A stretch of DNA of 64,000 bases from a virus (IMGVR_UViG_3300042197_002147:32001-96000), one strand, 5' to 3'; shown: positions 1 through 64,000, counted from the stretch's first letter. Program-made: numbers and translations. Notes: generated by a model not told the origin, from the letters alone.

Positions 1-618
1 AAAGACTGGGAAATTGGGCCAGATGGACCACAGTGCAAGGGAGGAAATAAAAATGGAGTTGGTGGAGGTAAGGGAGGAGCCGGAGGTGGTGTAGGACATG
101 GAAAATGTTGTGGAAATCCAGGATCAAGTTCTGTTCCTGGTCCACCACCGCCAGGTGGAGCAAACGGTGGATATTGTGTTACTGGAGGAGGTTGTGGACC
201 TTTCTGTCAAGGTGATTCTGTTTGCACAGTAATGAAAGATCCATGTTTAGAACAATGGGTAAAGGATTGGGACGAAACGGATTCTAGCGGCGGCCACGAT
301 CCCGGAGGAGGAACACAGGGAGGAACTGGTGGTAACGGAGGTCCAATATGGCATGTAACTGGATGTCCTGCTTGTGCCCCCGGTGGTATAATGCCCGGTC
401 CTGGTGGTAAAACTATACAAACCGCAACATGTAACGGGGAATGGGGTCATGGTGGAGGAACTGGTGGCGGGGGTCCGGTTCCATTTACTGCCCCAAATCA
501 ACCAGTAGATGTTCAAATACAATATGTTAAAATTTATAATAATGATAAAACAGAATTTGAATGTATACCAATTGTATTAGATGAGACAACAGAATACGAA
601 CTATGTTCAGAAACATAG
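1..618 (+). CDS. Gly/Cys/Pro-rich putative virion protein, 5'-truncated by the window edge
   Basis: Frame +1 is open from base 1 (KDWEIGPDGPQCKGG...) to TAG at 616-618; C-terminus VKIY..FECIPI..YELC resembles that of the next ORF. Confidence 0.75.
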   Translation, partial: KDWEIGPDGPQCKGGNKNGVGGGKGGAGGGVGHGKCCGNPGSSSVPGPPPPGGANGGYCVTGGGCGPFCQGDSVCTVMKDPCLEQWVKDWDETDSSGGHDPGGGTQGGTGGNGGPIWHVTGCPACAPGGIMPGPGGKTIQTATCNGEWGHGGGTGGGGPVPFTAPNQPVDVQIQYVKIYNNDKTEFECIPIVLDETTEYELCSET

Positions 619-631
619 ATAATTTTATAAC

Positions 632-3600
632 ATGTATAGTAGTAGCATCAATACTTTAAAAATGATGGGTCCTGATGGCCCCACTGGTTCGGTGGGTCCA
701 ACCGGATCTACCGGACCAACAGGACCCACTGGCGCAACTGGATCCACAGGAGCAGTTGGTCCTTACATCGTTTCCGTAGATGCAACAACAAGTAGAGCAA
801 TATTTACACTCTCAAATGGTTTAACATTTGGTATTACAGGTTCTTTCTCCGGTAATACTGCATATTCTTCAACCGAACAAGCGACTAGCATTGGTTCTGG
901 AACATCTATACTTGGAACAGCAACTCCAGGCCAACTTAATATAAAAGGTATAAGTGCAATTGGATCTTTGGTCGTAAGTACCACAAGTAATAATCTGTCA
1001 ATTGATACAATTTATAAAAGTGTTGTTGGAAATTTAGATGCTCTTGGTTTGTCTGCTGACACTTTAATGTATTTAAAAAGTCCAGAACTTGCAAGCAGCA
1101 CACGAATAAAATTAGACGGAACTGGTGATTTAGATTTTCAAAATCAATTTTACTTAAATGATGCCGCTTTTATAAAATATGTTGGCCCCATAAAAAAGAA
1201 TCAATATGTTGGCATAACAGGTGCAATTGAAAATATAACAAACGGAACAACTGGTGGAATTTATATTGATTTAGAAAATGGTGGGTTTTATCAATTAAAT
1301 ACACCAATCGGAATTGCTGGTTTTACTGGAACCTTTAACAAAAACGAAATTATTAGTGCAACACTAGTGTTTACTTCAGATGATATCTGGAAATTCCCAG
1401 AAAATGTCTATTTTGAATCTGGTGAAAATTATTTTACATGCGGTAAAAGTATAGTAAACATTTCTACTTTCGACGGTGGAGAAAATTGGTATGCTGTTGT
1501 TTCGCAGCGTGGTTTAGATATAGAATCATTTGCTTCTTGTAAACCATCAATAGGTAAAGGTTCCTGTTGTTATGTAAAATACCCGCAAAACACAGTAAAT
1601 TGCATAGATTATGTTTCTCGTGACGAATGTGATTTACTGGGTGGTTCTTTTAATCCACTTTTGTCTTGTTCACAGTCCTGTGGTTTGACTTTTGGTTTGT
1701 GTTGTTCCAATGGAAATTGCATAGAAAATGTTTCACCAGACGAATGTGCTTTTTTTGGTGGTGTTTTTTATTCTGCTTTAAGTTGTAATACTTATACAAA
1801 TAATCCAAATGGTAAAAATTATGATGAACCTATAGAAAATGGTAGACTTTGCTACAATCCATGCGAAACTGAAAAATTAGTTTGTTGCAAAAACGGAACA
1901 TGTTTGGGTAGTAATTACTCAAGAATACAATGTGAACTTATTCTTGGTGGAAAATCTGTAACTGGCGGAGATTGCTCTACTGTAAATTGCTGTGAAAACA
2001 ACATTGGTGTTGGTGCTTGTTGTGCTTGCAAGGCAAAAGGATTGTTGTGCTATGATAATCTAACACCACAAGAATGTTTAAGTGCAGAGTATGATGGTGT
2101 TTTCATGGGACAAAATGAATTGTGTGATAATGTAAATTGCACATGCGTTGGTGGTTCAAATGAACAGGTTGGTGAAACTTTTCCGACATTTGATTTGATT
2201 GTTGTACAAAATCCTGTAGCACCAAATCAAAGAGGTCATGTACGAATAGTTAATGTGGAAGATGCAGAAGGCGGACCATTTCAATATAAAGTAACTTTAA
2301 ATAGAATAATTGATCTTTTACCGGAAACAATTTATACTACTGAATATTTTGATATAACAAATCCTATAAACACAGATTATTTTACCGAACCATTGGAACA
2401 TCTCACTGACGAAGGAATTCCAACAATTTATGAAGTTGTTATATCGGTAAGAGATACTGATAATAATATATCAACAAAATCCAAATTTATTTCAGTAAAT
2501 GATGTAATTCCAGAAATTGTTTCAATATCTGTAGTACCAAGTTCTCCAATAATTTATGAAGAACCAGAAACATATCCAATAAATGTTGGATCCACAGTTT
2601 TAGTAACTGCAAGAGATCCTGATGGTGGATCAGTTTTCTATGAATTTAGCATAGAACCTTCAGAAAATGAAGTTTCTTTTATTGAAATGCAATCCAACAT
2701 GATTGCAGTTACTCTTGTGGTAAAGGAAACTACCAATAACAATACAACAGTAACCGTTAAATGTGTCGTAACAGACGAAGAATCTCAAAGCGTAACTGTT
2801 ATGGTTCCTATAGTTTTTCAAAAAGATGTAGCACCAGAATATGATATTGTTATAGATCCTCCCGGAGAGGGAACCGATTTACCAGATTGGGTATACAATG
2901 GTTGCTTAAATGCTTCAACTTATCCTGCTGCTGGAAGAATAGGAACAACATTAAGACCTCGTATTAAAATTCCAGCAAATCAAGGAAATATTAAATTATA
3001 TTATGGAATGGCTATGTACAGAGAAGAAGGACCTGGTCAGTACTATTGCTGCATGAATTGTCAGCAAATTGTAATGCCAAACGGGGAACAAGATATTATC
3101 TCTGGAATAAATGATATAACTATAGATTTACCTGAAGTAGCAGGAAATACAGCAGGACTTTATATTCTTAGCACCATACTACGGCAACAACCATACAATG
3201 AGTTCAATACAATATCTAGAGCAAAAGCAGTTAGAATAACAAATGAAGGTCCTCAAATAATTGAAATAACTCCTGATATTGTAATCAATATGGATCCTTC
3301 TGAACCGCAATTACAAGTTCCAACTGCTTTTATTCCAAATGGTATTTTCAAGGAAGTTCAATTTGGTGTAACTGCCGCCGATATAAACAATAATCTAGTT
3401 GGTGCATTGTTTTTTCCAAGGTTAATAGCCAATGGAAATGTATTAAGTTACAATTATACTTACACATCTGGATATGTTCGACCTGTCTCAAATGTAACAA
3501 AAATTGGCAATTATTTTACCCAAAGATGGAGATTTTTTTACGAGTCAAATTATCAAATAGATCATCAAGTTAACGATGAAGTTTTATATACTGATATTGA

Positions 3601-6600
3601 TTCTAGTAATTTGTCAATTATAAGAGTCAGTAACACTTCCCCTTCTATTTTTTCTATAACATCAAATATAGTAATACCACCAGAAACCGCATTTTCTGTA
3701 ACAGGAAGTGGTATAACAGATCCAGATCCTGCTGATGTATTACAATTTAAATGGGTTTTATCTAAATCGGATTCTTCTATTATAGAGGATACTGGTTGGC
3801 AAACACTATCTGGTTCTAGTGTGACATATACAAAATCTACTGGATTACCCGGAGCACAGACGAATCAAGTTTATTTTGTAGATCTTTTTGTAAAAGATCC
3901 AAACGAAAATGTAGCAACAAAAAGATGTACTGTAACCGTACAGAATAGTTTACCTATAATTGGTGTAACTTATGATACAGACATAAGTTCTCCTTTTGTT
4001 AAATTTATAAATGGAACTGATGCCAATCTTGGTCTTTTAGAAAAATTAATTTTAGACACCACAATTACTGCTTCTGATCCAGATGGTGGTTCTTTGACAT
4101 ACAATACAACAGTTTCTGGTGGTCCATTTTCGATAAATGGTCAAACTACTTCAAAACCAAAAATAGAACTATTGCAAAAGGGAAATTATTTAATATTCCA
4201 CACAGTAACTGATAATGAAGGTGGAACCGACTTCATTCAAAGTAATGTAGAAATTTTAGAAAATGAAAGACCTTCTATAAATTTTGATTCAACACAATCT
4301 TCTATTTTGTTTCCTTGCTCTGGTCAAAATTTAGTTGATGTAATTGCAACAGTTTCTGATACAGAAACGCCATTTTCTAATCTCACAAATGCTACAATTG
4401 TTCCGATTAGTTATCCATCAACACCACCAGAATTGATAGGTACTGTTCTAACAGACAATGGTTCAAGTGGTGACATAACAACTAGATTTAAAGTATTCAA
4501 CACAGGAACATATACATTTAAAGCATCTATAACCGAACCGGGAATAGATGACACTATTTCTCAAACAGTAGAAGCATCAACTACTATAACAGTATCTGCT
4601 GATCCTAACTTCAATCCTTCAATTCCACCCATATCCCCGATTACTGTTTCGAATCCAATTTCAAATTTCTTATTTACAATCAACGCTTTCGATGTCAACG
4701 GAATAAATCCATTATTATCCAATGTCAGACTTGAAACTGGTGCTGATCCGTATTTTAGAATTAATTCAACCACCACAACACAGCAGGGCGACAATACTAG
4801 TATACAATTTGTATTAGATATATCTGTTCTTTCCACCACTGTACCTAATGGTTTATATTCTCTTATTATAAAAATTATAGACAATTGTGGAAGATCTTTC
4901 GAACAAACATCTGGATTTGTTAATGTGCAAAATACAGCACCATCCGTAACCATAACAAACCCAACTCAGACCGTTGTTTCTTCAACACTTCCAGTAACAT
5001 TAAATTTGAGTGCAAGTGGTTATGATCCAGATGGTTCAACACTAATTTATAATTGGACATTGACTGGCCCAAGTACAACATACAATTTTTCAGCAAATAA
5101 TTCATCATCATCAAATAACACAATTTTAACTGGATTGAATAAAGGTGGCCAGCATCAAGTTTCTGTTACGGTAACAGATAGTTCTGGTTCTACATCTGTT
5201 CCGGCAGCAGTTACATTGAATGTGACGGATCCAAATCCTACAGCAAATGCAGGAAACGATTTATCAATAACATATCCAGATTTAACAACATTTCCTAAAA
5301 CTTTTTCATTAGATGGAACAGGAAGCACGGATCAATCTGGCGGTTCTATAAGTTTATATCAGTGGAGTATTATTTCCCAAAGCGGTTCTACAATTGAATT
5401 TGTTGGGTCAAATCAAATTTCTACACCAACGGTTAAGGTTAATGGTTTTGGAACATATACTTTATCTTTAGTAGTTACTGATAATAATTCAAATGTTTCC
5501 AGTCCAGATACTGTTACTTTAACTTTGTTAAGAGACATTGCACCAACAGTAAATTTGACCGCATCATCAACAAACATTACACTTCCAACAAATTCTATTA
5601 ATTTACAAATTAATACATCAACAGATGTAACTTCGGCAACAATAACAGAGGTGACTTCTTTTGGTGCTACAATAGTTTCACCCGTAAAACTAAATTCAAC
5701 AACTTGGCAAGCAACTATTAATAATTTGACAACAAATAGTAATGGTTCTTCTAGAAACTATACATTCAAGGCAACTGTAGATGATGGTGTAAATCCACCA
5801 GTTGATTCAAATCCACAAACAATAACAATAAACAATCAAATACCAACTGCCGAAATATTTATTCCATCTAGTACTTCTGGTGTTAATATGACAAGTAACT
5901 ACACATTTGGTATTACGGCATTTGCCGTTGACCCAGATGGTGGTTCTCTGGTAAATCCTGAATTTCTTATAACTACGGTTCCTCCAACATATACTGGAAG
6001 TGTTTTATTTGGTGCAATTTCCCAAAATGTAAGTACAAGCGGAACAACATATTCGGCACAATGCACGATAGCTGCACCAATAAAAATTGGAAATTATGGT
6101 TTTGCATTCATGATAACTGACAATGAAGGACAAACAGTTCAGTCTAATCCAAAAGAATTAATATTCACAAATCAAAGTCCTACAATAACAGCATCAAAAC
6201 TGGCACACATTATACCATTTCCAACAGTTACACAGTTCAATACATCTGTATATGGAATTTCGGTCACGGATCAAGATAATAATATAACATCAAGTAGATG
6301 GAGAATGAAAAGTGTTCCTTCTGGTGCAAATTCTGGATACTCCAATCCCTTATCATCGACTTCTTCATATTCTGATATTTTAATTCCATTTATTGATTCG
6401 CCGGCTCCGGTGGGTGGTACATATACTCTTGAATTACAAATTCAAGATTTGGGAGGAAGTGTAGTTAGTCAAGATTTTACTGTTAAAAGAAATCAAGCCC
6501 CAAATGTTAGTATTACAAATCCAGATCCAAACAATTCTGTAAATATAACATTACCTTCTACTCTTAATTTAACCGCAGTTGCAAATGATCCTGATGGATT

Positions 6601-9600
6601 TATTTCTAGTTATATCTGGACCGCATCTGATCCAAGCAGAGTAACTTTTAGTAATGCCTCTTCTTTAAACACAACAGCAACATTTACTCCAATTGGTTCT
6701 ACATATTCGATTTCAATTGGATTTTCAGCAACAGACAATAATGGAAGACCTACATCAGCAAGTCCAAGTTTAACAGTAAATGTTTCCCCAAATCCAGCAC
6801 CAGTAATAACATCATTTTCTGCTTCTCCAACTAATCCACTTATTTCCGGTGCTAATCAAAGTGCATCCACCACACTTACAGTAAATGCAACAGATAACGA
6901 AGGAATTACATACTTCTTTAAACAAGTACCAGAAGCAGGAACACCAACAGTAAGTATAACACAAAATCCATTACAAAATCAAGCAGTTGTTTCTGGTATG
7001 ACACTTCCATTTTCGAATAGCACAATAGCTTCTTCTAAAGTTTATAAATTTCAAGCAGAAGTCACTGACGCCTCTGGAAACAAAATAACTAGTAACACAT
7101 TAAATGTTACAGCAGAAAGCAGTCAACCAACAATATCTAATGTAAATAGTAATTTGGGTTCGATTACATTTACAGGGTCATCACAATCAATAAACATAAA
7201 TCCTACACCTGGCGCAACAGCAATAGATCCAGATGGTGGAATTTTAAATTATTTATGGACAAACCCAACTAAACCCGCCGGAGCAGGAATCGTCACAATA
7301 AATAATAGCAATACATTCACACCAACTGCAACAAACTTTACTCAGCCAGGATCTTATGGTTTTAATTTACTTGTAACAGATAACGAGGGAACACAAAATA
7401 ATCAAACAGTATCCTTAACTTTAACTAATGCAGCGGCTCCAACATTTGGTACTCTTCCTGTGAGCGGCGTAGTACAAAACCCTGTTTTAAGTGTTTCAAG
7501 AACTTGCACAATTTCAAATGCAAGTGCAACTCCATCTTCAACAAATGCCGGACCCGTTAATGTAACAGCAGGGGTTACGCAAATTTCAGGTCAAACTGCA
7601 CCAACAGTATCAGTAAGTAATGGAACGAATATACAGTCTAGTGCTACTGTCTCTATAAACATTAATACAGCAACGATGACTCCCGGTATTGATTTTACTA
7701 TTTCAGTAACGGCAACTTCTACAACAAATGCATCGCTTTCAGCAACAACAGCATTTACTATAAGAAAAAATGCATTACCTATTTTACCACCACTCTCTGG
7801 AAGCGGTGGTAATGTAAATACTAAATTAAATTTTACAATATCTGGTGTTGGATTTGCATCTGATCCCGATGTAGGTGGATCAATTACAAGATATGATTGG
7901 ACAACAAATCCTCCGACCAGTTCAATTTTTCCAAATAATAATGCTGGTGCGACATTTGTTGGTATAACATTTAATGCAACAGGAACATATACCGTTTCTT
8001 GCCGAGCTGTTGACATTTTGAGTGAAGGTACTACTGCTAATTTAACTGGTATTGCTATAGCTGCACCACCAGCAGATCCTTGTACATTAAAGAATTATGC
8101 ACGAAGTAGTGGATATTTGTATAATATTATCGTGCCAAATGAAGCAATACGAGGCGCATCAAAAGGACCAGGAGCTCCTCCAGCTCCACCCAATACATGT
8201 CCGCCGCCCCCTTCTAGTCCTATTCAAAGTTTGTTTAATTCGGGAAGTGCATTTGCTTCGAACTGGGATTATTTGGGCGCTTTTAGTGCTGGTGAGTTAG
8301 GATGGAAAATAAATCCAGCAAAACCAACGGGCGATGATAATACAGGAACAAAATATCCTTATTCTAATTTTATTTTAAGAAATGGAAATTATTTTGATCA
8401 TTCTGCTACTGCTTTTAGTTTGGATTATTTTGACAGTTGGAAATCAGCATCAACTGCACTGATTCCAGTTGCTGCCATTAGAAGAGTTACTAGACCATTT
8501 GATTTGTCTTTTGCATATTTAAGCGGTATTTATCCAAATTTACAAAATAGAACTCAATATGAAAATAGATTTATACAATTTATAAATTCAAATGAATTCG
8601 ATTTCACATCAAATGCAGAACAAGACAAAACTGTAAGACTTGGTGATGGAATTCCATTTATTTTCAAATGCTCCTGTTGGGACGCAAATGAGGAATTGTC
8701 CTATACAAATTGGTATGATTATACTTCACAAACTGGTTCACAAGAATTTAATTTAACATGTCCATCAGGAACTACAAGAAAACCAAGATCTTTGATTGTT
8801 GTTAGATTTAAACAAGCAACAGCGATGTCAGCAGTAACAAATGGTCCTTCAGGAAATGCAACAAAATGTCATAATTTTACTAATGTTGGTGGCGGCGAAG
8901 GCGCACAAGTAGTCACAACTGATATAACTGCATATTATGTTTCAAGAAATGAAGCACAATCGGCTACAACGGACACATGTAAAATAGGTGTAGGTAAATA
9001 TGCACTTATAAGATATGAAATAAATTACCCAAAAGACTCAACAGGTGATGGTTCGTTAACAAAAACAATTTGTAGCGATTCATCGACAAATGTGGGTACA
9101 TGCTCTGGTGCTAGTAATTTGTTTATTCCGGTTAGCACTCTTTCTTTCACAACTTATCAAAGTGATCCAGATATTGCAAATCAGCTTGGAAATTTTCCAA
9201 AAGTAGTTAATATTCCAGAAATTTGCACTCCGTGTACGACATCAGGTCCAGCGCAAACAGATGCGAATAGAACAGCTAAAAGAAAATACTCAGATATAAC
9301 TTGGACAACTTCTAGCATGGCATGGGCAACAACTTCAGCTCCTTTAAGTGTAACATCAAATCGTGCGTTTGTTCCACCCGAATTTATATGTGTTGCGGAT
9401 TGTGAAAATTCATCGTATTTATCTGGAGGAACATGTATAACTACCATGACCGGTCCTTGTGCAGCAGCTGCATTTACTGGAGAAGAAACACCAATAAATG
9501 ATTCAAATGGTAATGAAAATCTCATTTGGATTAAAATATATAGTAGTGAGGATCCAACACTATATGAATGTGTTCCTGTTCTATATGATTTAGAAATTTT

Positions 9601-9628
9601 AAAACAATACGAACTTTGCGAGGAATAA
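632..9628 (+). CDS. Giant 2998-aa putative fibre/adhesin: short collagen-like N-terminus, Cys-rich GxCC repeats, many PKD/Ig-like repeats, Cys-containing C-terminal domain
   Basis: GPTG/GATG repeats; GSCC, GLCC, VCC, GACC units; recurring DPDGG-x-L-x-Y-x-W and VTDNEG motifs typical of PKD/Ig-like repeats; Ser/Thr-rich; lies upstream of the neck genes. Confidence 0.75.
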   Translation: MYSSSINTLKMMGPDGPTGSVGPTGSTGPTGPTGATGSTGAVGPYIVSVDATTSRAIFTLSNGLTFGITGSFSGNTAYSSTEQATSIGSGTSILGTATPGQLNIKGISAIGSLVVSTTSNNLSIDTIYKSVVGNLDALGLSADTLMYLKSPELASSTRIKLDGTGDLDFQNQFYLNDAAFIKYVGPIKKNQYVGITGAIENITNGTTGGIYIDLENGGFYQLNTPIGIAGFTGTFNKNEIISATLVFTSDDIWKFPENVYFESGENYFTCGKSIVNISTFDGGENWYAVVSQRGLDIESFASCKPSIGKGSCCYVKYPQNTVNCIDYVSRDECDLLGGSFNPLLSCSQSCGLTFGLCCSNGNCIENVSPDECAFFGGVFYSALSCNTYTNNPNGKNYDEPIENGRLCYNPCETEKLVCCKNGTCLGSNYSRIQCELILGGKSVTGGDCSTVNCCENNIGVGACCACKAKGLLCYDNLTPQECLSAEYDGVFMGQNELCDNVNCTCVGGSNEQVGETFPTFDLIVVQNPVAPNQRGHVRIVNVEDAEGGPFQYKVTLNRIIDLLPETIYTTEYFDITNPINTDYFTEPLEHLTDEGIPTIYEVVISVRDTDNNISTKSKFISVNDVIPEIVSISVVPSSPIIYEEPETYPINVGSTVLVTARDPDGGSVFYEFSIEPSENEVSFIEMQSNMIAVTLVVKETTNNNTTVTVKCVVTDEESQSVTVMVPIVFQKDVAPEYDIVIDPPGEGTDLPDWVYNGCLNASTYPAAGRIGTTLRPRIKIPANQGNIKLYYGMAMYREEGPGQYYCCMNCQQIVMPNGEQDIISGINDITIDLPEVAGNTAGLYILSTILRQQPYNEFNTISRAKAVRITNEGPQIIEITPDIVINMDPSEPQLQVPTAFIPNGIFKEVQFGVTAADINNNLVGALFFPRLIANGNVLSYNYTYTSGYVRPVSNVTKIGNYFTQRWRFFYESNYQIDHQVNDEVLYTDIDSSNLSIIRVSNTSPSIFSITSNIVIPPETAFSVTGSGITDPDPADVLQFKWVLSKSDSSIIEDTGWQTLSGSSVTYTKSTGLPGAQTNQVYFVDLFVKDPNENVATKRCTVTVQNSLPIIGVTYDTDISSPFVKFINGTDANLGLLEKLILDTTITASDPDGGSLTYNTTVSGGPFSINGQTTSKPKIELLQKGNYLIFHTVTDNEGGTDFIQSNVEILENERPSINFDSTQSSILFPCSGQNLVDVIATVSDTETPFSNLTNATIVPISYPSTPPELIGTVLTDNGSSGDITTRFKVFNTGTYTFKASITEPGIDDTISQTVEASTTITVSADPNFNPSIPPISPITVSNPISNFLFTINAFDVNGINPLLSNVRLETGADPYFRINSTTTTQQGDNTSIQFVLDISVLSTTVPNGLYSLIIKIIDNCGRSFEQTSGFVNVQNTAPSVTITNPTQTVVSSTLPVTLNLSASGYDPDGSTLIYNWTLTGPSTTYNFSANNSSSSNNTILTGLNKGGQHQVSVTVTDSSGSTSVPAAVTLNVTDPNPTANAGNDLSITYPDLTTFPKTFSLDGTGSTDQSGGSISLYQWSIISQSGSTIEFVGSNQISTPTVKVNGFGTYTLSLVVTDNNSNVSSPDTVTLTLLRDIAPTVNLTASSTNITLPTNSINLQINTSTDVTSATITEVTSFGATIVSPVKLNSTTWQATINNLTTNSNGSSRNYTFKATVDDGVNPPVDSNPQTITINNQIPTAEIFIPSSTSGVNMTSNYTFGITAFAVDPDGGSLVNPEFLITTVPPTYTGSVLFGAISQNVSTSGTTYSAQCTIAAPIKIGNYGFAFMITDNEGQTVQSNPKELIFTNQSPTITASKLAHIIPFPTVTQFNTSVYGISVTDQDNNITSSRWRMKSVPSGANSGYSNPLSSTSSYSDILIPFIDSPAPVGGTYTLELQIQDLGGSVVSQDFTVKRNQAPNVSITNPDPNNSVNITLPSTLNLTAVANDPDGFISSYIWTASDPSRVTFSNASSLNTTATFTPIGSTYSISIGFSATDNNGRPTSASPSLTVNVSPNPAPVITSFSASPTNPLISGANQSASTTLTVNATDNEGITYFFKQVPEAGTPTVSITQNPLQNQAVVSGMTLPFSNSTIASSKVYKFQAEVTDASGNKITSNTLNVTAESSQPTISNVNSNLGSITFTGSSQSININPTPGATAIDPDGGILNYLWTNPTKPAGAGIVTINNSNTFTPTATNFTQPGSYGFNLLVTDNEGTQNNQTVSLTLTNAAAPTFGTLPVSGVVQNPVLSVSRTCTISNASATPSSTNAGPVNVTAGVTQISGQTAPTVSVSNGTNIQSSATVSININTATMTPGIDFTISVTATSTTNASLSATTAFTIRKNALPILPPLSGSGGNVNTKLNFTISGVGFASDPDVGGSITRYDWTTNPPTSSIFPNNNAGATFVGITFNATGTYTVSCRAVDILSEGTTANLTGIAIAAPPADPCTLKNYARSSGYLYNIIVPNEAIRGASKGPGAPPAPPNTCPPPPSSPIQSLFNSGSAFASNWDYLGAFSAGELGWKINPAKPTGDDNTGTKYPYSNFILRNGNYFDHSATAFSLDYFDSWKSASTALIPVAAIRRVTRPFDLSFAYLSGIYPNLQNRTQYENRFIQFINSNEFDFTSNAEQDKTVRLGDGIPFIFKCSCWDANEELSYTNWYDYTSQTGSQEFNLTCPSGTTRKPRSLIVVRFKQATAMSAVTNGPSGNATKCHNFTNVGGGEGAQVVTTDITAYYVSRNEAQSATTDTCKIGVGKYALIRYEINYPKDSTGDGSLTKTICSDSSTNVGTCSGASNLFIPVSTLSFTTYQSDPDIANQLGNFPKVVNIPEICTPCTTSGPAQTDANRTAKRKYSDITWTTSSMAWATTSAPLSVTSNRAFVPPEFICVADCENSSYLSGGTCITTMTGPCAAAAFTGEETPINDSNGNENLIWIKIYSSEDPTLYECVPVLYDLEILKQYELCEE

Positions 9629-11206
9629 ATGGCAATACAGTTTAGAACAAGAACAAAAAGTGCAATAAACTATTCCACGGAACTGAAATCTATTGGAGTG
9701 TGTTGTGGTATAGATGGATCAAAAACATCTAAAACATTTTTAGAATGTTTTCAGTCTGGTGGAAACTTTCAATACGGAAACATAAATGAAGTTGATTGTA
9801 TAAGTCCGGGTGCAACTGGTTGTTGTTGCTCATGTTCAAATGAAACATTAGAAGGTAGTTTATTTAATGGTGTTATTTATCCAGATTTATTAACGCAATG
9901 TGGAGGAATAATAAACAATAATAGATTAGGTTTAGTGAATGGAACTTCAAAGTGTGAATGTGAAAGATTGGGTGGCGTTTGGAATCAGGGACCCTGTCCA
10001 ACAAATGGTCAAAGTGCGACATTAGATCCAGCCTACGACCCAAATAGTATTTTAATTGGTAATTCAACAGCAGACAAATATTGTGGAAAATTATTTCCAG
10101 TTGGTGATTTATTATCAAATGAAGCATGTCTATTTGATGTAAGAGTTCCAAGATCTTGTTGCTATATGGATAGAGATGATAACAATGTTCCCACTAAAGT
10201 TATTTGTGAAAATGTTTGCAAGAGTTCAGATTGCATGGGTTATACTGCATCAAATCAACCAGCAATATTTTCCAAGAAAAAATTATGCAATGCTGATTTA
10301 TTAGGTAATGGCACGGCAGATTGCACATCTTCTAGTTTTTTGAGTTATTATTCTACTGGAACTGCTTTATTTGATGATTTTTCACATGGACCTTGTTTCA
10401 GATTAAAGAAAACAAATAACACATATTCATATGATTGTGAATTGACATCAAAAGAATTATGTGAAGAGTACTGGACTGAATTATTAGATGATTCGAAGGT
10501 ATGCAACCACAATTATGCACCACAAGTTCCAACTAAAACTGGAAGTAGAATTATAGAACCAGAAACAATGTCAGAATATTCTTTTAATTTGCTTGGTCTT
10601 AATATTGGTGCAACTTATAAAGGTGGAATTTATATGGGAATCTATGAACCGGGTTCTCCGATTACACCAACTGCTTCTGATATTTTTGGTGCAGAACAAT
10701 TAACACAAAAAACAGGAACACTGTTAAAATCAAATGCTTCCGGACCTGGAGAAAAGAAAAATAAAAAATGGGCAATAATAGTAGAACCCTCAATTTATTT
10801 TACAACATTTTTAGATGTGGGGGAACAACTACAAACAAGTCAAAGAAATTTATCAAAATATGATGGATTTTATAATTTTTATGGGGACAATAGAACATTT
10901 AACGGAATAAAAACAAAATTAACAAATACAATATGCGGTAAAAATAGAAAAGGATTTGCAGATTTTTATGTTCCCTCTTTGAAAGAGTTGCAATTTTTTG
11001 CAAAACAATATCAGGTTTATGTTTCTGGTGTCACTAATTATATAATACCAAGAGGCGCATTTATGACATCATCAATGTATAACGAAAAATTATTATATAG
11101 TCAGTATTTGACTCTATCTGATTCGTATAACTATGGTAGAGTAATTTTGTCTGCTCCGACTACAAATCTTTCTATATTGTTTTTTAGAAGAATTTTATTG
11201 ACATAA
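9629..11206 (+). CDS. Cys-rich putative virion protein with a DUF1566/Lcl-like C-terminal domain
   Basis: GVCC/GCCC/SCC repeats at the N-terminus; YKGGIYMG...FYVPSLKEL...FMTSS at the C-terminus resembles Lcl/DUF1566. Confidence 0.55.
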   Translation: MAIQFRTRTKSAINYSTELKSIGVCCGIDGSKTSKTFLECFQSGGNFQYGNINEVDCISPGATGCCCSCSNETLEGSLFNGVIYPDLLTQCGGIINNNRLGLVNGTSKCECERLGGVWNQGPCPTNGQSATLDPAYDPNSILIGNSTADKYCGKLFPVGDLLSNEACLFDVRVPRSCCYMDRDDNNVPTKVICENVCKSSDCMGYTASNQPAIFSKKKLCNADLLGNGTADCTSSSFLSYYSTGTALFDDFSHGPCFRLKKTNNTYSYDCELTSKELCEEYWTELLDDSKVCNHNYAPQVPTKTGSRIIEPETMSEYSFNLLGLNIGATYKGGIYMGIYEPGSPITPTASDIFGAEQLTQKTGTLLKSNASGPGEKKNKKWAIIVEPSIYFTTFLDVGEQLQTSQRNLSKYDGFYNFYGDNRTFNGIKTKLTNTICGKNRKGFADFYVPSLKELQFFAKQYQVYVSGVTNYIIPRGAFMTSSMYNEKLLYSQYLTLSDSYNYGRVILSAPTTNLSILFFRRILLT

Positions 11207-11225
11207 ATAGAAATGGAGATATATT

Positions 11226-11753
11226 ATGGGGTGCAATTGTAGGAAAAATAATATGAATAATGAAACTGAATTTCGTAAAGATGAAATAAAAGAACAAAAC
11301 ATAGTAAGTAAAAAGATCAGTATGATTCAAAGTTTTGCAACTGCTTTGACATCTAGAGGTCTGAGTAACGAAAAGGTTAATAAACCAACAAAACAACTTA
11401 GAGTTCTTAGTTGCTTTGGAAATAAACAAGAGGGTGGAGAACTTCCTCCTTGCGAATATCTAAAGCAGAGCACAACCCCCGGAAAACATTTTTGCGGTGG
11501 ATGCGGTTGTGGTGATCGCAAAGGAACATGGTTGGTCGCAGAAGGCGATGAGTATAGTAAGTTGGATTATCCTAAGTTGAACTGTCCTTTACAGATGCCA
11601 GGATTCACCAATTACAAAGCCTCTTCTCAGGAAGAGTCAGTTGCACCTATAACACGAAGATATTACATAGAAAACATATCTTATAAAGATTTAGAAAAGA
11701 TAAAGGTTTCTACACACGAACCTCCTGTAACTGAAGAAAAAACAAAAGATTAA
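11226..11753 (+). CDS. Hypothetical Cys-cluster protein
   Basis: GGAG RBS at ~11215; MGCNC start and HFCGGCGCGD...NCP motif. Confidence 0.7.
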   Translation: MGCNCRKNNMNNETEFRKDEIKEQNIVSKKISMIQSFATALTSRGLSNEKVNKPTKQLRVLSCFGNKQEGGELPPCEYLKQSTTPGKHFCGGCGCGDRKGTWLVAEGDEYSKLDYPKLNCPLQMPGFTNYKASSQEESVAPITRRYYIENISYKDLEKIKVSTHEPPVTEEKTKD

Positions 11754-11769
11754 TAAAATAAAATCTCCT

Positions 11770-11777
11770 TATAAATA
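11770..11777 (+). promoter_or_regulatory. T4-type late promoter TATAAATA inside an inverted repeat whose 3' arm holds the gp13 RBS
   Basis: aaaatctcctta-taaataag-taaggagatttt (11760-11791). Confidence 0.75.
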
Positions 11778-11794
11778 AGTAAGGAGATTTTTAA

Positions 11795-12595
11795 ATGGCA
11801 ATTAATTCCAGAGAAGCAATAATAGACTACGCACTCAGAAATCTGGGTCATCCTGTAATTCAAATAAATGTCGATTATAAGCAATGTGAAGACAGATTAG
11901 ATGAGGCCCTTGAGTATTTTGCCGAAAGACACTTTGATGGTGTCGAGCGTGCATTTTTTAAATACCAATTAACACAAACAGATATAAACAATGGATATAT
12001 TGAAACATCTAGTCTAGGTCCAACTAATGGACCTGGTGGGGATGGACCAACAGGAAACGACATATTAAGCGTAGTTAAAATTTTTCAATTTGGAAATTTA
12101 ACAACAGTTGATATGTTTGATATTCGCTATCAATTAGCTTTAACAGATTATTTTGGTATAAATCGCGGACTTGCTGGTTCGCCGGCAATGGGTCTTGCTT
12201 CTTACGATTCCGCAAAAAGATATATCAAACTAATTCAAGATTTTTTCCAACCAGAAAAAAGAATTGAATTTAGCAAAGTTACAAACAGAATTCATATAAC
12301 CGGAAGAAAAGCAGATCTGATCGCTGGACAGTATGTTATTTTGGAAACATTTGTGCTATTGAATCCAGAAAAATATACAGAAATCTATAACGACCGTCTA
12401 TTAAAAAAGTACCTAACGGCCCTCATAAAAAGACAATGGGGCGCAAACATGGCTAAATATGACGGCGTTCAGCTCCCTGGCGGAATAACCCTTAAGGGAG
12501 CTGCGATATATCAAGAAGCACAGGCCGAAATACAAGCAATTGAGGTCGAACTTCTAACCGCGTATGAGTTACCTATAGATTTTATGGTAGGATAA
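11795..12595 (+). CDS. gp13: Neck protein gp13
   Basis: YALRNLGHPVIQINVD...ERHFDG...KRQWGANMAKYDGVQLPGGITL; synteny. Confidence 0.93.
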   Translation: MAINSREAIIDYALRNLGHPVIQINVDYKQCEDRLDEALEYFAERHFDGVERAFFKYQLTQTDINNGYIETSSLGPTNGPGGDGPTGNDILSVVKIFQFGNLTTVDMFDIRYQLALTDYFGINRGLAGSPAMGLASYDSAKRYIKLIQDFFQPEKRIEFSKVTNRIHITGRKADLIAGQYVILETFVLLNPEKYTEIYNDRLLKKYLTALIKRQWGANMAKYDGVQLPGGITLKGAAIYQEAQAEIQAIEVELLTAYELPIDFMVG

Positions 12596-12598
12596 TAA

Positions 12599-13537
12599 AT
12601 GGCAGTTAATCCATTCTTTCGTGACAGCACAGCAGAGCAAAGACTACTCAACGATTTGACTATAGAGACAATTCGTGCAATGGGTAGAGATATGGTTTAT
12701 ATACCAAGAAATTATGTAAACCTAGATGAATTATTTGGTGAAGATATACAAAACAAATTTACTGACGCATACACAATTGAAATGTACATTAAAAATGTCA
12801 TGCAATTTGATGGTCAGGGTGATGTTATCAGTAAATTTGGAATAAACATAACAGATAGAGTTTCTTTAGTTTTGTCAAAAACAAGATTTGAACAGGAAAT
12901 TACAACTAAAGATGCAGAAATAAAATATCCAAGAGTAGGTGATCTTGTTTACTTTCCATTGAGCAATTCTTTGTTTGAGATTAATCATGTAAATAAAAGA
13001 GATCCATTTTATCAATTTGGTACACTAACAACATATACATTGGAGTGCGAACTCTTCTCATATAGCAATGAAGAAATCACCACTGGTATTAGCGACATTG
13101 ATACAATAGAAGATGATCGAAAAGAGTATGCACTAAAAATGTTTATTGGTGCAACTGCCGTTGATCCTGTTTTTGGTTCATACTATTCTGGAGAAAAGGT
13201 ATATCAAGTTCTTGGTTTAAGTGGAGCTGGTGCTACATTGTCCTCAGCAACAGCAACAGCAACAATTGTAGAACAAATAGACGGAACAACTTACGATATT
13301 CTGTATCTTGCCAATGTCGTTGGAACATTTGCTACGGGTGGTCAAACAATCAAAGGAGCAAATTCTGGTGCAGAATTTACAGTACAAAACAGTTTCACAA
13401 CAAATATTCTTATACAGAAAGATCCACAGAATACAATATCTGCAAACAAGGATAATGACATATTGCAATTTAAGAGCACAAGTACAGGAATCTTTGACTT
13501 CACCGAAACAGATCCATTCTCGGAAGGTAAATATTAA
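12599..13537 (+). CDS. gp14: Neck protein gp14 (head closure)
   Basis: EQRLLNDLTIETI...YIPR...SKFG...PRVGDLVYFP...PFYQFG...DFTETDPF; synteny. Confidence 0.92.
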   Translation: MAVNPFFRDSTAEQRLLNDLTIETIRAMGRDMVYIPRNYVNLDELFGEDIQNKFTDAYTIEMYIKNVMQFDGQGDVISKFGINITDRVSLVLSKTRFEQEITTKDAEIKYPRVGDLVYFPLSNSLFEINHVNKRDPFYQFGTLTTYTLECELFSYSNEEITTGISDIDTIEDDRKEYALKMFIGATAVDPVFGSYYSGEKVYQVLGLSGAGATLSSATATATIVEQIDGTTYDILYLANVVGTFATGGQTIKGANSGAEFTVQNSFTTNILIQKDPQNTISANKDNDILQFKSTSTGIFDFTETDPFSEGKY

Positions 13538-14298
13538 TGTTTGGAATAGAATCAAGTTATTATAACGAAACAATTAGAAAGCTAGTAATAGCATTTGGTT
13601 CTCTATTTAATGAAATTTATTTGTCAAAATACGATGCAAATGACAATGTAACGGAAAAAGTAAGAGTTCCTATAACATACGGACCGAAGGAAAAGTTTGT
13701 TCGTAAGCTCAGAGAAGATAGCACAATAACAGACAATGCTCATGTTCAAATAACTTTACCAAGATTTGGTTTTGATATTACTACTTACTTGTATGACCCG
13801 ACAAGAAAAGTAAATAAAATGAAAAAGATTTCTATGGAATCGAATAATGTAGAAAGTTCAATGTGGGCCGAGGTTCCATACAATATAAATTTTGGTTTGT
13901 ATCTTTTTACTAGAAATGTAACAGATAATTTGCAAATTGTAGAACAAATTCTTCCAAATTTTTCTCCAGACTTTACTGTGACATTAAAAATGAACAAACT
14001 GGCAACTAAGGTAGATGTTCCAGTAATTCTAAACTCTGTTGCAACGAATGAAGATTATGAGGGAGATTTTGGTAATCGAAGACTCATAACAACAGTTTTT
14101 GATTTTACAGCAAAAGCGTATTTGTATGGGCAAATTAAAGATAGATCACCGCTTTCAATTGAGACATCCGAAGTTAACTTCTTCAACATGTCTCTTGGTT
14201 CTACAGCAAGTGCTTATAACTTTATAACTGATTTTGGTTGGACTGGCGATTCTGCAACTGGAAATACGACAAGCACAAATGGATCGAATATAATATGA
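13537..14298 (+). CDS. gp15: Tail sheath stabiliser/completion protein gp15
   Basis: YYNETIRKLVIAFGSLFN...VPITYGPKEKF...LPR...QIVEQILPNFSP...DYEGDF. Confidence 0.93.
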   Translation: MFGIESSYYNETIRKLVIAFGSLFNEIYLSKYDANDNVTEKVRVPITYGPKEKFVRKLREDSTITDNAHVQITLPRFGFDITTYLYDPTRKVNKMKKISMESNNVESSMWAEVPYNINFGLYLFTRNVTDNLQIVEQILPNFSPDFTVTLKMNKLATKVDVPVILNSVATNEDYEGDFGNRRLITTVFDFTAKAYLYGQIKDRSPLSIETSEVNFFNMSLGSTASAYNFITDFGWTGDSATGNTTSTNGSNII

Positions 14299-14308
14299 GG
14301 TTTAAATT

Positions 14309-14791
14309 ATGTCTGAAGAAAAAATATCAAAAGCTTTGGAAATAAAGTATGAAGCTTCTGAAAAACCAAAAGAAGTTATTGTAGATAAAAAACAACTCTC
14401 TCAGATGAAAAGAGAGAGAAGAGAACAATTACTAAATACTGATTTTGATTCTGCCAGAGATGGTATAAAGGATTTGATCAATACCGGGATGGATGCTGTT
14501 GATGGAATAATGAAAGTAGCAACAGCAGGGGATTCCCCCCGCGCTTATGAGGTTGCAGCGACTCTTTTGAAAACAATAAGCGATATGAACAAAGACTTAT
14601 TGGAGATTCATAAACAGGCAAATGAAGCGGAAAAAGATAAAATATCTGTAAAAAACACAACAAATAATTCAATATATGTTGGATCTACCACAGATTTACA
14701 AAATTTGTTAAACAAATCAAGAAGTCAATTTAAATCAGAAGCAAACGATGATAGTATTATAGATGTGGAGGGTGAAGAAGATGCCAATTAA
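14309..14791 (+). CDS. gp16: Terminase small subunit gp16
   Basis: SPRAYEVAATL and NNSIYVGSTTDLQ motifs; directly upstream of gp17. Confidence 0.92.
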   Translation: MSEEKISKALEIKYEASEKPKEVIVDKKQLSQMKRERREQLLNTDFDSARDGIKDLINTGMDAVDGIMKVATAGDSPRAYEVAATLLKTISDMNKDLLEIHKQANEAEKDKISVKNTTNNSIYVGSTTDLQNLLNKSRSQFKSEANDDSIIDVEGEEDAN

Positions 14792-16511
14792 GTACAATAA
14801 AAAAGGTTATTTAGGTAATAAAAATCTAAAACCAGTCGGCGTAAAGATAGATTTCACAAAAGAACAAGTAGAAGAGTACTTAAAGTGTGCAAATGACCCT
14901 TTGTATTTTGCAAAAAATTATATCAAAGTTGTATCTCTTGACTCTGGTGTAGTTCCTTTTAATTTATACGATTATCAAGAAAAAATTGTACAAACATTAG
15001 CAAATAACAGACATGTAATTTGCAAATTACCCAGACAGTCTGGAAAAACTACAACAGTTGGTCCTGGATATCTGTTAGGAAAAGCATTATTTAATCAGAA
15101 CATGAATATAGCAATTCTTGCAAACAAACAATCTGCTGCAAGAGAAGTTTTAGCAAGAATTAAAATGGCATATGAATATCTTCCTTTGTGGATGCAGCAA
15201 GGTATAGTTGAATGGAACAAGCACTCAATTCAATTAGAAAATGGTTCAAGAATAATTGCTGCCGCCACCAGTTCGAGTGCTGTTCGTGGTGGATCTTTTA
15301 ATATTATTTTATTAGATGAGTTCGGACATGTACCTACGAATGTATCTGAAGAATTTTTTAGTTCGGTGTATCCAACAGTAACATCTGGTCAAACTACTCA
15401 AGTTATCATAATTTCCACTCCAAATGGGTTGAATATGTTTTATCAGTTTTGGAAGGGTGCTGTAAATCAAAAAAATGAATACATTCCAATAGAAGTACAC
15501 TGGAGTCAAGTTCCTGCATATCCTGGCGGTCCTCTTAGAGATGAAGAATGGAAAAAGAAAACAATACAAAATACATCAGAAAGACAGTTTCAACAAGAGT
15601 TTGAATGCGACTTTGTTGGATCTAGTAACACATTAATATCTTCAACCAAATTAAATAGTTTATATTGGAAACAACCACTAGTACGAAATAAAGATGGTTA
15701 TTGGGTTTACGAGGAACCAATAAAACACCAAAAAGACGAAGACAATGTAGAAAAAGATCATGTATATTTCATGACTGTCGATACATCTAGAGGACAAGGA
15801 AAAGATTATAGTGCAATTGTTGTTTTAGATGTAACCCAAACTCCATATAAAGTTGTGGCAAAATACAGAAATAATATTATATCCCCTTTGGTGCTACCTT
15901 CTATAGTTAGATCAATAGGCAAAAAATATAATAATGCTTATTGTTTAGTCGAAGTAAATGATATAGGAGGACAGGTTGCTGATATTTTGCATAATGATCT
16001 AGAATATGAAAATTTAATAAAGGTAAATGTTTTAGGAAGAAAAGGTCAAATAATTAGCGAATTTGGCAGATCTCAGCAAATGGGTGTAAGAACTACAACC
16101 ATAGTGAAAAAATTAGGCTGTTCTGTTTTAAAAAATTTAATAGAACAGGATAAATTGGTTATTGAGGATATAGACATAATTGATGAGTTGACTACCTTTA
16201 TTGCAAAAAGAAATAGTTTTGAGGCAGATGATGGTCATAATGATGATTTAGTGATGTGTTTGGTGTTTTTTGCTTGGGCCACAAGACAAGAATTTTTTAA
16301 AAATTTGACAGATTTAGATGTTCGTTTAGAAATGTATAAAAATGAAATAGAAAAAATAGAATCAGAAATAATGCCTTTTGGTTTTTTTGATGATGGAACA
16401 CCTGAAACTGAAAAAACAGAAAAAATTGGTGAAGATTATTGGATTCTGAGTGATAAACCTATTAAAAAAGTCGATTTTGACACTCCAATTGATATGAAAA
16501 TGTGGTTTTAG
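14781..16511 (+). CDS. gp17: Terminase large subunit gp17
   Basis: YLGNKNLK, PRQSGKT Walker A, LDE Walker B, STPNG, HNDDLVM; start moved to ATG 14781 after GGAGG. Confidence 0.97.
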   Translation: MPIKYNKKGYLGNKNLKPVGVKIDFTKEQVEEYLKCANDPLYFAKNYIKVVSLDSGVVPFNLYDYQEKIVQTLANNRHVICKLPRQSGKTTTVGPGYLLGKALFNQNMNIAILANKQSAAREVLARIKMAYEYLPLWMQQGIVEWNKHSIQLENGSRIIAAATSSSAVRGGSFNIILLDEFGHVPTNVSEEFFSSVYPTVTSGQTTQVIIISTPNGLNMFYQFWKGAVNQKNEYIPIEVHWSQVPAYPGGPLRDEEWKKKTIQNTSERQFQQEFECDFVGSSNTLISSTKLNSLYWKQPLVRNKDGYWVYEEPIKHQKDEDNVEKDHVYFMTVDTSRGQGKDYSAIVVLDVTQTPYKVVAKYRNNIISPLVLPSIVRSIGKKYNNAYCLVEVNDIGGQVADILHNDLEYENLIKVNVLGRKGQIISEFGRSQQMGVRTTTIVKKLGCSVLKNLIEQDKLVIEDIDIIDELTTFIAKRNSFEADDGHNDDLVMCLVFFAWATRQEFFKNLTDLDVRLEMYKNEIEKIESEIMPFGFFDDGTPETEKTEKIGEDYWILSDKPIKKVDFDTPIDMKMWF

Positions 16512-16574
16512 TGAAAACGATAAAAAGGATATATATTTTAGACATATTCTAATAATCATCAAGGAGAAGATAAA

Positions 16575-17783
16575 ATGGCAAGACCAAATGTTACAATAAG
16601 AATAGTTGATGAATCTCTTTCGCCACCAGCTGGCGAAACTTTAGGTCCAGTAAGAGGCGGAATGGTTTCTCGTAATGGTCTTTTACTAAGAATGGGATAT
16701 ACTTCAGACAAAGAACAAGGTTATCTTTTTACAGAAAATGTAAATGATTGGTTTGCTCGTTTGAGAGACTATACATATAGAACAAATTTAGCAGCAGGAT
16801 TTGCTGGTGCAACATTGACTGCATCTATAGGTCCATCTGCTGCTGCATTTATAGCGGCAACCAATGCCAATAACGGTTCAAATTGGGCATCAGAATGGTG
16901 GGCTGTTCATAATTTCTTGCAATATGGTGCAGGATGCTATGTTGGTGGAACTGGTTCTGTTTCAAATACAGTAAATGTTTATACTGCATTGCAACCATCA
17001 GAGGTTGATTTGGATGTAATGTTTATGGGTGGAACCGCCGCGGCAGATGTTACAAATATGCAAGCAGTTGTTGATGCAAAATCTTCGACAGATTTTGCAA
17101 TAATTGGCGTTCAAACATCAGTTGGTAGCACATATCCAAGTACAGCACCTACATCTGGTACTAGCGAATTCTATGTTCATACATGGGGTCACAAATTACA
17201 CTTTGATACTGCTGGCGATCTAATCAGAACAAATCTAACTCCAGATGTAGCCGGTTGTATAGCAAGAACAGATAGAGATTATTATCCATGGTATTCTCCA
17301 GCAGGAAGAATTCGTGGAAGAGTTTTAAATGTAGTTCGTTTGGAAAACAACCCAACTGCATCAGAACAAGATACTATGTTTGATGCTGGTTATAATCCAG
17401 TAGTTACTTTCCCAGGCGAAGGAACTATTTTGTTTGGTGATAAAACTGGAGCATCAGATACTTCTACCTTGAGCAGAATAAATGTTTCTAGATTGTTCAT
17501 TCATCTTAGAAAGACACTTTCACCAATTGCTAGAGCAATATTGTTTGAGCAAAATGATGAAACAACAAGATCTAGATTCCGTCTTGCTGCTGATACTGTG
17601 TTGAGTCAAGTACAAGGTCAAAGAGGCATAAGTGACTATAGAATAATTTGTGATTCTACTAACAATACACCAGATTTAATTCAACAAAGAATATTTGTTG
17701 CCGATGTATTGGTTAAACCAGTCACTGCAATAAATTATGTAAGATTGACATTCACAAATAAGAATCTAAGTGATCCCTTATAA
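16575..17783 (+). CDS. gp18: Tail sheath protein gp18 (short form, 402 aa)
   Basis: PWYSPAG..RG, NPVVTFPGEG.ILFGDKT, SRINVSRLF, LFEQND, ICDSTNNTP, KPVTAINYV. Confidence 0.93.
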   Translation: MARPNVTIRIVDESLSPPAGETLGPVRGGMVSRNGLLLRMGYTSDKEQGYLFTENVNDWFARLRDYTYRTNLAAGFAGATLTASIGPSAAAFIAATNANNGSNWASEWWAVHNFLQYGAGCYVGGTGSVSNTVNVYTALQPSEVDLDVMFMGGTAAADVTNMQAVVDAKSSTDFAIIGVQTSVGSTYPSTAPTSGTSEFYVHTWGHKLHFDTAGDLIRTNLTPDVAGCIARTDRDYYPWYSPAGRIRGRVLNVVRLENNPTASEQDTMFDAGYNPVVTFPGEGTILFGDKTGASDTSTLSRINVSRLFIHLRKTLSPIARAILFEQNDETTRSRFRLAADTVLSQVQGQRGISDYRIICDSTNNTPDLIQQRIFVADVLVKPVTAINYVRLTFTNKNLSDPL

Positions 17784-17784
17784 A

Positions 17785-17792
17785 CATAAATA
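17785..17792 (+). promoter_or_regulatory. Late-promoter-like CATAAATA upstream of gp19
   Basis: One mismatch to TATAAATA; same octamer at 11202, 38866, 48376, 49604 and 63032. Confidence 0.6.
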
Positions 17793-17815
17793 AATAGAAA
17801 GCAAGGGAGAAAAAT

Positions 17816-18406
17816 ATGGCAACAGGTATAAATGATTTTAGACAGAGATTTAATGGTCATAGACCAAATAGATTTTTAATTAATGGTTCCTTTCCAAATG
17901 CGGTGACACAAGGAAACACTTCAAGTTCTGCTGGAGCAGCATCTGGTGTTCATTTTGATGTCTATTGCAAAGCAACTCAAGTTCCTGGTTCTAGTATTGG
18001 AGTAATTCCAGTTGCTTGGCAGGGAAGAACTGTTAAGTTTTCTGGTGAAAGAACATACGCCGATTGGTCAATACAAATATATGATTCAAGCGATAGTTCT
18101 CAAAATCTAAGACAAATGTTTGAAACATGGATCAATTTGATGGATCATAGAACATTACACACAATGGACTATAGTTTAACATCAAACTGGACTGTTTCCT
18201 TCAATGATGCAACAAGTTCTGTTATTTCTAATCCACAAAGTGGACACAATGAGACTTATACGCTCAGAAATTGTTTCCCATTGGATATATCTCCAATAGA
18301 TTTGTCTTATGAAATGACTGATACTTTTGCAGAATTCACGGTTACATTGGCATATGATTTCTGGGAACCCAATGGTAGTTCTATACCACCACTCATTGCG
18401 CTTTAA
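17816..18406 (+). CDS. gp19: Tail tube protein gp19
   Basis: RPNRF, CKATQVPGS, GRTVKFSGERTYADW, FPLDISPIDLSY, EFTVTLAYDFW. Confidence 0.93.
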   Translation: MATGINDFRQRFNGHRPNRFLINGSFPNAVTQGNTSSSAGAASGVHFDVYCKATQVPGSSIGVIPVAWQGRTVKFSGERTYADWSIQIYDSSDSSQNLRQMFETWINLMDHRTLHTMDYSLTSNWTVSFNDATSSVISNPQSGHNETYTLRNCFPLDISPIDLSYEMTDTFAEFTVTLAYDFWEPNGSSIPPLIAL

Positions 18407-18452
18407 TAGTACAGTTTAAATTGTTTTGAACTAAAAAGGAGATTTTTATATT

Positions 18453-20030
18453 ATGGGTTTAATAGATAGAGTATTTGGTTTTTCTTTCAAGAAAGATGAT
18501 TTTCCAAAAGAGAACGACTTAGGAGGGTTGGAACAACCAAAGTCCCAGCCCTCTTTTGTTGCTCAAGAAGACTACGATGGAACCTATGTCATAGAAGGTG
18601 GCGGGTTCTTTAGTAGTTACTTTGACTTTGGTGGAGCTCTTGTTCAAGAAAATACACAAATACAACAATATCGTTCAATGGCAATGTATCCAGAAGTTGA
18701 TCGTGCTATTCAAGATATTGTAAATGATTCAATTGTTTTTGATGGTGAATATGAATGCGTAAAATTAGATTTGGATAATGTAAGCACAATCTCCGATAAC
18801 ATCAAACAAAAAGTTCATCAAGAATTTAAAAATATTAAAAAACTTTTAGACTTTTCAAATAAAGCAGATGATATCTTTAGAAGATGGTATATAGATTCTA
18901 AAGTATTTTATCATATTATTATTGATGTTGAACATCCAGAAAAAGGTATTCAACAACTTCGTTCTATTGATCCTACAAAAATTCAAAAAGTAAGAAAAGT
19001 AGAAAAAGAAAATAAAAATATAAATGGTATGAATCTCTCTATTGTCAAAAAAGTAGATGAATTTTATGTTTATACAGATTTAGACAAAGATTCATTAACA
19101 CCAACTACGACAGCAGGACTCAAAATATCAGTGGATTCTATTTGCTATGTCCATTCTGGAGTAGTAGATAGCGGTTCTAAGCGTGTTATAGGTTATCTAC
19201 AAAAAGCAATTCGACCAGTAAATATGTTGCGTCAAATAGAAGATGCTGTAGTAATCTACAGAATTTCTAGAGCACCTGAAAGAAGAGTTTTTTACATTGA
19301 TGTAGGAAATCTACCAAAGCAAAAAGCAGAACAATATATTTCAAGTTTGATGAATAAGTATCGCAATAAAATAACATACGATACTAAATCTGGTGAAATA
19401 AAAGATGAAAGAAACCACATGTCTATGTTGGAGGATTTCTGGATTCCTAGAAGAGAAGGAAATCGTGGAACAGAAATTTCTTTGTTAGATGGGGGTCAAA
19501 ATCTTGGTCAAATGGACGATGTTGATTATCTATTAAAGAAAGTCTATAGAGCATTAAATGTTCCAATAAGTAGACTTGAAACCACAACTGGATTCAACAT
19601 GGGTAGATCAACCGAAATATCCAGAGATGAAGTCCAATTTTTCAAATTTATAGAAAAATTAAGAAAGAAATTCTCATTTTTATTCTTAGATCTTTTAAGA
19701 AAACAGTGTCTATTAAAAGGTATAATGACTGAAGAAGATTGGGACAATATAGTTCAGGATATAAGATTTGACTGGAATAAAGATTCGTACTTTACCGAAC
19801 TCAAAGAAAACGAAATAATGAGAGAAAAAGTTGATATGTTAAATATTATGGCAAATTATACAAATCAATTCTTCTCTGCAAAGTGGGTTCGTAAGAATAT
19901 CTTGAAGCAAACTGATGAAGAAATTGCAGAAATGAACGCCGAAATAGAAGAAGAACAGGCAAAAATAATGCAACAACAGATGCTTCAACAACAAATGAAC
20001 CCAGAAGGCGAACAAACAGAACAAATTTAA
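18453..20030 (+). CDS. gp20: Portal protein gp20
   Basis: IEDAVVIYRISRAPERRVFYIDVGNLPK, MLEDFWIPRREG, EISRDE. Confidence 0.98.
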   Translation: MGLIDRVFGFSFKKDDFPKENDLGGLEQPKSQPSFVAQEDYDGTYVIEGGGFFSSYFDFGGALVQENTQIQQYRSMAMYPEVDRAIQDIVNDSIVFDGEYECVKLDLDNVSTISDNIKQKVHQEFKNIKKLLDFSNKADDIFRRWYIDSKVFYHIIIDVEHPEKGIQQLRSIDPTKIQKVRKVEKENKNINGMNLSIVKKVDEFYVYTDLDKDSLTPTTTAGLKISVDSICYVHSGVVDSGSKRVIGYLQKAIRPVNMLRQIEDAVVIYRISRAPERRVFYIDVGNLPKQKAEQYISSLMNKYRNKITYDTKSGEIKDERNHMSMLEDFWIPRREGNRGTEISLLDGGQNLGQMDDVDYLLKKVYRALNVPISRLETTTGFNMGRSTEISRDEVQFFKFIEKLRKKFSFLFLDLLRKQCLLKGIMTEEDWDNIVQDIRFDWNKDSYFTELKENEIMREKVDMLNIMANYTNQFFSAKWVRKNILKQTDEEIAEMNAEIEEEQAKIMQQQMLQQQMNPEGEQTEQI

Positions 20031-20059
20031 AATAATATATACAAATAGGAGAAAATAAC

Positions 20060-20554
20060 ATGACAAACTTAGAAAAAGCAGTAGTCAGCATACTCAACAA
20101 TAATTTGGTTGAAGGAAAAAAATTAATAGAATCTAGTCTTTATCAAAAAATGGGCGAACATTTGGAGAAAAAACTTATGGAATTTGCACCATCTGTATTT
20201 AACGAAAAAATGGATCCAGTTGGCGATGAAGATGAAGATGTTGATAATGATGGTGATTCTGATGAGTCTGATGATTATTTAAAAAATCGTAGAGAAAAGA
20301 TTTCTGCTGCAATGAAGGAAGAGAAAGAAGAAGAGGAAGAAGAGGAAGAGGAAGAAGAGGAAGAAGAGGAAGAGGAAGAAGAGGACGAAGAGGACGAGGA
20401 AGAGGAAGAGGAAATGAAAGAGTCTCTTTCTGATCAAGAATTACAAGAAATGCTTTCAGAATTAATTGAACAAATTGAAAAAGAATCTGGTTATGAGTTA
20501 ACCGAAGAGGAAATTCAACAAGTAGTTGAAGCATTTTTAAACGAAAACAAATAA
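20060..20554 (+). CDS. Acidic prohead core protein (gp67/gp68 position)
   Basis: Between gp20 and gp21; DPVGDEDEDVDNDGD motif and poly-Glu tract. Confidence 0.7.
   Translation: MTNLEKAVVSILNNNLVEGKKLIESSLYQKMGEHLEKKLMEFAPSVFNEKMDPVGDEDEDVDNDGDSDESDDYLKNRREKISAAMKEEKEEEEEEEEEEEEEEEEEEEDEEDEEEEEEMKESLSDQELQEMLSELIEQIEKESGYELTEEEIQQVVEAFLNENK
20318..20413 (+). repeat. GAA/GAG low-complexity tract encoding poly-Glu
   Basis: About 30 consecutive, almost entirely acidic codons. Confidence 0.9.
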
Positions 20555-20566
20555 TAGGAATTAAAA

Positions 20567-21214
20567 ATGAAGCTAATAACTGAGACTATAGAATCTGTAA
20601 AACCAATAGTTGAATCTCGTGAGGATGGAAAAAAGAACTACTTCCTCGAAGGTATTATGCTTCAGGCAGAAACTGTAAATCGAAACGGAAGAAGATATCC
20701 TCTTAACATTTTAGAAAATGAAATAGGAAGATATAATCAAAATTTTGTTGCTAAAAAAAGAGCACTTGGTGAATTAAACCATCCACAGGGGCCTACAGTT
20801 AATTTAGATCGTGTTTCACACATGATCACAGAACTTCGTAGAAATGGTAATGATTTTATAGGTCGAGCAAAAATTCTTGCAGAAACTCCAATGGGTAATA
20901 TTGTGAAGAATTTGATTGATGAAGGTGCTTTACTGGGTGTCTCTTCTAGAGGTATGGGTTCTCTCAAGAAAGTAAACGAAGTGAATGAGGTTCAACCAGA
21001 TTTTTCTTTATCTGCAATAGACATTGTTGCTGATCCATCTGCACCAAATGCATTTGTGAATGGAATCATGGAAGGAAAAGAATGGGTTTGGGATAATGGA
21101 ATATTAAAAGAAAAAGTAATTCATGGTTATAAAACAGAACTTTCAAAAACATCAAGAAGAAATCTTGAGAAAAAAGCAATTCAATTATTTGAAGACTTTT
21201 TGAGAAGACTTTAA
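20567..21214 (+). CDS. gp21: Prohead protease gp21
   Basis: NRNGRRYP, ALGELNHP, GVSSRGMGS, DIVADPSAPNAFV. Confidence 0.97.
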   Translation: MKLITETIESVKPIVESREDGKKNYFLEGIMLQAETVNRNGRRYPLNILENEIGRYNQNFVAKKRALGELNHPQGPTVNLDRVSHMITELRRNGNDFIGRAKILAETPMGNIVKNLIDEGALLGVSSRGMGSLKKVNEVNEVQPDFSLSAIDIVADPSAPNAFVNGIMEGKEWVWDNGILKEKVIHGYKTELSKTSRRNLEKKAIQLFEDFLRRL

Positions 21215-21221
21215 ATTGCAC

Positions 21222-21908
21222 ATGAATAGAAATCCAAAAAATCTTCAAGAAATTAATAAATTTGAAGCCTGGAAGCGGCAACAAATTATAAATGAGATTT
21301 TTAGAGCATCTTTCCCCAGAATTGCTGCAGCCGGTCTTGGTAGAGCAGCAAAAAGACTAGGATCTGGTTTAATTGGTGCTGTTTCTGTTGCACCAAAATA
21401 TGTAACTAAAACTGCAAAAGCAATGGGTGATGTTCAGCAAAAAACAAAAGTTTTAGGTACTCAAATTACACCAAGATATACCGCATGGATAAAAGCAGGA
21501 AAACCAGATAGCGGTAGACCTTTTGGAAGAGGAGAAATAAGACAATTTAAAAGAACTCAAAGAGATATAAGAAATCAAAGTTTTAAAGTAGATTCAGTTT
21601 CCAAGAAACAAATCATTAAAGCAAAAAGTTCAATAGGTTTAGGAATTCAAGGTGCAAAAAGTGCAATTAGTGCAGTCGATAGAGCATTTGATATAAAAAT
21701 GCCTAAACCAGTGGTCGCTGCTAAAAATATATTAACTACAATACCAAGAATAGTAACAGGGGCAGCAATAGAAAATATTAAACAAAATATCTTAAGTTAT
21801 GATCCAGATTTAACTTCCGCCCAAAATAAAAGATTGCCACATAGAAGTTCTTTGGGTGGAGAATTGATTGGTCAGACCAGAAAAACAATAAAAAGATTAA
21901 ATAAGTAA
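21222..21908 (+). CDS. Highly basic hypothetical protein, possibly an internal head protein
   Basis: K/R/A/G-rich ORF filling the gp21-gp22 gap; ATG 21222 preferred over TTG 21216. Confidence 0.65.
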   Translation: MNRNPKNLQEINKFEAWKRQQIINEIFRASFPRIAAAGLGRAAKRLGSGLIGAVSVAPKYVTKTAKAMGDVQQKTKVLGTQITPRYTAWIKAGKPDSGRPFGRGEIRQFKRTQRDIRNQSFKVDSVSKKQIIKAKSSIGLGIQGAKSAISAVDRAFDIKMPKPVVAAKNILTTIPRIVTGAAIENIKQNILSYDPDLTSAQNKRLPHRSSLGGELIGQTRKTIKRLNK

Positions 21909-21945
21909 TTTAATATCGTCAAAAATTAAATTATTCTAAATATAA

Positions 21946-22953
21946 ATGATAAAAGTGGAGGAACAAATCGTGCAAGATAACACACAACAAGTAACAGATA
22001 TGGGATACTCTTCACCGGGTTTATACAGTGATGTAAACGGAAGAGGAGCAGTAATAGGAACACTTCAAACACAAGATAACTCATTGAGAAATAAGTCATC
22101 TCTTCGTCCAGGCGGTTCTGTAAATCAACCAGCACAATTGGGCGAACTAGAAAGAGATGAGGAAATGACACAATCAGAAAGTATTGCTACAGATATAGAA
22201 AACACACTGAATTCTTTGTTTGAAAATTCTGGTGCTTCTGAAGAATTTGTACAAAAAATCAAGACAGTGTTTACTGCTGCGCTAAATGAAAAAGTTTCTT
22301 TAATTGAACAAGCAATTCTAGAAGCATCTAAAGAAATAATTGAGCAAAAAATTCAAGAAAACATAGGTCAAGTAGTTGAACATGTTGACCAATACCTCAG
22401 CTATGTTGTAGAGGAATGGTCAAAGGAAAATCAACTTGCAATAGAAAATGGTTTCCGCACCGAAATTGCAGAAAACTTTATTCTTGGTCTAAAGGAACTT
22501 TTTGAAAATAGTTTCATTGATGTGCCACAAGAAAAGTATGACATTCTTGACGATCTGTTCTCAGCAAACGCTGAACTAGAAAAAGCAGCAAACACTGCTC
22601 TTTCCGAGAACATGCAACTCAGAAATGAAATTCTTGCTCATCAATGTGCAGAATCTTTCATTGAAATAAGCGAGGGTTTAGCAGATACAGAAATAGAAAA
22701 ACTTGCAAAACTTTCTGAATCTTTAGAATTTGACAGTGTAGATCAGTATGCACAAAAAGTTCAAATTTTGAAGGAATCTTATTTCGGTCAAAGACCACAA
22801 CAATCACAACAGCAAATTGCACCAAATTATGGTTCAATCACTGAAGAAACAACAAATACAAACACAAAACCAGTTGGTTCTGATCCTTTAATGGAACAAT
22901 ATGTCAGAAGCATCAGTAATCAACTAAAGTTAACAAACAAACCAAAAAAGTAA
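21946..22953 (+). CDS. gp22: Prohead core scaffold gp22 (start may be GTG 21970)
   Basis: VDQYLSYVVEEW..EN..AIE.G.RTEIAENFI.GLKELF...IDVP, LKESYF; GGAGG precedes GTG 21970. Confidence 0.93.
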   Translation: MIKVEEQIVQDNTQQVTDMGYSSPGLYSDVNGRGAVIGTLQTQDNSLRNKSSLRPGGSVNQPAQLGELERDEEMTQSESIATDIENTLNSLFENSGASEEFVQKIKTVFTAALNEKVSLIEQAILEASKEIIEQKIQENIGQVVEHVDQYLSYVVEEWSKENQLAIENGFRTEIAENFILGLKELFENSFIDVPQEKYDILDDLFSANAELEKAANTALSENMQLRNEILAHQCAESFIEISEGLADTEIEKLAKLSESLEFDSVDQYAQKVQILKESYFGQRPQQSQQQIAPNYGSITEETTNTNTKPVGSDPLMEQYVRSISNQLKLTNKPKK

Positions 22954-22998
22954 GTTGAAAAATTTAAATCTACTACATATTTAAACAAGGAGAAAAAG

Positions 22999-24414
22999 AT
23001 GGACTTTAATTCAACAACACCGTATGACACATTGGTAGAAAAATGGGAACCAGTAATCAATCACTCGGAACTCCCAGATATAGCAGATGTACACAAGCGC
23101 AGAGTTACTGCCGTTCTCTTAGAGAACCAAAAGAGAGCTCTTGCTGAAGGAATGCTTACAGAAGCACCAGCCAATGCAATTGGTGGTGGTTTCCAGACAG
23201 GACAAATTGGTACACCAAATACAAGTCTTGCTGGTTATGACCCAATTCTAATTTCATTGGTTCGTCGTGCAATGCCAAATGTTGTTGCTTACGACATTGC
23301 TGGCGTTCAACCAATGACCGCACCAACAGGCTTGATCTTTGCAATGAGATCTAAGTACCAACAACAAGGTTTAGTTGGCGACAACAACGAAGCAATGTTT
23401 GATGAACCATGGGCCCAGTTCTCTGGTGCATCTGGTGCATCTGGTGCATTTAGTTTTGCAAACATGCTTGCTGGTCACACACTCGGTGTTGAACCAATTA
23501 CAAGCAGCGGCACAAAGAACGATGTGTTTAGCAAGTTCCGTGGCATTATAACAAATAACGCAGAAGGTCTTGGTGGATCTTCTGATACCTACCAATTCCG
23601 CGAGATGGCATTCAGCATTGAGCGCGTCGCTGTAGAAGCAAGAACACGCGCCCTCAAGGCAGAATACACCACAGAGTTGGCACAAGACCTCAAGGCCGTT
23701 CACGGACTTGATGCTGAATCTGAATTGGCCAACATTCTCAGCACAGAAATTCTCAATGAAATCAACCGCGAGATCATCCGTGCAGTCTACACCATCTCCA
23801 AGAAGGGTGCTCAAAACAGCGACCTCAATGGTGCTGGTAACGGCGTCTACGATGTAGTTGCTGACTCTGACGGTCGTTGGAGCGCAGAACGCTACCGTGG
23901 TTTGATGTTCCAAATCGAACGCGAAGCAAACACCATTGCCAAGCAAACTCGTAGAGGAAAGGGTAACTTCATCCTTTGCAGCGCAGATGTCGCTTCTGCT
24001 CTCGCAATGGGTGGATTCCTCAACCTCTCACCAGCACTCAATGTCAACATGAATGTTGACGACACAGGAAATGTCTTCGCTGGTGTTCTTAACGGTAAGT
24101 TTAAGGTCTTCATCGACCCATTCGTTAAGGAAGGCGTTGATTTCTGCATGGTCGGATATAAGGGAGTTTCCCCATATGACGCCGGTATGTTCTACTGCCC
24201 ATATGTTCCTCTCCAAATGGTTCGTGCAGTATCTCAAGATACCTTCCAACCAAAGATTGGTTTCAAGACCCGTTATGGAATGGTTGCAAATCCATTCGCA
24301 AAGGGAAGAACAGCAATCTCTCTGAACAGTGATGGTCTTGACGCAGACAGCAATGTTTACTACAGACTCTTTGCAGTCAAAAACCTCCACGGTCAAACTG
24401 GTGGAATCGTCTGA
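22999..24414 (+). CDS. gp23: Major capsid protein gp23
   Basis: DPILISLVRRAMP, GVQPMTAPTGLIFAMRS, RALKAEYTTELAQDLKAVHGLDAE, YCPYVPL, FQPKIGFKTRYG. Confidence 0.99.
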   Translation: MDFNSTTPYDTLVEKWEPVINHSELPDIADVHKRRVTAVLLENQKRALAEGMLTEAPANAIGGGFQTGQIGTPNTSLAGYDPILISLVRRAMPNVVAYDIAGVQPMTAPTGLIFAMRSKYQQQGLVGDNNEAMFDEPWAQFSGASGASGAFSFANMLAGHTLGVEPITSSGTKNDVFSKFRGIITNNAEGLGGSSDTYQFREMAFSIERVAVEARTRALKAEYTTELAQDLKAVHGLDAESELANILSTEILNEINREIIRAVYTISKKGAQNSDLNGAGNGVYDVVADSDGRWSAERYRGLMFQIEREANTIAKQTRRGKGNFILCSADVASALAMGGFLNLSPALNVNMNVDDTGNVFAGVLNGKFKVFIDPFVKEGVDFCMVGYKGVSPYDAGMFYCPYVPLQMVRAVSQDTFQPKIGFKTRYGMVANPFAKGRTAISLNSDGLDADSNVYYRLFAVKNLHGQTGGIV

Positions 24415-24438
24415 GTAACTGAATAATTCAGTAACCCG

Positions 24439-24472
24439 AAACCGGGAGCAGAAATGCTCCCGGTTTTCTTTT
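24439..24472 (+). terminator. Rho-independent terminator after gp23
   Basis: aaaccgggagca-gaaa-tgctcccggttt followed by a T-rich run. Confidence 0.9.
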
Positions 24473-24479
24473 ATAAATA
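24472..24479 (+). promoter_or_regulatory. T4-type late promoter TATAAATA for gp3
   Basis: Exact consensus right after the terminator, 5 nt before the ATG. Confidence 0.75.
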
Positions 24480-24484
24480 GTTGT

Positions 24485-25060
24485 ATGAGTTTTGTAGACT
24501 ACTTAAATCAATTACCAAATTCCTTTAAAAGCAAATTGCCTGGCGATTTGCTAATGGAAAACGACTGGAAACCAGAGAATAGAAATTTCTTAACTGGCAA
24601 TAAGTTTATATTTGTTTTAAATCGTGTTCCTACTGTTTCTTTCTTTTGTCAAAGAGTAAACATACCATCTATTGGATTTGGTCAAACTCCTCAGGCAAAT
24701 CCAAGATCTGTAAATATAGTTCGGCCAGGAACACAATTATTGTATGAAGATTTACAAGTTGGTTTTAGTGTTGACGAAGAAATGAAAAACTGGTTAGAAA
24801 TTCATAATTGGTTAGTAAACCTAAGTACATTTACTGGTAATAACGAAAGATTACCAGAAGATCAGAAAATTTCCACGGCAGGAATATATGTATTATCAAG
24901 TTCCTACAAACCAATTTTGACTGTAAAATTTAGCAATGTTTATCCAATTTCGTTGAGTGGTTTAGATTTTGATGTTTCAATACAAGATGTTGATGTCTTA
25001 CAAGCAACCGCAACATTTTCATACACACATTACGAAATAATACAAGGTGCTAATTTTTAA
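24485..25060 (+). CDS. gp3: Tail completion/tube terminator gp3
   Basis: NFL...FFCQRVNIP...VDEEMKNW.EIHNW...YPISLSGLDFD; position after gp23. Confidence 0.88.
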   Translation: MSFVDYLNQLPNSFKSKLPGDLLMENDWKPENRNFLTGNKFIFVLNRVPTVSFFCQRVNIPSIGFGQTPQANPRSVNIVRPGTQLLYEDLQVGFSVDEEMKNWLEIHNWLVNLSTFTGNNERLPEDQKISTAGIYVLSSSYKPILTVKFSNVYPISLSGLDFDVSIQDVDVLQATATFSYTHYEIIQGANF

Positions 25061-25065
25061 ATTTG

Positions 25066-25074
25066 TGTTATACT
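25066..25074 (+). promoter_or_regulatory. Extended -10 promoter TGtTATACT, 7 nt before the uvsY ATG
   Basis: TG-n-TATACT-N7-ATG; -35 is weak. Confidence 0.6.
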
Positions 25075-25081
25075 ATACATT

Positions 25082-25519
25082 ATGCTAAAAATTTCAGATA
25101 TTAGACAAATGATTGAAACTGATATGAAGATTGACCCGACTAATCTAGATCGGGAAAGTTTGCTCATACCACAACTGCATAACAAATATTTGTGCATAAT
25201 GATGGATGAGAAATTAATTCTTAAAAAATATGAATCAGATTTGGCAGTTTTAAAAAAGAATAAGTGGTTATATTACTTGGGAAAAATGTCAGAAGAACAA
25301 TTGCTTTCTCTCGGATGGGAAGCATTTGAACTGGCGATAACCAGACAAGATGTTGACCGATTTATGGAATCTGATTCGGATTACATAACACTTTTTAATA
25401 AAGTAGAATTACAAAAAGAAAAAATAACATATCTAGAAAATATTATTAAATCTATTAGTAATAGAATTTGGAATATCAGAGCCGCTATAGATTGGCATAA
25501 GTTTACTCAGGGACAATGA
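25082..25519 (+). CDS. uvsY: Recombination mediator UvsY
   Basis: ESLLIPQLHNKYL, WLYYLGK, R.WNIRAAIDW.KF; upstream of uvsW. Confidence 0.9.
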   Translation: MLKISDIRQMIETDMKIDPTNLDRESLLIPQLHNKYLCIMMDEKLILKKYESDLAVLKKNKWLYYLGKMSEEQLLSLGWEAFELAITRQDVDRFMESDSDYITLFNKVELQKEKITYLENIIKSISNRIWNIRAAIDWHKFTQGQ

Positions 25520-27012
25520 TTACGATAAATGAATTAGATTCCGTCAATATAAAAATTGATTGCGATAGATCTATCGCAAAGGAAATTAGTTCGTTTTTTA
25601 CATTTACTGTTCCAAATTTTAAATTCACTCCTGCATATAGAAATAAAATATGGGATGGAAAAATAAGACTTTTCAACAGTTTAAGTCACACTTTATATGC
25701 GGGTCTACTTGATTATGTTTTTAAATTTGCAGAAGAAAGAAACTATAAAGTAGAATATAAACCAAAACCAAAACAAACAATATCAATAGAAAAATTGAAT
25801 GAATTTTTAAATTCATTTAAGTGCTATTCTGGCGGGAAAGAAATAACACCCCACGAACATCAAATAGAAGCAGTTAAACACGCTATAAACAAATCTAGAG
25901 CACTTCTAATATCACCAACAGGTAGTGGTAAATCACTGATAATTTATCTATTGATTAGATTCTTAGAATCACAAATACCTGATGATAGTCAAATACTTAT
26001 TGTTGTGCCAACAACTGGATTAGTTACGCAGATGTTTAATGACTTTAAAGATTATGCAAACAAAGACGGTTTTATTAAAAAATGTCACATTGTTTACTCT
26101 GGTCAAGAAAAACAAACAAATAAAAAAGTAATAATTTCAACTTGGCAAAGTATTTACAAACAAAAAGAAGATTTCTTTAAAAACATATATTGTGTGTTTG
26201 GTGATGAATGTCACTTATTTAAAGCAAAATCTTTGACTACCCTGATGTCAAAAATGAAAAATTGTCCATTTAGAATAGGAACAACTGGAACTCTTGATGG
26301 TACTCATGTACATAAACTTGTAGTAGAAGGTCTTTTTGGTCCTGTATACAGCGTGACATCAACTAAAACACTGATTGATAAAAATTTATTGTCAAATTTA
26401 AAAATAAAATGTTTACTACTTCAATATACAGATCAAGAAGTTCAAGAAATAAAAAGAGCAAAATATATTGACGAGGTACAGTGGCTTGTTCAAAATAAAA
26501 AAAGAAACAAATTTATAGTAAATCTATGTTGTCATCTAAAAGGGAATACCTTAGTTCTTTTCAATTATGTTGAAAAGCATGGATTACCTCTTTTTAAAGA
26601 CATGAAAGCAAATTGCAATAAATCTTGTTTTTTAATTTATGGAGGAACAGAAGCAAGTGAACGAGAAGATATTCGTCAAATAGTAAATAATCAAACAGAT
26701 AGCATACTTGTTGCTTCATATGGTACTTGTTCGACTGGTATAAATATAAAGAACATACACAACATTGTATTTACATCTCCATCTAAATCTGTAGTAAGAG
26801 TACTACAATCCATTGGAAGAGGATTAAGAAAAAGTGAATCTAAAGATAAAGTAGTTGTATATGATATAGGAGATGATTTGCGTCACAAAGCACATAGAAA
26901 CCACGCACTAAGACACATGGATGACCGTATTAACATATATAATAGTGAGAAGTTCTTATATAACTTAACTAGTATACGCCTGGAGGAATTAAATGATTTA
27001 CAAGATTCTTAA
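25516..27012 (+). CDS. uvsW: SF2 helicase UvsW
   Basis: WDGKIRLF, SPTGSGKS, DECH, GTTGT, LQSIGRGLR. Confidence 0.96.
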   Translation: MITINELDSVNIKIDCDRSIAKEISSFFTFTVPNFKFTPAYRNKIWDGKIRLFNSLSHTLYAGLLDYVFKFAEERNYKVEYKPKPKQTISIEKLNEFLNSFKCYSGGKEITPHEHQIEAVKHAINKSRALLISPTGSGKSLIIYLLIRFLESQIPDDSQILIVVPTTGLVTQMFNDFKDYANKDGFIKKCHIVYSGQEKQTNKKVIISTWQSIYKQKEDFFKNIYCVFGDECHLFKAKSLTTLMSKMKNCPFRIGTTGTLDGTHVHKLVVEGLFGPVYSVTSTKTLIDKNLLSNLKIKCLLLQYTDQEVQEIKRAKYIDEVQWLVQNKKRNKFIVNLCCHLKGNTLVLFNYVEKHGLPLFKDMKANCNKSCFLIYGGTEASEREDIRQIVNNQTDSILVASYGTCSTGINIKNIHNIVFTSPSKSVVRVLQSIGRGLRKSESKDKVVVYDIGDDLRHKAHRNHALRHMDDRINIYNSEKFLYNLTSIRLEELNDLQDS

Positions 27013-27730
27013 ACTAAAAAGTGGCGAAGAACTAATTGCTGAAATAACAGATAAAAATAGAAGAACTATGACATTGACTAGACCAATGGTTTTTCGAACA
27101 ACAACCATGATGGATCCTATTGGTCGTCCTTATGACATGACAATACTAAAAGATTGGTTGATTCATAGTCAATCAAAGGAAGTTGAAATTCCTAAAAATC
27201 ATGTTGCTTCAATTATAGATCCAAATCCAGAAACAACTAAACTATACAATTTAGAAGTAACTCGTTTGGACAACATAATTCAAGAAACAAAACAAATAAC
27301 AGATGAGGACATAGTAAATAAATTAAAAGAAAAGAAAAAATTACTTACTGATGAACAAGTAATTAATGAAATCTTTGGTAATTTGTTTAAAGAAATGGAA
27401 GAAATGGGACAAGATGCATACAATAAAATAGCAGATTTGCCAGAACTTCCACCAGAAAATAATGTAATAGATCAAGACAATTCAGAAAATTCTGATTTTA
27501 TTGAGCGTCCTATGATTTATATTTCAATGATGCTTCCTCCAGAAGCAATAATGGATTTAATGAACGCAGGAATATTAAATCCAAAGCAATTATCAAAAAT
27601 TGCAAAAAAGATTAAAAAAGATAATAAATTTACAGGTGATGAAAAAGATCACCCAAATTATGGTAATCGTTGGACTGATTGGAGTCCCGATCCAAACTCA
27701 GATGATTATGATGGCCCCAAGAGTACTTAA
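26993..27730 (+). CDS. Hypothetical protein (possible Sm-like N-terminus) of the type found upstream of gp55
   Basis: ILKLKSGEELIAEI N-terminus; GGAGG RBS; position. Confidence 0.7.
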   Translation: MIYKILKLKSGEELIAEITDKNRRTMTLTRPMVFRTTTMMDPIGRPYDMTILKDWLIHSQSKEVEIPKNHVASIIDPNPETTKLYNLEVTRLDNIIQETKQITDEDIVNKLKEKKKLLTDEQVINEIFGNLFKEMEEMGQDAYNKIADLPELPPENNVIDQDNSENSDFIERPMIYISMMLPPEAIMDLMNAGILNPKQLSKIAKKIKKDNKFTGDEKDHPNYGNRWTDWSPDPNSDDYDGPKST

Positions 27731-27778
27731 AGCTTCTTTATTAAAGCTCTATACTTCTTCTTCATACCAGACACAGGA

Positions 27779-27807
27779 ATTGTAATAATGGTGTCAAGTG
27801 TTGTCAA
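27779..27807 (-). promoter_or_regulatory. Antisense sigma70-like promoter TTGACA-17-TACAAT
   Basis: Forward TGTCAA at 27802-27807 and ATTGTA at 27779-27784, 17-nt spacer. Confidence 0.6.
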
Positions 27808-27826
27808 GAGATTTTTTACAAATTTC

Positions 27827-27854
27827 TTGATTTTTGAATTTTAGTCGTTATAAT
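27827..27854 (+). promoter_or_regulatory. Sigma70-like promoter TTGATT-16-TATAAT for the gp55 operon
   Basis: Near-consensus hexamers in the intergenic region. Confidence 0.6.
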
Positions 27855-27871
27855 CTGTGCATGGGTAAATT

Positions 27872-28477
27872 ATGAAAAAGAAAAAGAAAAAAGAAGAATC
27901 AGTAGAAGAAATAATTCAGTCAGAAGAAAAGCAAATTAAAAATTTAAAACATTATATTGATAATGATAAGTTTTGTGATGCTATGATTGAATGGAAAAAG
28001 CAAGTAAGGGCAGCAGAAGCCTGCGACGATCCTAGACCACCAGTAACCGATTATATTGCTGAGTGCTTTTTAAAGATAGCAGAACATTTATCTTATAGAC
28101 CAAATTTTATTAATTATCCTTTTAGAGAGGATATGGTTGGTGATGGTATAGAAAACTGCCTATTATATGCCCATAATTTTGATCCTAAAAAATCAAGCAA
28201 TCCGTTTTCATATTTTACTCAAATAATTTACTATGCCTTTTTACGAAGAATAGAAAAAGAAAAGAAACAAGCTTTTGTTAAATATAAAGCTTTACAAATG
28301 ACTGATATGGATGGTAGATTCACAGAGTGGTTGAGAGAAAATCAAGGTTCTCATACATACAGTGAATTTTTACAGAAAACTTTTTTCTTGACAGAACAAG
28401 ACATCGACAAGATGGAACCAAAAGAAAAGAAAAGAAAAAAGAAGAAAAGAAAAAAGAAATCTAATTACTTTGATTAA
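27872..28477 (+). CDS. gp55: Late sigma factor gp55
   Basis: HYIDN, YIAECFLKIAEHLSYRPNFINYPFREDMVGDGIENC, NPFSYFTQIIYYAFLRRIEKEKKQ. Confidence 0.97.
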   Translation: MKKKKKKEESVEEIIQSEEKQIKNLKHYIDNDKFCDAMIEWKKQVRAAEACDDPRPPVTDYIAECFLKIAEHLSYRPNFINYPFREDMVGDGIENCLLYAHNFDPKKSSNPFSYFTQIIYYAFLRRIEKEKKQAFVKYKALQMTDMDGRFTEWLRENQGSHTYSEFLQKTFFLTEQDIDKMEPKEKKRKKKKRKKKSNYFD

Positions 28478-28480
28478 ATT

Positions 28481-29533
28481 ATGAAAATTGCAATAATAAA
28501 TGACACTCATTTTGGTGCAAGAAACGACTCACCGTTTTTTCTTGAGCAGTCTTTAGATTTTTTTGAAAAGACATTTTTTCCTTATTTAAAGGAACATAAA
28601 ATACAAAATGTACTTCATTTGGGGGATCTTTTAGATCGAAGGAAGTTTATTAACTTCAATACTTTAGCTCAAGTAAAGAAAAGATTTTTTAATCCATTAA
28701 TCGAAAACAATGTAAATATCCATATAACGGTTGGAAATCACGATACTTATTATAAAAATACAAATTCTTTAAATTCTTTAAGAGAACTTTTTTACAAAGA
28801 AAGTTCTTTTATTCACATTCACGAAAATCCTGTAGAGTTAAATTTTGACGGTTTATGCATTGGAATGATTCCGTGGATTGCAAAGGATAATGAACAAGAA
28901 TGTTTAACTTTTATAAAAAATTGTAAATGTCCAATAGTTGTTGGTCATTTTGAAATAAAAGGATTTCAAGTAATAAATGGAGTTGTTCATCCACACGGAA
29001 TTACTGAAAAAGAATTCAATCGTTTTGAGATGGTATTGTCTGGTCATTTCCATATGAAACAAAGTGGAAAAAACATTCACTATTTGGGAACACAATATCA
29101 ACTTAATTTTGGAGATGCAAATACTATAAAAGGATTTCATGTTCTGGATACAGTTACGAGAGAATTAGAATTTATAAAAAATCCGATAGAAATATTTCAT
29201 ACAATAAAATATGATGATGAGAAAGAAACAACCAAGAAGTTATTGATTTCTGATATTTCAAAATATAAAAATTGTTTTGTAAAAATAATTGTCTCGAATA
29301 AAACAAGAGCATATGATTTTGACAAATTTATAGATTCCTTGTATGCTGTCCCGGCACAAGAAGTTTCTATAATAGAGGATTATCAGGAAAAACAAACAGA
29401 AACAGATATTGATATTGCCGAGGATACACTTAGCATTATAAATAAAGAGATAGATAGTTTAGAGAGTATAGAAAACAAGACAAAGTTAAAGGTTCTTGTG
29501 AAAGATTTATATATGGAGAGTTTGACTTTATGA
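28481..29533 (+). CDS. gp47: Mre11-like recombination nuclease gp47
   Basis: DTHFG, HLGDLLDRRK, GNHD, GHFE, SGHFH. Confidence 0.96.
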   Translation: MKIAIINDTHFGARNDSPFFLEQSLDFFEKTFFPYLKEHKIQNVLHLGDLLDRRKFINFNTLAQVKKRFFNPLIENNVNIHITVGNHDTYYKNTNSLNSLRELFYKESSFIHIHENPVELNFDGLCIGMIPWIAKDNEQECLTFIKNCKCPIVVGHFEIKGFQVINGVVHPHGITEKEFNRFEMVLSGHFHMKQSGKNIHYLGTQYQLNFGDANTIKGFHVLDTVTRELEFIKNPIEIFHTIKYDDEKETTKKLLISDISKYKNCFVKIIVSNKTRAYDFDKFIDSLYAVPAQEVSIIEDYQEKQTETDIDIAEDTLSIINKEIDSLESIENKTKLKVLVKDLYMESLTL

Positions 29534-30345
29534 ACACAAATGAAATGCCAACAAAAGAAAATCGTCCAGATGTTTTTGATCCAAGTGTTTACCGGCCGGG
29601 AGAAAACGACATGGCTCCCATTTATGATGAATATGGATATCCGGCAAGACACTCACATAGTTACTATGTTTCTGCCTATATAAGAAAAGAAAATAAATTT
29701 GCAGTCAAAAACAAATTTATACAACCAAAGGTATATGTTGGTAAATCAAAAATAAGTGGGTTGGGTGTATTTGCTTCAGAGGATATTCCCGCAGGAGAAA
29801 TAATTGAACAATGTCCGGTTGTTTTGTTGGATACAACATTTCAACAAAATAAAGACTGGGTATTAAACAGGTACGCATTTACATGGGGATGTGGATGTCA
29901 GATATGTCAAAAACACGGTCATACAATGGCATTAGTTTTGGGAAATGGAATGATTTATAATCATTCGGAAGAACCAAACTCATATTGGACACAGGATACA
30001 GCATTAAAATATTTTACTTTACATTCTATTGTTGATATAAAGAAAGATGAAGAAATTGTTTGGTACTATGGTGCTGGATACTCTATGAGATTAAAGATGG
30101 AAGCAGCGATGACATTTGAAAGAGGAACGCCTGAGGGATGGCCCGGCGACGGTGCAAATCTACCAGCAAAGGGTTGCACATCTTGCGGGAACAATAACAA
30201 GCAACCAGAAACAGAACCAATTGAACTATTAAAAGAAGAAAATAATGAAACTGAAAATAAAAGTAATGCAGATCAACTACTTTTTAGGTCAATGGTTGTC
30301 CCGGAGAAAATTTTAAATGATAAAGTTCAAGAAGGTACGGTTTAA
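29530..30345 (+). CDS. SET-domain protein (putative protein-lysine methyltransferase)
   Basis: SKISGLGVFASEDIPAGEII (motif I), YNHSEEPN (NHS), DIKKDEEIVWYYG (ELxxxY-like). Confidence 0.88.
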   Translation: MNTNEMPTKENRPDVFDPSVYRPGENDMAPIYDEYGYPARHSHSYYVSAYIRKENKFAVKNKFIQPKVYVGKSKISGLGVFASEDIPAGEIIEQCPVVLLDTTFQQNKDWVLNRYAFTWGCGCQICQKHGHTMALVLGNGMIYNHSEEPNSYWTQDTALKYFTLHSIVDIKKDEEIVWYYGAGYSMRLKMEAAMTFERGTPEGWPGDGANLPAKGCTSCGNNNKQPETEPIELLKEENNETENKSNADQLLFRSMVVPEKILNDKVQEGTV

Positions 30346-32032
30346 AAATTTTGGATCTTTTGGTAACAATTTTACTGAACTAATTCTTGATAAAAATCCA
30401 ACAACACTAATATGTGGAAACAATGGAAGCGGAAAATCCTTCGCTTTCCTTGATTCCATTACTTTTGCGTTGTTTGGAAAACCTTTTAGAAAAATAAACA
30501 TACCACAACTTGTAAATTCTGTAAATGATAAGAATTGTCTAGTTGAAATAGAGTTTACTAAAGGAAATGATGAGTATTTAGTTCGTCGTGGGTTGAATCC
30601 AAAAGTATTTGAAATTCACAGAAATAATGTTTTAGTTAATCAAGATGCAAAAAGTCTTGATTATCAAGAGGTTCTTGAGGATCAAATCCTAAAGATGAAT
30701 TATAAAACATTTACTCAAGTTGTAATTCTTGGCAGTTCTTCATTTGTTCCTTTTATGCAATTGGCTGCTGCTGATCGTAGAGCAGTTATTGAGAATATTT
30801 TGGATATTAATGTTTTCAGTACCATGAATGTTTTGCTTAAGGGTAAAATGATGCAACTTAAGGAAATAATAAAAGAAATAACTAATAAAATAGAAATTGA
30901 AAACCAAAAAATATTATTACAATCTCAGTTTATTAGTACTCTTGAGAACAAAAGTAAAGAGGATAAAAAGGGTTTAAATGAAAAAACCAATTCTTTATCT
31001 CTAGAGATTCAGAATTTACAAATAGAAATTGACTCTCTAGACTTAGAAGTAAAAAATATATTAACTTCAGTTGAAGATGAAACTAAGACAAATAAATCAT
31101 TTTCTGATTTAGAAAAACTTAGAACAAAAATATACATTAATTTTAAGAATTTAGAAAAAGATATAGAATTTTTTGAAACAAATACATCTTGTCCTTCTTG
31201 CAATCAAAAAATAGATGAAACAATAAAAGTAGAGGAAGTAAAAAAGAAGGAAGAAAAAAGAAAAGAATACGAAAAAGCATTGAATGATCTTGATAATAAT
31301 ATTGAAAAAATTTCTGATAAAATAAAAGAAATTAAGGAAACCAATAAAAAAATTCAAGATTTAAATTTACAAATAGTTCAAAAGAAGACATCAATAAAAA
31401 ATGCAGAAAAATATCGTGAATCTCTCGTTAAAGAATTAAACGATATGGGTACATCGACAGAGCAAATAAAAGAAGAAATTAAAAAACTGGAAAATTTAAA
31501 ACAATTTATTGCTGGTCTTGAAAAAGAAAAAAATGAGCATAAAGAAGAATTATTGTATCACGAACATGCTCATATACTTTTGAAAGATTCGGGAGTTAAA
31601 GCAAAAATTATTAAGTATTATCTTCCTTATATGAACAAATATATTAATAAGTTTTTATCTTCTATGGATTTCTTTGCACAGTTTACACTTGACGAAGATT
31701 TCAATGAAAAAATTAAAAGCAGACACCGAGATGAATTTAGTTATATGAATTTCAGTGAAGGTGAAAAAATGCGTATAGATTTGGCCTTGTTATTGGCTTG
31801 GAGAGAAATAGCAAGAACAAAAAATAGTGTAAACTGCAATTTATTAATATTGGATGAGGTTTTTGATTCATCTTTAGATTCTCTTGGCATGGATGAACTT
31901 ATGAAATTACTGAATACAGTAAGTGATAAATCAAATATATTTGTTATAAGTCATAAGTCCGATCAATTAGTTGATAAATTTCAAAACTTAATTGGATTTG
32001 AAAAGAAAAATAACTTTAGCAAAATTATATGA
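30317..32032 (+). CDS. gp46: Rad50-like recombination ATPase gp46
   Basis: GNNGSGKS, CPSC hook, FSEGEKMRIDLALL, LDEVFD, ISH. Confidence 0.97.
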   Translation: MIKFKKVRFKNFGSFGNNFTELILDKNPTTLICGNNGSGKSFAFLDSITFALFGKPFRKINIPQLVNSVNDKNCLVEIEFTKGNDEYLVRRGLNPKVFEIHRNNVLVNQDAKSLDYQEVLEDQILKMNYKTFTQVVILGSSSFVPFMQLAAADRRAVIENILDINVFSTMNVLLKGKMMQLKEIIKEITNKIEIENQKILLQSQFISTLENKSKEDKKGLNEKTNSLSLEIQNLQIEIDSLDLEVKNILTSVEDETKTNKSFSDLEKLRTKIYINFKNLEKDIEFFETNTSCPSCNQKIDETIKVEEVKKKEEKRKEYEKALNDLDNNIEKISDKIKEIKETNKKIQDLNLQIVQKKTSIKNAEKYRESLVKELNDMGTSTEQIKEEIKKLENLKQFIAGLEKEKNEHKEELLYHEHAHILLKDSGVKAKIIKYYLPYMNKYINKFLSSMDFFAQFTLDEDFNEKIKSRHRDEFSYMNFSEGEKMRIDLALLLAWREIARTKNSVNCNLLILDEVFDSSLDSLGMDELMKLLNTVSDKSNIFVISHKSDQLVDKFQNLIGFEKKNNFSKII

Positions 32033-32760
32033 GTGATGAAATTAATCCATATCCAGTAATAGAAAAGCATGACGGTTTTTATGTTGTTCGTGATGATTTG
32101 ATTGAAGGCGGATCTAAAACAAGATTTATCCAGACTCTTATCAAAGAATCACAACAAAATGAAATGGTTTATGGATCTTCTCCTGCAACTGGTTATGCAC
32201 AAATTGCACTTGCTAGAGTTTGCGAACACTTCAATAAAAAGTGTATATTGTTTATGGCTAAAAGAAAACCAGAGAATCTTCATCCTTACCAGTTGAAAGC
32301 AATTAAACATGGTGCTATAATTCATGGTGTAGACAACGGTATGCTTACTGTAACACAGAAAAGAGCAAGAGATTATGTTGCTTTGGACAGCACCAATAGA
32401 AAATTATTTCCTATTGGTTTTGATTGTCAAGAAGTAATTTTAGAAATTTGCGAATTAGCAAAGGATCTACCAATAGAACCAAAAGAAGTATGGACAGTTG
32501 GTTCTAGTGGAACTTTAACAAGAGGTCTACAGATGGCTTGGCCAGATGCAGAATTTCATTGTGTTTCAGTTGGTCATAAGATGGGACAGAAGGAACTAGG
32601 AAGAGCAAAAATGTACAAATGTGAAATTCCTTTCTTTGAAGCAGTTGATGCTGCTGATGCGCCTCCTTTTCCTTCTGCTCCCACTTATGACGCAAAAGCA
32701 TGGAAGTTTATAAAAGAATATGCTTCACCCGGTGCATTATTTTGGAATGTGGGCGCATGA
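32029..32760 (+). CDS. PLP-dependent enzyme, fold type II (ACC deaminase/cysteine synthase-like)
   Basis: VVRDDLIEGGSKTR (Schiff-base Lys), VGSSGT phosphate loop, YDAKAW, LFWNV. Confidence 0.82.
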   Translation: MSDEINPYPVIEKHDGFYVVRDDLIEGGSKTRFIQTLIKESQQNEMVYGSSPATGYAQIALARVCEHFNKKCILFMAKRKPENLHPYQLKAIKHGAIIHGVDNGMLTVTQKRARDYVALDSTNRKLFPIGFDCQEVILEICELAKDLPIEPKEVWTVGSSGTLTRGLQMAWPDAEFHCVSVGHKMGQKELGRAKMYKCEIPFFEAVDAADAPPFPSAPTYDAKAWKFIKEYASPGALFWNVGA

Positions 32761-34334
32761 AACCATTTTATGAAAGAAATGATTATCTTTTAAATCATAA
32801 AATCAATGTTCTTTTTGAGGACATTGTTTCTATGAATGACTCGGAGTTTGAACAATGGGTAAAAGATATGCGTAAAGTTGTTCTTTATGCCTGGAATAAT
32901 CACAATTGCCCACCCAGAACAGGTAAAAACGAAAATGATATTGTAGAAGAGTTTAACAAACTCACTGGATATCCTATTCACACATTTGAATTTATTGATG
33001 AGTTAACAGAAACAAAAGATGTAGTTATTAACAAATCTCGTCTTGGTGCAGAAGTAGATCAATGGTTTCCAAATATGTACAAGACTAGAATTAACTACAG
33101 TGAAAATGACACTGGTTATTCTATTTACGATTTGTTTGCAGATGACAAATATCTTCCAAGAATGATAAAAGGAACTCGTCGTCATATTCGTAGAGATTCG
33201 CTTTACACATTTGCTTGTTCTGCAATAAAGCATGACACTAAGTATGCAATTGTTTCTGTTGGAAGCGGTGAGGAATGGATGGATGCATACTTTAATAATC
33301 CATCAATTTTTAAGGATCACGATTTTATATTAGATCAGCACGATGATGAAGATGGTGTCAATACTGGTTATTATCAAATTGAACAATCAAAAATTCTTTC
33401 TTTAACAAAAGAACAGTTTTTAAAATGGAAACCAAAATTATCTTATCGTCACTATTCTACTTTTGATTCAGAAAATATTGAAGATGATAAGATTTTTAGA
33501 ATAAGAGTATATGAAAAGGGTCATAGAGTCTTTCCTAAATGTTTTCCTAGTTTTAGGATAGGTTATATTCAACCCGCAGTTAATTTTCCGCCACTAACGG
33601 CAAGGTATCTTTATGAAAAATTTACGGAATCTTTTTACACACAGAATCAAATTGTTATTTTCGATCCTTCTTCTGGCTGGGGTGGTCGCATTCTTGGTGC
33701 CATGTCTGTCAATGACAATCGAAATATTCACTATATCGGGACTGATCCTAACTTGGATAACTTCGATTCTAGTCTTGGTGATTCTGGTAAGTACGGTTGT
33801 GTTGCTGATTTCTACAATACTCGAACTTATAGAGGAAATTCGTTTTTCTCGTCCACAAATACTTACGAAATTTTTAAAGTTGGTTCGGAAGTAATTCACA
33901 AAGAAAACAATTTTCAGAAATATAAAGGAAAGATAGATTTAATTTTTACATCTCCTCCATATTTTAATAGAGAAGCTTATTCTGAAAATGAAAACCAATC
34001 TTATAAGAAATTCGATAATTACGATTCGTGGAGAGATGGATTTCTCAAGCAAACACTACAAACATGTGTTGAGTATTTAAAAAATCAACGCTATCTTTTA
34101 TGGAATATTGCCGATATACAAATTTCTGGTAAATATTTGCCTCTAGAAAAGGACTCTAGAGATATACTTGAAAGTCTTGGAATGAAATATGTTCAAACTA
34201 TAAAAATGGCAATGGAAGGGATGCCTGGTCAAAATCGTTTAGACGAAGATGGCAAACCAAAGTGCAAAAATTTTTGCAAAGTAAACGGAAACTATTTGAA
34301 ATTTGAACCAGTGTTTGTATACTATAAACCATGA
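32757..34334 (+). CDS. SAM-dependent amino-methyltransferase-fold DNA-modifying enzyme (N6-A/N4-C type)
   Basis: FDPSSGWGGRILG (SAM binding), YIGTDPN, FTSPPYF (motif IV); ATG 32757 overlaps the upstream stop (ATGA). Confidence 0.85.
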   Translation: MKPFYERNDYLLNHKINVLFEDIVSMNDSEFEQWVKDMRKVVLYAWNNHNCPPRTGKNENDIVEEFNKLTGYPIHTFEFIDELTETKDVVINKSRLGAEVDQWFPNMYKTRINYSENDTGYSIYDLFADDKYLPRMIKGTRRHIRRDSLYTFACSAIKHDTKYAIVSVGSGEEWMDAYFNNPSIFKDHDFILDQHDDEDGVNTGYYQIEQSKILSLTKEQFLKWKPKLSYRHYSTFDSENIEDDKIFRIRVYEKGHRVFPKCFPSFRIGYIQPAVNFPPLTARYLYEKFTESFYTQNQIVIFDPSSGWGGRILGAMSVNDNRNIHYIGTDPNLDNFDSSLGDSGKYGCVADFYNTRTYRGNSFFSSTNTYEIFKVGSEVIHKENNFQKYKGKIDLIFTSPPYFNREAYSENENQSYKKFDNYDSWRDGFLKQTLQTCVEYLKNQRYLLWNIADIQISGKYLPLEKDSRDILESLGMKYVQTIKMAMEGMPGQNRLDEDGKPKCKNFCKVNGNYLKFEPVFVYYKP

Positions 34335-35446
34335 AATCTGAAACTGAAGAGATTTTTTACGGCAAGCAACCGAATTGGAAGCATTGGAAGCCGGAAGATT
34401 ATAAAGATGAAGACAAAGTTTATTGGTCTATTGCTTTAGCATTAAATTGGTACAATACAAAATTTACAGACAGGGACTACAAAGCAAGTGTTATCGAATA
34501 CATGGAAAAAAATAAAATTCCAGGCGTCGATATGGTTGCCAAGGTTCCTGTTGATAATTTTACTTTTAGAGTTATTGGAGGAAAGTGTCAGGCAAATCTT
34601 TGTCATTGCATTTTACCAATAAAAATAAAAAATGCTGTAAAAGAAGGAATAGAACAACTAATTATTCTTGGCAAAACTCTAGAAACTACAAATACACCAA
34701 TTGTACCAGTTCGTGAAAGGGTTCGTCAGCAATCTTATGAACTTGGTAGCATTCTTGAACAAAAAATTGATGAATATGAAGAATATATTTTGGGTAAAAA
34801 ACCAAATTATAAACTTTTTAATATTGAAAATTGGATAAACGAAAACGAGCCAAGTGCCATGCATTGCGAGTTTTTACTTGAATGCTTTGAGAGAGGCACA
34901 AATGAATTTAAACTTGTAGTTGATGGAAAGGATGATCAACTAAAAGAAGCATATTCTTTTTTGACAAAAAAGCAAGCACAGAAAATGCACGACTTTTATA
35001 AGTCTATTTGCGATCATTTGAGAGTTCGTATTACTATTGCAAAAAGTAATCGTAAACCAAGAAAGAAAAAGAAAAAGAAACCAGAACAATTAGTCAAAAA
35101 GTTAAAATATTTGGTTAAAGATAACACCACAGGTATAGAATCAATACTTCCAGATTCTATTATTGGTAGTCAGACTGTTATAGTTTTTAACACAAAAACA
35201 AACAAAGCAAGTATGTTTAAGGCCGATTCAAATGGTTCGGGTTTGAGCGTAAAGGGTTCTACTATTATTGGTTTTAGCACCGAGTCAGTAGAAAAGAAAA
35301 TGAGAAAACCAGTTGAATTTATGACAAAGGCAAAAAGTGAAGGAATTCGTAGCATAAATAACTACTGGAAGTCACAAAAAACAAAAGAAAGTCAACCAAA
35401 AGGTAGAATTAACGCTCATACACTTATTCTTAAATCATTCAAATGA
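34331..35446 (+). CDS. Hypothetical protein with basic C-terminal domain
   Basis: 371-aa ORF coupled by ATGA overlaps; RKPRKKKKKKPEQLVKKLKY...GRIN. Confidence 0.75.
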   Translation: MKSETEEIFYGKQPNWKHWKPEDYKDEDKVYWSIALALNWYNTKFTDRDYKASVIEYMEKNKIPGVDMVAKVPVDNFTFRVIGGKCQANLCHCILPIKIKNAVKEGIEQLIILGKTLETTNTPIVPVRERVRQQSYELGSILEQKIDEYEEYILGKKPNYKLFNIENWINENEPSAMHCEFLLECFERGTNEFKLVVDGKDDQLKEAYSFLTKKQAQKMHDFYKSICDHLRVRITIAKSNRKPRKKKKKKPEQLVKKLKYLVKDNTTGIESILPDSIIGSQTVIVFNTKTNKASMFKADSNGSGLSVKGSTIIGFSTESVEKKMRKPVEFMTKAKSEGIRSINNYWKSQKTKESQPKGRINAHTLILKSFK

Positions 35447-35766
35447 TTAATAAAACAGATAATTTAAGATTTGTTGGACCATATAAAAAATATGACGCGA
35501 ATGGTAAACTTATTGATTATAATATTGGCGATACCGTCGATTTTGATGGTATCTATTATGCCGCAACAAAAGAAATTCTAGGATTAAATCCTTTATCTAA
35601 AAATAGCGGTTGGGAAAAAGTTGGAGACATTGATCCGAATAGATTTTTTTCACAAACAACAGAACCAATTACTAAAAAGGTTGGAGATAGATGGCACAAT
35701 CCATCAACAAGTATAACATATACTTTGATAAAAGATAATAATGGTTATCATTGGGTAGAAATGTAA
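35443..35766 (+). CDS. Small protein with a CBM5/12-like carbohydrate-binding motif
   Basis: YNIGDTVDFDGIYY.A...P...GW and P..GDRW..Y..WV motifs. Confidence 0.55.
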   Translation: MINKTDNLRFVGPYKKYDANGKLIDYNIGDTVDFDGIYYAATKEILGLNPLSKNSGWEKVGDIDPNRFFSQTTEPITKKVGDRWHNPSTSITYTLIKDNNGYHWVEM

Positions 35767-35795
35767 TTGACATTTGAAAAAAAAATTGATATAAT
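35767..35795 (+). promoter_or_regulatory. Consensus sigma70 promoter TTGACA-17-(TG)TATAAT, 7 nt before the rnh ATG
   Basis: Exact hexamers at 35767-35772 and 35790-35795. Confidence 0.8.
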
Positions 35796-35802
35796 TTTAA
35801 AT

Positions 35803-36648
35803 ATGATTTTGCTAGACAACAACCAAATAATTTTGGCAAACCTATTTCACACCGTGAAAACTAATACAGACATTAGTGAGGATTTGCTTCGCCATATGGT
35901 ATTGAATTCTTATCGTCTTCTTAGAAAACATTTCAAAGATGAGTACGGAGAACTCGTGATTTGTCATGATTCTTCGAATTCTTGGAGAAAGCAATATTTT
36001 CCACATTATAAGGCAAATAGAGCAAAGGCACACGCAAAGTCTGAATTTGATTGGGATGTAATTTATCAGACTTTGACAAAAATCCGCGATGAAATTCGTG
36101 ATGTTTTTCCATACAAAAACATGAAAATTGATCACACAGAGGCAGATGATATTATTGCAGTTTTGACTAAGAAATATCACGATAGAGAAAAAATTCTCAT
36201 TATTTCGAATGATAAAGATTTTCAACAACTTCAAAGATATCCAAATGTCTTTCAATATAGTACATTTAAGAAGCAATTGCTGAAGTGCGATAAACCGGAA
36301 TCATTTCTAATGGAGCACATTCTTCGTGGTGATTCCGGTGATGGGGTTCCTAATATATTGTCAGACGATGATGCTTTTGTTAACGAAGATAAGCGACAAA
36401 ACAGACTTACTCAAAAAGTAATGGAAGACATCGAAAGAAATATTTCTGTAATTTCTTCTACTAAACATGCAAGAAATTGGGATAGAAATAGAACTTTAAT
36501 TGATTTTGAAATGATTCCAATTGAAATTGAAGATAAAATTTGCGAAGAATATCTTAAACCATCGGTTGTAACAGATAGGTCCAAGGTTCTGTCCTATATG
36601 ATTACAAATCGTTTAAAGAACCTAATAGAGAATATAGAGGAGTTTTGA
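35803..36648 (+). CDS. rnh: T4-type RNase H (5'-3' exonuclease)
   Basis: SWRKQYFPHYKANR, EADDII, SNDKDFQQLQ, GDSGDGVPNILSDD; start at ATG 35803 because TTG 35767 is the -35 box. Confidence 0.94.
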   Translation: MILLDNNQIILANLFHTVKTNTDISEDLLRHMVLNSYRLLRKHFKDEYGELVICHDSSNSWRKQYFPHYKANRAKAHAKSEFDWDVIYQTLTKIRDEIRDVFPYKNMKIDHTEADDIIAVLTKKYHDREKILIISNDKDFQQLQRYPNVFQYSTFKKQLLKCDKPESFLMEHILRGDSGDGVPNILSDDDAFVNEDKRQNRLTQKVMEDIERNISVISSTKHARNWDRNRTLIDFEMIPIEIEDKICEEYLKPSVVTDRSKVLSYMITNRLKNLIENIEEF

Positions 36649-36649
36649 T

Positions 36650-36838
36650 GTGAAAAGAGACTTTCACGAAAAAGACAATAGAGATCACACACCAAGAAAG
36701 GATCGTGGTTTTGTCCAAAGACAAAAGAAGTCAAAAAAGAATCAAATGAAAAATGATTTAAAGAATATAGTTGACAATATGAATTCTGGCAATTATAATG
36801 ACTACGATCTTGATTATCAAGATGATGAATGGAACTAA
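36650..36838 (+). CDS. Small hypothetical protein
   Basis: GAGGAG RBS before GTG; fills the rnh-gp45 gap. Confidence 0.6.
   Translation: MKRDFHEKDNRDHTPRKDRGFVQRQKKSKKNQMKNDLKNIVDNMNSGNYNDYDLDYQDDEWN
36771..36799 (+). promoter_or_regulatory. Perfect sigma70 promoter TTGACA-17-TATAAT for gp45-44-62
   Basis: Exact consensus embedded in the small ORF. Confidence 0.78.
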
Positions 36839-36839
36839 T

Positions 36840-37529
36840 ATGACTACTACTACAAACGAAATTACATTAAGCAAAACAACACTTTCGATTCTTAAGAATT
36901 TTTCTACGCTCAATTCTAACATTCTAGTAAAGCCTGGTAATGTTCTTCAAACTATTACGCCTTCCAAGAATGGAATGGCAGAAGCAACTATTGAGGAGAC
37001 ATTTGATGTTGAATTTGGTATTTGGGATCTTAGTAAATTTTTGGGAGTTGTTAGTCTTTTCGCAACCCCGAAATTTGAGTTTGGTGAGAAGTCGGTTGTT
37101 ATTCACGGTGGTAATGGTTCTCGCGTTACTTACTTCTACTCTGAACCAAGACTCCTAACAACGCCTTCAAAGAAGGTAAATATGCCAAATATTTCACTTT
37201 CTGTTGATATTAGCGAAAAGACTTTTGCAGAACTACAAAAGGCTTCAGCAGTTCTTCAACTTCCTGATCTTTCATTTGTAAATGAAGGAGATCGCGTTAT
37301 GGCTGTTGTTTCGGATTTGCAAGATCCAACAACAAACAACTATAAGGTTGATGTTGGTGAAAATAAGTCTAGTTCAGATTTTAGTCTGAATTTTAAGATG
37401 GAAAACATCAAGATTCTTCCCGGAGATTATACAATTGAATTTTCAAAGAATATCGTTGGTCAATTTACCAATGAAACTCTGGATTTGAAGTATTGGTTTG
37501 CAATGGAGACTAATTCAAAGTTTAATTAA
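36840..37529 (+). CDS. gp45: Sliding clamp gp45
   Basis: LSKTTLSILKNFSTLNSNIL, FGIWDLSKFL, FKMENIKILPGDY, YWFAME. Confidence 0.95.
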   Translation: MTTTTNEITLSKTTLSILKNFSTLNSNILVKPGNVLQTITPSKNGMAEATIEETFDVEFGIWDLSKFLGVVSLFATPKFEFGEKSVVIHGGNGSRVTYFYSEPRLLTTPSKKVNMPNISLSVDISEKTFAELQKASAVLQLPDLSFVNEGDRVMAVVSDLQDPTTNNYKVDVGENKSSSDFSLNFKMENIKILPGDYTIEFSKNIVGQFTNETLDLKYWFAMETNSKFN

Positions 37530-37530
37530 T

Positions 37531-38478
37531 ATGCAACACAAACAGAATGAATTTTTGTGGGTTGAAAAGTACCGACCCCAAACAATTAAAGATTGCATTC
37601 TCCCCGTGTCCTTGAAGAAAACTTTCGAGGACATGGTTGCTAAAGGAGAACCACAAAATCTTTTACTATCGGGTTCTGCTGGAACTGGAAAGACTACAGT
37701 TGCCAGAGCATTGTGTAATGATATTGGTGTGGATAATATCATAATCAATTGTTCAGAAAATGGTAATATTGATACACTACGAACTGATATTAGACAGTTT
37801 GCAAGTACAGTTTCTTTGTCTGAATCAAAGAAAACTGTTATTCTAGACGAGTTTGACTACAGCAATGCACAAAGTATCCAACCCGCACTTAGAGGTGCAA
37901 TTGAGGAGTTTTCAAATAACTGTAGATTTATCATTACTTGTAATTACAAGAATAGAATCATTCAACCGATTCATTCTAGATGTACTTGCATAGACTTTTT
38001 AATTAGCTCTGCTGATAAACCAGAGATTGCAAAACAACTTTTGGGTCGCTGTGAGTATATTTTAGACAACGAAAAGGTAAAGTATGATAAAAAGGTACTT
38101 TCCCAGCTAATTATTAAGCATTTTCCTGATTTCCGAAGAATAATCAATGAACTTCAAAGATATTCGGCATCTGGAGTGGTTGATGCTGGAATTTTAGCAA
38201 ATCTTAAAGACATAGAAATAAAGACCCTTATATCTGCAATGAAGATAAGGGACTTTTCTGGCGTTCGTAAATGGGTAGTAAACAATCTAGACAACTCTCA
38301 AACAGAACTGTTTAGAAAGATCTACGACAGTCTATACGAGTCCCTAGCACCATCAAGCGTCCCTGAAGCGGTTCTAGTGCTTGCAGAGTATCAATACAAA
38401 GCAGGGTTCGTAGCAGATCAGGAGATCAATACTGTTGCTTGCCTAACTGAATTGATGATGCGTTGTGAGTTTAAATAA
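37531..38478 (+). CDS. gp44: Clamp loader large subunit gp44
   Basis: LWVEKYRP, GSAGTGKT, LDE, HSRC, FPDFRR. Confidence 0.97.
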   Translation: MQHKQNEFLWVEKYRPQTIKDCILPVSLKKTFEDMVAKGEPQNLLLSGSAGTGKTTVARALCNDIGVDNIIINCSENGNIDTLRTDIRQFASTVSLSESKKTVILDEFDYSNAQSIQPALRGAIEEFSNNCRFIITCNYKNRIIQPIHSRCTCIDFLISSADKPEIAKQLLGRCEYILDNEKVKYDKKVLSQLIIKHFPDFRRIINELQRYSASGVVDAGILANLKDIEIKTLISAMKIRDFSGVRKWVVNNLDNSQTELFRKIYDSLYESLAPSSVPEAVLVLAEYQYKAGFVADQEINTVACLTELMMRCEFK

Positions 38479-38870
38479 TGGAACTTAAAGACTTTCTAAA
38501 TTCTATAAACCAGAATAAAAAGAATCTAATGGAAGAGGATCCTAATTGTGAGAGGGAATATCTTCCATATATTACGAATAGATGTCTTTCGTATTTCAAT
38601 GACACTATTTTTTATGCTAACCAAATGAATATTTTTAGTTATTTGGATAAAAGAATGCAATATGATTATTTACGATCAAAAATTGCAAAAAAGAATAGAT
38701 TTAGCAAGTGGCATAAAGCAGAAGAAAACTCAGATATTGATTTGGTAAAGGAATATTATGGATATTCCACTCAAAAAGCTAAAGATGCTTTGCGAGTTTT
38801 GTCAAAAAAAGATATCGAACAGATCAAAGAATTATGCAATAAAGGCGGCGCAAAAAAGGGAAAATCATAA
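38478..38870 (+). CDS. gp62: Clamp loader small subunit gp62
   Basis: YLPYITNRCLS, QYDYL, RFSKW, VKEYYGYS..KA. Confidence 0.94.
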   Translation: MELKDFLNSINQNKKNLMEEDPNCEREYLPYITNRCLSYFNDTIFYANQMNIFSYLDKRMQYDYLRSKIAKKNRFSKWHKAEENSDIDLVKEYYGYSTQKAKDALRVLSKKDIEQIKELCNKGGAKKGKS

Positions 38871-38895
38871 ATATTATCAAAGATAGGGTAATATT

Positions 38896-39291
38896 ATGAT
38901 TGATGATATTTTTTCTGGGTTGGGAGTAGAAGTCAATTTAAAAAATAAAGAAGACTTCCTAAAAGTAAAAGAAACATTAACAAGATTGGGAGTTTCTTCA
39001 AAGAAAGAGAAGAAACTTTACCAATCTTGTCATATATTGCATAAGCGCGGAAGATATGCTATAATGCATTTCAAGGAAATGTTTATTCTTGATGGCCTTG
39101 AAAGTGATATTACATTAGAAGACATTCAAAGAAGAAATACAATTGTAAATCTTTTGAACGATTGGGGTCTTTTAGAACCAATTGATTCATCAAAATATGA
39201 AGACAGATTAAGTTTGGCTAGAATTAAAATTTTATCACACAAGGAAAAGAAAGACTGGGAACTCGTACCTAAATACCATATAGGTAAGTGA
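38896..39291 (+). CDS. regA: Translational repressor RegA
   Basis: DFLKVKETLTRLG, LYQSCHILHKRGRY.IMHFKE, RRNTI, W.LVPKY.IG. Confidence 0.97.
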   Translation: MIDDIFSGLGVEVNLKNKEDFLKVKETLTRLGVSSKKEKKLYQSCHILHKRGRYAIMHFKEMFILDGLESDITLEDIQRRNTIVNLLNDWGLLEPIDSSKYEDRLSLARIKILSHKEKKDWELVPKYHIGK

Positions 39292-39316
39292 AATTTTTAA
39301 AGTGGAGATTTATATT

Positions 39317-40156
39317 ATGGAAAAAATGCAAGCTATTGGTGCCCCGTTTCCGATTGAATACTCATCCTGTTCGGATATAAAACCAAAATTATTCGAATGG
39401 ACGGAAAATAATTGTGATATAAAAGTTTTTATTGATGGTGCAATAGCACAAAATTTAAATTACAAGAAAAAAACAAACGAAAAGAAAATTGCGTGGGTTT
39501 GTGAATCCAGAGCAATATTTCATTCGTGGATGTTTCCAGAAGATCTATGGGAAAAAAATATCCAAAGAATTTCAAATTCTTTTGATACAATATATGTTTC
39601 TGATCGTCGGTGGTGCAAATATGCAGATAATATAAAGTTTGCATTTGCTGGTAGTAATGTTCCGTGGACAAAAGACAAAAAAGTTCATCATAAAACTAAA
39701 TCTACATCAATGATTGCTTCTCCAAAAATTATAACATTTGGACATAAGTTAAGACATGCGATAGCAACAAAACACGCCGATAAAATTGATGTATTTGGTG
39801 GAGCAAATGGTTCTAAAAGATTTGGAGATGGTGTTTGGCCAAACAAAGCAGAAGCAATGAATGATTATATGTTTTCGGTTGCAATCGAAAATGATAGTTA
39901 TACCACATATTTTACAGAAAAAATAACAGATTGTTTTGCTAGCGGAACAGTGCCAATTTATTGGGGAACTCCTGATATTGGTAACTACTTTGACAAAGAT
40001 GGTATCATAGAACTAACTCCAGATTTTGATTTTTCTTCATTGACAGCAGATCTTTATCAAAGTAAAATTTCAGCAATTAAAAATAATTTTGAAAAAGTAA
40101 TGACTATGGAACTTGCAGACGATGTTTTATTTAAATTAATTACCAATGAAAACTGA
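39317..40156 (+). CDS. GT10-like (fucosyltransferase-type) glycosyltransferase
   Basis: YMFSVAIEN...YFTEKITDCF..GTVPIYWG. Confidence 0.82.
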   Translation: MEKMQAIGAPFPIEYSSCSDIKPKLFEWTENNCDIKVFIDGAIAQNLNYKKKTNEKKIAWVCESRAIFHSWMFPEDLWEKNIQRISNSFDTIYVSDRRWCKYADNIKFAFAGSNVPWTKDKKVHHKTKSTSMIASPKIITFGHKLRHAIATKHADKIDVFGGANGSKRFGDGVWPNKAEAMNDYMFSVAIENDSYTTYFTEKITDCFASGTVPIYWGTPDIGNYFDKDGIIELTPDFDFSSLTADLYQSKISAIKNNFEKVMTMELADDVLFKLITNEN

Positions 40157-40817
40157 AATTATTTCATTTTATTGTGATATAGATGGTTCAACATACTATA
40201 GTGATAATGCATCTCGTATTATCAATGAATGCGTTGACCTCAAGATACCATTTGATTTTAGAAAAATAAATTCACATGGTGATTATAGATTAAATTGCTT
40301 GCGAAAACCAAAATTTATACTAAGTGTTTTAGAGGAAAAAAAGAAACCAATAGTTTGGTTAGATATTGACTCTAAATTACACAAGACACTTGATGTTTTT
40401 GATAAGTTTGCGGAAATGAATGTTGATCTTGGTTTTGCATATTATGAAACTCAAAAAGAAAAAATAAATGTATTGCAACCAAAAGCATCACCCATATTTT
40501 GCAACTATAACGAAAAAGTAATTAACTTTTTAAAAACATGGTTGAATAAATGCGAAGAAACATTAAAATCTGAGGAGAGATTCTTTGATCATGAAATTTT
40601 AATGTTTAGAGTTTTACCTTTTTTTGTTAATCAACTTAAAATTGGATGTTTACCTTTGGCTTATTGTGTTTGGCCTGGTAGATGTCCCGTTGAAATAGAT
40701 CCATATATAACAATGGGTATTGCTGATGGGAAGTCAAAAGAAAAAAATATTCGTGAATTGGCCAAAAAAATTGGCATGAATGAAGATGGAATTTTATTGA
40801 ATTTGAACAGGATTTAA
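40146..40817 (+). CDS. Putative GT-A nucleotide-sugar transferase
   Basis: KPKFIL...PIVWLDIDS (DxD)...FDHE. Confidence 0.65.
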   Translation: MKTEIISFYCDIDGSTYYSDNASRIINECVDLKIPFDFRKINSHGDYRLNCLRKPKFILSVLEEKKKPIVWLDIDSKLHKTLDVFDKFAEMNVDLGFAYYETQKEKINVLQPKASPIFCNYNEKVINFLKTWLNKCEETLKSEERFFDHEILMFRVLPFFVNQLKIGCLPLAYCVWPGRCPVEIDPYITMGIADGKSKEKNIRELAKKIGMNEDGILLNLNRI

Positions 40818-40820
40818 AAT

Positions 40821-42380
40821 ATGAAAGCAATTATACAAAATGGAAACTATTTTTCAGATGAAATGAATTTTGATTTTCCATGTGAAGTTCATTTTACCAG
40901 ATTTGGTTTAAATTGGCATAGAGGGAAACCATTAAGAATAGCAAAAAGAGATGAAAGAAGAAACCAAGCACAAATAGATTTTGAGAACAATAATTCTTTT
41001 AAAATTTTTGTTTGTTCAAATGAACCTAGCTCATCTATGGCTAGAGAATTAAATGATGTAATAATTGATAACGCACACCAATATGATTTAATTCTTACAT
41101 GGGAATCAAATATAATTGAAAATACAGATAACTCTGTATTTTTTCCATATGGTGGAACATGGTTAAATAAAAAACAAAATTCACACGAAGACTCTCTTGG
41201 GTCGTTTGATGAATCTATTTTAGAAAAAGTTAAAAATAAAAAATTTGGAACTACTTTTTTAACTACGCATTTAATGTTTAAAGAAGGTTATGAAATTAGA
41301 AAAAAAATATGGAATTCTAGAGATAGCATACAAATTCCAACAAAATTTTATTCAAGTTCTAGAATGCCGACAAATGATGCAACTTCATATGACACAAAAA
41401 ACAAATATCTTTTTTCCAATACAGTACATGATGGTTTTTTGGAAAACGATGACAAAATAAATTTATTTGATCACCAATTTAATATCACCGTAGAGAGCAG
41501 CAAAGAAAATTCTTATTTTACTGAAAAACTAATAGATCCTCTGTTAACTAAAACTGTTCCAATTTATTGGGGTTGTGATAATTTAGATGAATTTTTTGAT
41601 ATAAGGGGAATAATAACTTTCAAAACATATGAAGAATTTTTGGAAAAAATTAATAAAATTGACGAAAATACCTATGAATCAATGAAACCATATATTGAAA
41701 AAAATTATAAATTAGCTCAAGAATATGGTAAATCATATTTTTCAAGAATAGAAAAAGAAATTGAAAGGCAGTATGATTTTTATTTTAATAAGAAAGATAT
41801 TCTATGGACAATAGGAATACTTACTGTCCCGGAAAGAAAAGATAAATTGAAAAACTTGTTAGAAAAAATTAATACAACTATTCCTTATTCTTTTAAACAC
41901 AGAATTGAAATTCTAATAAATGAGGATGAAAAAGAAAAAAGTGTCGGTGCAAAAAGAAATGAAGTATTATTGAAAGCAAATGGAAAATATGTTTCATTTA
42001 TAGATGACGACGATATGATCTCAAGTACTTATATTCCAAAAATTTGTAGAAAATTGGATAAAAATTTATATGATGGTATTGGATTTTGGGGTCTATATTA
42101 TGTAAATGAACAACCAACAATGTTTTTTAATCACGCTCAAAAAAATAATGGTCATTATAAAGATAGAACTGGTAAACAATACAGACCATTAAATCATTTA
42201 AATCCAGTTAAAACCGAAATAGCAAAACAAATAATGTATCCAGAAAAAAATTATGGAGAAGATTCTGATTATTGTGACAAATTACTATATTCTGGTTTAA
42301 TTAAGAGTGAATATAATTTTGAAGAAGTTATGTATCATTATTTGTGGTCCCAAGAATTAACTTTAACGCAAAAAGGATAA
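40821..42380 (+). CDS. GT10-like + GT2 fusion glycosyltransferase
   Basis: YFTEKLIDPL..TVPIYWG, then IGILTVPER...VGAKRN...FIDDDD...GED. Confidence 0.82.
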   Translation: MKAIIQNGNYFSDEMNFDFPCEVHFTRFGLNWHRGKPLRIAKRDERRNQAQIDFENNNSFKIFVCSNEPSSSMARELNDVIIDNAHQYDLILTWESNIIENTDNSVFFPYGGTWLNKKQNSHEDSLGSFDESILEKVKNKKFGTTFLTTHLMFKEGYEIRKKIWNSRDSIQIPTKFYSSSRMPTNDATSYDTKNKYLFSNTVHDGFLENDDKINLFDHQFNITVESSKENSYFTEKLIDPLLTKTVPIYWGCDNLDEFFDIRGIITFKTYEEFLEKINKIDENTYESMKPYIEKNYKLAQEYGKSYFSRIEKEIERQYDFYFNKKDILWTIGILTVPERKDKLKNLLEKINTTIPYSFKHRIEILINEDEKEKSVGAKRNEVLLKANGKYVSFIDDDDMISSTYIPKICRKLDKNLYDGIGFWGLYYVNEQPTMFFNHAQKNNGHYKDRTGKQYRPLNHLNPVKTEIAKQIMYPEKNYGEDSDYCDKLLYSGLIKSEYNFEEVMYHYLWSQELTLTQKG

Positions 42381-42385
42381 AATTT

Positions 42386-43060
42386 ATGACAATAGTATAT
42401 AAAGAAAAAAACGGTTATGATGTTATTTCGAGAGATGTTGAAGAAAATTTTCACAAGTATATAAATAAAAACAAAGATGATATAAAAACTATTGTCATAG
42501 TTGGTGGTTATCATTGTTGGGAAGCGCAAAAGTATTTACAATTGTATAAAAATGCTAAAATTTACATATTTGAACCAGTCAGAGAATTTTTTAACATAGT
42601 AAAACAACAATATGGATTAAATCCAAGATGTGAATTACATAATTTGGCAATAACAAGTATAACCGGAGAAATTGATTTTTATAGAACATCTTCTCCGGGT
42701 TCGGATTCAATATATCCAGTAATAGAAAATAATAATAGTGGTTATTCCTTTAAGAGTGTGCAAAAAATAAAAGTAAAATCAGACAAATTATCAAATATTG
42801 TCAAAGAAAATATAGATCTACTAAGTATTGATGTTCAGGGGGCAGAGTTGGAAGTACTTAAAGGAACAAATTTAGAAAATGTTTCTTGTATTTTTGCAGA
42901 AATACAAATGTCACAAAATAAAAATAATCAAGTTTATGATGGTCAATGTTTTTCTGATGATTTAAAAAATTACTTATCCGAAAAATTTGATTTACATTCT
43001 TTAGGTTTGGACAATGAATTAAATAATGGAACTGGTAATAGTTTTTGGATTAAAAAATAA
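42386..43060 (+). CDS. FkbM-family methyltransferase
   Basis: IVGG...FEP...IDLLSIDVQGAELEVLKG. Confidence 0.85.
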   Translation: MTIVYKEKNGYDVISRDVEENFHKYINKNKDDIKTIVIVGGYHCWEAQKYLQLYKNAKIYIFEPVREFFNIVKQQYGLNPRCELHNLAITSITGEIDFYRTSSPGSDSIYPVIENNNSGYSFKSVQKIKVKSDKLSNIVKENIDLLSIDVQGAELEVLKGTNLENVSCIFAEIQMSQNKNNQVYDGQCFSDDLKNYLSEKFDLHSLGLDNELNNGTGNSFWIKK

Positions 43061-43732
43061 ATGAATAAACTTGCTGTAATAGTTCCCTATAGGAATAGAA
43101 AATCTCATTTAGATCAATTTATTCCATATATGAATGATTATTTATTTAAAAATATTGGCAATAATTTTTATATTGTTGTTGTTGAACAATTAAATAAAAA
43201 TTTATTCAATAGAGGAACTTTAATAAACATTGGTTTTGAATTAGAAAAAAACAATTGCGATTATATTTCTCCCCACGATGTTGATTTATTACCAGAAGAT
43301 GCAGATTATTCCATACCAACAATTCCAATTCATTTAGCTGCTTATAGATCACAAAAAAATTATATATTAGAATATGAAAACTTTTTTGGAGGAGTTAATT
43401 TATTTTTAAATGAACATTTTTTAAAAATAAACGGATTTTCTAATTTTTATGCAGGATATGGTGCAGAAGATGATGATTTGCGTCATAGATGTGTTGTTTC
43501 TGGTTTAAGTCCGCAAAGAAGATTTGCAAGATATACATCTTTACACCATGAACCAGTTTCTTCTGCAACAAAAGAAAATGAAACTCTTTGGTTCGATATT
43601 CAAAGAGGAAGCATGAATACCACAATGAATTTTGATGGTCTTTCTACGATAAAGTACAAAACAGTAAAAAAAGAAACTAAAGATTTTGTGCATTATTATG
43701 TTGATTTTGAAAACGAAAGATATACAAAATGA
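43061..43732 (+). CDS. GT7 (beta-1,4-galactosyltransferase-like) glycosyltransferase
   Basis: AVIVPYRNR, FNRG.L.N.G, HDVDLLP, FGGV, INGFSN.Y.GYGAEDDD. Confidence 0.88.
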   Translation: MNKLAVIVPYRNRKSHLDQFIPYMNDYLFKNIGNNFYIVVVEQLNKNLFNRGTLINIGFELEKNNCDYISPHDVDLLPEDADYSIPTIPIHLAAYRSQKNYILEYENFFGGVNLFLNEHFLKINGFSNFYAGYGAEDDDLRHRCVVSGLSPQRRFARYTSLHHEPVSSATKENETLWFDIQRGSMNTTMNFDGLSTIKYKTVKKETKDFVHYYVDFENERYTK

Positions 43733-44556
43733 GTGATAAAATTTGTGTTTTAGTTGTAAGCCATAATTTTCCAGAACTGACAGATTCTTTGTGTGATTCG
43801 ATAGTTTCAAGAACAAAAAATATAGACTATGATCTACATGTAGTAGAAACTGGTTCAGAGATTACAAATTGTTCAAAATATGCAACTATGTGGGTTAAAG
43901 ATGGTTGTAGAATGACTAGAGGATTTAATCTTTTAAAGCAATACGCAGATGCAGTAAATAAATACAATAATAAAAAAGAATATTCTGCATATATGTTATT
44001 TGTAAATGACGCAAAATTTATAGATGACAAAGATTTAATTTCTATTCTTTACGAGGAAATGAAAAATAAACCAGATTGTGGTCAAATACATCCCTATCAG
44101 AGTAATATTTATTTTCCTCATATGAGACTGGGAAAACTTTCAGAAGATTTAACAAGAAAAGAAAGTTTTTCTGAAATAGTATGTCCCATGATATCAGCAA
44201 AGGCATGGAATGTATGTGGTGAAAATTTTTTAGATAATAGGTTTTATTATGGATGGGGACTAGATTATGATATGCCATATCAGTTACATTTGAATGGTTT
44301 TCGTACTTATATAACAGATAAAGTTGGTATTTTTCATGATCCATTTACATCTTATAAAAATAAAGAAAAAACAAAAGAAAAATTAAATGTAAACGAATTT
44401 GCAAATATAGCAAGAAATAACATGCATCAAGGTTTTTGCGAAAAATATGGGAATAATTGGATGCAAAGTTTAATGGATGGAGTCCCAAATGATGTTTCTA
44501 AAGAAAGTTTGTATTTGTGGTTACACCACAATGATGGATATAATGGTAACAAATAA
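43729..44556 (+). CDS. Putative GT2-like glycosyltransferase
   Basis: VLVVSHN...VVETGS...NDAKF...YGWGLDYD. Confidence 0.65.
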   Translation: MSDKICVLVVSHNFPELTDSLCDSIVSRTKNIDYDLHVVETGSEITNCSKYATMWVKDGCRMTRGFNLLKQYADAVNKYNNKKEYSAYMLFVNDAKFIDDKDLISILYEEMKNKPDCGQIHPYQSNIYFPHMRLGKLSEDLTRKESFSEIVCPMISAKAWNVCGENFLDNRFYYGWGLDYDMPYQLHLNGFRTYITDKVGIFHDPFTSYKNKEKTKEKLNVNEFANIARNNMHQGFCEKYGNNWMQSLMDGVPNDVSKESLYLWLHHNDGYNGNK

Positions 44557-45170
44557 TGAAAAATAATATTATTTTTGATTTAGATGGAGTTTTAGTCGAT
44601 GCATGTGACTGGCACTATGAGTCTTTAAATAGAGCTTTAGTTGAATACAATAAAAAACCAATTTCTAGGGAAGATCATTATAAAACTTTTAATGGTTTAC
44701 CTACAAAAATCAAATTGGAAATGCTAAAAATAGACAAAAAAGAAGCAGAAGAAATAAATCGTCTAAAACAAAAACACACTTTAGATGTAATTGAAAATTT
44801 TGGTAAAGTAATGGAAGAAAAAATAGAACTACATAGGTTTTTAAAGCAAAATAATTTTCAAATATCTTGTGTTACAAATTCAATAAAGGAAACAGCATTA
44901 AAAATGCTTAAAATTACTGGTCAATATGATTATATTGATTTATTGGTTACAAACGAAAATGTAAAAAGAAACAAACCACATCCAGATTGTTACATATATG
45001 CAATGGAGATTATGAAAACTACTCCAAATGATGTTTTTTGTGTAGAGGATTCTGATATTGGAGTAAAATCTGCAATGAATGCAAATATTAAAAATTTATT
45101 AATTGTTAAAAATACAAAAGAAGTTAATTTCGAAAGTATTAAAAAATTTATAAATGGAGTTAAACAATGA
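44556..45170 (+). CDS. HAD-family phosphatase
   Basis: IFDLDGVLVD, TNS, KPHPD, VEDS..G. Confidence 0.9.
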   Translation: MKNNIIFDLDGVLVDACDWHYESLNRALVEYNKKPISREDHYKTFNGLPTKIKLEMLKIDKKEAEEINRLKQKHTLDVIENFGKVMEEKIELHRFLKQNNFQISCVTNSIKETALKMLKITGQYDYIDLLVTNENVKRNKPHPDCYIYAMEIMKTTPNDVFCVEDSDIGVKSAMNANIKNLLIVKNTKEVNFESIKKFINGVKQ

Positions 45171-45883
45171 ATATATTAATACCAATGGCCGGCGAAGGCA
45201 GTAGATTTGCAAAAGAAGGTTATACCTTTCCAAAACCTTTAATTGATGTTTCCGGTAAACCAATGATTCAACAAGTGGTTGAAAACTTAAAATTTGATGC
45301 TAAGTACATTTTTTTGGCAAGAAAAGAGCATTTAGAAAAATATAAAGGTCTTTATTCAACTTTAGATAGAATTACTAATGGAAATTTTGAAATAATTGAA
45401 GTAAATTCTTTAACAGAAGGTGCTGCATGTACCGCTTTGTTGGCTAAACAATTTATTAACAATGAAGAAGATTTATTAATTGCAAATTCAGATCAAATTA
45501 TAGAATATTCTTCCTTAAATTTCAGTTATTTAAAAACTTTTTCTTCAGTAGATGGCATAGTTTTTTGTTTTAATGCGGTTCATCCAAAATGGTCTTTTGT
45601 TGAATTAGATTCTTTTGGGATAGTAACTAAAGTTGCAGAAAAAAATCCAATTTCAAATATAGCAACTTGTGGAATTTATTGGTATCGTAGGGGATCTGAT
45701 TTTGTTTCATGTGCTGAAGAAATGATACAAAAAAATATAAGAGTCAATAATGAATTTTATATTGCACCAGTATACAATGAATTAATAACTAAAAATAAAA
45801 AATTAATTCCATTCTATGTAAACAAAATGTATGGAATAGGAACTCCGGAAGACTTAAACTATTATTTGAAAGTTAAAGAATGA
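45167..45883 (+). CDS. BcbE-like sugar nucleotidyltransferase/GT-A protein
   Basis: ILIPMAGEGSRF..GYTFPKPLIDV, TEGAACT, NSDQ, EKNPIS, NNEFYIAPVYN, GTPEDL. Confidence 0.88.
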   Translation: MNILIPMAGEGSRFAKEGYTFPKPLIDVSGKPMIQQVVENLKFDAKYIFLARKEHLEKYKGLYSTLDRITNGNFEIIEVNSLTEGAACTALLAKQFINNEEDLLIANSDQIIEYSSLNFSYLKTFSSVDGIVFCFNAVHPKWSFVELDSFGIVTKVAEKNPISNIATCGIYWYRRGSDFVSCAEEMIQKNIRVNNEFYIAPVYNELITKNKKLIPFYVNKMYGIGTPEDLNYYLKVKE

Positions 45884-46668
45884 AAGATTTAACAATTGCA
45901 ATACCTTTGGGAGTTTCTACGCCAGGAACTCCTGTATTGAGACATCTTAAAAAATGTGTAGATTCTATTAAGAATCAAAAAACAAATTATTCTTATGATA
46001 TTATGTTTGCATGTGATGAGAATGTTTCAGAAGAAATAAAAAATTATTTAGAATCTACTAATTGCTTTATTAAATGGTATGATCCATTTTATTTTTTCAG
46101 AAAAGGTAGTATATGGAAAAAAATATTTGATCAATGGGTTAATAGTGATTCAAAATATATTGCATTTTGTCACTATGATGATATTTGGCATGAAAATAAA
46201 ATACAAACTCAAATTTCTTTCATGGAAAATAATAATTATGATTTGTCTTGGTCTTCAGTTTATGTAATAAACGAAGAGGATTCTGTAGTTTCTAGTGATG
46301 CTGCTTGTTACACAGAATTGAATAAGCACACAATAACACAACCACAATCATACGCTTTTTCTCATTCTTCTATGATGAATAAAGATAAATTCTTAAAAAC
46401 AGGTATAATGGATGTATTGAATGAATCCTCTAGAATTTACGAAGAAGTTCATTTTGTTTTTTGTCACAAATTAGTAGGTAAAAAAAGTAATGATTCTATC
46501 TTCTACCATAGAAATCATTCGAATAGTATTAGTAGTAATTTTAATAAAGATAGTGAAATAATAAATTCACAAAGAAAATTAACAAATTATTCCTTAGAAG
46601 AAGAATATGAAGATGCAAAAAAAATAAACATTAAAAAAATAATTACAGAAATACAAACTACTTTATGA
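45880..46668 (+). CDS. GT2 glycosyltransferase
   Basis: CVDSIKNQ, YIAFCHYDDIWHENKIQTQ, YHRNH. Confidence 0.75.
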   Translation: MKDLTIAIPLGVSTPGTPVLRHLKKCVDSIKNQKTNYSYDIMFACDENVSEEIKNYLESTNCFIKWYDPFYFFRKGSIWKKIFDQWVNSDSKYIAFCHYDDIWHENKIQTQISFMENNNYDLSWSSVYVINEEDSVVSSDAACYTELNKHTITQPQSYAFSHSSMMNKDKFLKTGIMDVLNESSRIYEEVHFVFCHKLVGKKSNDSIFYHRNHSNSISSNFNKDSEIINSQRKLTNYSLEEEYEDAKKINIKKIITEIQTTL

Positions 46669-47111
46669 AAATTATTTCGCATAGAGGAAATCTTTCTGGT
46701 ATAGATTTAAATAGAGAAAATAAAAAATGGGCAATTAATGAATGTTTACTATTAAATTTTGATGTAGAAGTAGATATTCATTATCATAAAAATCAAATTT
46801 TTCTTGGTCACGATTTACCAGAAGAAAAAATTGATATTGAATATTTAATAAAAAATAAAAACAAACTATGGTTACACTTAAAAAATATAGATTCTGTTTG
46901 CTTTTTCCTAAAAAATAAAATAAAATTTAATTGGTTTTGGCATCAAAAAGATGATTTAACTTTAACTAGTTTTGGTATACCGTGGTGTTATCCAGATAAA
47001 TATATTGAATGTGGAGTAACTGTAGTCAAAAATATTAAAAAAGAAATACCAAAAGTTTATGGTATTTGTACAGATTATCCTTTAGAATGGAGAAAATATA
47101 ATGAGTTCTGA
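46665..47111 (+). CDS. GDPD-like (PLC-like phosphodiesterase) protein
   Basis: IISHRGN, DVEVDI, LGHD, WLHLKN, GICTDY. Confidence 0.82.
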   Translation: MKIISHRGNLSGIDLNRENKKWAINECLLLNFDVEVDIHYHKNQIFLGHDLPEEKIDIEYLIKNKNKLWLHLKNIDSVCFFLKNKIKFNWFWHQKDDLTLTSFGIPWCYPDKYIECGVTVVKNIKKEIPKVYGICTDYPLEWRKYNEF

Positions 47112-47724
47112 TGTCACAAAAACCTTTAGAAATAGTCATGGTGGTTATTCACAGCAAACAGAAGATTTAGAATTGCAAAAAATACTACCAAAATCTGGTT
47201 ATTTTCTTGAAATTGGTTCATATTGTCCTTACACCTTTTCAAACACTAGATTTTTAGTAGAAAGGGGGTGGAAGGGGTGTTATGTTGATGGTTGCTCGTA
47301 TGCTATTAGCAGATTCATTGATGTATATAAGGACAATAATGATATTTCAATAGTTCATGCACTTATTGGAGATAAAGATGATTTTGTTGAGTTTTATAAT
47401 AGCATAGCCGACGCTGTTTCTACAACAGATCAAAATTTTATGAATATGTGGAAATCTGGTGGCCACGCATTTAAGAAAATGTATACATCAATGATAACTT
47501 TTAAAACTTTGCAAAAAATTTTACCACAAAATGTAGATTTTATAAACATTGATGTTGAGGGACAGTCAGCATATTTGTCAACAATAATTGATTATGATAT
47601 TTTAAATACAAAATTTGTGTGTGTAGAACATGATAATAAAATACAAGAGCTAAAAAATAATTTTGCTAATAGGGGATTTGAGCATTATTGGAATAATGAT
47701 ACAAATATAATATTTAAAAGGTAA
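47101..47724 (+). CDS. FkbM-family methyltransferase
   Basis: YSQ..ED, FLEIG, SNTRFL...GWKG, DFINIDVEG, CVEH. Confidence 0.82.
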   Translation: MSSDVTKTFRNSHGGYSQQTEDLELQKILPKSGYFLEIGSYCPYTFSNTRFLVERGWKGCYVDGCSYAISRFIDVYKDNNDISIVHALIGDKDDFVEFYNSIADAVSTTDQNFMNMWKSGGHAFKKMYTSMITFKTLQKILPQNVDFINIDVEGQSAYLSTIIDYDILNTKFVCVEHDNKIQELKNNFANRGFEHYWNNDTNIIFKR

Positions 47725-47729
47725 TTTCA

Positions 47730-48380
47730 ATGAAAACTTTAGTTTATGTTGGGGCAAATGCTGGCTACGGTTTATATAATACACTTATGAATTCTTCTAT
47801 AAGGTTTGATAAAATTTATGCATTTGAGCCAGATCCAGAAATCTACAAAATATTAAAAGAAAATTTTAAAAATTTTTTAAATATTAATACTATAAATGCT
47901 GGATGTTCAGATCAATCGGGGACTAAAACTCTGTATGTAACAGAAAATAGAGTTTCTAGTTCTCTTGCAGATGTGAACATGAATAATCAAAATGAAGTCG
48001 GTGGTCATTCTGGGGGTAAACCAGCTTTTAAACAAGTAGATGTCAATATAATTAATCTTTACGATTTCTGTGAACAAAATAATATAAAAGAAATAGATTT
48101 ACTAGTAACAGATTGTCAGGGAAGTGATTATACTATATTAAAAACTATGGAACCTTTATTAAAGGAAAGAAAAATAAAAAATCTATTTTGCGAAACACAT
48201 AGAGATGGGTTTGAAATTTATAATGGATTGGATAATTCTTTTTCTAAATTCAAAGAATTATTAAATGAAAACTATGAAATAGATTTTTTTATGGCAGACA
48301 TTAATTATGTTGATAAAAACAATACAGAAGAATTGTTCAAACATATAGAATGGGACACCATGTGGAAACTTAAGTCATAA
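47730..48380 (+). CDS. FkbM-family methyltransferase
   Basis: VYVGANAG, YAFEP, IDLLVTDCQGSD. Confidence 0.85.
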   Translation: MKTLVYVGANAGYGLYNTLMNSSIRFDKIYAFEPDPEIYKILKENFKNFLNINTINAGCSDQSGTKTLYVTENRVSSSLADVNMNNQNEVGGHSGGKPAFKQVDVNIINLYDFCEQNNIKEIDLLVTDCQGSDYTILKTMEPLLKERKIKNLFCETHRDGFEIYNGLDNSFSKFKELLNENYEIDFFMADINYVDKNNTEELFKHIEWDTMWKLKS

Positions 48381-48383
48381 ATA
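48376..48383 (+). promoter_or_regulatory. Late-promoter-like CATAAATA upstream of the GT2-TPR gene
   Basis: Lies within the ttaagtc...gacttaa inverted repeat next to the AAGGA RBS. Confidence 0.55.
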
Positions 48384-48414
48384 AATAGTATAGACTTAAA
48401 GGATAAATAAAAAT

Positions 48415-49608
48415 ATGAAAAAACTAGCATTATGCATGATCGTGAAAAATGAATCTCACATTATTCGTGAGTGTCTGAATTCTGTTGCAAATATCGTAGA
48501 CTATTGGGTTATTTGTGACACTGGTTCTACTGACGGTACTCAAGAAATAATTAAAACCTTTTTTCAAGAAAAAGGAATACCCGGAGAACTACACGAAAGA
48601 GAATGGAAAGGTTTTGGTCATAATAGAACCGAAGCATTTAAATTATGTGAAGGTAAAGCAGAATATGCTTTTGTCATAGATGCTGATGATTATGTTGATG
48701 GAAATTTGGTTATTCCAAAAAACATGACTTCTGATGCGTATGCAGTTCGCATGGGTAGACCAGAATTTTCTTGGTGGAGAAATCAAATATTTCGTTTAGA
48801 TGCTAAGTGGAGTTATGTTGGTGTTCTTCACGAATATGCTGCATGTGAAAAGCAAAATCCAATAGTACAAAAATTAGAGGGAAACTATAGAGTGGTTGCT
48901 CGTACTCTTGGAGCAAGAAACAAAGATATAACACCAATAGAGAAATACAAGAAAGATGCTGAAGTTCTGGAAAAAGCATTAGTTGATGAACCAACAAATT
49001 CAAGATATCAATTCTATCTTGCACAAAGTTATTTTGACTCTCAACAATATGACAAAGCAGAAACAGCGTATATTAAAAGAGCAGAAATGGGTGGATGGGC
49101 CGAAGAAGTCTATTATTCAATTTATAGAGTTGCAATAGCAAAAGCACTTCAGAATAAACCATGGCCGGAAGTTCAACAGACATTTTTAGATGCGTACAAT
49201 TATCGTCCAACAAGAGCAGAACCACTTTATCATATTGCTCAGGTTTATAGACAAAAATTTAATATGCCAGTTTTAGCTTATATGTTTGCTAAAGCGGCAA
49301 TGGATATACCTTTCCCGGAACAAGACATATTGTTTGTTCCTGACATAGTATACAATTTTGGTATTTTGGATGAAATTTCTGCTACGGCATTTTATGCTGG
49401 ACATCCTATGGTCGGTTACATAGCAACGGAAAAATTGTTAAAGAGTGGAAAAATACCCCCAGACGAGTTACCAAGAATTCAAAAGAACTTTGAACAGTAT
49501 CAAAAAGTAATAGATCAAATGGTAGAACAGGGATTGTTGGAAAACCCACAGAAAAATCAACCATCTCCTATCAAAAAGAAAACATTTAAGAAGAGAATAA
49601 AAGCATAA
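48415..49608 (+). CDS. GT2 glycosyltransferase with C-terminal TPR repeats
   Basis: LCMIVKNE, DTGSTDGT, FGHNR, IDADD, GVLHE, then RYQFYLAQSY...RAEPLY helical repeats. Confidence 0.9.
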   Translation: MKKLALCMIVKNESHIIRECLNSVANIVDYWVICDTGSTDGTQEIIKTFFQEKGIPGELHEREWKGFGHNRTEAFKLCEGKAEYAFVIDADDYVDGNLVIPKNMTSDAYAVRMGRPEFSWWRNQIFRLDAKWSYVGVLHEYAACEKQNPIVQKLEGNYRVVARTLGARNKDITPIEKYKKDAEVLEKALVDEPTNSRYQFYLAQSYFDSQQYDKAETAYIKRAEMGGWAEEVYYSIYRVAIAKALQNKPWPEVQQTFLDAYNYRPTRAEPLYHIAQVYRQKFNMPVLAYMFAKAAMDIPFPEQDILFVPDIVYNFGILDEISATAFYAGHPMVGYIATEKLLKSGKIPPDELPRIQKNFEQYQKVIDQMVEQGLLENPQKNQPSPIKKKTFKKRIKA

Positions 49609-49630
49609 ATATGTCTATAGGGAGATACAA

Positions 49631-50062
49631 ATGCCAGCATCAAAATATGACATTTATGCAGAACAGGGTTCAACTTTTAAGTTACATCTAGATTACAAAT
49701 ATAAAGGTGGCACTGGTATAGATTTGAGCACCTTTACTGGAGAAATGCAAGTCAGAAGATCAGAAAAAGATTCTCAGGCTGTTTTGTTTCTTACACATTT
49801 AGGTGTCACTGGCGGAGGTTCTACTGGAGAATTTACTATTGGAGTTGATGGTGTTGCTGGAATTGGTGGTATTAGTTTCAATACATCAACAAATGGAACA
49901 GTTGGTTATACTGGTGGAATAATGTTCAGAGTCGATAAAACTACAATGAAAAATATTCCAGCTGGTAAACATTTTTATGATTTTGAAATTACAAATAGCG
50001 TAGGTGAAACATATAGATTGGTGGAAGGATCATTTGAGGTATCAAGAGAAATCACAAGATAA
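49631..50062 (+). CDS. Putative baseplate/fibre adaptor (BppU-like Ig fold)
   Basis: YDIYAEQGSTF, G.MQVR, YDFEI, RLVEG.F.V..EITR; CATAAATA at 49604 and GGAG RBS. Confidence 0.65.
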   Translation: MPASKYDIYAEQGSTFKLHLDYKYKGGTGIDLSTFTGEMQVRRSEKDSQAVLFLTHLGVTGGGSTGEFTIGVDGVAGIGGISFNTSTNGTVGYTGGIMFRVDKTTMKNIPAGKHFYDFEITNSVGETYRLVEGSFEVSREITR

Positions 50063-50065
50063 AAG

Positions 50066-51811
50066 ATGTCAAACTCAAATGATAATGTTTTATTAATTAT
50101 TACAACATTTAGAAATCAGAGCGAAGTAAGTGCTTCTGGTACTAATGTTAATAATTTAATTCCATCTTCATTACAATCAACTAAAATAGAATACGCAGGA
50201 AATAGCGTAAATAATATTATAGTAAATCCTGCTCAATCCGCAGAGATAACTGTAACTCCCTTCGTTAATTCAACGAATATAATTGCAACAACAGAGAAAA
50301 CTACTGTTTTGGTTGCAACTCCCCTTGGTCCTTCTATTCCTGGCGCAGCAGGTCCGGCCGGAATTGCCGGAGCAACTGGTAATACTGGTGCAACTGGACC
50401 AACTGGTCCTGTTGGTGATTATGTCATATCATTGAATGGATTAACTGGAATTATTGGTATAAGTGCCGGAACAAATGTAATAATTACAAGTTCTGGAAAT
50501 GACATCATAATAGGTTCTTCTGGTGGATCTGGTGTTCCCGGTGGAAATAACACACAAATACAATTTAACAACAATGGTGCTTTCGGTGGTTCTAGTAATT
50601 TAACATGGCAAGAATCTGCGCCTGCTGGATCTGGTAAAACTGCTTCTTATGTTGAATTTAAAAATAGGTCTGGAATAAAGTTATATGAAAAATCAACATA
50701 TGGTAATAATTTTATCAGTTTTGTTGCTCCAGAGATCATTGATGATACAAGTGGATCGGTATATGTATTTCCTTCCGGTCTTTGCGGTCCAGTAAACAGT
50801 TATTTGTCATTGACTAATAAAAATAACGGAATATATCAACTAAGTTGGGTAAAAAACATTTATTTGGAGCTTTTGGATACTTCTGCTGTCAACACCGATA
50901 CACTAACTGTTGGTTCTTTGATAACTTTTGCAGATGGAACTACTCTTTCTTCAGCAGATACAATTGTTGGTGCTACAGGCGCAACTGGTGCAACTGGTGC
51001 TACTGGTTCTCAAGGTGTTCAAGGAATTCAAGGACCAACTGGTTCTACGGGCGCAACTGGTGCTACTGGTTCTCAAGGTATACAGGGAAATACAGGACCA
51101 ACAGGTGCTACTGGATCACAGGGTATTCAGGGACCTCAAGGAACTACTGGTGCTACTGGTTCTCGCGGAACAACTGGTTCGTCTGTTTTAAATTTTTCAA
51201 TACTTGATGGTTATTTGGAATATCAAATACAAAATTTTAGTCCAGATGTTATTTTAAATGGAAATGCTGGTTATGTAGTTGGTTCTATTGGACCAACTGG
51301 TCCTACTGGTGCTACTGGTTCTCAAGGCATACAGGGAAATACAGGACCAACAGGTGCTACTGGTTCTCAAGGCATACAGGGAAATACAGGATCAACAGGT
51401 GCTACTGGATCACAGGGTATTCAGGGACCTCAAGGAACCACTGGTGCAACTGGTCCGACAGAAGATAATATAACACTTTTTATTGATGGAACACCGGATG
51501 AAATATCTACAGGTAATAAGGGTTATAAGCAAATACCATATGATTGCTCTATATTGGAATGGTACATTTTGGCAGGACAAACTGGATCAATACAATTCGA
51601 TATTAAAAAATCTTCGTTTAATAATTATCCATCAACTTCTTCTATAGTCGGAGGAGATTATCCAAATTTGTCATCTCAATTAAAAAATTCAAACACCGGA
51701 GTAACACTTTGGTCTGGTATATCTGGTGGAGATATGATTGATTTTGTGATAAATAGTAACACAGGCATAGAAAAAGTAGGTTTATTCATTAAAATACGGA
51801 GAACTTTATGA
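50066..51811 (+). CDS. Collagen-like tail fibre protein
   Basis: Gly-X-Y runs ([15 protein letters not shown]); VISLNGLTG and [12 protein letters not shown] fibre motifs. Confidence 0.85.
50969..51457 (+). repeat. Collagen-coding repeats with near-identical nucleotide blocks
   Basis: ggtgctactggttctcaagg(c/t)atacagggaaatacagga recurs three times. Confidence 0.85.
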
Positions 51812-54258
51812 GATCAGCGGTAGAACATCATTTTACAGGTTTGACAGCAGGATTTACTGGTGGGCTTCCAGCTGTAGGCGTTACTGCTGGATATGATTCA
51901 ACAAAAACATTAATTTCTTCTTTGTTGCGTCAAGCCACGGGATCAAACTACGAAGACAAGTACATCTCCGCAAAACCATCTACTATTGTCAACATCCCCG
52001 AAGTGTTTACTTCAGGTACACAAGCATACCCGTTTGTGTATAAATGGTCTGACAACATTTATTGGGTATTCACGGCATCAAATGCTACTGCCGCCGCTAC
52101 GAGAACTATTGCCCTTACCGAATTCAACTCAACAAATTCAACCCTGACATACAAGGGGTTCATCACGCTACTCGGAACTACAGTTTCGGGTAGCAAGACT
52201 GTTCGTTCTTTACGAGCAATGGTCTACAAGCACACAACAGGAACAGTTTCAACAAGCGGTTCATCCACCACAATTTCAGGATCTGGAACGGGGTTTACGG
52301 ATGAACGAATTGCTGTGGGAGCAAGAATCGGTTTTGGAACCACCGATCCAACCGCAGTTACTACATGGTATGAAATCACGGCAATCACGGATAACACCAC
52401 TCTAACGATAAATGCACCCGTAACACTTTCAGCAGGAACTTCGTATGCCATAGAGGAGATTCGCATTGCTCTTGCCTGCACTCAATCAGGTACGGGTACT
52501 GTAGTTCTCAACAGCGGTTTGCATTACATCAAGGGATTAAACTATAGCACATTTACAAACGGTGGAACTAACATCCCAGAGGCAACAACCGTAGACAACA
52601 TTCGTGCCTCGTATCTCCTGACCGATGCAAGAATCAACGGAGATGATATACAGACATTTACGGTTACGATTGCTTCACCCGCAGTAGTGACTTGCAACAG
52701 CCACGGATTGAGAAATGGCGATGTCGTAATTCTCACGACAACTGGTGCATTGCCAACAAACTTGACTGCATCACCTACTACTGCTGCAACTCCATATTTC
52801 GTTATCAACGCATCCACAAACACATTTAATCTCTCAACGACACTCAACGGCACGGCAATCAATACAAGCGGTTCTCAGAGCGGAACTCATACTCTGCACT
52901 CCCATGCAAAAAATGTAAGCGCAACTTTGGCAATAGATGATGAGGTCAGCAAAACAGACCACAGCATCTACATGGTTTCTACATATGGCACGGCTTGTTC
53001 TATAACAGAGTATAATCTACGAGCAGCACTTACTGTTGGTGCAATGGGATCGTTTATAACCGCAGGAACTTCAACAAGTGCATATGTGCTATCTACCACA
53101 ACACAAGCGGTTACGGGAACACCTTCACAGGTAAATTCTGGAAGAATATTTACAGTAAACCACGGCTCTGCGTCAGGAGTAAAGTCTTTGTGGTTTGTGA
53201 CAACAACGAGAGTATATCGTGTTCCTGACGCAAACATAACCGATGGTTCTGTAAACTGGCTTGTGGATGCAATGCTTGAAGTTCCACCTGGAGGTAGCGT
53301 TACATACACTGCTCTTAGTAATATGTCTCAGGTGGATTATTCCTCCACAATTGATCGTTTGTTTGTCACAAACGCGAGTGGTCGTTTTGGTGTTTATATT
53401 ACGCCATATACAACTGATGGAAGTCAGTTTGAAAAATATATTGGTGCAAACCTTAACAGATTAAAACTTACCACAACACCAAGTGGTGCAAGTGATGGGT
53501 TGTTTCCGCAGACTACGCTTACACTTTGGACAGAAGACGGATGGATGTTTGTTATTCCAAACTCAACTACCTCGGGACAAAACTGGTTATATGTGTTCCC
53601 CTTTGGTACGGATGCTTACTACAACAGCACAACAAACCAACACATCATCACACCCAAACTTGCAACCACGGGTGCGACCAAACTGTATCACGCCTATGTT
53701 GACCACATGGAATACGCAGGAGATTACGGGCTTGGATTCCCCGTTGAGTCCTACAAGTTGTGGTATCGCACAAGCGGCATAGACGACAATAGCGGTGCGT
53801 GGACGGAAGTTCCCGTTGGAGCGGACTTGGACGCTGCTGCGGTGGGCGACTACATTCAATTCAAGATTGCATTTGACATTTTGGGCGAGATTTGCGCTCC
53901 AACACGCATCTACTCCATAGCAGCAACATACGAGGACAACTCGCAGGATTCGCACTATCAGCCTTCCTTGGCGAAGTCATCCACGGCAAGCAAGATATTC
54001 GCATGGAGACAGGTCGCAGCATGGGGATCGAACATCCCGAACCTTCGCATTCGGCTCTATGATGCAACGACAAACAACGAGTTGCTGAACGATACCGTGA
54101 CGAACTCTTCCTACGGAACATGGCAGTATTCCACGGATGGAACCAACTGGTTGTCGTGGAGTTCTTCTGCGGATGCAATCGGAAATTACATTCGCTATAC
54201 CGCAACCAACTTCGGCTACAGCGGAGTCACCGTCAGGGCATTGCTGACACAGGCATAA
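51808..54258 (+). CDS. Thr-rich virion structural/tail-associated protein
   Basis: 816 aa, beta-rich; ASPAVVT..HGL..GD.V motif common in phage tail proteins; coupled to the fibre gene. Confidence 0.7.
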
Positions 54259-54259
54259 A

Positions 54260-54400
54260 ATGGACGATATCATATTTTACAGCGCATATTTCTACTTTGA
54301 GATGCCGGTATTAGATCCGGGTACTATTAATTTAATTGAAGCACAAAGCACATACTACACTCTGAGACTTGCTTTACCAGAAAGAATAAGTATTTCATAA
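54260..54400 (+). CDS. 46-aa small protein absent from the ORF track (MDDIIFYSAY...ERISIS)
   Basis: ATG 54260 to TAA 54400 fills the gap with 1-nt spacing on both sides. Confidence 0.6.
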   Translation: MDDIIFYSAYFYFEMPVLDPGTINLIEAQSTYYTLRLALPERISIS

Positions 54401-54401
54401 T

Positions 54402-57185
54402 ATGTCCAATTTTCCTTCCAATCCATCAACTGGAGCAACCTTTAATGTGTTGGGTAAAGGTTGGATATATGATGGATACGGTTGGGCGGCATTAGACGAT
54501 ATTATCGGAATTTCTGCTGGAAATCAGATTGCAATAACAATAACTGGTCAGGCTCCAGCAGGACCAACATATACAATAGATGTAATTGATGGTGCAACCA
54601 GTGATTTACATGCTGGTGTGGTTTATGGTGTTTCTGGAAGCATTTATGCATCTAGTCTTGCAACTGGTCTTTTGCACGGTGGCATTATTACAATAAATGC
54701 AGGAAATAGTGCTGCTTTTGATATTACATCTGGTAGTGGTCAAATTCATAGTTCTGGATCTACATACACAGCAGATCCACAACCAACATATCAATATGTT
54801 ACATGGCCAGCACAAACTGGAATTACTTTACAATACCTTTCTTCTTCGGATACAACTTGGATTTACATAGACTCGTCTGGTACTGTGCAACAAAGATCAT
54901 CGTACTATACTGATAATCAATTAGAAGAAAATATAATCATAGGACAGCTGGTTCACCCGTCAAGAACTTTTATTAATCTTGCAAGAACAAATCCAAATGT
55001 TGCATATGCAACAGACAAACAGTATGAACAATTTATTCGTATTTTTGGACCAGTAAAGGGATCTGGTCATACCATACAACCAAACGGAGCAAATCTGAAA
55101 TTAAACAGGACTTCAGGTACGGCTTTCAGTCTTGGAAGAAACTGGATCAATGACACAAATAATCCGAGTGTGGTTTCGGATGGTGCATATACTGATTGTA
55201 TTTTCTATCGTTACTATCGTGGTGCTACTGCTGGAACATTTATCACCGTACCAAATCAAACTGCAATTGATCCTACAAATTATGATGATGGAAGCGGAAC
55301 ACTTCAATCGCTGCCTGGTGGTAAATATAGTATTCAAAGAATATTTTATTACCCAAATACACCAAGTCTTTTGGGTGTATATTACGGAAGAGCACAATAT
55401 ACAAGTTTGGCCGAAGCAGCAGCAAATATTAATTTTGAAGATTTTACAGAAATTGAAAATACAAGAACAAATGCAATTTTCGTTGCAACATTAATAGTCA
55501 AATCCGGTGCTACCGATTTGACAAACACGAATGATGCTTTAATACTACAAGCCGGTGCTTTTAGAAGCACAATTAGTGGCGGTGGTTCTGTTGCAACTAA
55601 ATTCGATGATTTAACTGATGTCGTAATTACGGGCGTACAGGATGATCAAATAATAATATACAACAGTGCAACATCACAATGGGAAAATACAAATTCCTCT
55701 CATGTTTCTGTTACATCCTACAATGGTCGTACTGGTGCTGTTCAGGGTGTTTCGGCGGCCGCGGCCGGATCTGGTATTAGTGTTTCTGGTGCAACAGGTG
55801 CTGTGACTATAACAAATACTGGTGTTCAAAGTTTTAATGGATCTACCGGAACAATCACGGGTGTTTCCAGTATCCGTGGATTAACTGGTGCCGTAGGAAT
55901 CACCAACGGCAGTGGAATAGGTCTGAGTGTTTCTGGTCAAACAATGACCTTTAGCAACACCGGAGTTTTGAGTATTGACGGTGGCACTGGTGCGATTACA
56001 TATGTTGCCCGTACAAATGTTGCAAATACTTTTACTGCTAGTCAGACTATAGAAGGTTTAGGAAGAGTATTATCAATAAACGACGCAAACGCAAATATAT
56101 TTACAGCATATTCAAGTCAATTAGAATGGTATAATGATCTTTCGAGCACAAGTCAATACTGGGTTCCTTCTCCAGGACCAAATCCGAGCACAATTACTTT
56201 TCCAAACGAAAATGGTACAATAGCACTTACAAAAAATGTGGTTAGTTCTTTTAATGGTCTGACGGGTGCAATTGTCGGTGTTAATAGTGTCCGTGGTTTA
56301 ACTGGTGCAGTAGGAATCACCAACGGCAGTGGAATCGGTCTGAGTGTTTCTGGTCAGACAATGACCTTCAGCAATACTGGTGTTTTGAGCATTAATGGTA
56401 GCACTGGTGCCATTACGAATGTTGCTAGAACTAATGTAGACAATTTTTTTAATGCAAGTCAAACAATAAGCGCAGCAAATGCTGTTCTGGCAATTGTGGA
56501 TTCCTCTTCCTTCAACGAAGTATCATTTCAGGGAGAATTTAACAGGTTATACTTTTATAATGATCTGTCTGGTGGAGAGGTATTTTTTCAACCAACTATT
56601 GCACCAGCAAGCACAATAACCGTATCTCTTCCAGATTACAGCACAACCCTAGCAGGACTTGCAGGCACACAAATTTTTACAGGAACAAATACTTTTAGTG
56701 CTCTTACAAACTTTCCCAGTGGTATTAGTGCTGCTGGTGCAACCTTCAGTTCACTTGTAAGATTTAATGCAGGAATCTCTGCATCTGGTGGCATTACATT
56801 TAATAGTGATGTTACTATAAATTTATCAAACAATCTTAATGTTGGTGGCATACAATCTAACAAATCTGCATTGGAAATAGATACAGCCAGAGTAGATTCC
56901 AGAGTTGCAATGGGTGATTACACTGCACTTGGAAATTCAACTTTTATTTATCTTAGAAATGCTACAAGTGAATTACAATTAAGCAATCCTTTTGGTGTCA
57001 TAACTATAGGTGATCCGGATGGTTATAATAGCGGTTATTTTATTGGTTATGATGCAAGCAATGGTAATTTATATGGTAATGCTTCAGTAATAAGTGATTT
57101 TAGTACAATAAGTTCTAATAATGGATTTTATGAAACTGCAAATTCAATCAGAGTGACAAACAATGCTAGGAGTTGGTTTTTATGA
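54402..57185 (+). CDS. Tail fibre protein with internal repeats
   Basis: N-terminal FPSNPSTG...W.YDG..W; repeated V.S.NG.TGAV units; LTDV...DDQIIIYNS..QWEN. Confidence 0.8.
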   Translation: MSNFPSNPSTGATFNVLGKGWIYDGYGWAALDDIIGISAGNQIAITITGQAPAGPTYTIDVIDGATSDLHAGVVYGVSGSIYASSLATGLLHGGIITINAGNSAAFDITSGSGQIHSSGSTYTADPQPTYQYVTWPAQTGITLQYLSSSDTTWIYIDSSGTVQQRSSYYTDNQLEENIIIGQLVHPSRTFINLARTNPNVAYATDKQYEQFIRIFGPVKGSGHTIQPNGANLKLNRTSGTAFSLGRNWINDTNNPSVVSDGAYTDCIFYRYYRGATAGTFITVPNQTAIDPTNYDDGSGTLQSLPGGKYSIQRIFYYPNTPSLLGVYYGRAQYTSLAEAAANINFEDFTEIENTRTNAIFVATLIVKSGATDLTNTNDALILQAGAFRSTISGGGSVATKFDDLTDVVITGVQDDQIIIYNSATSQWENTNSSHVSVTSYNGRTGAVQGVSAAAAGSGISVSGATGAVTITNTGVQSFNGSTGTITGVSSIRGLTGAVGITNGSGIGLSVSGQTMTFSNTGVLSIDGGTGAITYVARTNVANTFTASQTIEGLGRVLSINDANANIFTAYSSQLEWYNDLSSTSQYWVPSPGPNPSTITFPNENGTIALTKNVVSSFNGLTGAIVGVNSVRGLTGAVGITNGSGIGLSVSGQTMTFSNTGVLSINGSTGAITNVARTNVDNFFNASQTISAANAVLAIVDSSSFNEVSFQGEFNRLYFYNDLSGGEVFFQPTIAPASTITVSLPDYSTTLAGLAGTQIFTGTNTFSALTNFPSGISAAGATFSSLVRFNAGISASGGITFNSDVTINLSNNLNVGGIQSNKSALEIDTARVDSRVAMGDYTALGNSTFIYLRNATSELQLSNPFGVITIGDPDGYNSGYFIGYDASNGNLYGNASVISDFSTISSNNGFYETANSIRVTNNARSWFL
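55873..56437 (+). repeat. Intragenic duplication of ~150 nt at 417-nt offset
   Basis: 55873-56020 vs 56290-56437; both encode RGLTGAVGITNGSGIGLSVSGQTMTFSNTGVLSI.G.TGAIT.VARTNV. Confidence 0.9.
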
Positions 57186-58894
57186 GAACAAGGTCAAATC
57201 GCTTAAATAATGGTTATATTGGAGATTATACTGCTCACGATGATGTAACAGGTGTAGTTAGTTTAAATAAAAAGTATCTTGTAAACGATTATAGTGCCGA
57301 AACTACTTGGGTTAGACCGTCACAGTGGAGACAAGGACCAAGTGTTTCTGAGGGTGAACAAAAAATTGTAATCACAAATGCAGTGTATAACACGGATAAT
57401 AATTTTACTGCATTTACAATGAGTGGAAATTTTGCAGTAGATTGGGGTGACGGTACTACAGGAGCTTTTACTTCACTTAATACTGCATCAAAAAATTATG
57501 ATAAAACTACCTATGCTGGTCTTACCAGTGATGTTTTTAGAGGATATAAGACTTTAAACATCGTTATTACACCACAGGCTGGAGCTACATTCAACGGTCA
57601 ATTAAATTTGGCAGTAAAACATCCACAGTCAGGATTACAAAGTTATTATTCTAATGGATATCTTGAAATAATAATGTCCGCACCATTTATGACCGGACCA
57701 ATTACAATTTCAGATACAACATTTAACAACAGATCAGCTTCTAGATTATTGGAACATTTTAGATGGATCGGAAATTCAAGTTTAACTTCAATAGGTGCAT
57801 CTTTTATTGGTTGCAATAATCTTAAAATTATAAGTGCATTTCCTTCAACTAGAAATTGTACAGATTTTCAGAGTTTGTTTCACAGTTGTCACAGCTTAGA
57901 ATGGATACCACCAACTATATGTGAAACTGGAAATGCTACAGTTTTAGCATTTATGTTCTATTTGTGTACAGCTTTAAAAAGAGTTCCCGGAACATTTAAC
58001 ACAAGCAAGGCAACTTCAATGACACAGTTGTTTCAAGATTGTACAATGTTAAAAAGAATACCAGCAATCGACACATCAAAAGTTACAGGTTCAAATATGG
58101 CTGGATTGTTTGCTGGTTGTTTTTCTATAGAAACAATACCGGGAGAAATTAATGCTCAAAATGCAACAGCTTTAAATGCTTTGTTTCAAAATTGCAATAA
58201 TTTAAGAAAATTACCTAAAATAATAAACACCTCCAATGTAACTAATTTTTCAGCAATGTTTAATGGAACTAGAGCAATAGATGTTATACCTTACTTCGAT
58301 ACAAGTAAAGGAACAGATTTTTCTAGTATGTTTTCTGTTACTGGTGCTCGAAAATTTGATGATGCATGGGGCCTTACATTTAACATGCCCCAAGCAACAA
58401 GAACTGATAACATGTTTAGATTTACTAGAACTTTAGAAAGAGTACCCAATACATTTGTTACTGGTGCAACTCTTACAAACTGTTCAGAAATGTTCTATGA
58501 GTGCTATTCATTAACAAATTGTCCCACTATTACAAATATTTCAAATTGCACAAACTTAACAGGAATGTTTTATAATTGTCGTGCAATTAAGGAAATTCCA
58601 ACAATGACTATTTCAAATAATGCAAACAATTATGGTGGAACGGCTACTACTACTAGAATGTTTTATCAAAATTGGAACTTAAGTTCATGTGGATTAACAG
58701 GATTTACCGGAGCAAATGTTTCATTTGAAGCTTGTTCTCTTGGTGCTACAGCCTTAAATGATATTTATAGAAGTTTAGCTGTTGTTGGTGCTTCTGGTGC
58801 TGGTGTGCGTACTATTACTGTAACTGGAAATTGGGGAACCGCAGCAGATGATACTATGATTGCAATAGCAAAAGGATGGGCAGTATCGGGGTAA
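57182..58894 (+). CDS. BspA/DUF285-like leucine-rich-repeat surface protein
   Basis: Repeats such as FNTSKATSMTQLF, NTSNVTNFSAMF, FDTSKGTDFSSMF; VDWGDG; ATG overlaps the upstream TGA. Confidence 0.8.
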   Translation: MRTRSNRLNNGYIGDYTAHDDVTGVVSLNKKYLVNDYSAETTWVRPSQWRQGPSVSEGEQKIVITNAVYNTDNNFTAFTMSGNFAVDWGDGTTGAFTSLNTASKNYDKTTYAGLTSDVFRGYKTLNIVITPQAGATFNGQLNLAVKHPQSGLQSYYSNGYLEIIMSAPFMTGPITISDTTFNNRSASRLLEHFRWIGNSSLTSIGASFIGCNNLKIISAFPSTRNCTDFQSLFHSCHSLEWIPPTICETGNATVLAFMFYLCTALKRVPGTFNTSKATSMTQLFQDCTMLKRIPAIDTSKVTGSNMAGLFAGCFSIETIPGEINAQNATALNALFQNCNNLRKLPKIINTSNVTNFSAMFNGTRAIDVIPYFDTSKGTDFSSMFSVTGARKFDDAWGLTFNMPQATRTDNMFRFTRTLERVPNTFVTGATLTNCSEMFYECYSLTNCPTITNISNCTNLTGMFYNCRAIKEIPTMTISNNANNYGGTATTTRMFYQNWNLSSCGLTGFTGANVSFEACSLGATALNDIYRSLAVVGASGAGVRTITVTGNWGTAADDTMIAIAKGWAVSG

Positions 58895-58897
58895 AAT

Positions 58898-59119
58898 ATG
58901 GATAGAGGACCAGGATTTTATAAAAACGATAACGGAGACTTATTACACGGACCAAATTATGTTTTGGCCGGAAGTTATAGTTTATTTAAAGAAGAAAAGG
59001 ATAACTACATCTATCCAATAGGTGGATGGTATTGGTTTGACACAGAATCTTCAGCCAGAGTATTTTTTAACCTTCCAGAATTACAAATAAATATAGAAGA
59101 AGGATATCCTTATGCCTGA
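58898..59119 (+). CDS. Small hypothetical protein
   Basis: 73-aa ORF tightly packed in the fibre operon. Confidence 0.7.
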   Translation: MDRGPGFYKNDNGDLLHGPNYVLAGSYSLFKEEKDNYIYPIGGWYWFDTESSARVFFNLPELQINIEEGYPYA

Positions 59120-59432
59120 AACATATAAAAGTGTTGGTACTATAGTTGGTGTTACCGCCGCAACCACAGTTTACAATGGAGTCGTTGGAACTGCACTTGT
59201 TAATTCTATTAATATAAGTAATACTGATGTGAACAATACAAATTATGTTACATTGGAACTTATAAAAGGAGCAACTGCTTATTCATTAATAACTGGAGCT
59301 CAACTTCCATCAAGAACAAGTTTTCAAGCACTAGATGCACCATTAGCACTTGAATCTGGAAATACATTAAGATATACTTCTGGATACACCTTTGGAACAC
59401 ATGTTGTCGTTTCTGTGATGGAAATTACTTGA
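59112..59432 (+). CDS. Small beta-rich putative virion protein
   Basis: AAGGA RBS; PLALESGNTL...VSVMEIT C-terminus. Confidence 0.7.
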   Translation: MPETYKSVGTIVGVTAATTVYNGVVGTALVNSINISNTDVNNTNYVTLELIKGATAYSLITGAQLPSRTSFQALDAPLALESGNTLRYTSGYTFGTHVVVSVMEIT

Positions 59433-59456
59433 CATTTTTTAATTTCGTGTTATACT
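59429..59456 (+). promoter_or_regulatory. Sigma70 promoter TTGACA-16-(TG)TATACT, 7 nt before the dut ATG
   Basis: Hexamers at 59429-59434 and 59451-59456. Confidence 0.75.
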
Positions 59457-59463
59457 TTTTGTC

Positions 59464-59895
59464 ATGTTAAAAATATATCGAATTCAAGAAAATGCAGTTT
59501 TTCCAAGATTTGCAACAGAGCAATCTGCTTGCTTTGACATTTCTGCACACGGAAATCATTTTATACCAGCACACCATTCTATGGCGATTCCAACTGGACT
59601 AATTTTAGATATTCCAGTTGGTCACTCGGTTAGAGTTCACCCAAGATCTGGTTTGGCATATAAAAAGGGAATTACACTTTTAAATGCTGAAGGAATTATT
59701 GATTCAGATTACACAGATGAATTAAAAATTATATTATTCAATACTTCAAATTTGGATTTTGTCATAAATCACGGAGATCGTATTGCTCAAGGAGAATTAG
59801 TGAAAAGTCTTGACTATACGATTGAAGAATGCTATACTGCGCCAACCCAAAAAACCGACAGAGTTGGTGGTTTTGGTAGCACAGGCGTTCAATGA
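59464..59895 (+). CDS. dut: Trimeric dUTPase
   Basis: SACFD, PRSGLA, GIIDSDY, GDRIAQ, RVGGFGSTG. Confidence 0.96.
   Translation: MLKIYRIQENAVFPRFATEQSACFDISAHGNHFIPAHHSMAIPTGLILDIPVGHSVRVHPRSGLAYKKGITLLNAEGIIDSDYTDELKIILFNTSNLDFVINHGDRIAQGELVKSLDYTIEECYTAPTQKTDRVGGFGSTGVQ
59810..59838 (+). promoter_or_regulatory. Internal promoter TTGACT-17-(TG)TATACT within dut, upstream of the second MTase
   Basis: Near-consensus hexamers, 17-nt spacer, extended -10. Confidence 0.6.
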
Positions 59896-61181
59896 ATAAT
59901 ATAGAAAAAATAGTAAAAGAGTTTTCTGATTCCGCAAATGTAGATGGAGTTCCTGATCTATCTACGGATAAATGGAAAGCTTTAAATACAGACTATACCA
60001 AGCAAGAAATTAAAGAGAGTCTTGCTTGGTATATTATTAATCATAAACCAAAATTTCCATTTAGAAAAATTGAATTATCCACGGTAAAAAATAAATTTAA
60101 ATCTCTATCCAAAGAAGATTTATCTCACTACATCATAACGCCGGACAAAGATAAAGTAGTAGAGAAATATAATGATTACAAATATCCTTACTCAAAACAT
60201 GGTTTGTTTTTGATTGAAGGTGGTCATTATTATAATGACATTAGTAATTATTTTCAACAAGAAAACAGATTGTCTTGCCCATCTTATGGATTTGCTTCAC
60301 CAATTGATATATGGAATGATTATGATCTTTTGATGAAAATGAACTGGATTTTTTGGAGAATGGGTACAACCACAATTAATGAAACAAACATTCGTGGGTC
60401 TTTTCGTTTAGGCGCATATGTTGCAACACAATTCAAACCACATGTTGCAACAGTCGTTTATGATTTGAGAGATTCAAAACATGTTTTGGATTTAAGCATG
60501 GGGTGGGGAGATCGTTTGGCTGGGTTTTATGCGTCAAATGCTACACATTATTACGGATGTGATCCGAATCCCCAGTCATTTGAATTGTATAAGCAACAGA
60601 TAATTGCATATGAAAGTTTTTTAGGAAACTCTAAATCTTTCTTTCAACAAATTGACGAAAACACATGGTTATATGAAGGAATAAAAACTGTCTATATGCA
60701 AAATCTTCCTGCCGAAGATAGCAATGTATTTGATCAAGCAGAAATGGATTGCGTTTTTACATCTCCTCCATACTACTCCACTGAACTTTACAATAAGGGA
60801 GGGGAGAAAGAAGAAAATCAATCATGGCATCGTTACCCTGATTATAGCGATTGGTTAAACAAATTTTATCTACCAGTGATGAAACGAGCATATGATTGTC
60901 TTTCTTGGCGTGGCATGATGATGATTAATATCATGGATCCAACAATAAAAGGAAAGCGTTATAGAACTTGTGATGAAATGGTAGATTATATCACATCAAT
61001 TGGTGGTAATTTTATTGGTCAGATTGGGATGAAGATAAAGCAAAGACCAAAGAAGATGGAAAAGGAAGAATTGTTGGAACATTTGGCAGCAGATTTTATT
61101 GAAAATATTTGGTGTTTTTCAAAAACACAATATAAGTGGATACAAAAGAAGAGAGCAACGCTCGAAGATTTAATGGAGTAA
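59892..61181 (+). CDS. Second SAM-dependent amino-methyltransferase-fold enzyme (same family as 32757-34334)
   Basis: LDLSMGWGDRLAG, YYGCDPN, VFTSPPYY..ELY, QSW. Confidence 0.85.
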   Translation: MNNIEKIVKEFSDSANVDGVPDLSTDKWKALNTDYTKQEIKESLAWYIINHKPKFPFRKIELSTVKNKFKSLSKEDLSHYIITPDKDKVVEKYNDYKYPYSKHGLFLIEGGHYYNDISNYFQQENRLSCPSYGFASPIDIWNDYDLLMKMNWIFWRMGTTTINETNIRGSFRLGAYVATQFKPHVATVVYDLRDSKHVLDLSMGWGDRLAGFYASNATHYYGCDPNPQSFELYKQQIIAYESFLGNSKSFFQQIDENTWLYEGIKTVYMQNLPAEDSNVFDQAEMDCVFTSPPYYSTELYNKGGEKEENQSWHRYPDYSDWLNKFYLPVMKRAYDCLSWRGMMMINIMDPTIKGKRYRTCDEMVDYITSIGGNFIGQIGMKIKQRPKKMEKEELLEHLAADFIENIWCFSKTQYKWIQKKRATLEDLME

Positions 61182-61185
61182 TATT

Positions 61186-61539
61186 ATGACAAGAGATGAA
61201 TTATTGGCTTATCATTCGGAATTGTGTGCAGATGCAAAGGCATTAATGAGTTTAAAAAATAAAGATTATGCTGGAAACGAAGGCATAGAACCATTTGCAA
61301 ATTTTACAAGAGTAGAGGCAATGGGCATTTGCAAAACAGAACAAGGATTTATGGTCAGACTCACCGATAAGATGAGTCGTCTTTCTTCCTTTATTCGTGC
61401 AGGAAAAATGCACATAAAGGACGAATCGTTCAAAGACACTTGCATTGATGTAATCAACTATATGGTTCTTCTTGCCGCATATTTAAAAGATAAAGAGCAA
61501 TCTGACAAGAATAATATTGGTACAACAAATAAATCTTGA
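61186..61539 (+). CDS. DUF1599/Nmad1-like (nucleotide-modification-associated, all-alpha) protein
   Basis: KNKDYA...PFANF...VRLTDKMSRL...ESFKDTCIDVINY. Confidence 0.72.
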   Translation: MTRDELLAYHSELCADAKALMSLKNKDYAGNEGIEPFANFTRVEAMGICKTEQGFMVRLTDKMSRLSSFIRAGKMHIKDESFKDTCIDVINYMVLLAAYLKDKEQSDKNNIGTTNKS

Positions 61540-61545
61540 TATAAT
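61517..61545 (+). promoter_or_regulatory. Sigma70-like promoter TTGGTA-17-(TG)TATAAT, 7 nt before the gp43A ATG
   Basis: Hexamers at 61517-61522 and 61540-61545. Confidence 0.65.
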
Positions 61546-61552
61546 AACTTTC

Positions 61553-63031
61553 ATGTCTTTTTATACTAGTGTATTTTCTTATGGTAACAAAATTCTTTAC
61601 AGAGAACGAAACGAAAAGGGTTCTGTAAAGGATGAAATTTATTTCAAACCATGTCTTTATGTAAATACTGACAAAGAAACAAAGTATAAAAGCATTTATG
61701 GTAAAAGTCTTGAGCGAGTAGAATTTGAAAGCAAAGACGATTACATGAAATTTATAGAAAGATACTCCGATGTGTCTGGCTTTGAAATACATGGTGAGAT
61801 GCAGGCGGAGTATCAATTTATCAGAAACAAGTATGGAGACATAAAACCAAATTTTGATCTTCTTGATATTGCTTATATTGATATCGAAACTACTTGTGAT
61901 GTTGGTTTTCCAAAGATAAACCAACCTGAAGAAAAAATACTTGCAATTACCATCAGTAGAAAGAATGAAGAACCTGTTGTTTTTTGTCTTGGTGATTATA
62001 TTGCAAAAAATAACGAAACAGTATTTACATTTGATAATGAAGATAATCTTCTGTATAAGTTTTTAGAGCACTATTCAACAAGATGCCCAGATATCATCAG
62101 TGGATGGAATGTTAGATTTTTTGATATTCCTTATCTTTATAACAGAATGAGAATGCTTTTGGGGGAAAAAATTGCGAAGAAACTTTCGCCTTGGAACATT
62201 ATCAAGGAAAAGAAGGTTCTTCGGAAGAAAACAGGTCAGGAAGAAACTGTGTTTGAAATTGTTGGTGTTGCTACTTTGGACTATATGGAACTTTATCAAA
62301 CATTTACATATGTCAATAGAGAATCATATAGTTTAAATTACATTTCATACATAGAATTGGGGGAGAAAAAACTTGATTATACTGAATACGAGAGCATTCA
62401 AGAATTTTATCAAAAGAACTTCCAAAAGTTTATTGAATATAACATCAAAGATGTCAAATTGGTTGAACAGCTTGACGATAAGCTCCAACTGATGAAGTTG
62501 GCAGTTTCTCTTGCCTATTCTGCCGGAGTGAATTTTAATGATGTATTTTCTCAAGTAAAAACTTGGGATGTTATTATTTACAATTATCTGGCAAAAAGAA
62601 ACATTATCATTCCTTCCAAAAAGAAATCAAGAAAAGACGAACAATACATTGGTGCATATGTAAAGGAACCAATAGTTGGTATGCATAAGTGGGTTGTTTC
62701 TTTCGATCTTAATAGTCTTTATCCACATCTGATTATGCAATATAACATTTCTCCAGAAACACTTACGGCAGATGGTATGCGTGGGACAGTTTCGCCAGAT
62801 GGAGTTTTGAAAAATGGTTTAGTATCAAATGGTTATTTGAAGGAAAACAAAGAAAAAGATTTATCAACTGCCGCAAATGGTACGACATATGTAAAGAATC
62901 GCCGCGGATTTTTGCCAGATTTGATGAATGAAATGTACAAAGATCGTAAAATGTACAAATCAAAAATGATTGAGGCAGAAAAACAACTTGAGGCAGTTAA
63001 TAATGAGTTAAAGCAAAGAGGTATTGGTTGA
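61553..63031 (+). CDS. gp43: Family B DNA polymerase, N-terminal subunit (split gp43A)
   Basis: DIET (ExoI), GWNV..FDIPY (ExoII), YNIKDV (ExoIII), GAYVKEP, SFDLNSLYP (motif A), NISPET; stops in the fingers with no KxxxNSxYG or YGDTDS. Confidence 0.92.
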   Translation: MSFYTSVFSYGNKILYRERNEKGSVKDEIYFKPCLYVNTDKETKYKSIYGKSLERVEFESKDDYMKFIERYSDVSGFEIHGEMQAEYQFIRNKYGDIKPNFDLLDIAYIDIETTCDVGFPKINQPEEKILAITISRKNEEPVVFCLGDYIAKNNETVFTFDNEDNLLYKFLEHYSTRCPDIISGWNVRFFDIPYLYNRMRMLLGEKIAKKLSPWNIIKEKKVLRKKTGQEETVFEIVGVATLDYMELYQTFTYVNRESYSLNYISYIELGEKKLDYTEYESIQEFYQKNFQKFIEYNIKDVKLVEQLDDKLQLMKLAVSLAYSAGVNFNDVFSQVKTWDVIIYNYLAKRNIIIPSKKKSRKDEQYIGAYVKEPIVGMHKWVVSFDLNSLYPHLIMQYNISPETLTADGMRGTVSPDGVLKNGLVSNGYLKENKEKDLSTAANGTTYVKNRRGFLPDLMNEMYKDRKMYKSKMIEAEKQLEAVNNELKQRGIG

Positions 63032-63056
63032 CATAAATAAAATGTCGTGATATACT
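63028..63056 (+). promoter_or_regulatory. Sigma70 promoter TTGACA-17-(TG)TATACT with overlapping late-type CATAAATA
   Basis: Hexamers at 63028-63033 and 63051-63056; ATG 7 nt downstream. Confidence 0.78.
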
Positions 63057-63063
63057 TCTCTTT

Positions 63064-63615
63064 ATGGAAACGAGAAACATCATTGACCATTACCATTATT
63101 GGAACCATGATGCAATACTTGCCGATCTGGATACGAAAAGAAATAATTTTACTGTCTGCTGTTGTAATGTTGGAAACGACTTTAATATTGCAACAATTAT
63201 TCGGAACGCAAATGCCTTTCTTTCTAAAGAAGTTTGGATTTATGGCCGAAAGCAATATGACAGGCGCGGAACAGTAGGAACACACCTTTACACTAAGTTT
63301 AGGCATGTAAAGGAAATTGAAAGTCTCACTAATCAAATTGAAAATCTAAAGCAGACTTATAACTGCGTTAAAGTAATAGGAGTAGATAATGTTACTGATG
63401 GAACAAGAATTTGCTTGCCAATTGACTACTACACTTGGGATTCTGAGTGTCACCATCTCATAATTTTTGGTCAAGAACAAATTGGAATTCCAAAAGAAGT
63501 TCTTGACATTTGCGATGATGTTGTCTATATTAGACAACTCGGTTCGGTAAGAAGTTTGAATGTTGGTACTGCAAGTGGAATTGTGATGTACGATTATTGT
63601 AGTAAAGTTCTTTGA
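63064..63615 (+). CDS. SpoU/TrmH-family (SPOUT) RNA 2'-O-methyltransferase
   Basis: NIATIIRNANAF (motif 1), IFGQEQIGI (motif 2), VYI..GSVRSLNVGTASGIVMY (motif 3). Confidence 0.92.
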   Translation: METRNIIDHYHYWNHDAILADLDTKRNNFTVCCCNVGNDFNIATIIRNANAFLSKEVWIYGRKQYDRRGTVGTHLYTKFRHVKEIESLTNQIENLKQTYNCVKVIGVDNVTDGTRICLPIDYYTWDSECHHLIIFGQEQIGIPKEVLDICDDVVYIRQLGSVRSLNVGTASGIVMYDYCSKVL

Positions 63616-63622
63616 TATTTTG

Positions 63623-63705
63623 GCCTCGGTGGCGGAACAGGCAGACGCAATAGATTCAAAATCTGTCGTCCTATGGACATGAGGGTTCGATTCCCTCCTG
63701 AGGCA
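63623..63705 (+). tRNA. tRNA-Leu(CAA)
   Basis: GCCTCGG/CTGAGGC acceptor stem, ATAGA-TTCAAAA-TCTGT anticodon arm, long variable arm, GAGGG-TTCGATT-CCCTC T arm. Confidence 0.93.
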
Positions 63706-63706
63706 C

Positions 63707-63777
63707 TGCCTTGTGGTGAAATGGTATCACAGGAGACTTTGAATCTCTTTTTCTTGGTTCGAGTCCAAGCGAGGCAA
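63707..63777 (+). tRNA. tRNA-Gln(TTG)
   Basis: TGCCTTG/CGAGGCA acceptor stem, GGAGA-CTTTGAA-TCTCT anticodon arm, CTTGG-TTCGAGT-CCAAG T arm. Confidence 0.93.
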
Positions 63778-63781
63778 TTTT

Positions 63782-63855
63782 GGCGCGGTAGACCAATCGG
63801 CAGAGTCGATAGACTTAAAATCTGTGTAGTGTGGGTTCGAGTCCCACCCGCGCTA
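63782..63855 (+). tRNA. tRNA-Leu(TAA) with short variable loop
   Basis: GGCGCGG/CCGCGCT acceptor stem, ATAGA-CTTAAAA-TCTGT anticodon arm, 5-nt variable loop, GTGGG-TTCGAGT-CCCAC T arm. Confidence 0.9.
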
Positions 63856-64000
63856 TTTAAATGTACGGTGTCTGTTAAGCAGACTAGGACAATCGGCTGG
63901 CCAGCGGTTTGTCTGAAAAAACAGAGTTTGAGGTCCAATAAACGGGTAAGCGAGGGTCGTAGACCTCACCTCATACGGTTGAATGGATGCAAGTTCCTCG

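Follow-up and report, generated by a model that had tools for sequence, protein, structure and literature searches.

A PLP-dependent enzyme coupled to an amino-methyltransferase-fold protein in aquatic T4-like phages: a candidate SAM-derived hypermodification of DNA

In an uncultured aquatic T4-like phage, genes for a methylase-type protein and a PLP-dependent enzyme are located within the replication genes. This raises the question whether both proteins act together on DNA and, if so, which group they would leave on a base. The whole stretch of DNA analysed, 64,000 nucleotides in length, is referred to as the window. All features of the two genes described below are on its plus strand.

Anatomy of the locus and its two enzymes

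The gene of the PLP-dependent enzyme (243 aa, 32029–32760) was assigned by ORF call, Pfam, PHROG, an AF2 model and homology to gp52 of Pseudomonas phage M6. ATGA overlaps, read directly from the sequence, connect it to both neighbors, namely to the stop of gp46 (32029–32032) and to the start of the MTase-like gene (32757–32760). A third ATGA (34331–34334) joins the stop of the MTase-like gene to the start of a conserved downstream gene of 371 aa. The MTase-like ORF (32757–34334) encodes 525 aa. Its start at 32757 is common to the homologues, which open with MK.FYERN; an alternative upstream ATG at 32700 would give a protein of 544 aa. ORFs and overlaps read as claimed in the initial annotation, which had described a fold-type-II PLP gene overlapping with that of a SPPY-type SAM enzyme of about 525 aa inside the replication operon. 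The gene order is gp55, gp47, SET protein, gp46, PLP enzyme, MTase-like protein, 371-aa protein, 107-aa protein, RNase H, gp45, gp44 and gp62. This neighborhood is a T4-type replication/recombination block, with both genes enclosed between gp47–gp46 and gp45. A scan for promoters and terminators gave counts no higher than in shuffled sequence; two perfect sigma-70 consensus sites stand out, one at 35767–35795 and one before gp45. A SpoU RNA methylase is encoded in the same window.

The Pfam PALP match of the PLP protein is weak (22.3 bits, under the 35-bit cut-off). The AF2 model has a pLDDT of 93.4, and a Foldseek search with it retrieved D-cysteine desulfhydrase (4d8t) and an ACC-deaminase homologue (1j0a) with E-values of 1e-11 to 3e-10. 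As judged from this model, the fold-II assignment made earlier is confirmed, and the 243-aa protein is a truncated enzyme of fold type II, similar to ACC deaminase and D-Cys desulfhydrase. With the family profile, only TrpB and cysteine synthases were reached in the PDB (E of about 1e-3), and single-sequence PDB searches with the PLP and MTase-like proteins returned nothing informative. The predicted Schiff-base lysine, Lys30 (codon 32116–32118, motif GGSKTR), is invariant in 32 family members. According to alignment and model, a Gly-rich loop GSSGT (residues 158–162, 32500–32514) opens the helix 162–170; G161 is invariant and S160 is conserved in at least 90%. By analogy with fold-type-II enzymes, we take this loop to bind the PLP phosphate.

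The closest characterized homologue of the PLP protein is M6 gp52. The family HMM matches gp52 end to end (43 bits), and hhalign covers residues 18–277 of 278 over 213 columns (98%, E 2.2e-13), with Lys30 aligned to Lys36 of gp52. The C-terminal motif PFPxxPxYDxKAW...FWNxG is common to both, and both belong to phrog_7093 (E 2.5e-40 for the window protein, 3.6e-159 for gp52). Purified M6 gp52 decarboxylates C-alpha-glycinyl-thymidine in DNA, and K36 is its Schiff-base lysine (PMC8989533). On the basis of these alignments, the PLP protein is homologous over its full length to an enzyme that decarboxylates amino acids tethered to DNA, and the kinship with phage enzymes of this activity, as proposed initially, is borne out. 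Identity to gp52 is about 28%, and in the PLP tree gp52 lies outside the MTase-linked group, at the end of a very long branch. To the other decarboxylase of proven activity, gp226 of Salmonella phage ViI, similarity is weak (16.8 bits).

The MTase-like protein consists of two parts. Its C-terminal domain (33549–34334) has a class I SAM-dependent amino-methyltransferase fold (PF01555) with the motif order I then IV; the Pfam N6_N4_Mtase score of 31.5 bits is over the cut-off of 26.7, and the structural match to aTrm11 has a VIA Z of 15.9. Motif I, the SAM-binding loop DPSSGWGGR (D303–R311, 33663–33689), is invariant in the alignment at D, P, G, W, G, G and R. The same alignment contains motif IV, TSPPY (T398–Y402, 33948–33962), as the invariant sequence FTSPPYF, the catalytic loop of exocyclic-amine methyltransferases. 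FTSPPY presumably corresponds to the N4-cytosine MTase signature (PROSITE pattern N4_MTASE). In PLP-linked MTases Ser or Cys always precedes PPY (TSPPYF or SCPPY), and DPPY or NPPY never occur. The motifs G[WF]GxR and TSPPYF..E.Y are also present in PLP-less proteins of Staphylococcus phage Alsa_2, Bacteroides phage DAC16 and Vibrio phage 2.058.O, and in a PLP-less paralogue in the same genome (59892–61181). Motifs I and IV of PLP-linked and PLP-less MTases contain no signature for acp versus methyl transfer. We found no characterized member of the TSPPYF/GWGGR clade, and the methylase annotations of relatives are by similarity only.

The N-terminal region (about residues 1–264, 32757–33548), noted initially as long, comprises approximately 265 residues. 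It has no match in Pfam, PHROG or NCBIfam. The ESM Atlas contains only unnamed viral clusters for it (0.82), and the hits of the whole-model VIA search are mostly to the MTase domain. Conserved in the T4-like clade, the region is missing from shorter relatives or exchanged for another sequence, and it probably serves for DNA binding or target recognition. Complex prediction for the 525-aa protein and the PLP enzyme gave a score of 0.00 in a run without controls, which speaks neither for nor against binding.

Association of the two genes

The survey comprised 80 viral loci, nine of which end within 1.9 kb of the PLP gene and were left out of the count. In all 71 others, which extend at least 2 kb beyond this gene, an MTase homologue is encoded on the same strand. 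In bacterial genomes the MTase adjoins the PLP gene at 58 of 80 loci. Hence the pair, for which a survey of co-occurrence had been suggested, is conserved. For about one fifth of the PLP homologues from bacteria, no MTase was detected in the vicinity, which counts against the scheme proposed below. Their neighbors include cupins, a fatty-acid hydroxylase-type protein, thioredoxin and unknown proteins, and no common alternative partner was found among them. ADDT was sought in five genomes in which a divergent PLP homologue lacks an MTase neighbor, with no match.

The pair is present in three unrelated phage lineages, and groups in the PLP tree track the MTase subtype. In Microcystis phage Mae-JY30 the MTase gene overlaps the PLP start. 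About 40 proteins combine MTase and PLP domains in one chain, in at least three architectures. P0125 is composed of a TSPPY MTase followed by a PLP domain, P0126 of an MTase, an Asp/Asn-hydroxylase-type 2OG domain and a PLP domain, and about 35 ParB-MTases, among them gp1 of Erythrobacter phage R6L, hold the PLP domain between motif I and motif IV. These data support the view that the two genes form a functional unit. Since they are nearly always found together and are often fused, a coupled modification of a DNA base by a group larger than methyl is probable.

Further genes occur in the same islands. At one locus (L030) a glutamine-synthetase-type amide ligase is encoded between the PLP and MTase genes; at another (L049) an ORF of the same size takes this position. 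Other relatives have 2OG oxygenases and genes of no known family. The ligase and the oxygenases fit a further tailoring of a side chain bearing an amine or a carboxyl group. Clustered at 90% identity, the PLP proteins of the family form more than 1,200 groups and its MTases more than 2,000. Members occur in T4-like phages that are abundant in marine and fresh waters, and also in bacterial genomes.

Candidate chemistry and its alternatives

Neither the 5-hmdU DNA kinase (PF18748) nor the amino acid:DNA transferase (PF18724) nor a ThyA-type hydroxymethylase (PF00303) was matched in the 156.7-kb record, which is an estimated 70% complete. Thus, the earlier statement that the window lacks an hmU kinase and an amino-acid:DNA transferase extends to this whole record, although the absence is not absolute owing to its completeness. 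Since the record contains none of the three, SAM is the only visible amino-acid donor. We therefore tentatively propose a coupled, post-replicative hypermodification of DNA bases, in which acp transfer from SAM would be followed by decarboxylation at PLP, bypassing 5-hydroxymethyluracil; we hold this reading with somewhat less than even confidence.

In the scheme that we infer, the intact class I fold of the 525-aa protein would bind SAM, and the exocyclic amine of a flipped-out base in DNA would meet the TSPPY loop. From the TSPPY signature, N4 of cytosine would be the most likely acceptor, with N6 of adenine as the second choice. The protein would move the 3-amino-3-carboxypropyl (acp) arm of SAM, either in place of methyl or in addition to it, and release methylthioadenosine. 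The PLP enzyme would then engage the tethered amino acid at its alpha-amino group, forming an aldimine through Lys30, and strip CO2, leaving an N-(3-aminopropyl)-base in DNA. The reverse order, decarboxylation of SAM to dcSAM by the PLP enzyme followed by aminopropyl transfer, would yield the same product. No AdoMet decarboxylase (PF02675) was detected in the record. MTA/SAH nucleosidase (PF01048), which could relieve product inhibition, was also without a match there, and this counts against acp transfer. Further arguments against it are the lack of a distinguishing signature in the motifs and the best structural matches, which are ordinary methyltransferases such as Trm11, TrmN and Trm14. 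Against the aminopropyl product speaks a PLP fold type that is also compatible with beta-replacement, deamination and elimination; we give aminopropyl chemistry specifically a slightly lower confidence than the scheme as a whole. The deaminated adduct suggested in the initial annotation has no support beyond the ACC-deaminase-like fold of the model.

A less probable alternative is that the protein is a normal m4C or m6A DNA MTase and that the PLP enzyme acts with it on DNA by other chemistry. Fold-type-II PLP enzymes are classic beta-replacement catalysts. The PLP enzyme might attach an amino acid by this reaction, like the cysteine-synthase-family enzymes that make uracilyl- or pyrazolylalanine, or it might process an adduct that the host or an unrecognized enzyme installs; methylation would then be a step of its own or serve for tailoring. 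This would be in line with catalytic motifs that do not differ from those of methylase-annotated relatives lacking a PLP partner, with methyltransferases as the structural neighbors of the MTase-like protein, with desulfhydrase, deaminase and cysteine synthase enzymes as the best solved matches of the PLP protein, and with the variable extra genes (2OG oxygenases, GS-like ligase, unknowns) in relatives' islands. However, the closest characterized PLP homologue decarboxylates amino acids tethered to DNA and is no synthase, and a methyl group gives a PLP enzyme nothing to act on. Moreover, the two-gene and single-polypeptide forms leave no conserved partner for installing an adduct; the fused ParB-MTase-PLP proteins are self-contained and count against a separate amino-acid installer.

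It is improbable that the target is not a DNA base but an RNA (tRNA or rRNA), an amide in a protein, or SAM, the last in anti-restriction or metabolic takeover. Among structures, the best matches are to tRNA m2G methyltransferases and to protein methylases of the HemK type, an aldimine of the PLP enzyme with free SAM is possible, and an RNA methylase of SpoU type is present in the window. These points are opposed by the above-cut-off match to N6_N4_Mtase, a DNA methylase family, by the invariant exocyclic-amine catalytic loop and by the ParB-type N-terminal DNA-binding domain of many fused forms. In addition, the genes sit amid recombination and replication genes, and the PLP homologue M6 gp52 works on polymeric DNA.

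The earlier alternative that an ordinary MTase and a metabolic PLP gene without relation to it are neighbors by chance has a negligible probability and is rejected, since near-absolute co-occurrence (71/71 informative viral loci, three unrelated phage lineages), repeated fusion and PLP tree groups following the MTase subtype refute it, even though each domain alone is from a very common superfamily and the PALP score is sub-threshold.

Comparison with known systems

To our knowledge, all characterized phage DNA hypermodifications of the amino-acid type begin with 5-hydroxymethyl-pyrimidines made at the nucleotide level. In the literature we found neither a connection between PLP enzymes and DNA methyltransferase-like enzymes nor a report of phage DNA with acp or aminopropyl bases. 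In the genome paper of R6L, gp1 is annotated only as a CcrM-like methylase, and a 2026 paper on diaminopropane-thymine describes an hmU route. Acp transfer and decarboxylation on DNA by an MTase-PLP pair therefore seem to be undescribed. Possibly, with a confidence just below that in the aminopropyl product, this is the first SAM-derived aminocarboxypropyl or aminopropyl modification of DNA, widespread in aquatic T4-like phages and alphaproteobacterial (pro)phages and tailored in some lineages. If so, hypermodified DNA could be reached along a second, independent path, whose starting point would be an ordinary base in finished DNA, probably cytosine or adenine rather than thymine. With SAM, a methylase-fold enzyme and a PLP enzyme as its sole requirements, this path would give a cationic hypermodified base without an hmU or hmC precursor. 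Because the family is large and widespread, a positive result would change the reading of methylase genes in viromes, and also that of sequencing, restriction and defense evasion of the carrier phages. The module would furthermore offer a compact tool, made of two enzymes or of a single polypeptide, with which primary amines could be placed on DNA. Since two cultured phages, Erythrobacter phage vB_EliS-R6L and Microcystis phage Mae-JY30, carry it, the chemistry is directly testable.

M6 gp52 and ViI gp226 share with the PLP enzyme the truncated ACC-deaminase-like architecture of fold type II, with M6 Lys36 at the position of Lys30. They are likewise phage-encoded and adjoin the enzyme that would install the substrate (Lee et al., NAR 2021, PMC8989533). 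In contrast, their adducts derive from 5-hmdU via 5-hmdU DNA kinase and amino-acid:DNA transferase. Both enzymes, as well as the dUMP hydroxymethylase, are absent from the present record, and the partner here is an amino-methyltransferase-fold protein.

Like the N4-C and N6-A MTases of PF01555, this partner has the class I fold, motif I, acidic motifs II and III and the (S/D/N)PPY loop. It differs from them, including the ParB-fused methylases of phages and plasmids, in the obligate PLP partner or fusion, in the restriction of motif IV to TSPPY or SCPPY in PLP-linked members and in the 265-residue N-terminal region without a known family.

SAM-dependent acp transferases are known for RNA, namely TYW2 (wybutosine) and Tsr3 and TapT (acp3U/acp3-pseudouridine), and TYW2 demonstrates that a methyltransferase fold is able to move the acp arm of SAM. 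Transfer of this arm to a nucleobase would be shared with the protein described here, whereas the known enzymes act on RNA, with no decarboxylation afterwards, and homology to them was not detected in any search run.

The PLP domain of MccE, an enzyme of microcin C synthesis, belongs to a different PLP fold type, and the structure of its partner MccD (5FCD) was not among the best 50 Foldseek or VIA matches listed. The analogy is one of mechanism. In microcin C, acp transfer from SAM by MccD, which has an MTase fold, and decarboxylation by the N-terminal PLP domain of MccE together result in aminopropylation, and either acp or dcSAM may come first (PMC10491745). The same ambiguity of order applies to our scheme, and here, too, an enzyme with an MTase fold is paired with, or fused to, one that depends on PLP. 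The acceptor in microcin C is the phosphoramidate of a peptide-nucleotide, in contrast to the proposed nucleobase in DNA. By this analogy, the proposed acp transfer followed by decarboxylation is chemically coherent and has in MccD and MccE an exact enzymatic precedent.

The locus and its two enzymes

The initial annotation had placed the pair inside the replication operon, as a fold-type-II PLP-dependent enzyme joined by an ATGA overlap to a SAM enzyme of about 525 aa, and each of these points is borne out. The surroundings are a block of T4-type replication and recombination genes on the plus strand, in which gp55 (late sigma factor, 27872–28477), gp47/SbcD (28481–29533) and gp46/SbcC (30317–32032) precede the PLP-like gene (32029–32760, +) and the methylase-like (MTase) gene (32757–34334, +). 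These are followed by genes for a conserved 371-aa protein with a lysine-rich stretch (phrog_11903, unknown function; 34331–35446, +) and a 107-aa protein of unknown function (35443–35766, +), and further 3' by RNase H, gp45, gp44 and gp62 on the same strand. ATGA overlaps were read in the sequence at the gp46/PLP, PLP/MTase and MTase/371-aa junctions, and a four-base overlap of the 371-aa and 107-aa genes follows from the ORF coordinates. For the methylase-like gene, homologues share the start that gives 525 aa. In most related T4-like contigs the 371-aa and 107-aa genes are conserved 3' of the MTase; the fused and prophage forms of the module lack them. Between gp47 and gp46, and overlapping each of them, is a gene for a 271-aa SET-domain protein (29530–30345, +; Pfam SET, 52.6 bits), a type of domain that methylates lysines in proteins. 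Many related phage contigs have a homologue in the equivalent place. For gp46 the nearest cultured relatives are cyanomyoviruses, at only ~46% identity. Metagenomes of freshwater, lakes and estuaries, from a dozen studies, contain contigs with near-identical DNA, and homologues at ~60% identity are frequent among marine samples, including Tara.

The Pfam PALP score of the PLP protein (22 bits) is below threshold. Despite this, an AlphaFold model derived from 32 members of the family (pLDDT 93) clearly predicts a fold-II PLP enzyme. Among solved structures it most resembles D-cysteine desulfhydrase and the ACC-deaminase homologue 1j0a (Foldseek E 1e-11 to 3e-10). Invariant or nearly so in the family alignment are Lys30 in GG[ST]K.R, the glycine-rich loop SSGT and the C-terminal signature PPFPS.P.YDAKAW...FWNVG. 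It is the only PLP enzyme encoded in the record.

The C-terminal 260 residues of the methylase-like protein form a class I SAM-dependent fold and match Pfam N6_N4_Mtase above the gathering threshold. Motif I (DPSSGWGGR) precedes motif IV (FTSPPYF), both being invariant, and FTSPPY fits the PROSITE signature of N4-cytosine methylases. No match to anything known was found for the N-terminal 265 residues. They are conserved in this phage clade and missing or replaced in shorter relatives, as one would expect of a module for target recognition or DNA binding. Relatives at ~30% identity with the same motifs I and IV occur without a PLP partner in Staphylococcus Twort-like phages, Bacteroides DAC phages, Vibrio phages and the window itself. 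This last paralogue (59892–61181, +; 429 aa; 27% identical in the catalytic domain; DLSMGWGDR, FTSPPYY) lies between the dUTPase and DNA polymerase genes.

The family B polymerase gp43 is split. A 504-aa ORF (61517–63031, +) carries the exonuclease and N-terminal polymerase part, and the remaining polymerase domain stands in a separate 374-aa frame ~4.5 kb downstream, beyond the window end (99563–100447 of the 156.7-kb record, of which the window covers bases 32001–96000). The intervening genes include one for a SpoU-type methylase (63064–63615). G+C content rises to 0.41–0.46 at 52001–56000, vs ~0.30 elsewhere, and this patch includes the start of a 927-aa ORF with no Pfam match (54402–57185), which is followed by a 573-aa DUF285 repeat protein (57173–58894).

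Co-occurrence and fusion of the PLP and MTase genes

These two genes form a unit, as shown by the co-occurrence survey that the initial annotation proposed, by fusions and by phylogeny. An MTase homologue is found on the same strand in 71 of 80 viral contigs with a PLP homologue, and in the remaining nine the contig stops no more than 1.9 kb from the PLP gene. The MTase mostly lies directly downstream, sometimes upstream or one inserted gene apart, and the module is always located between gp46 and the gp45 block. In bacterial and MAG contigs the two genes adjoin in 58 of 80 PLP loci; these come mostly from Rhodobacterales and other Alphaproteobacteria and are probably prophages. Here the order is MTase to PLP and the MTase is of the SCPPY type. 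In Microcystis phage Mae-JY30 the genes are arranged likewise.

Moreover, both domains are fused in ~40 proteins. The architectures include a PLP domain C-terminal to a TSPPY MTase, the order MTase–2OG hydroxylase–PLP, and ParB-MTases with PLP inserted between motifs I/II and III/IV. The latter include gp1 of Erythrobacter phage R6L, which its genome paper calls a CcrM-like methylase, leaving the inserted PLP domain unmentioned. In a quick tree, T4-type PLPs group with those fused to TSPPY MTases (SH-aLRT 98), hence the PLP domain tracks the MTase subtype; M6 gp52 forms a long outgroup branch. A PAPS-reductase-like gene (3810–4853 of the R6L record, L001) lies a few genes upstream of the R6L fusion. 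In four proteins (P0128, P0165–P0167) the PLP domain is joined not to a methylase but to an unknown domain weakly resembling YunG; some such fusions have long low-complexity Lys/Ala-rich tails.

While PLP and MTase are the constant core of the island, its extras vary among relatives and include Asp/Asn-hydroxylase-type 2OG domains, other 2OG oxygenases, a glutamine-synthetase-type ligase and giant ORFs. In the window the module is reduced to its minimal, two-gene form. The 353-aa glutamine-synthetase-type protein (Gln-synt_N and Gln-synt_C; L030:8714–9772) is encoded between PLP and MTase, with a similar ORF in L049, and is possibly an amide ligase extending the modification. Giant ORFs without a Pfam match stand at this position in two further loci (1265 aa, L004:6776–10573; 2113 aa, L034).

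A proposed route to a modified base

The sole characterised close relative of the PLP enzyme needs an α-amino acid on a DNA base. The initial annotation saw no hmU kinase or amino-acid:DNA transferase in the window, and this extends to the whole 156.7-kb record, which is incomplete and in which no 5-hmdU kinase, amino-acid:DNA transferase or ThyA-type hydroxymethylase was found. The single-polypeptide fused forms leave no room for a separate amino-acid installer. The amino acid may instead be the methionine part of SAM, the only one that a methylase-fold enzyme holds. The MTase would transfer the 3-amino-3-carboxypropyl (acp) arm of SAM onto the exocyclic amine that the TSPPY loop holds, yielding an α-amino acid tethered to the base, which the PLP enzyme would decarboxylate to an N-(3-aminopropyl) base. 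The glutamine-synthetase-type ligase of some relatives fits a product with an extendable free amine or carboxylate. Full-text literature searches turned up no report that pairs a PLP enzyme with an enzyme of DNA-methylase fold, and none of DNA bases bearing acp or aminopropyl.

The main rival is ordinary methylation combined with a different PLP-dependent step on DNA. The MTase has no sequence sign of a changed transferred group, its motifs are those of the PLP-less relatives, and its structural neighbours are plain methyltransferases. Neither an MTA nucleosidase nor an AdoMet decarboxylase is encoded in the record, and the PLP fold is capable of chemistry other than decarboxylation. For these reasons, and given the incomplete record, we consider a coupled DNA modification larger than methyl to be quite probable, and aminopropylation in particular to be a tentative assignment falling somewhat short of an even chance. 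Action of the pair on a target other than DNA is a minor rival to such a DNA modification. Chance adjacency of an unrelated MTase and a metabolic PLP gene is excluded by the co-occurrence and the fusions.

Comparison with M6 gp52, microcin C and ViI gp226

Sequence comparison decisively supports a relationship of the PLP protein to M6 gp52, a proven DNA decarboxylase. The family HMM scores 43 bits against M6 gp52, and hhalign aligns both essentially end to end (98% probability, 213 columns), with Lys30 opposite Lys36 of M6 gp52 and the C-terminal signature in common. Both proteins belong to phrog_7093. Purified M6 gp52 decarboxylates Cα-glycinyl-thymidine in DNA, and Lys36 was proposed as the aldimine lysine (Lee et al., PMC8989533). 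In the M6 genome its gene adjoins those for an amino-acid:DNA transferase, a radical-SAM enzyme and a 5-hmdU kinase, whereas neither the kinase nor the transferase was found in the record of our phage.

A two-enzyme logic of acp transfer and decarboxylation is established for microcin C, with MccD and the N-terminal domain of MccE, although the order of steps in this aminopropylation is still debated (PMC10491745). The same ambiguity applies equally to the PLP/MTase pair. ViI gp226, the second proven enzyme, has only marginal similarity to the PLP protein. The proposed acp adduct would be nearly as long as the ViI substrate, O-seryl-thymidine.
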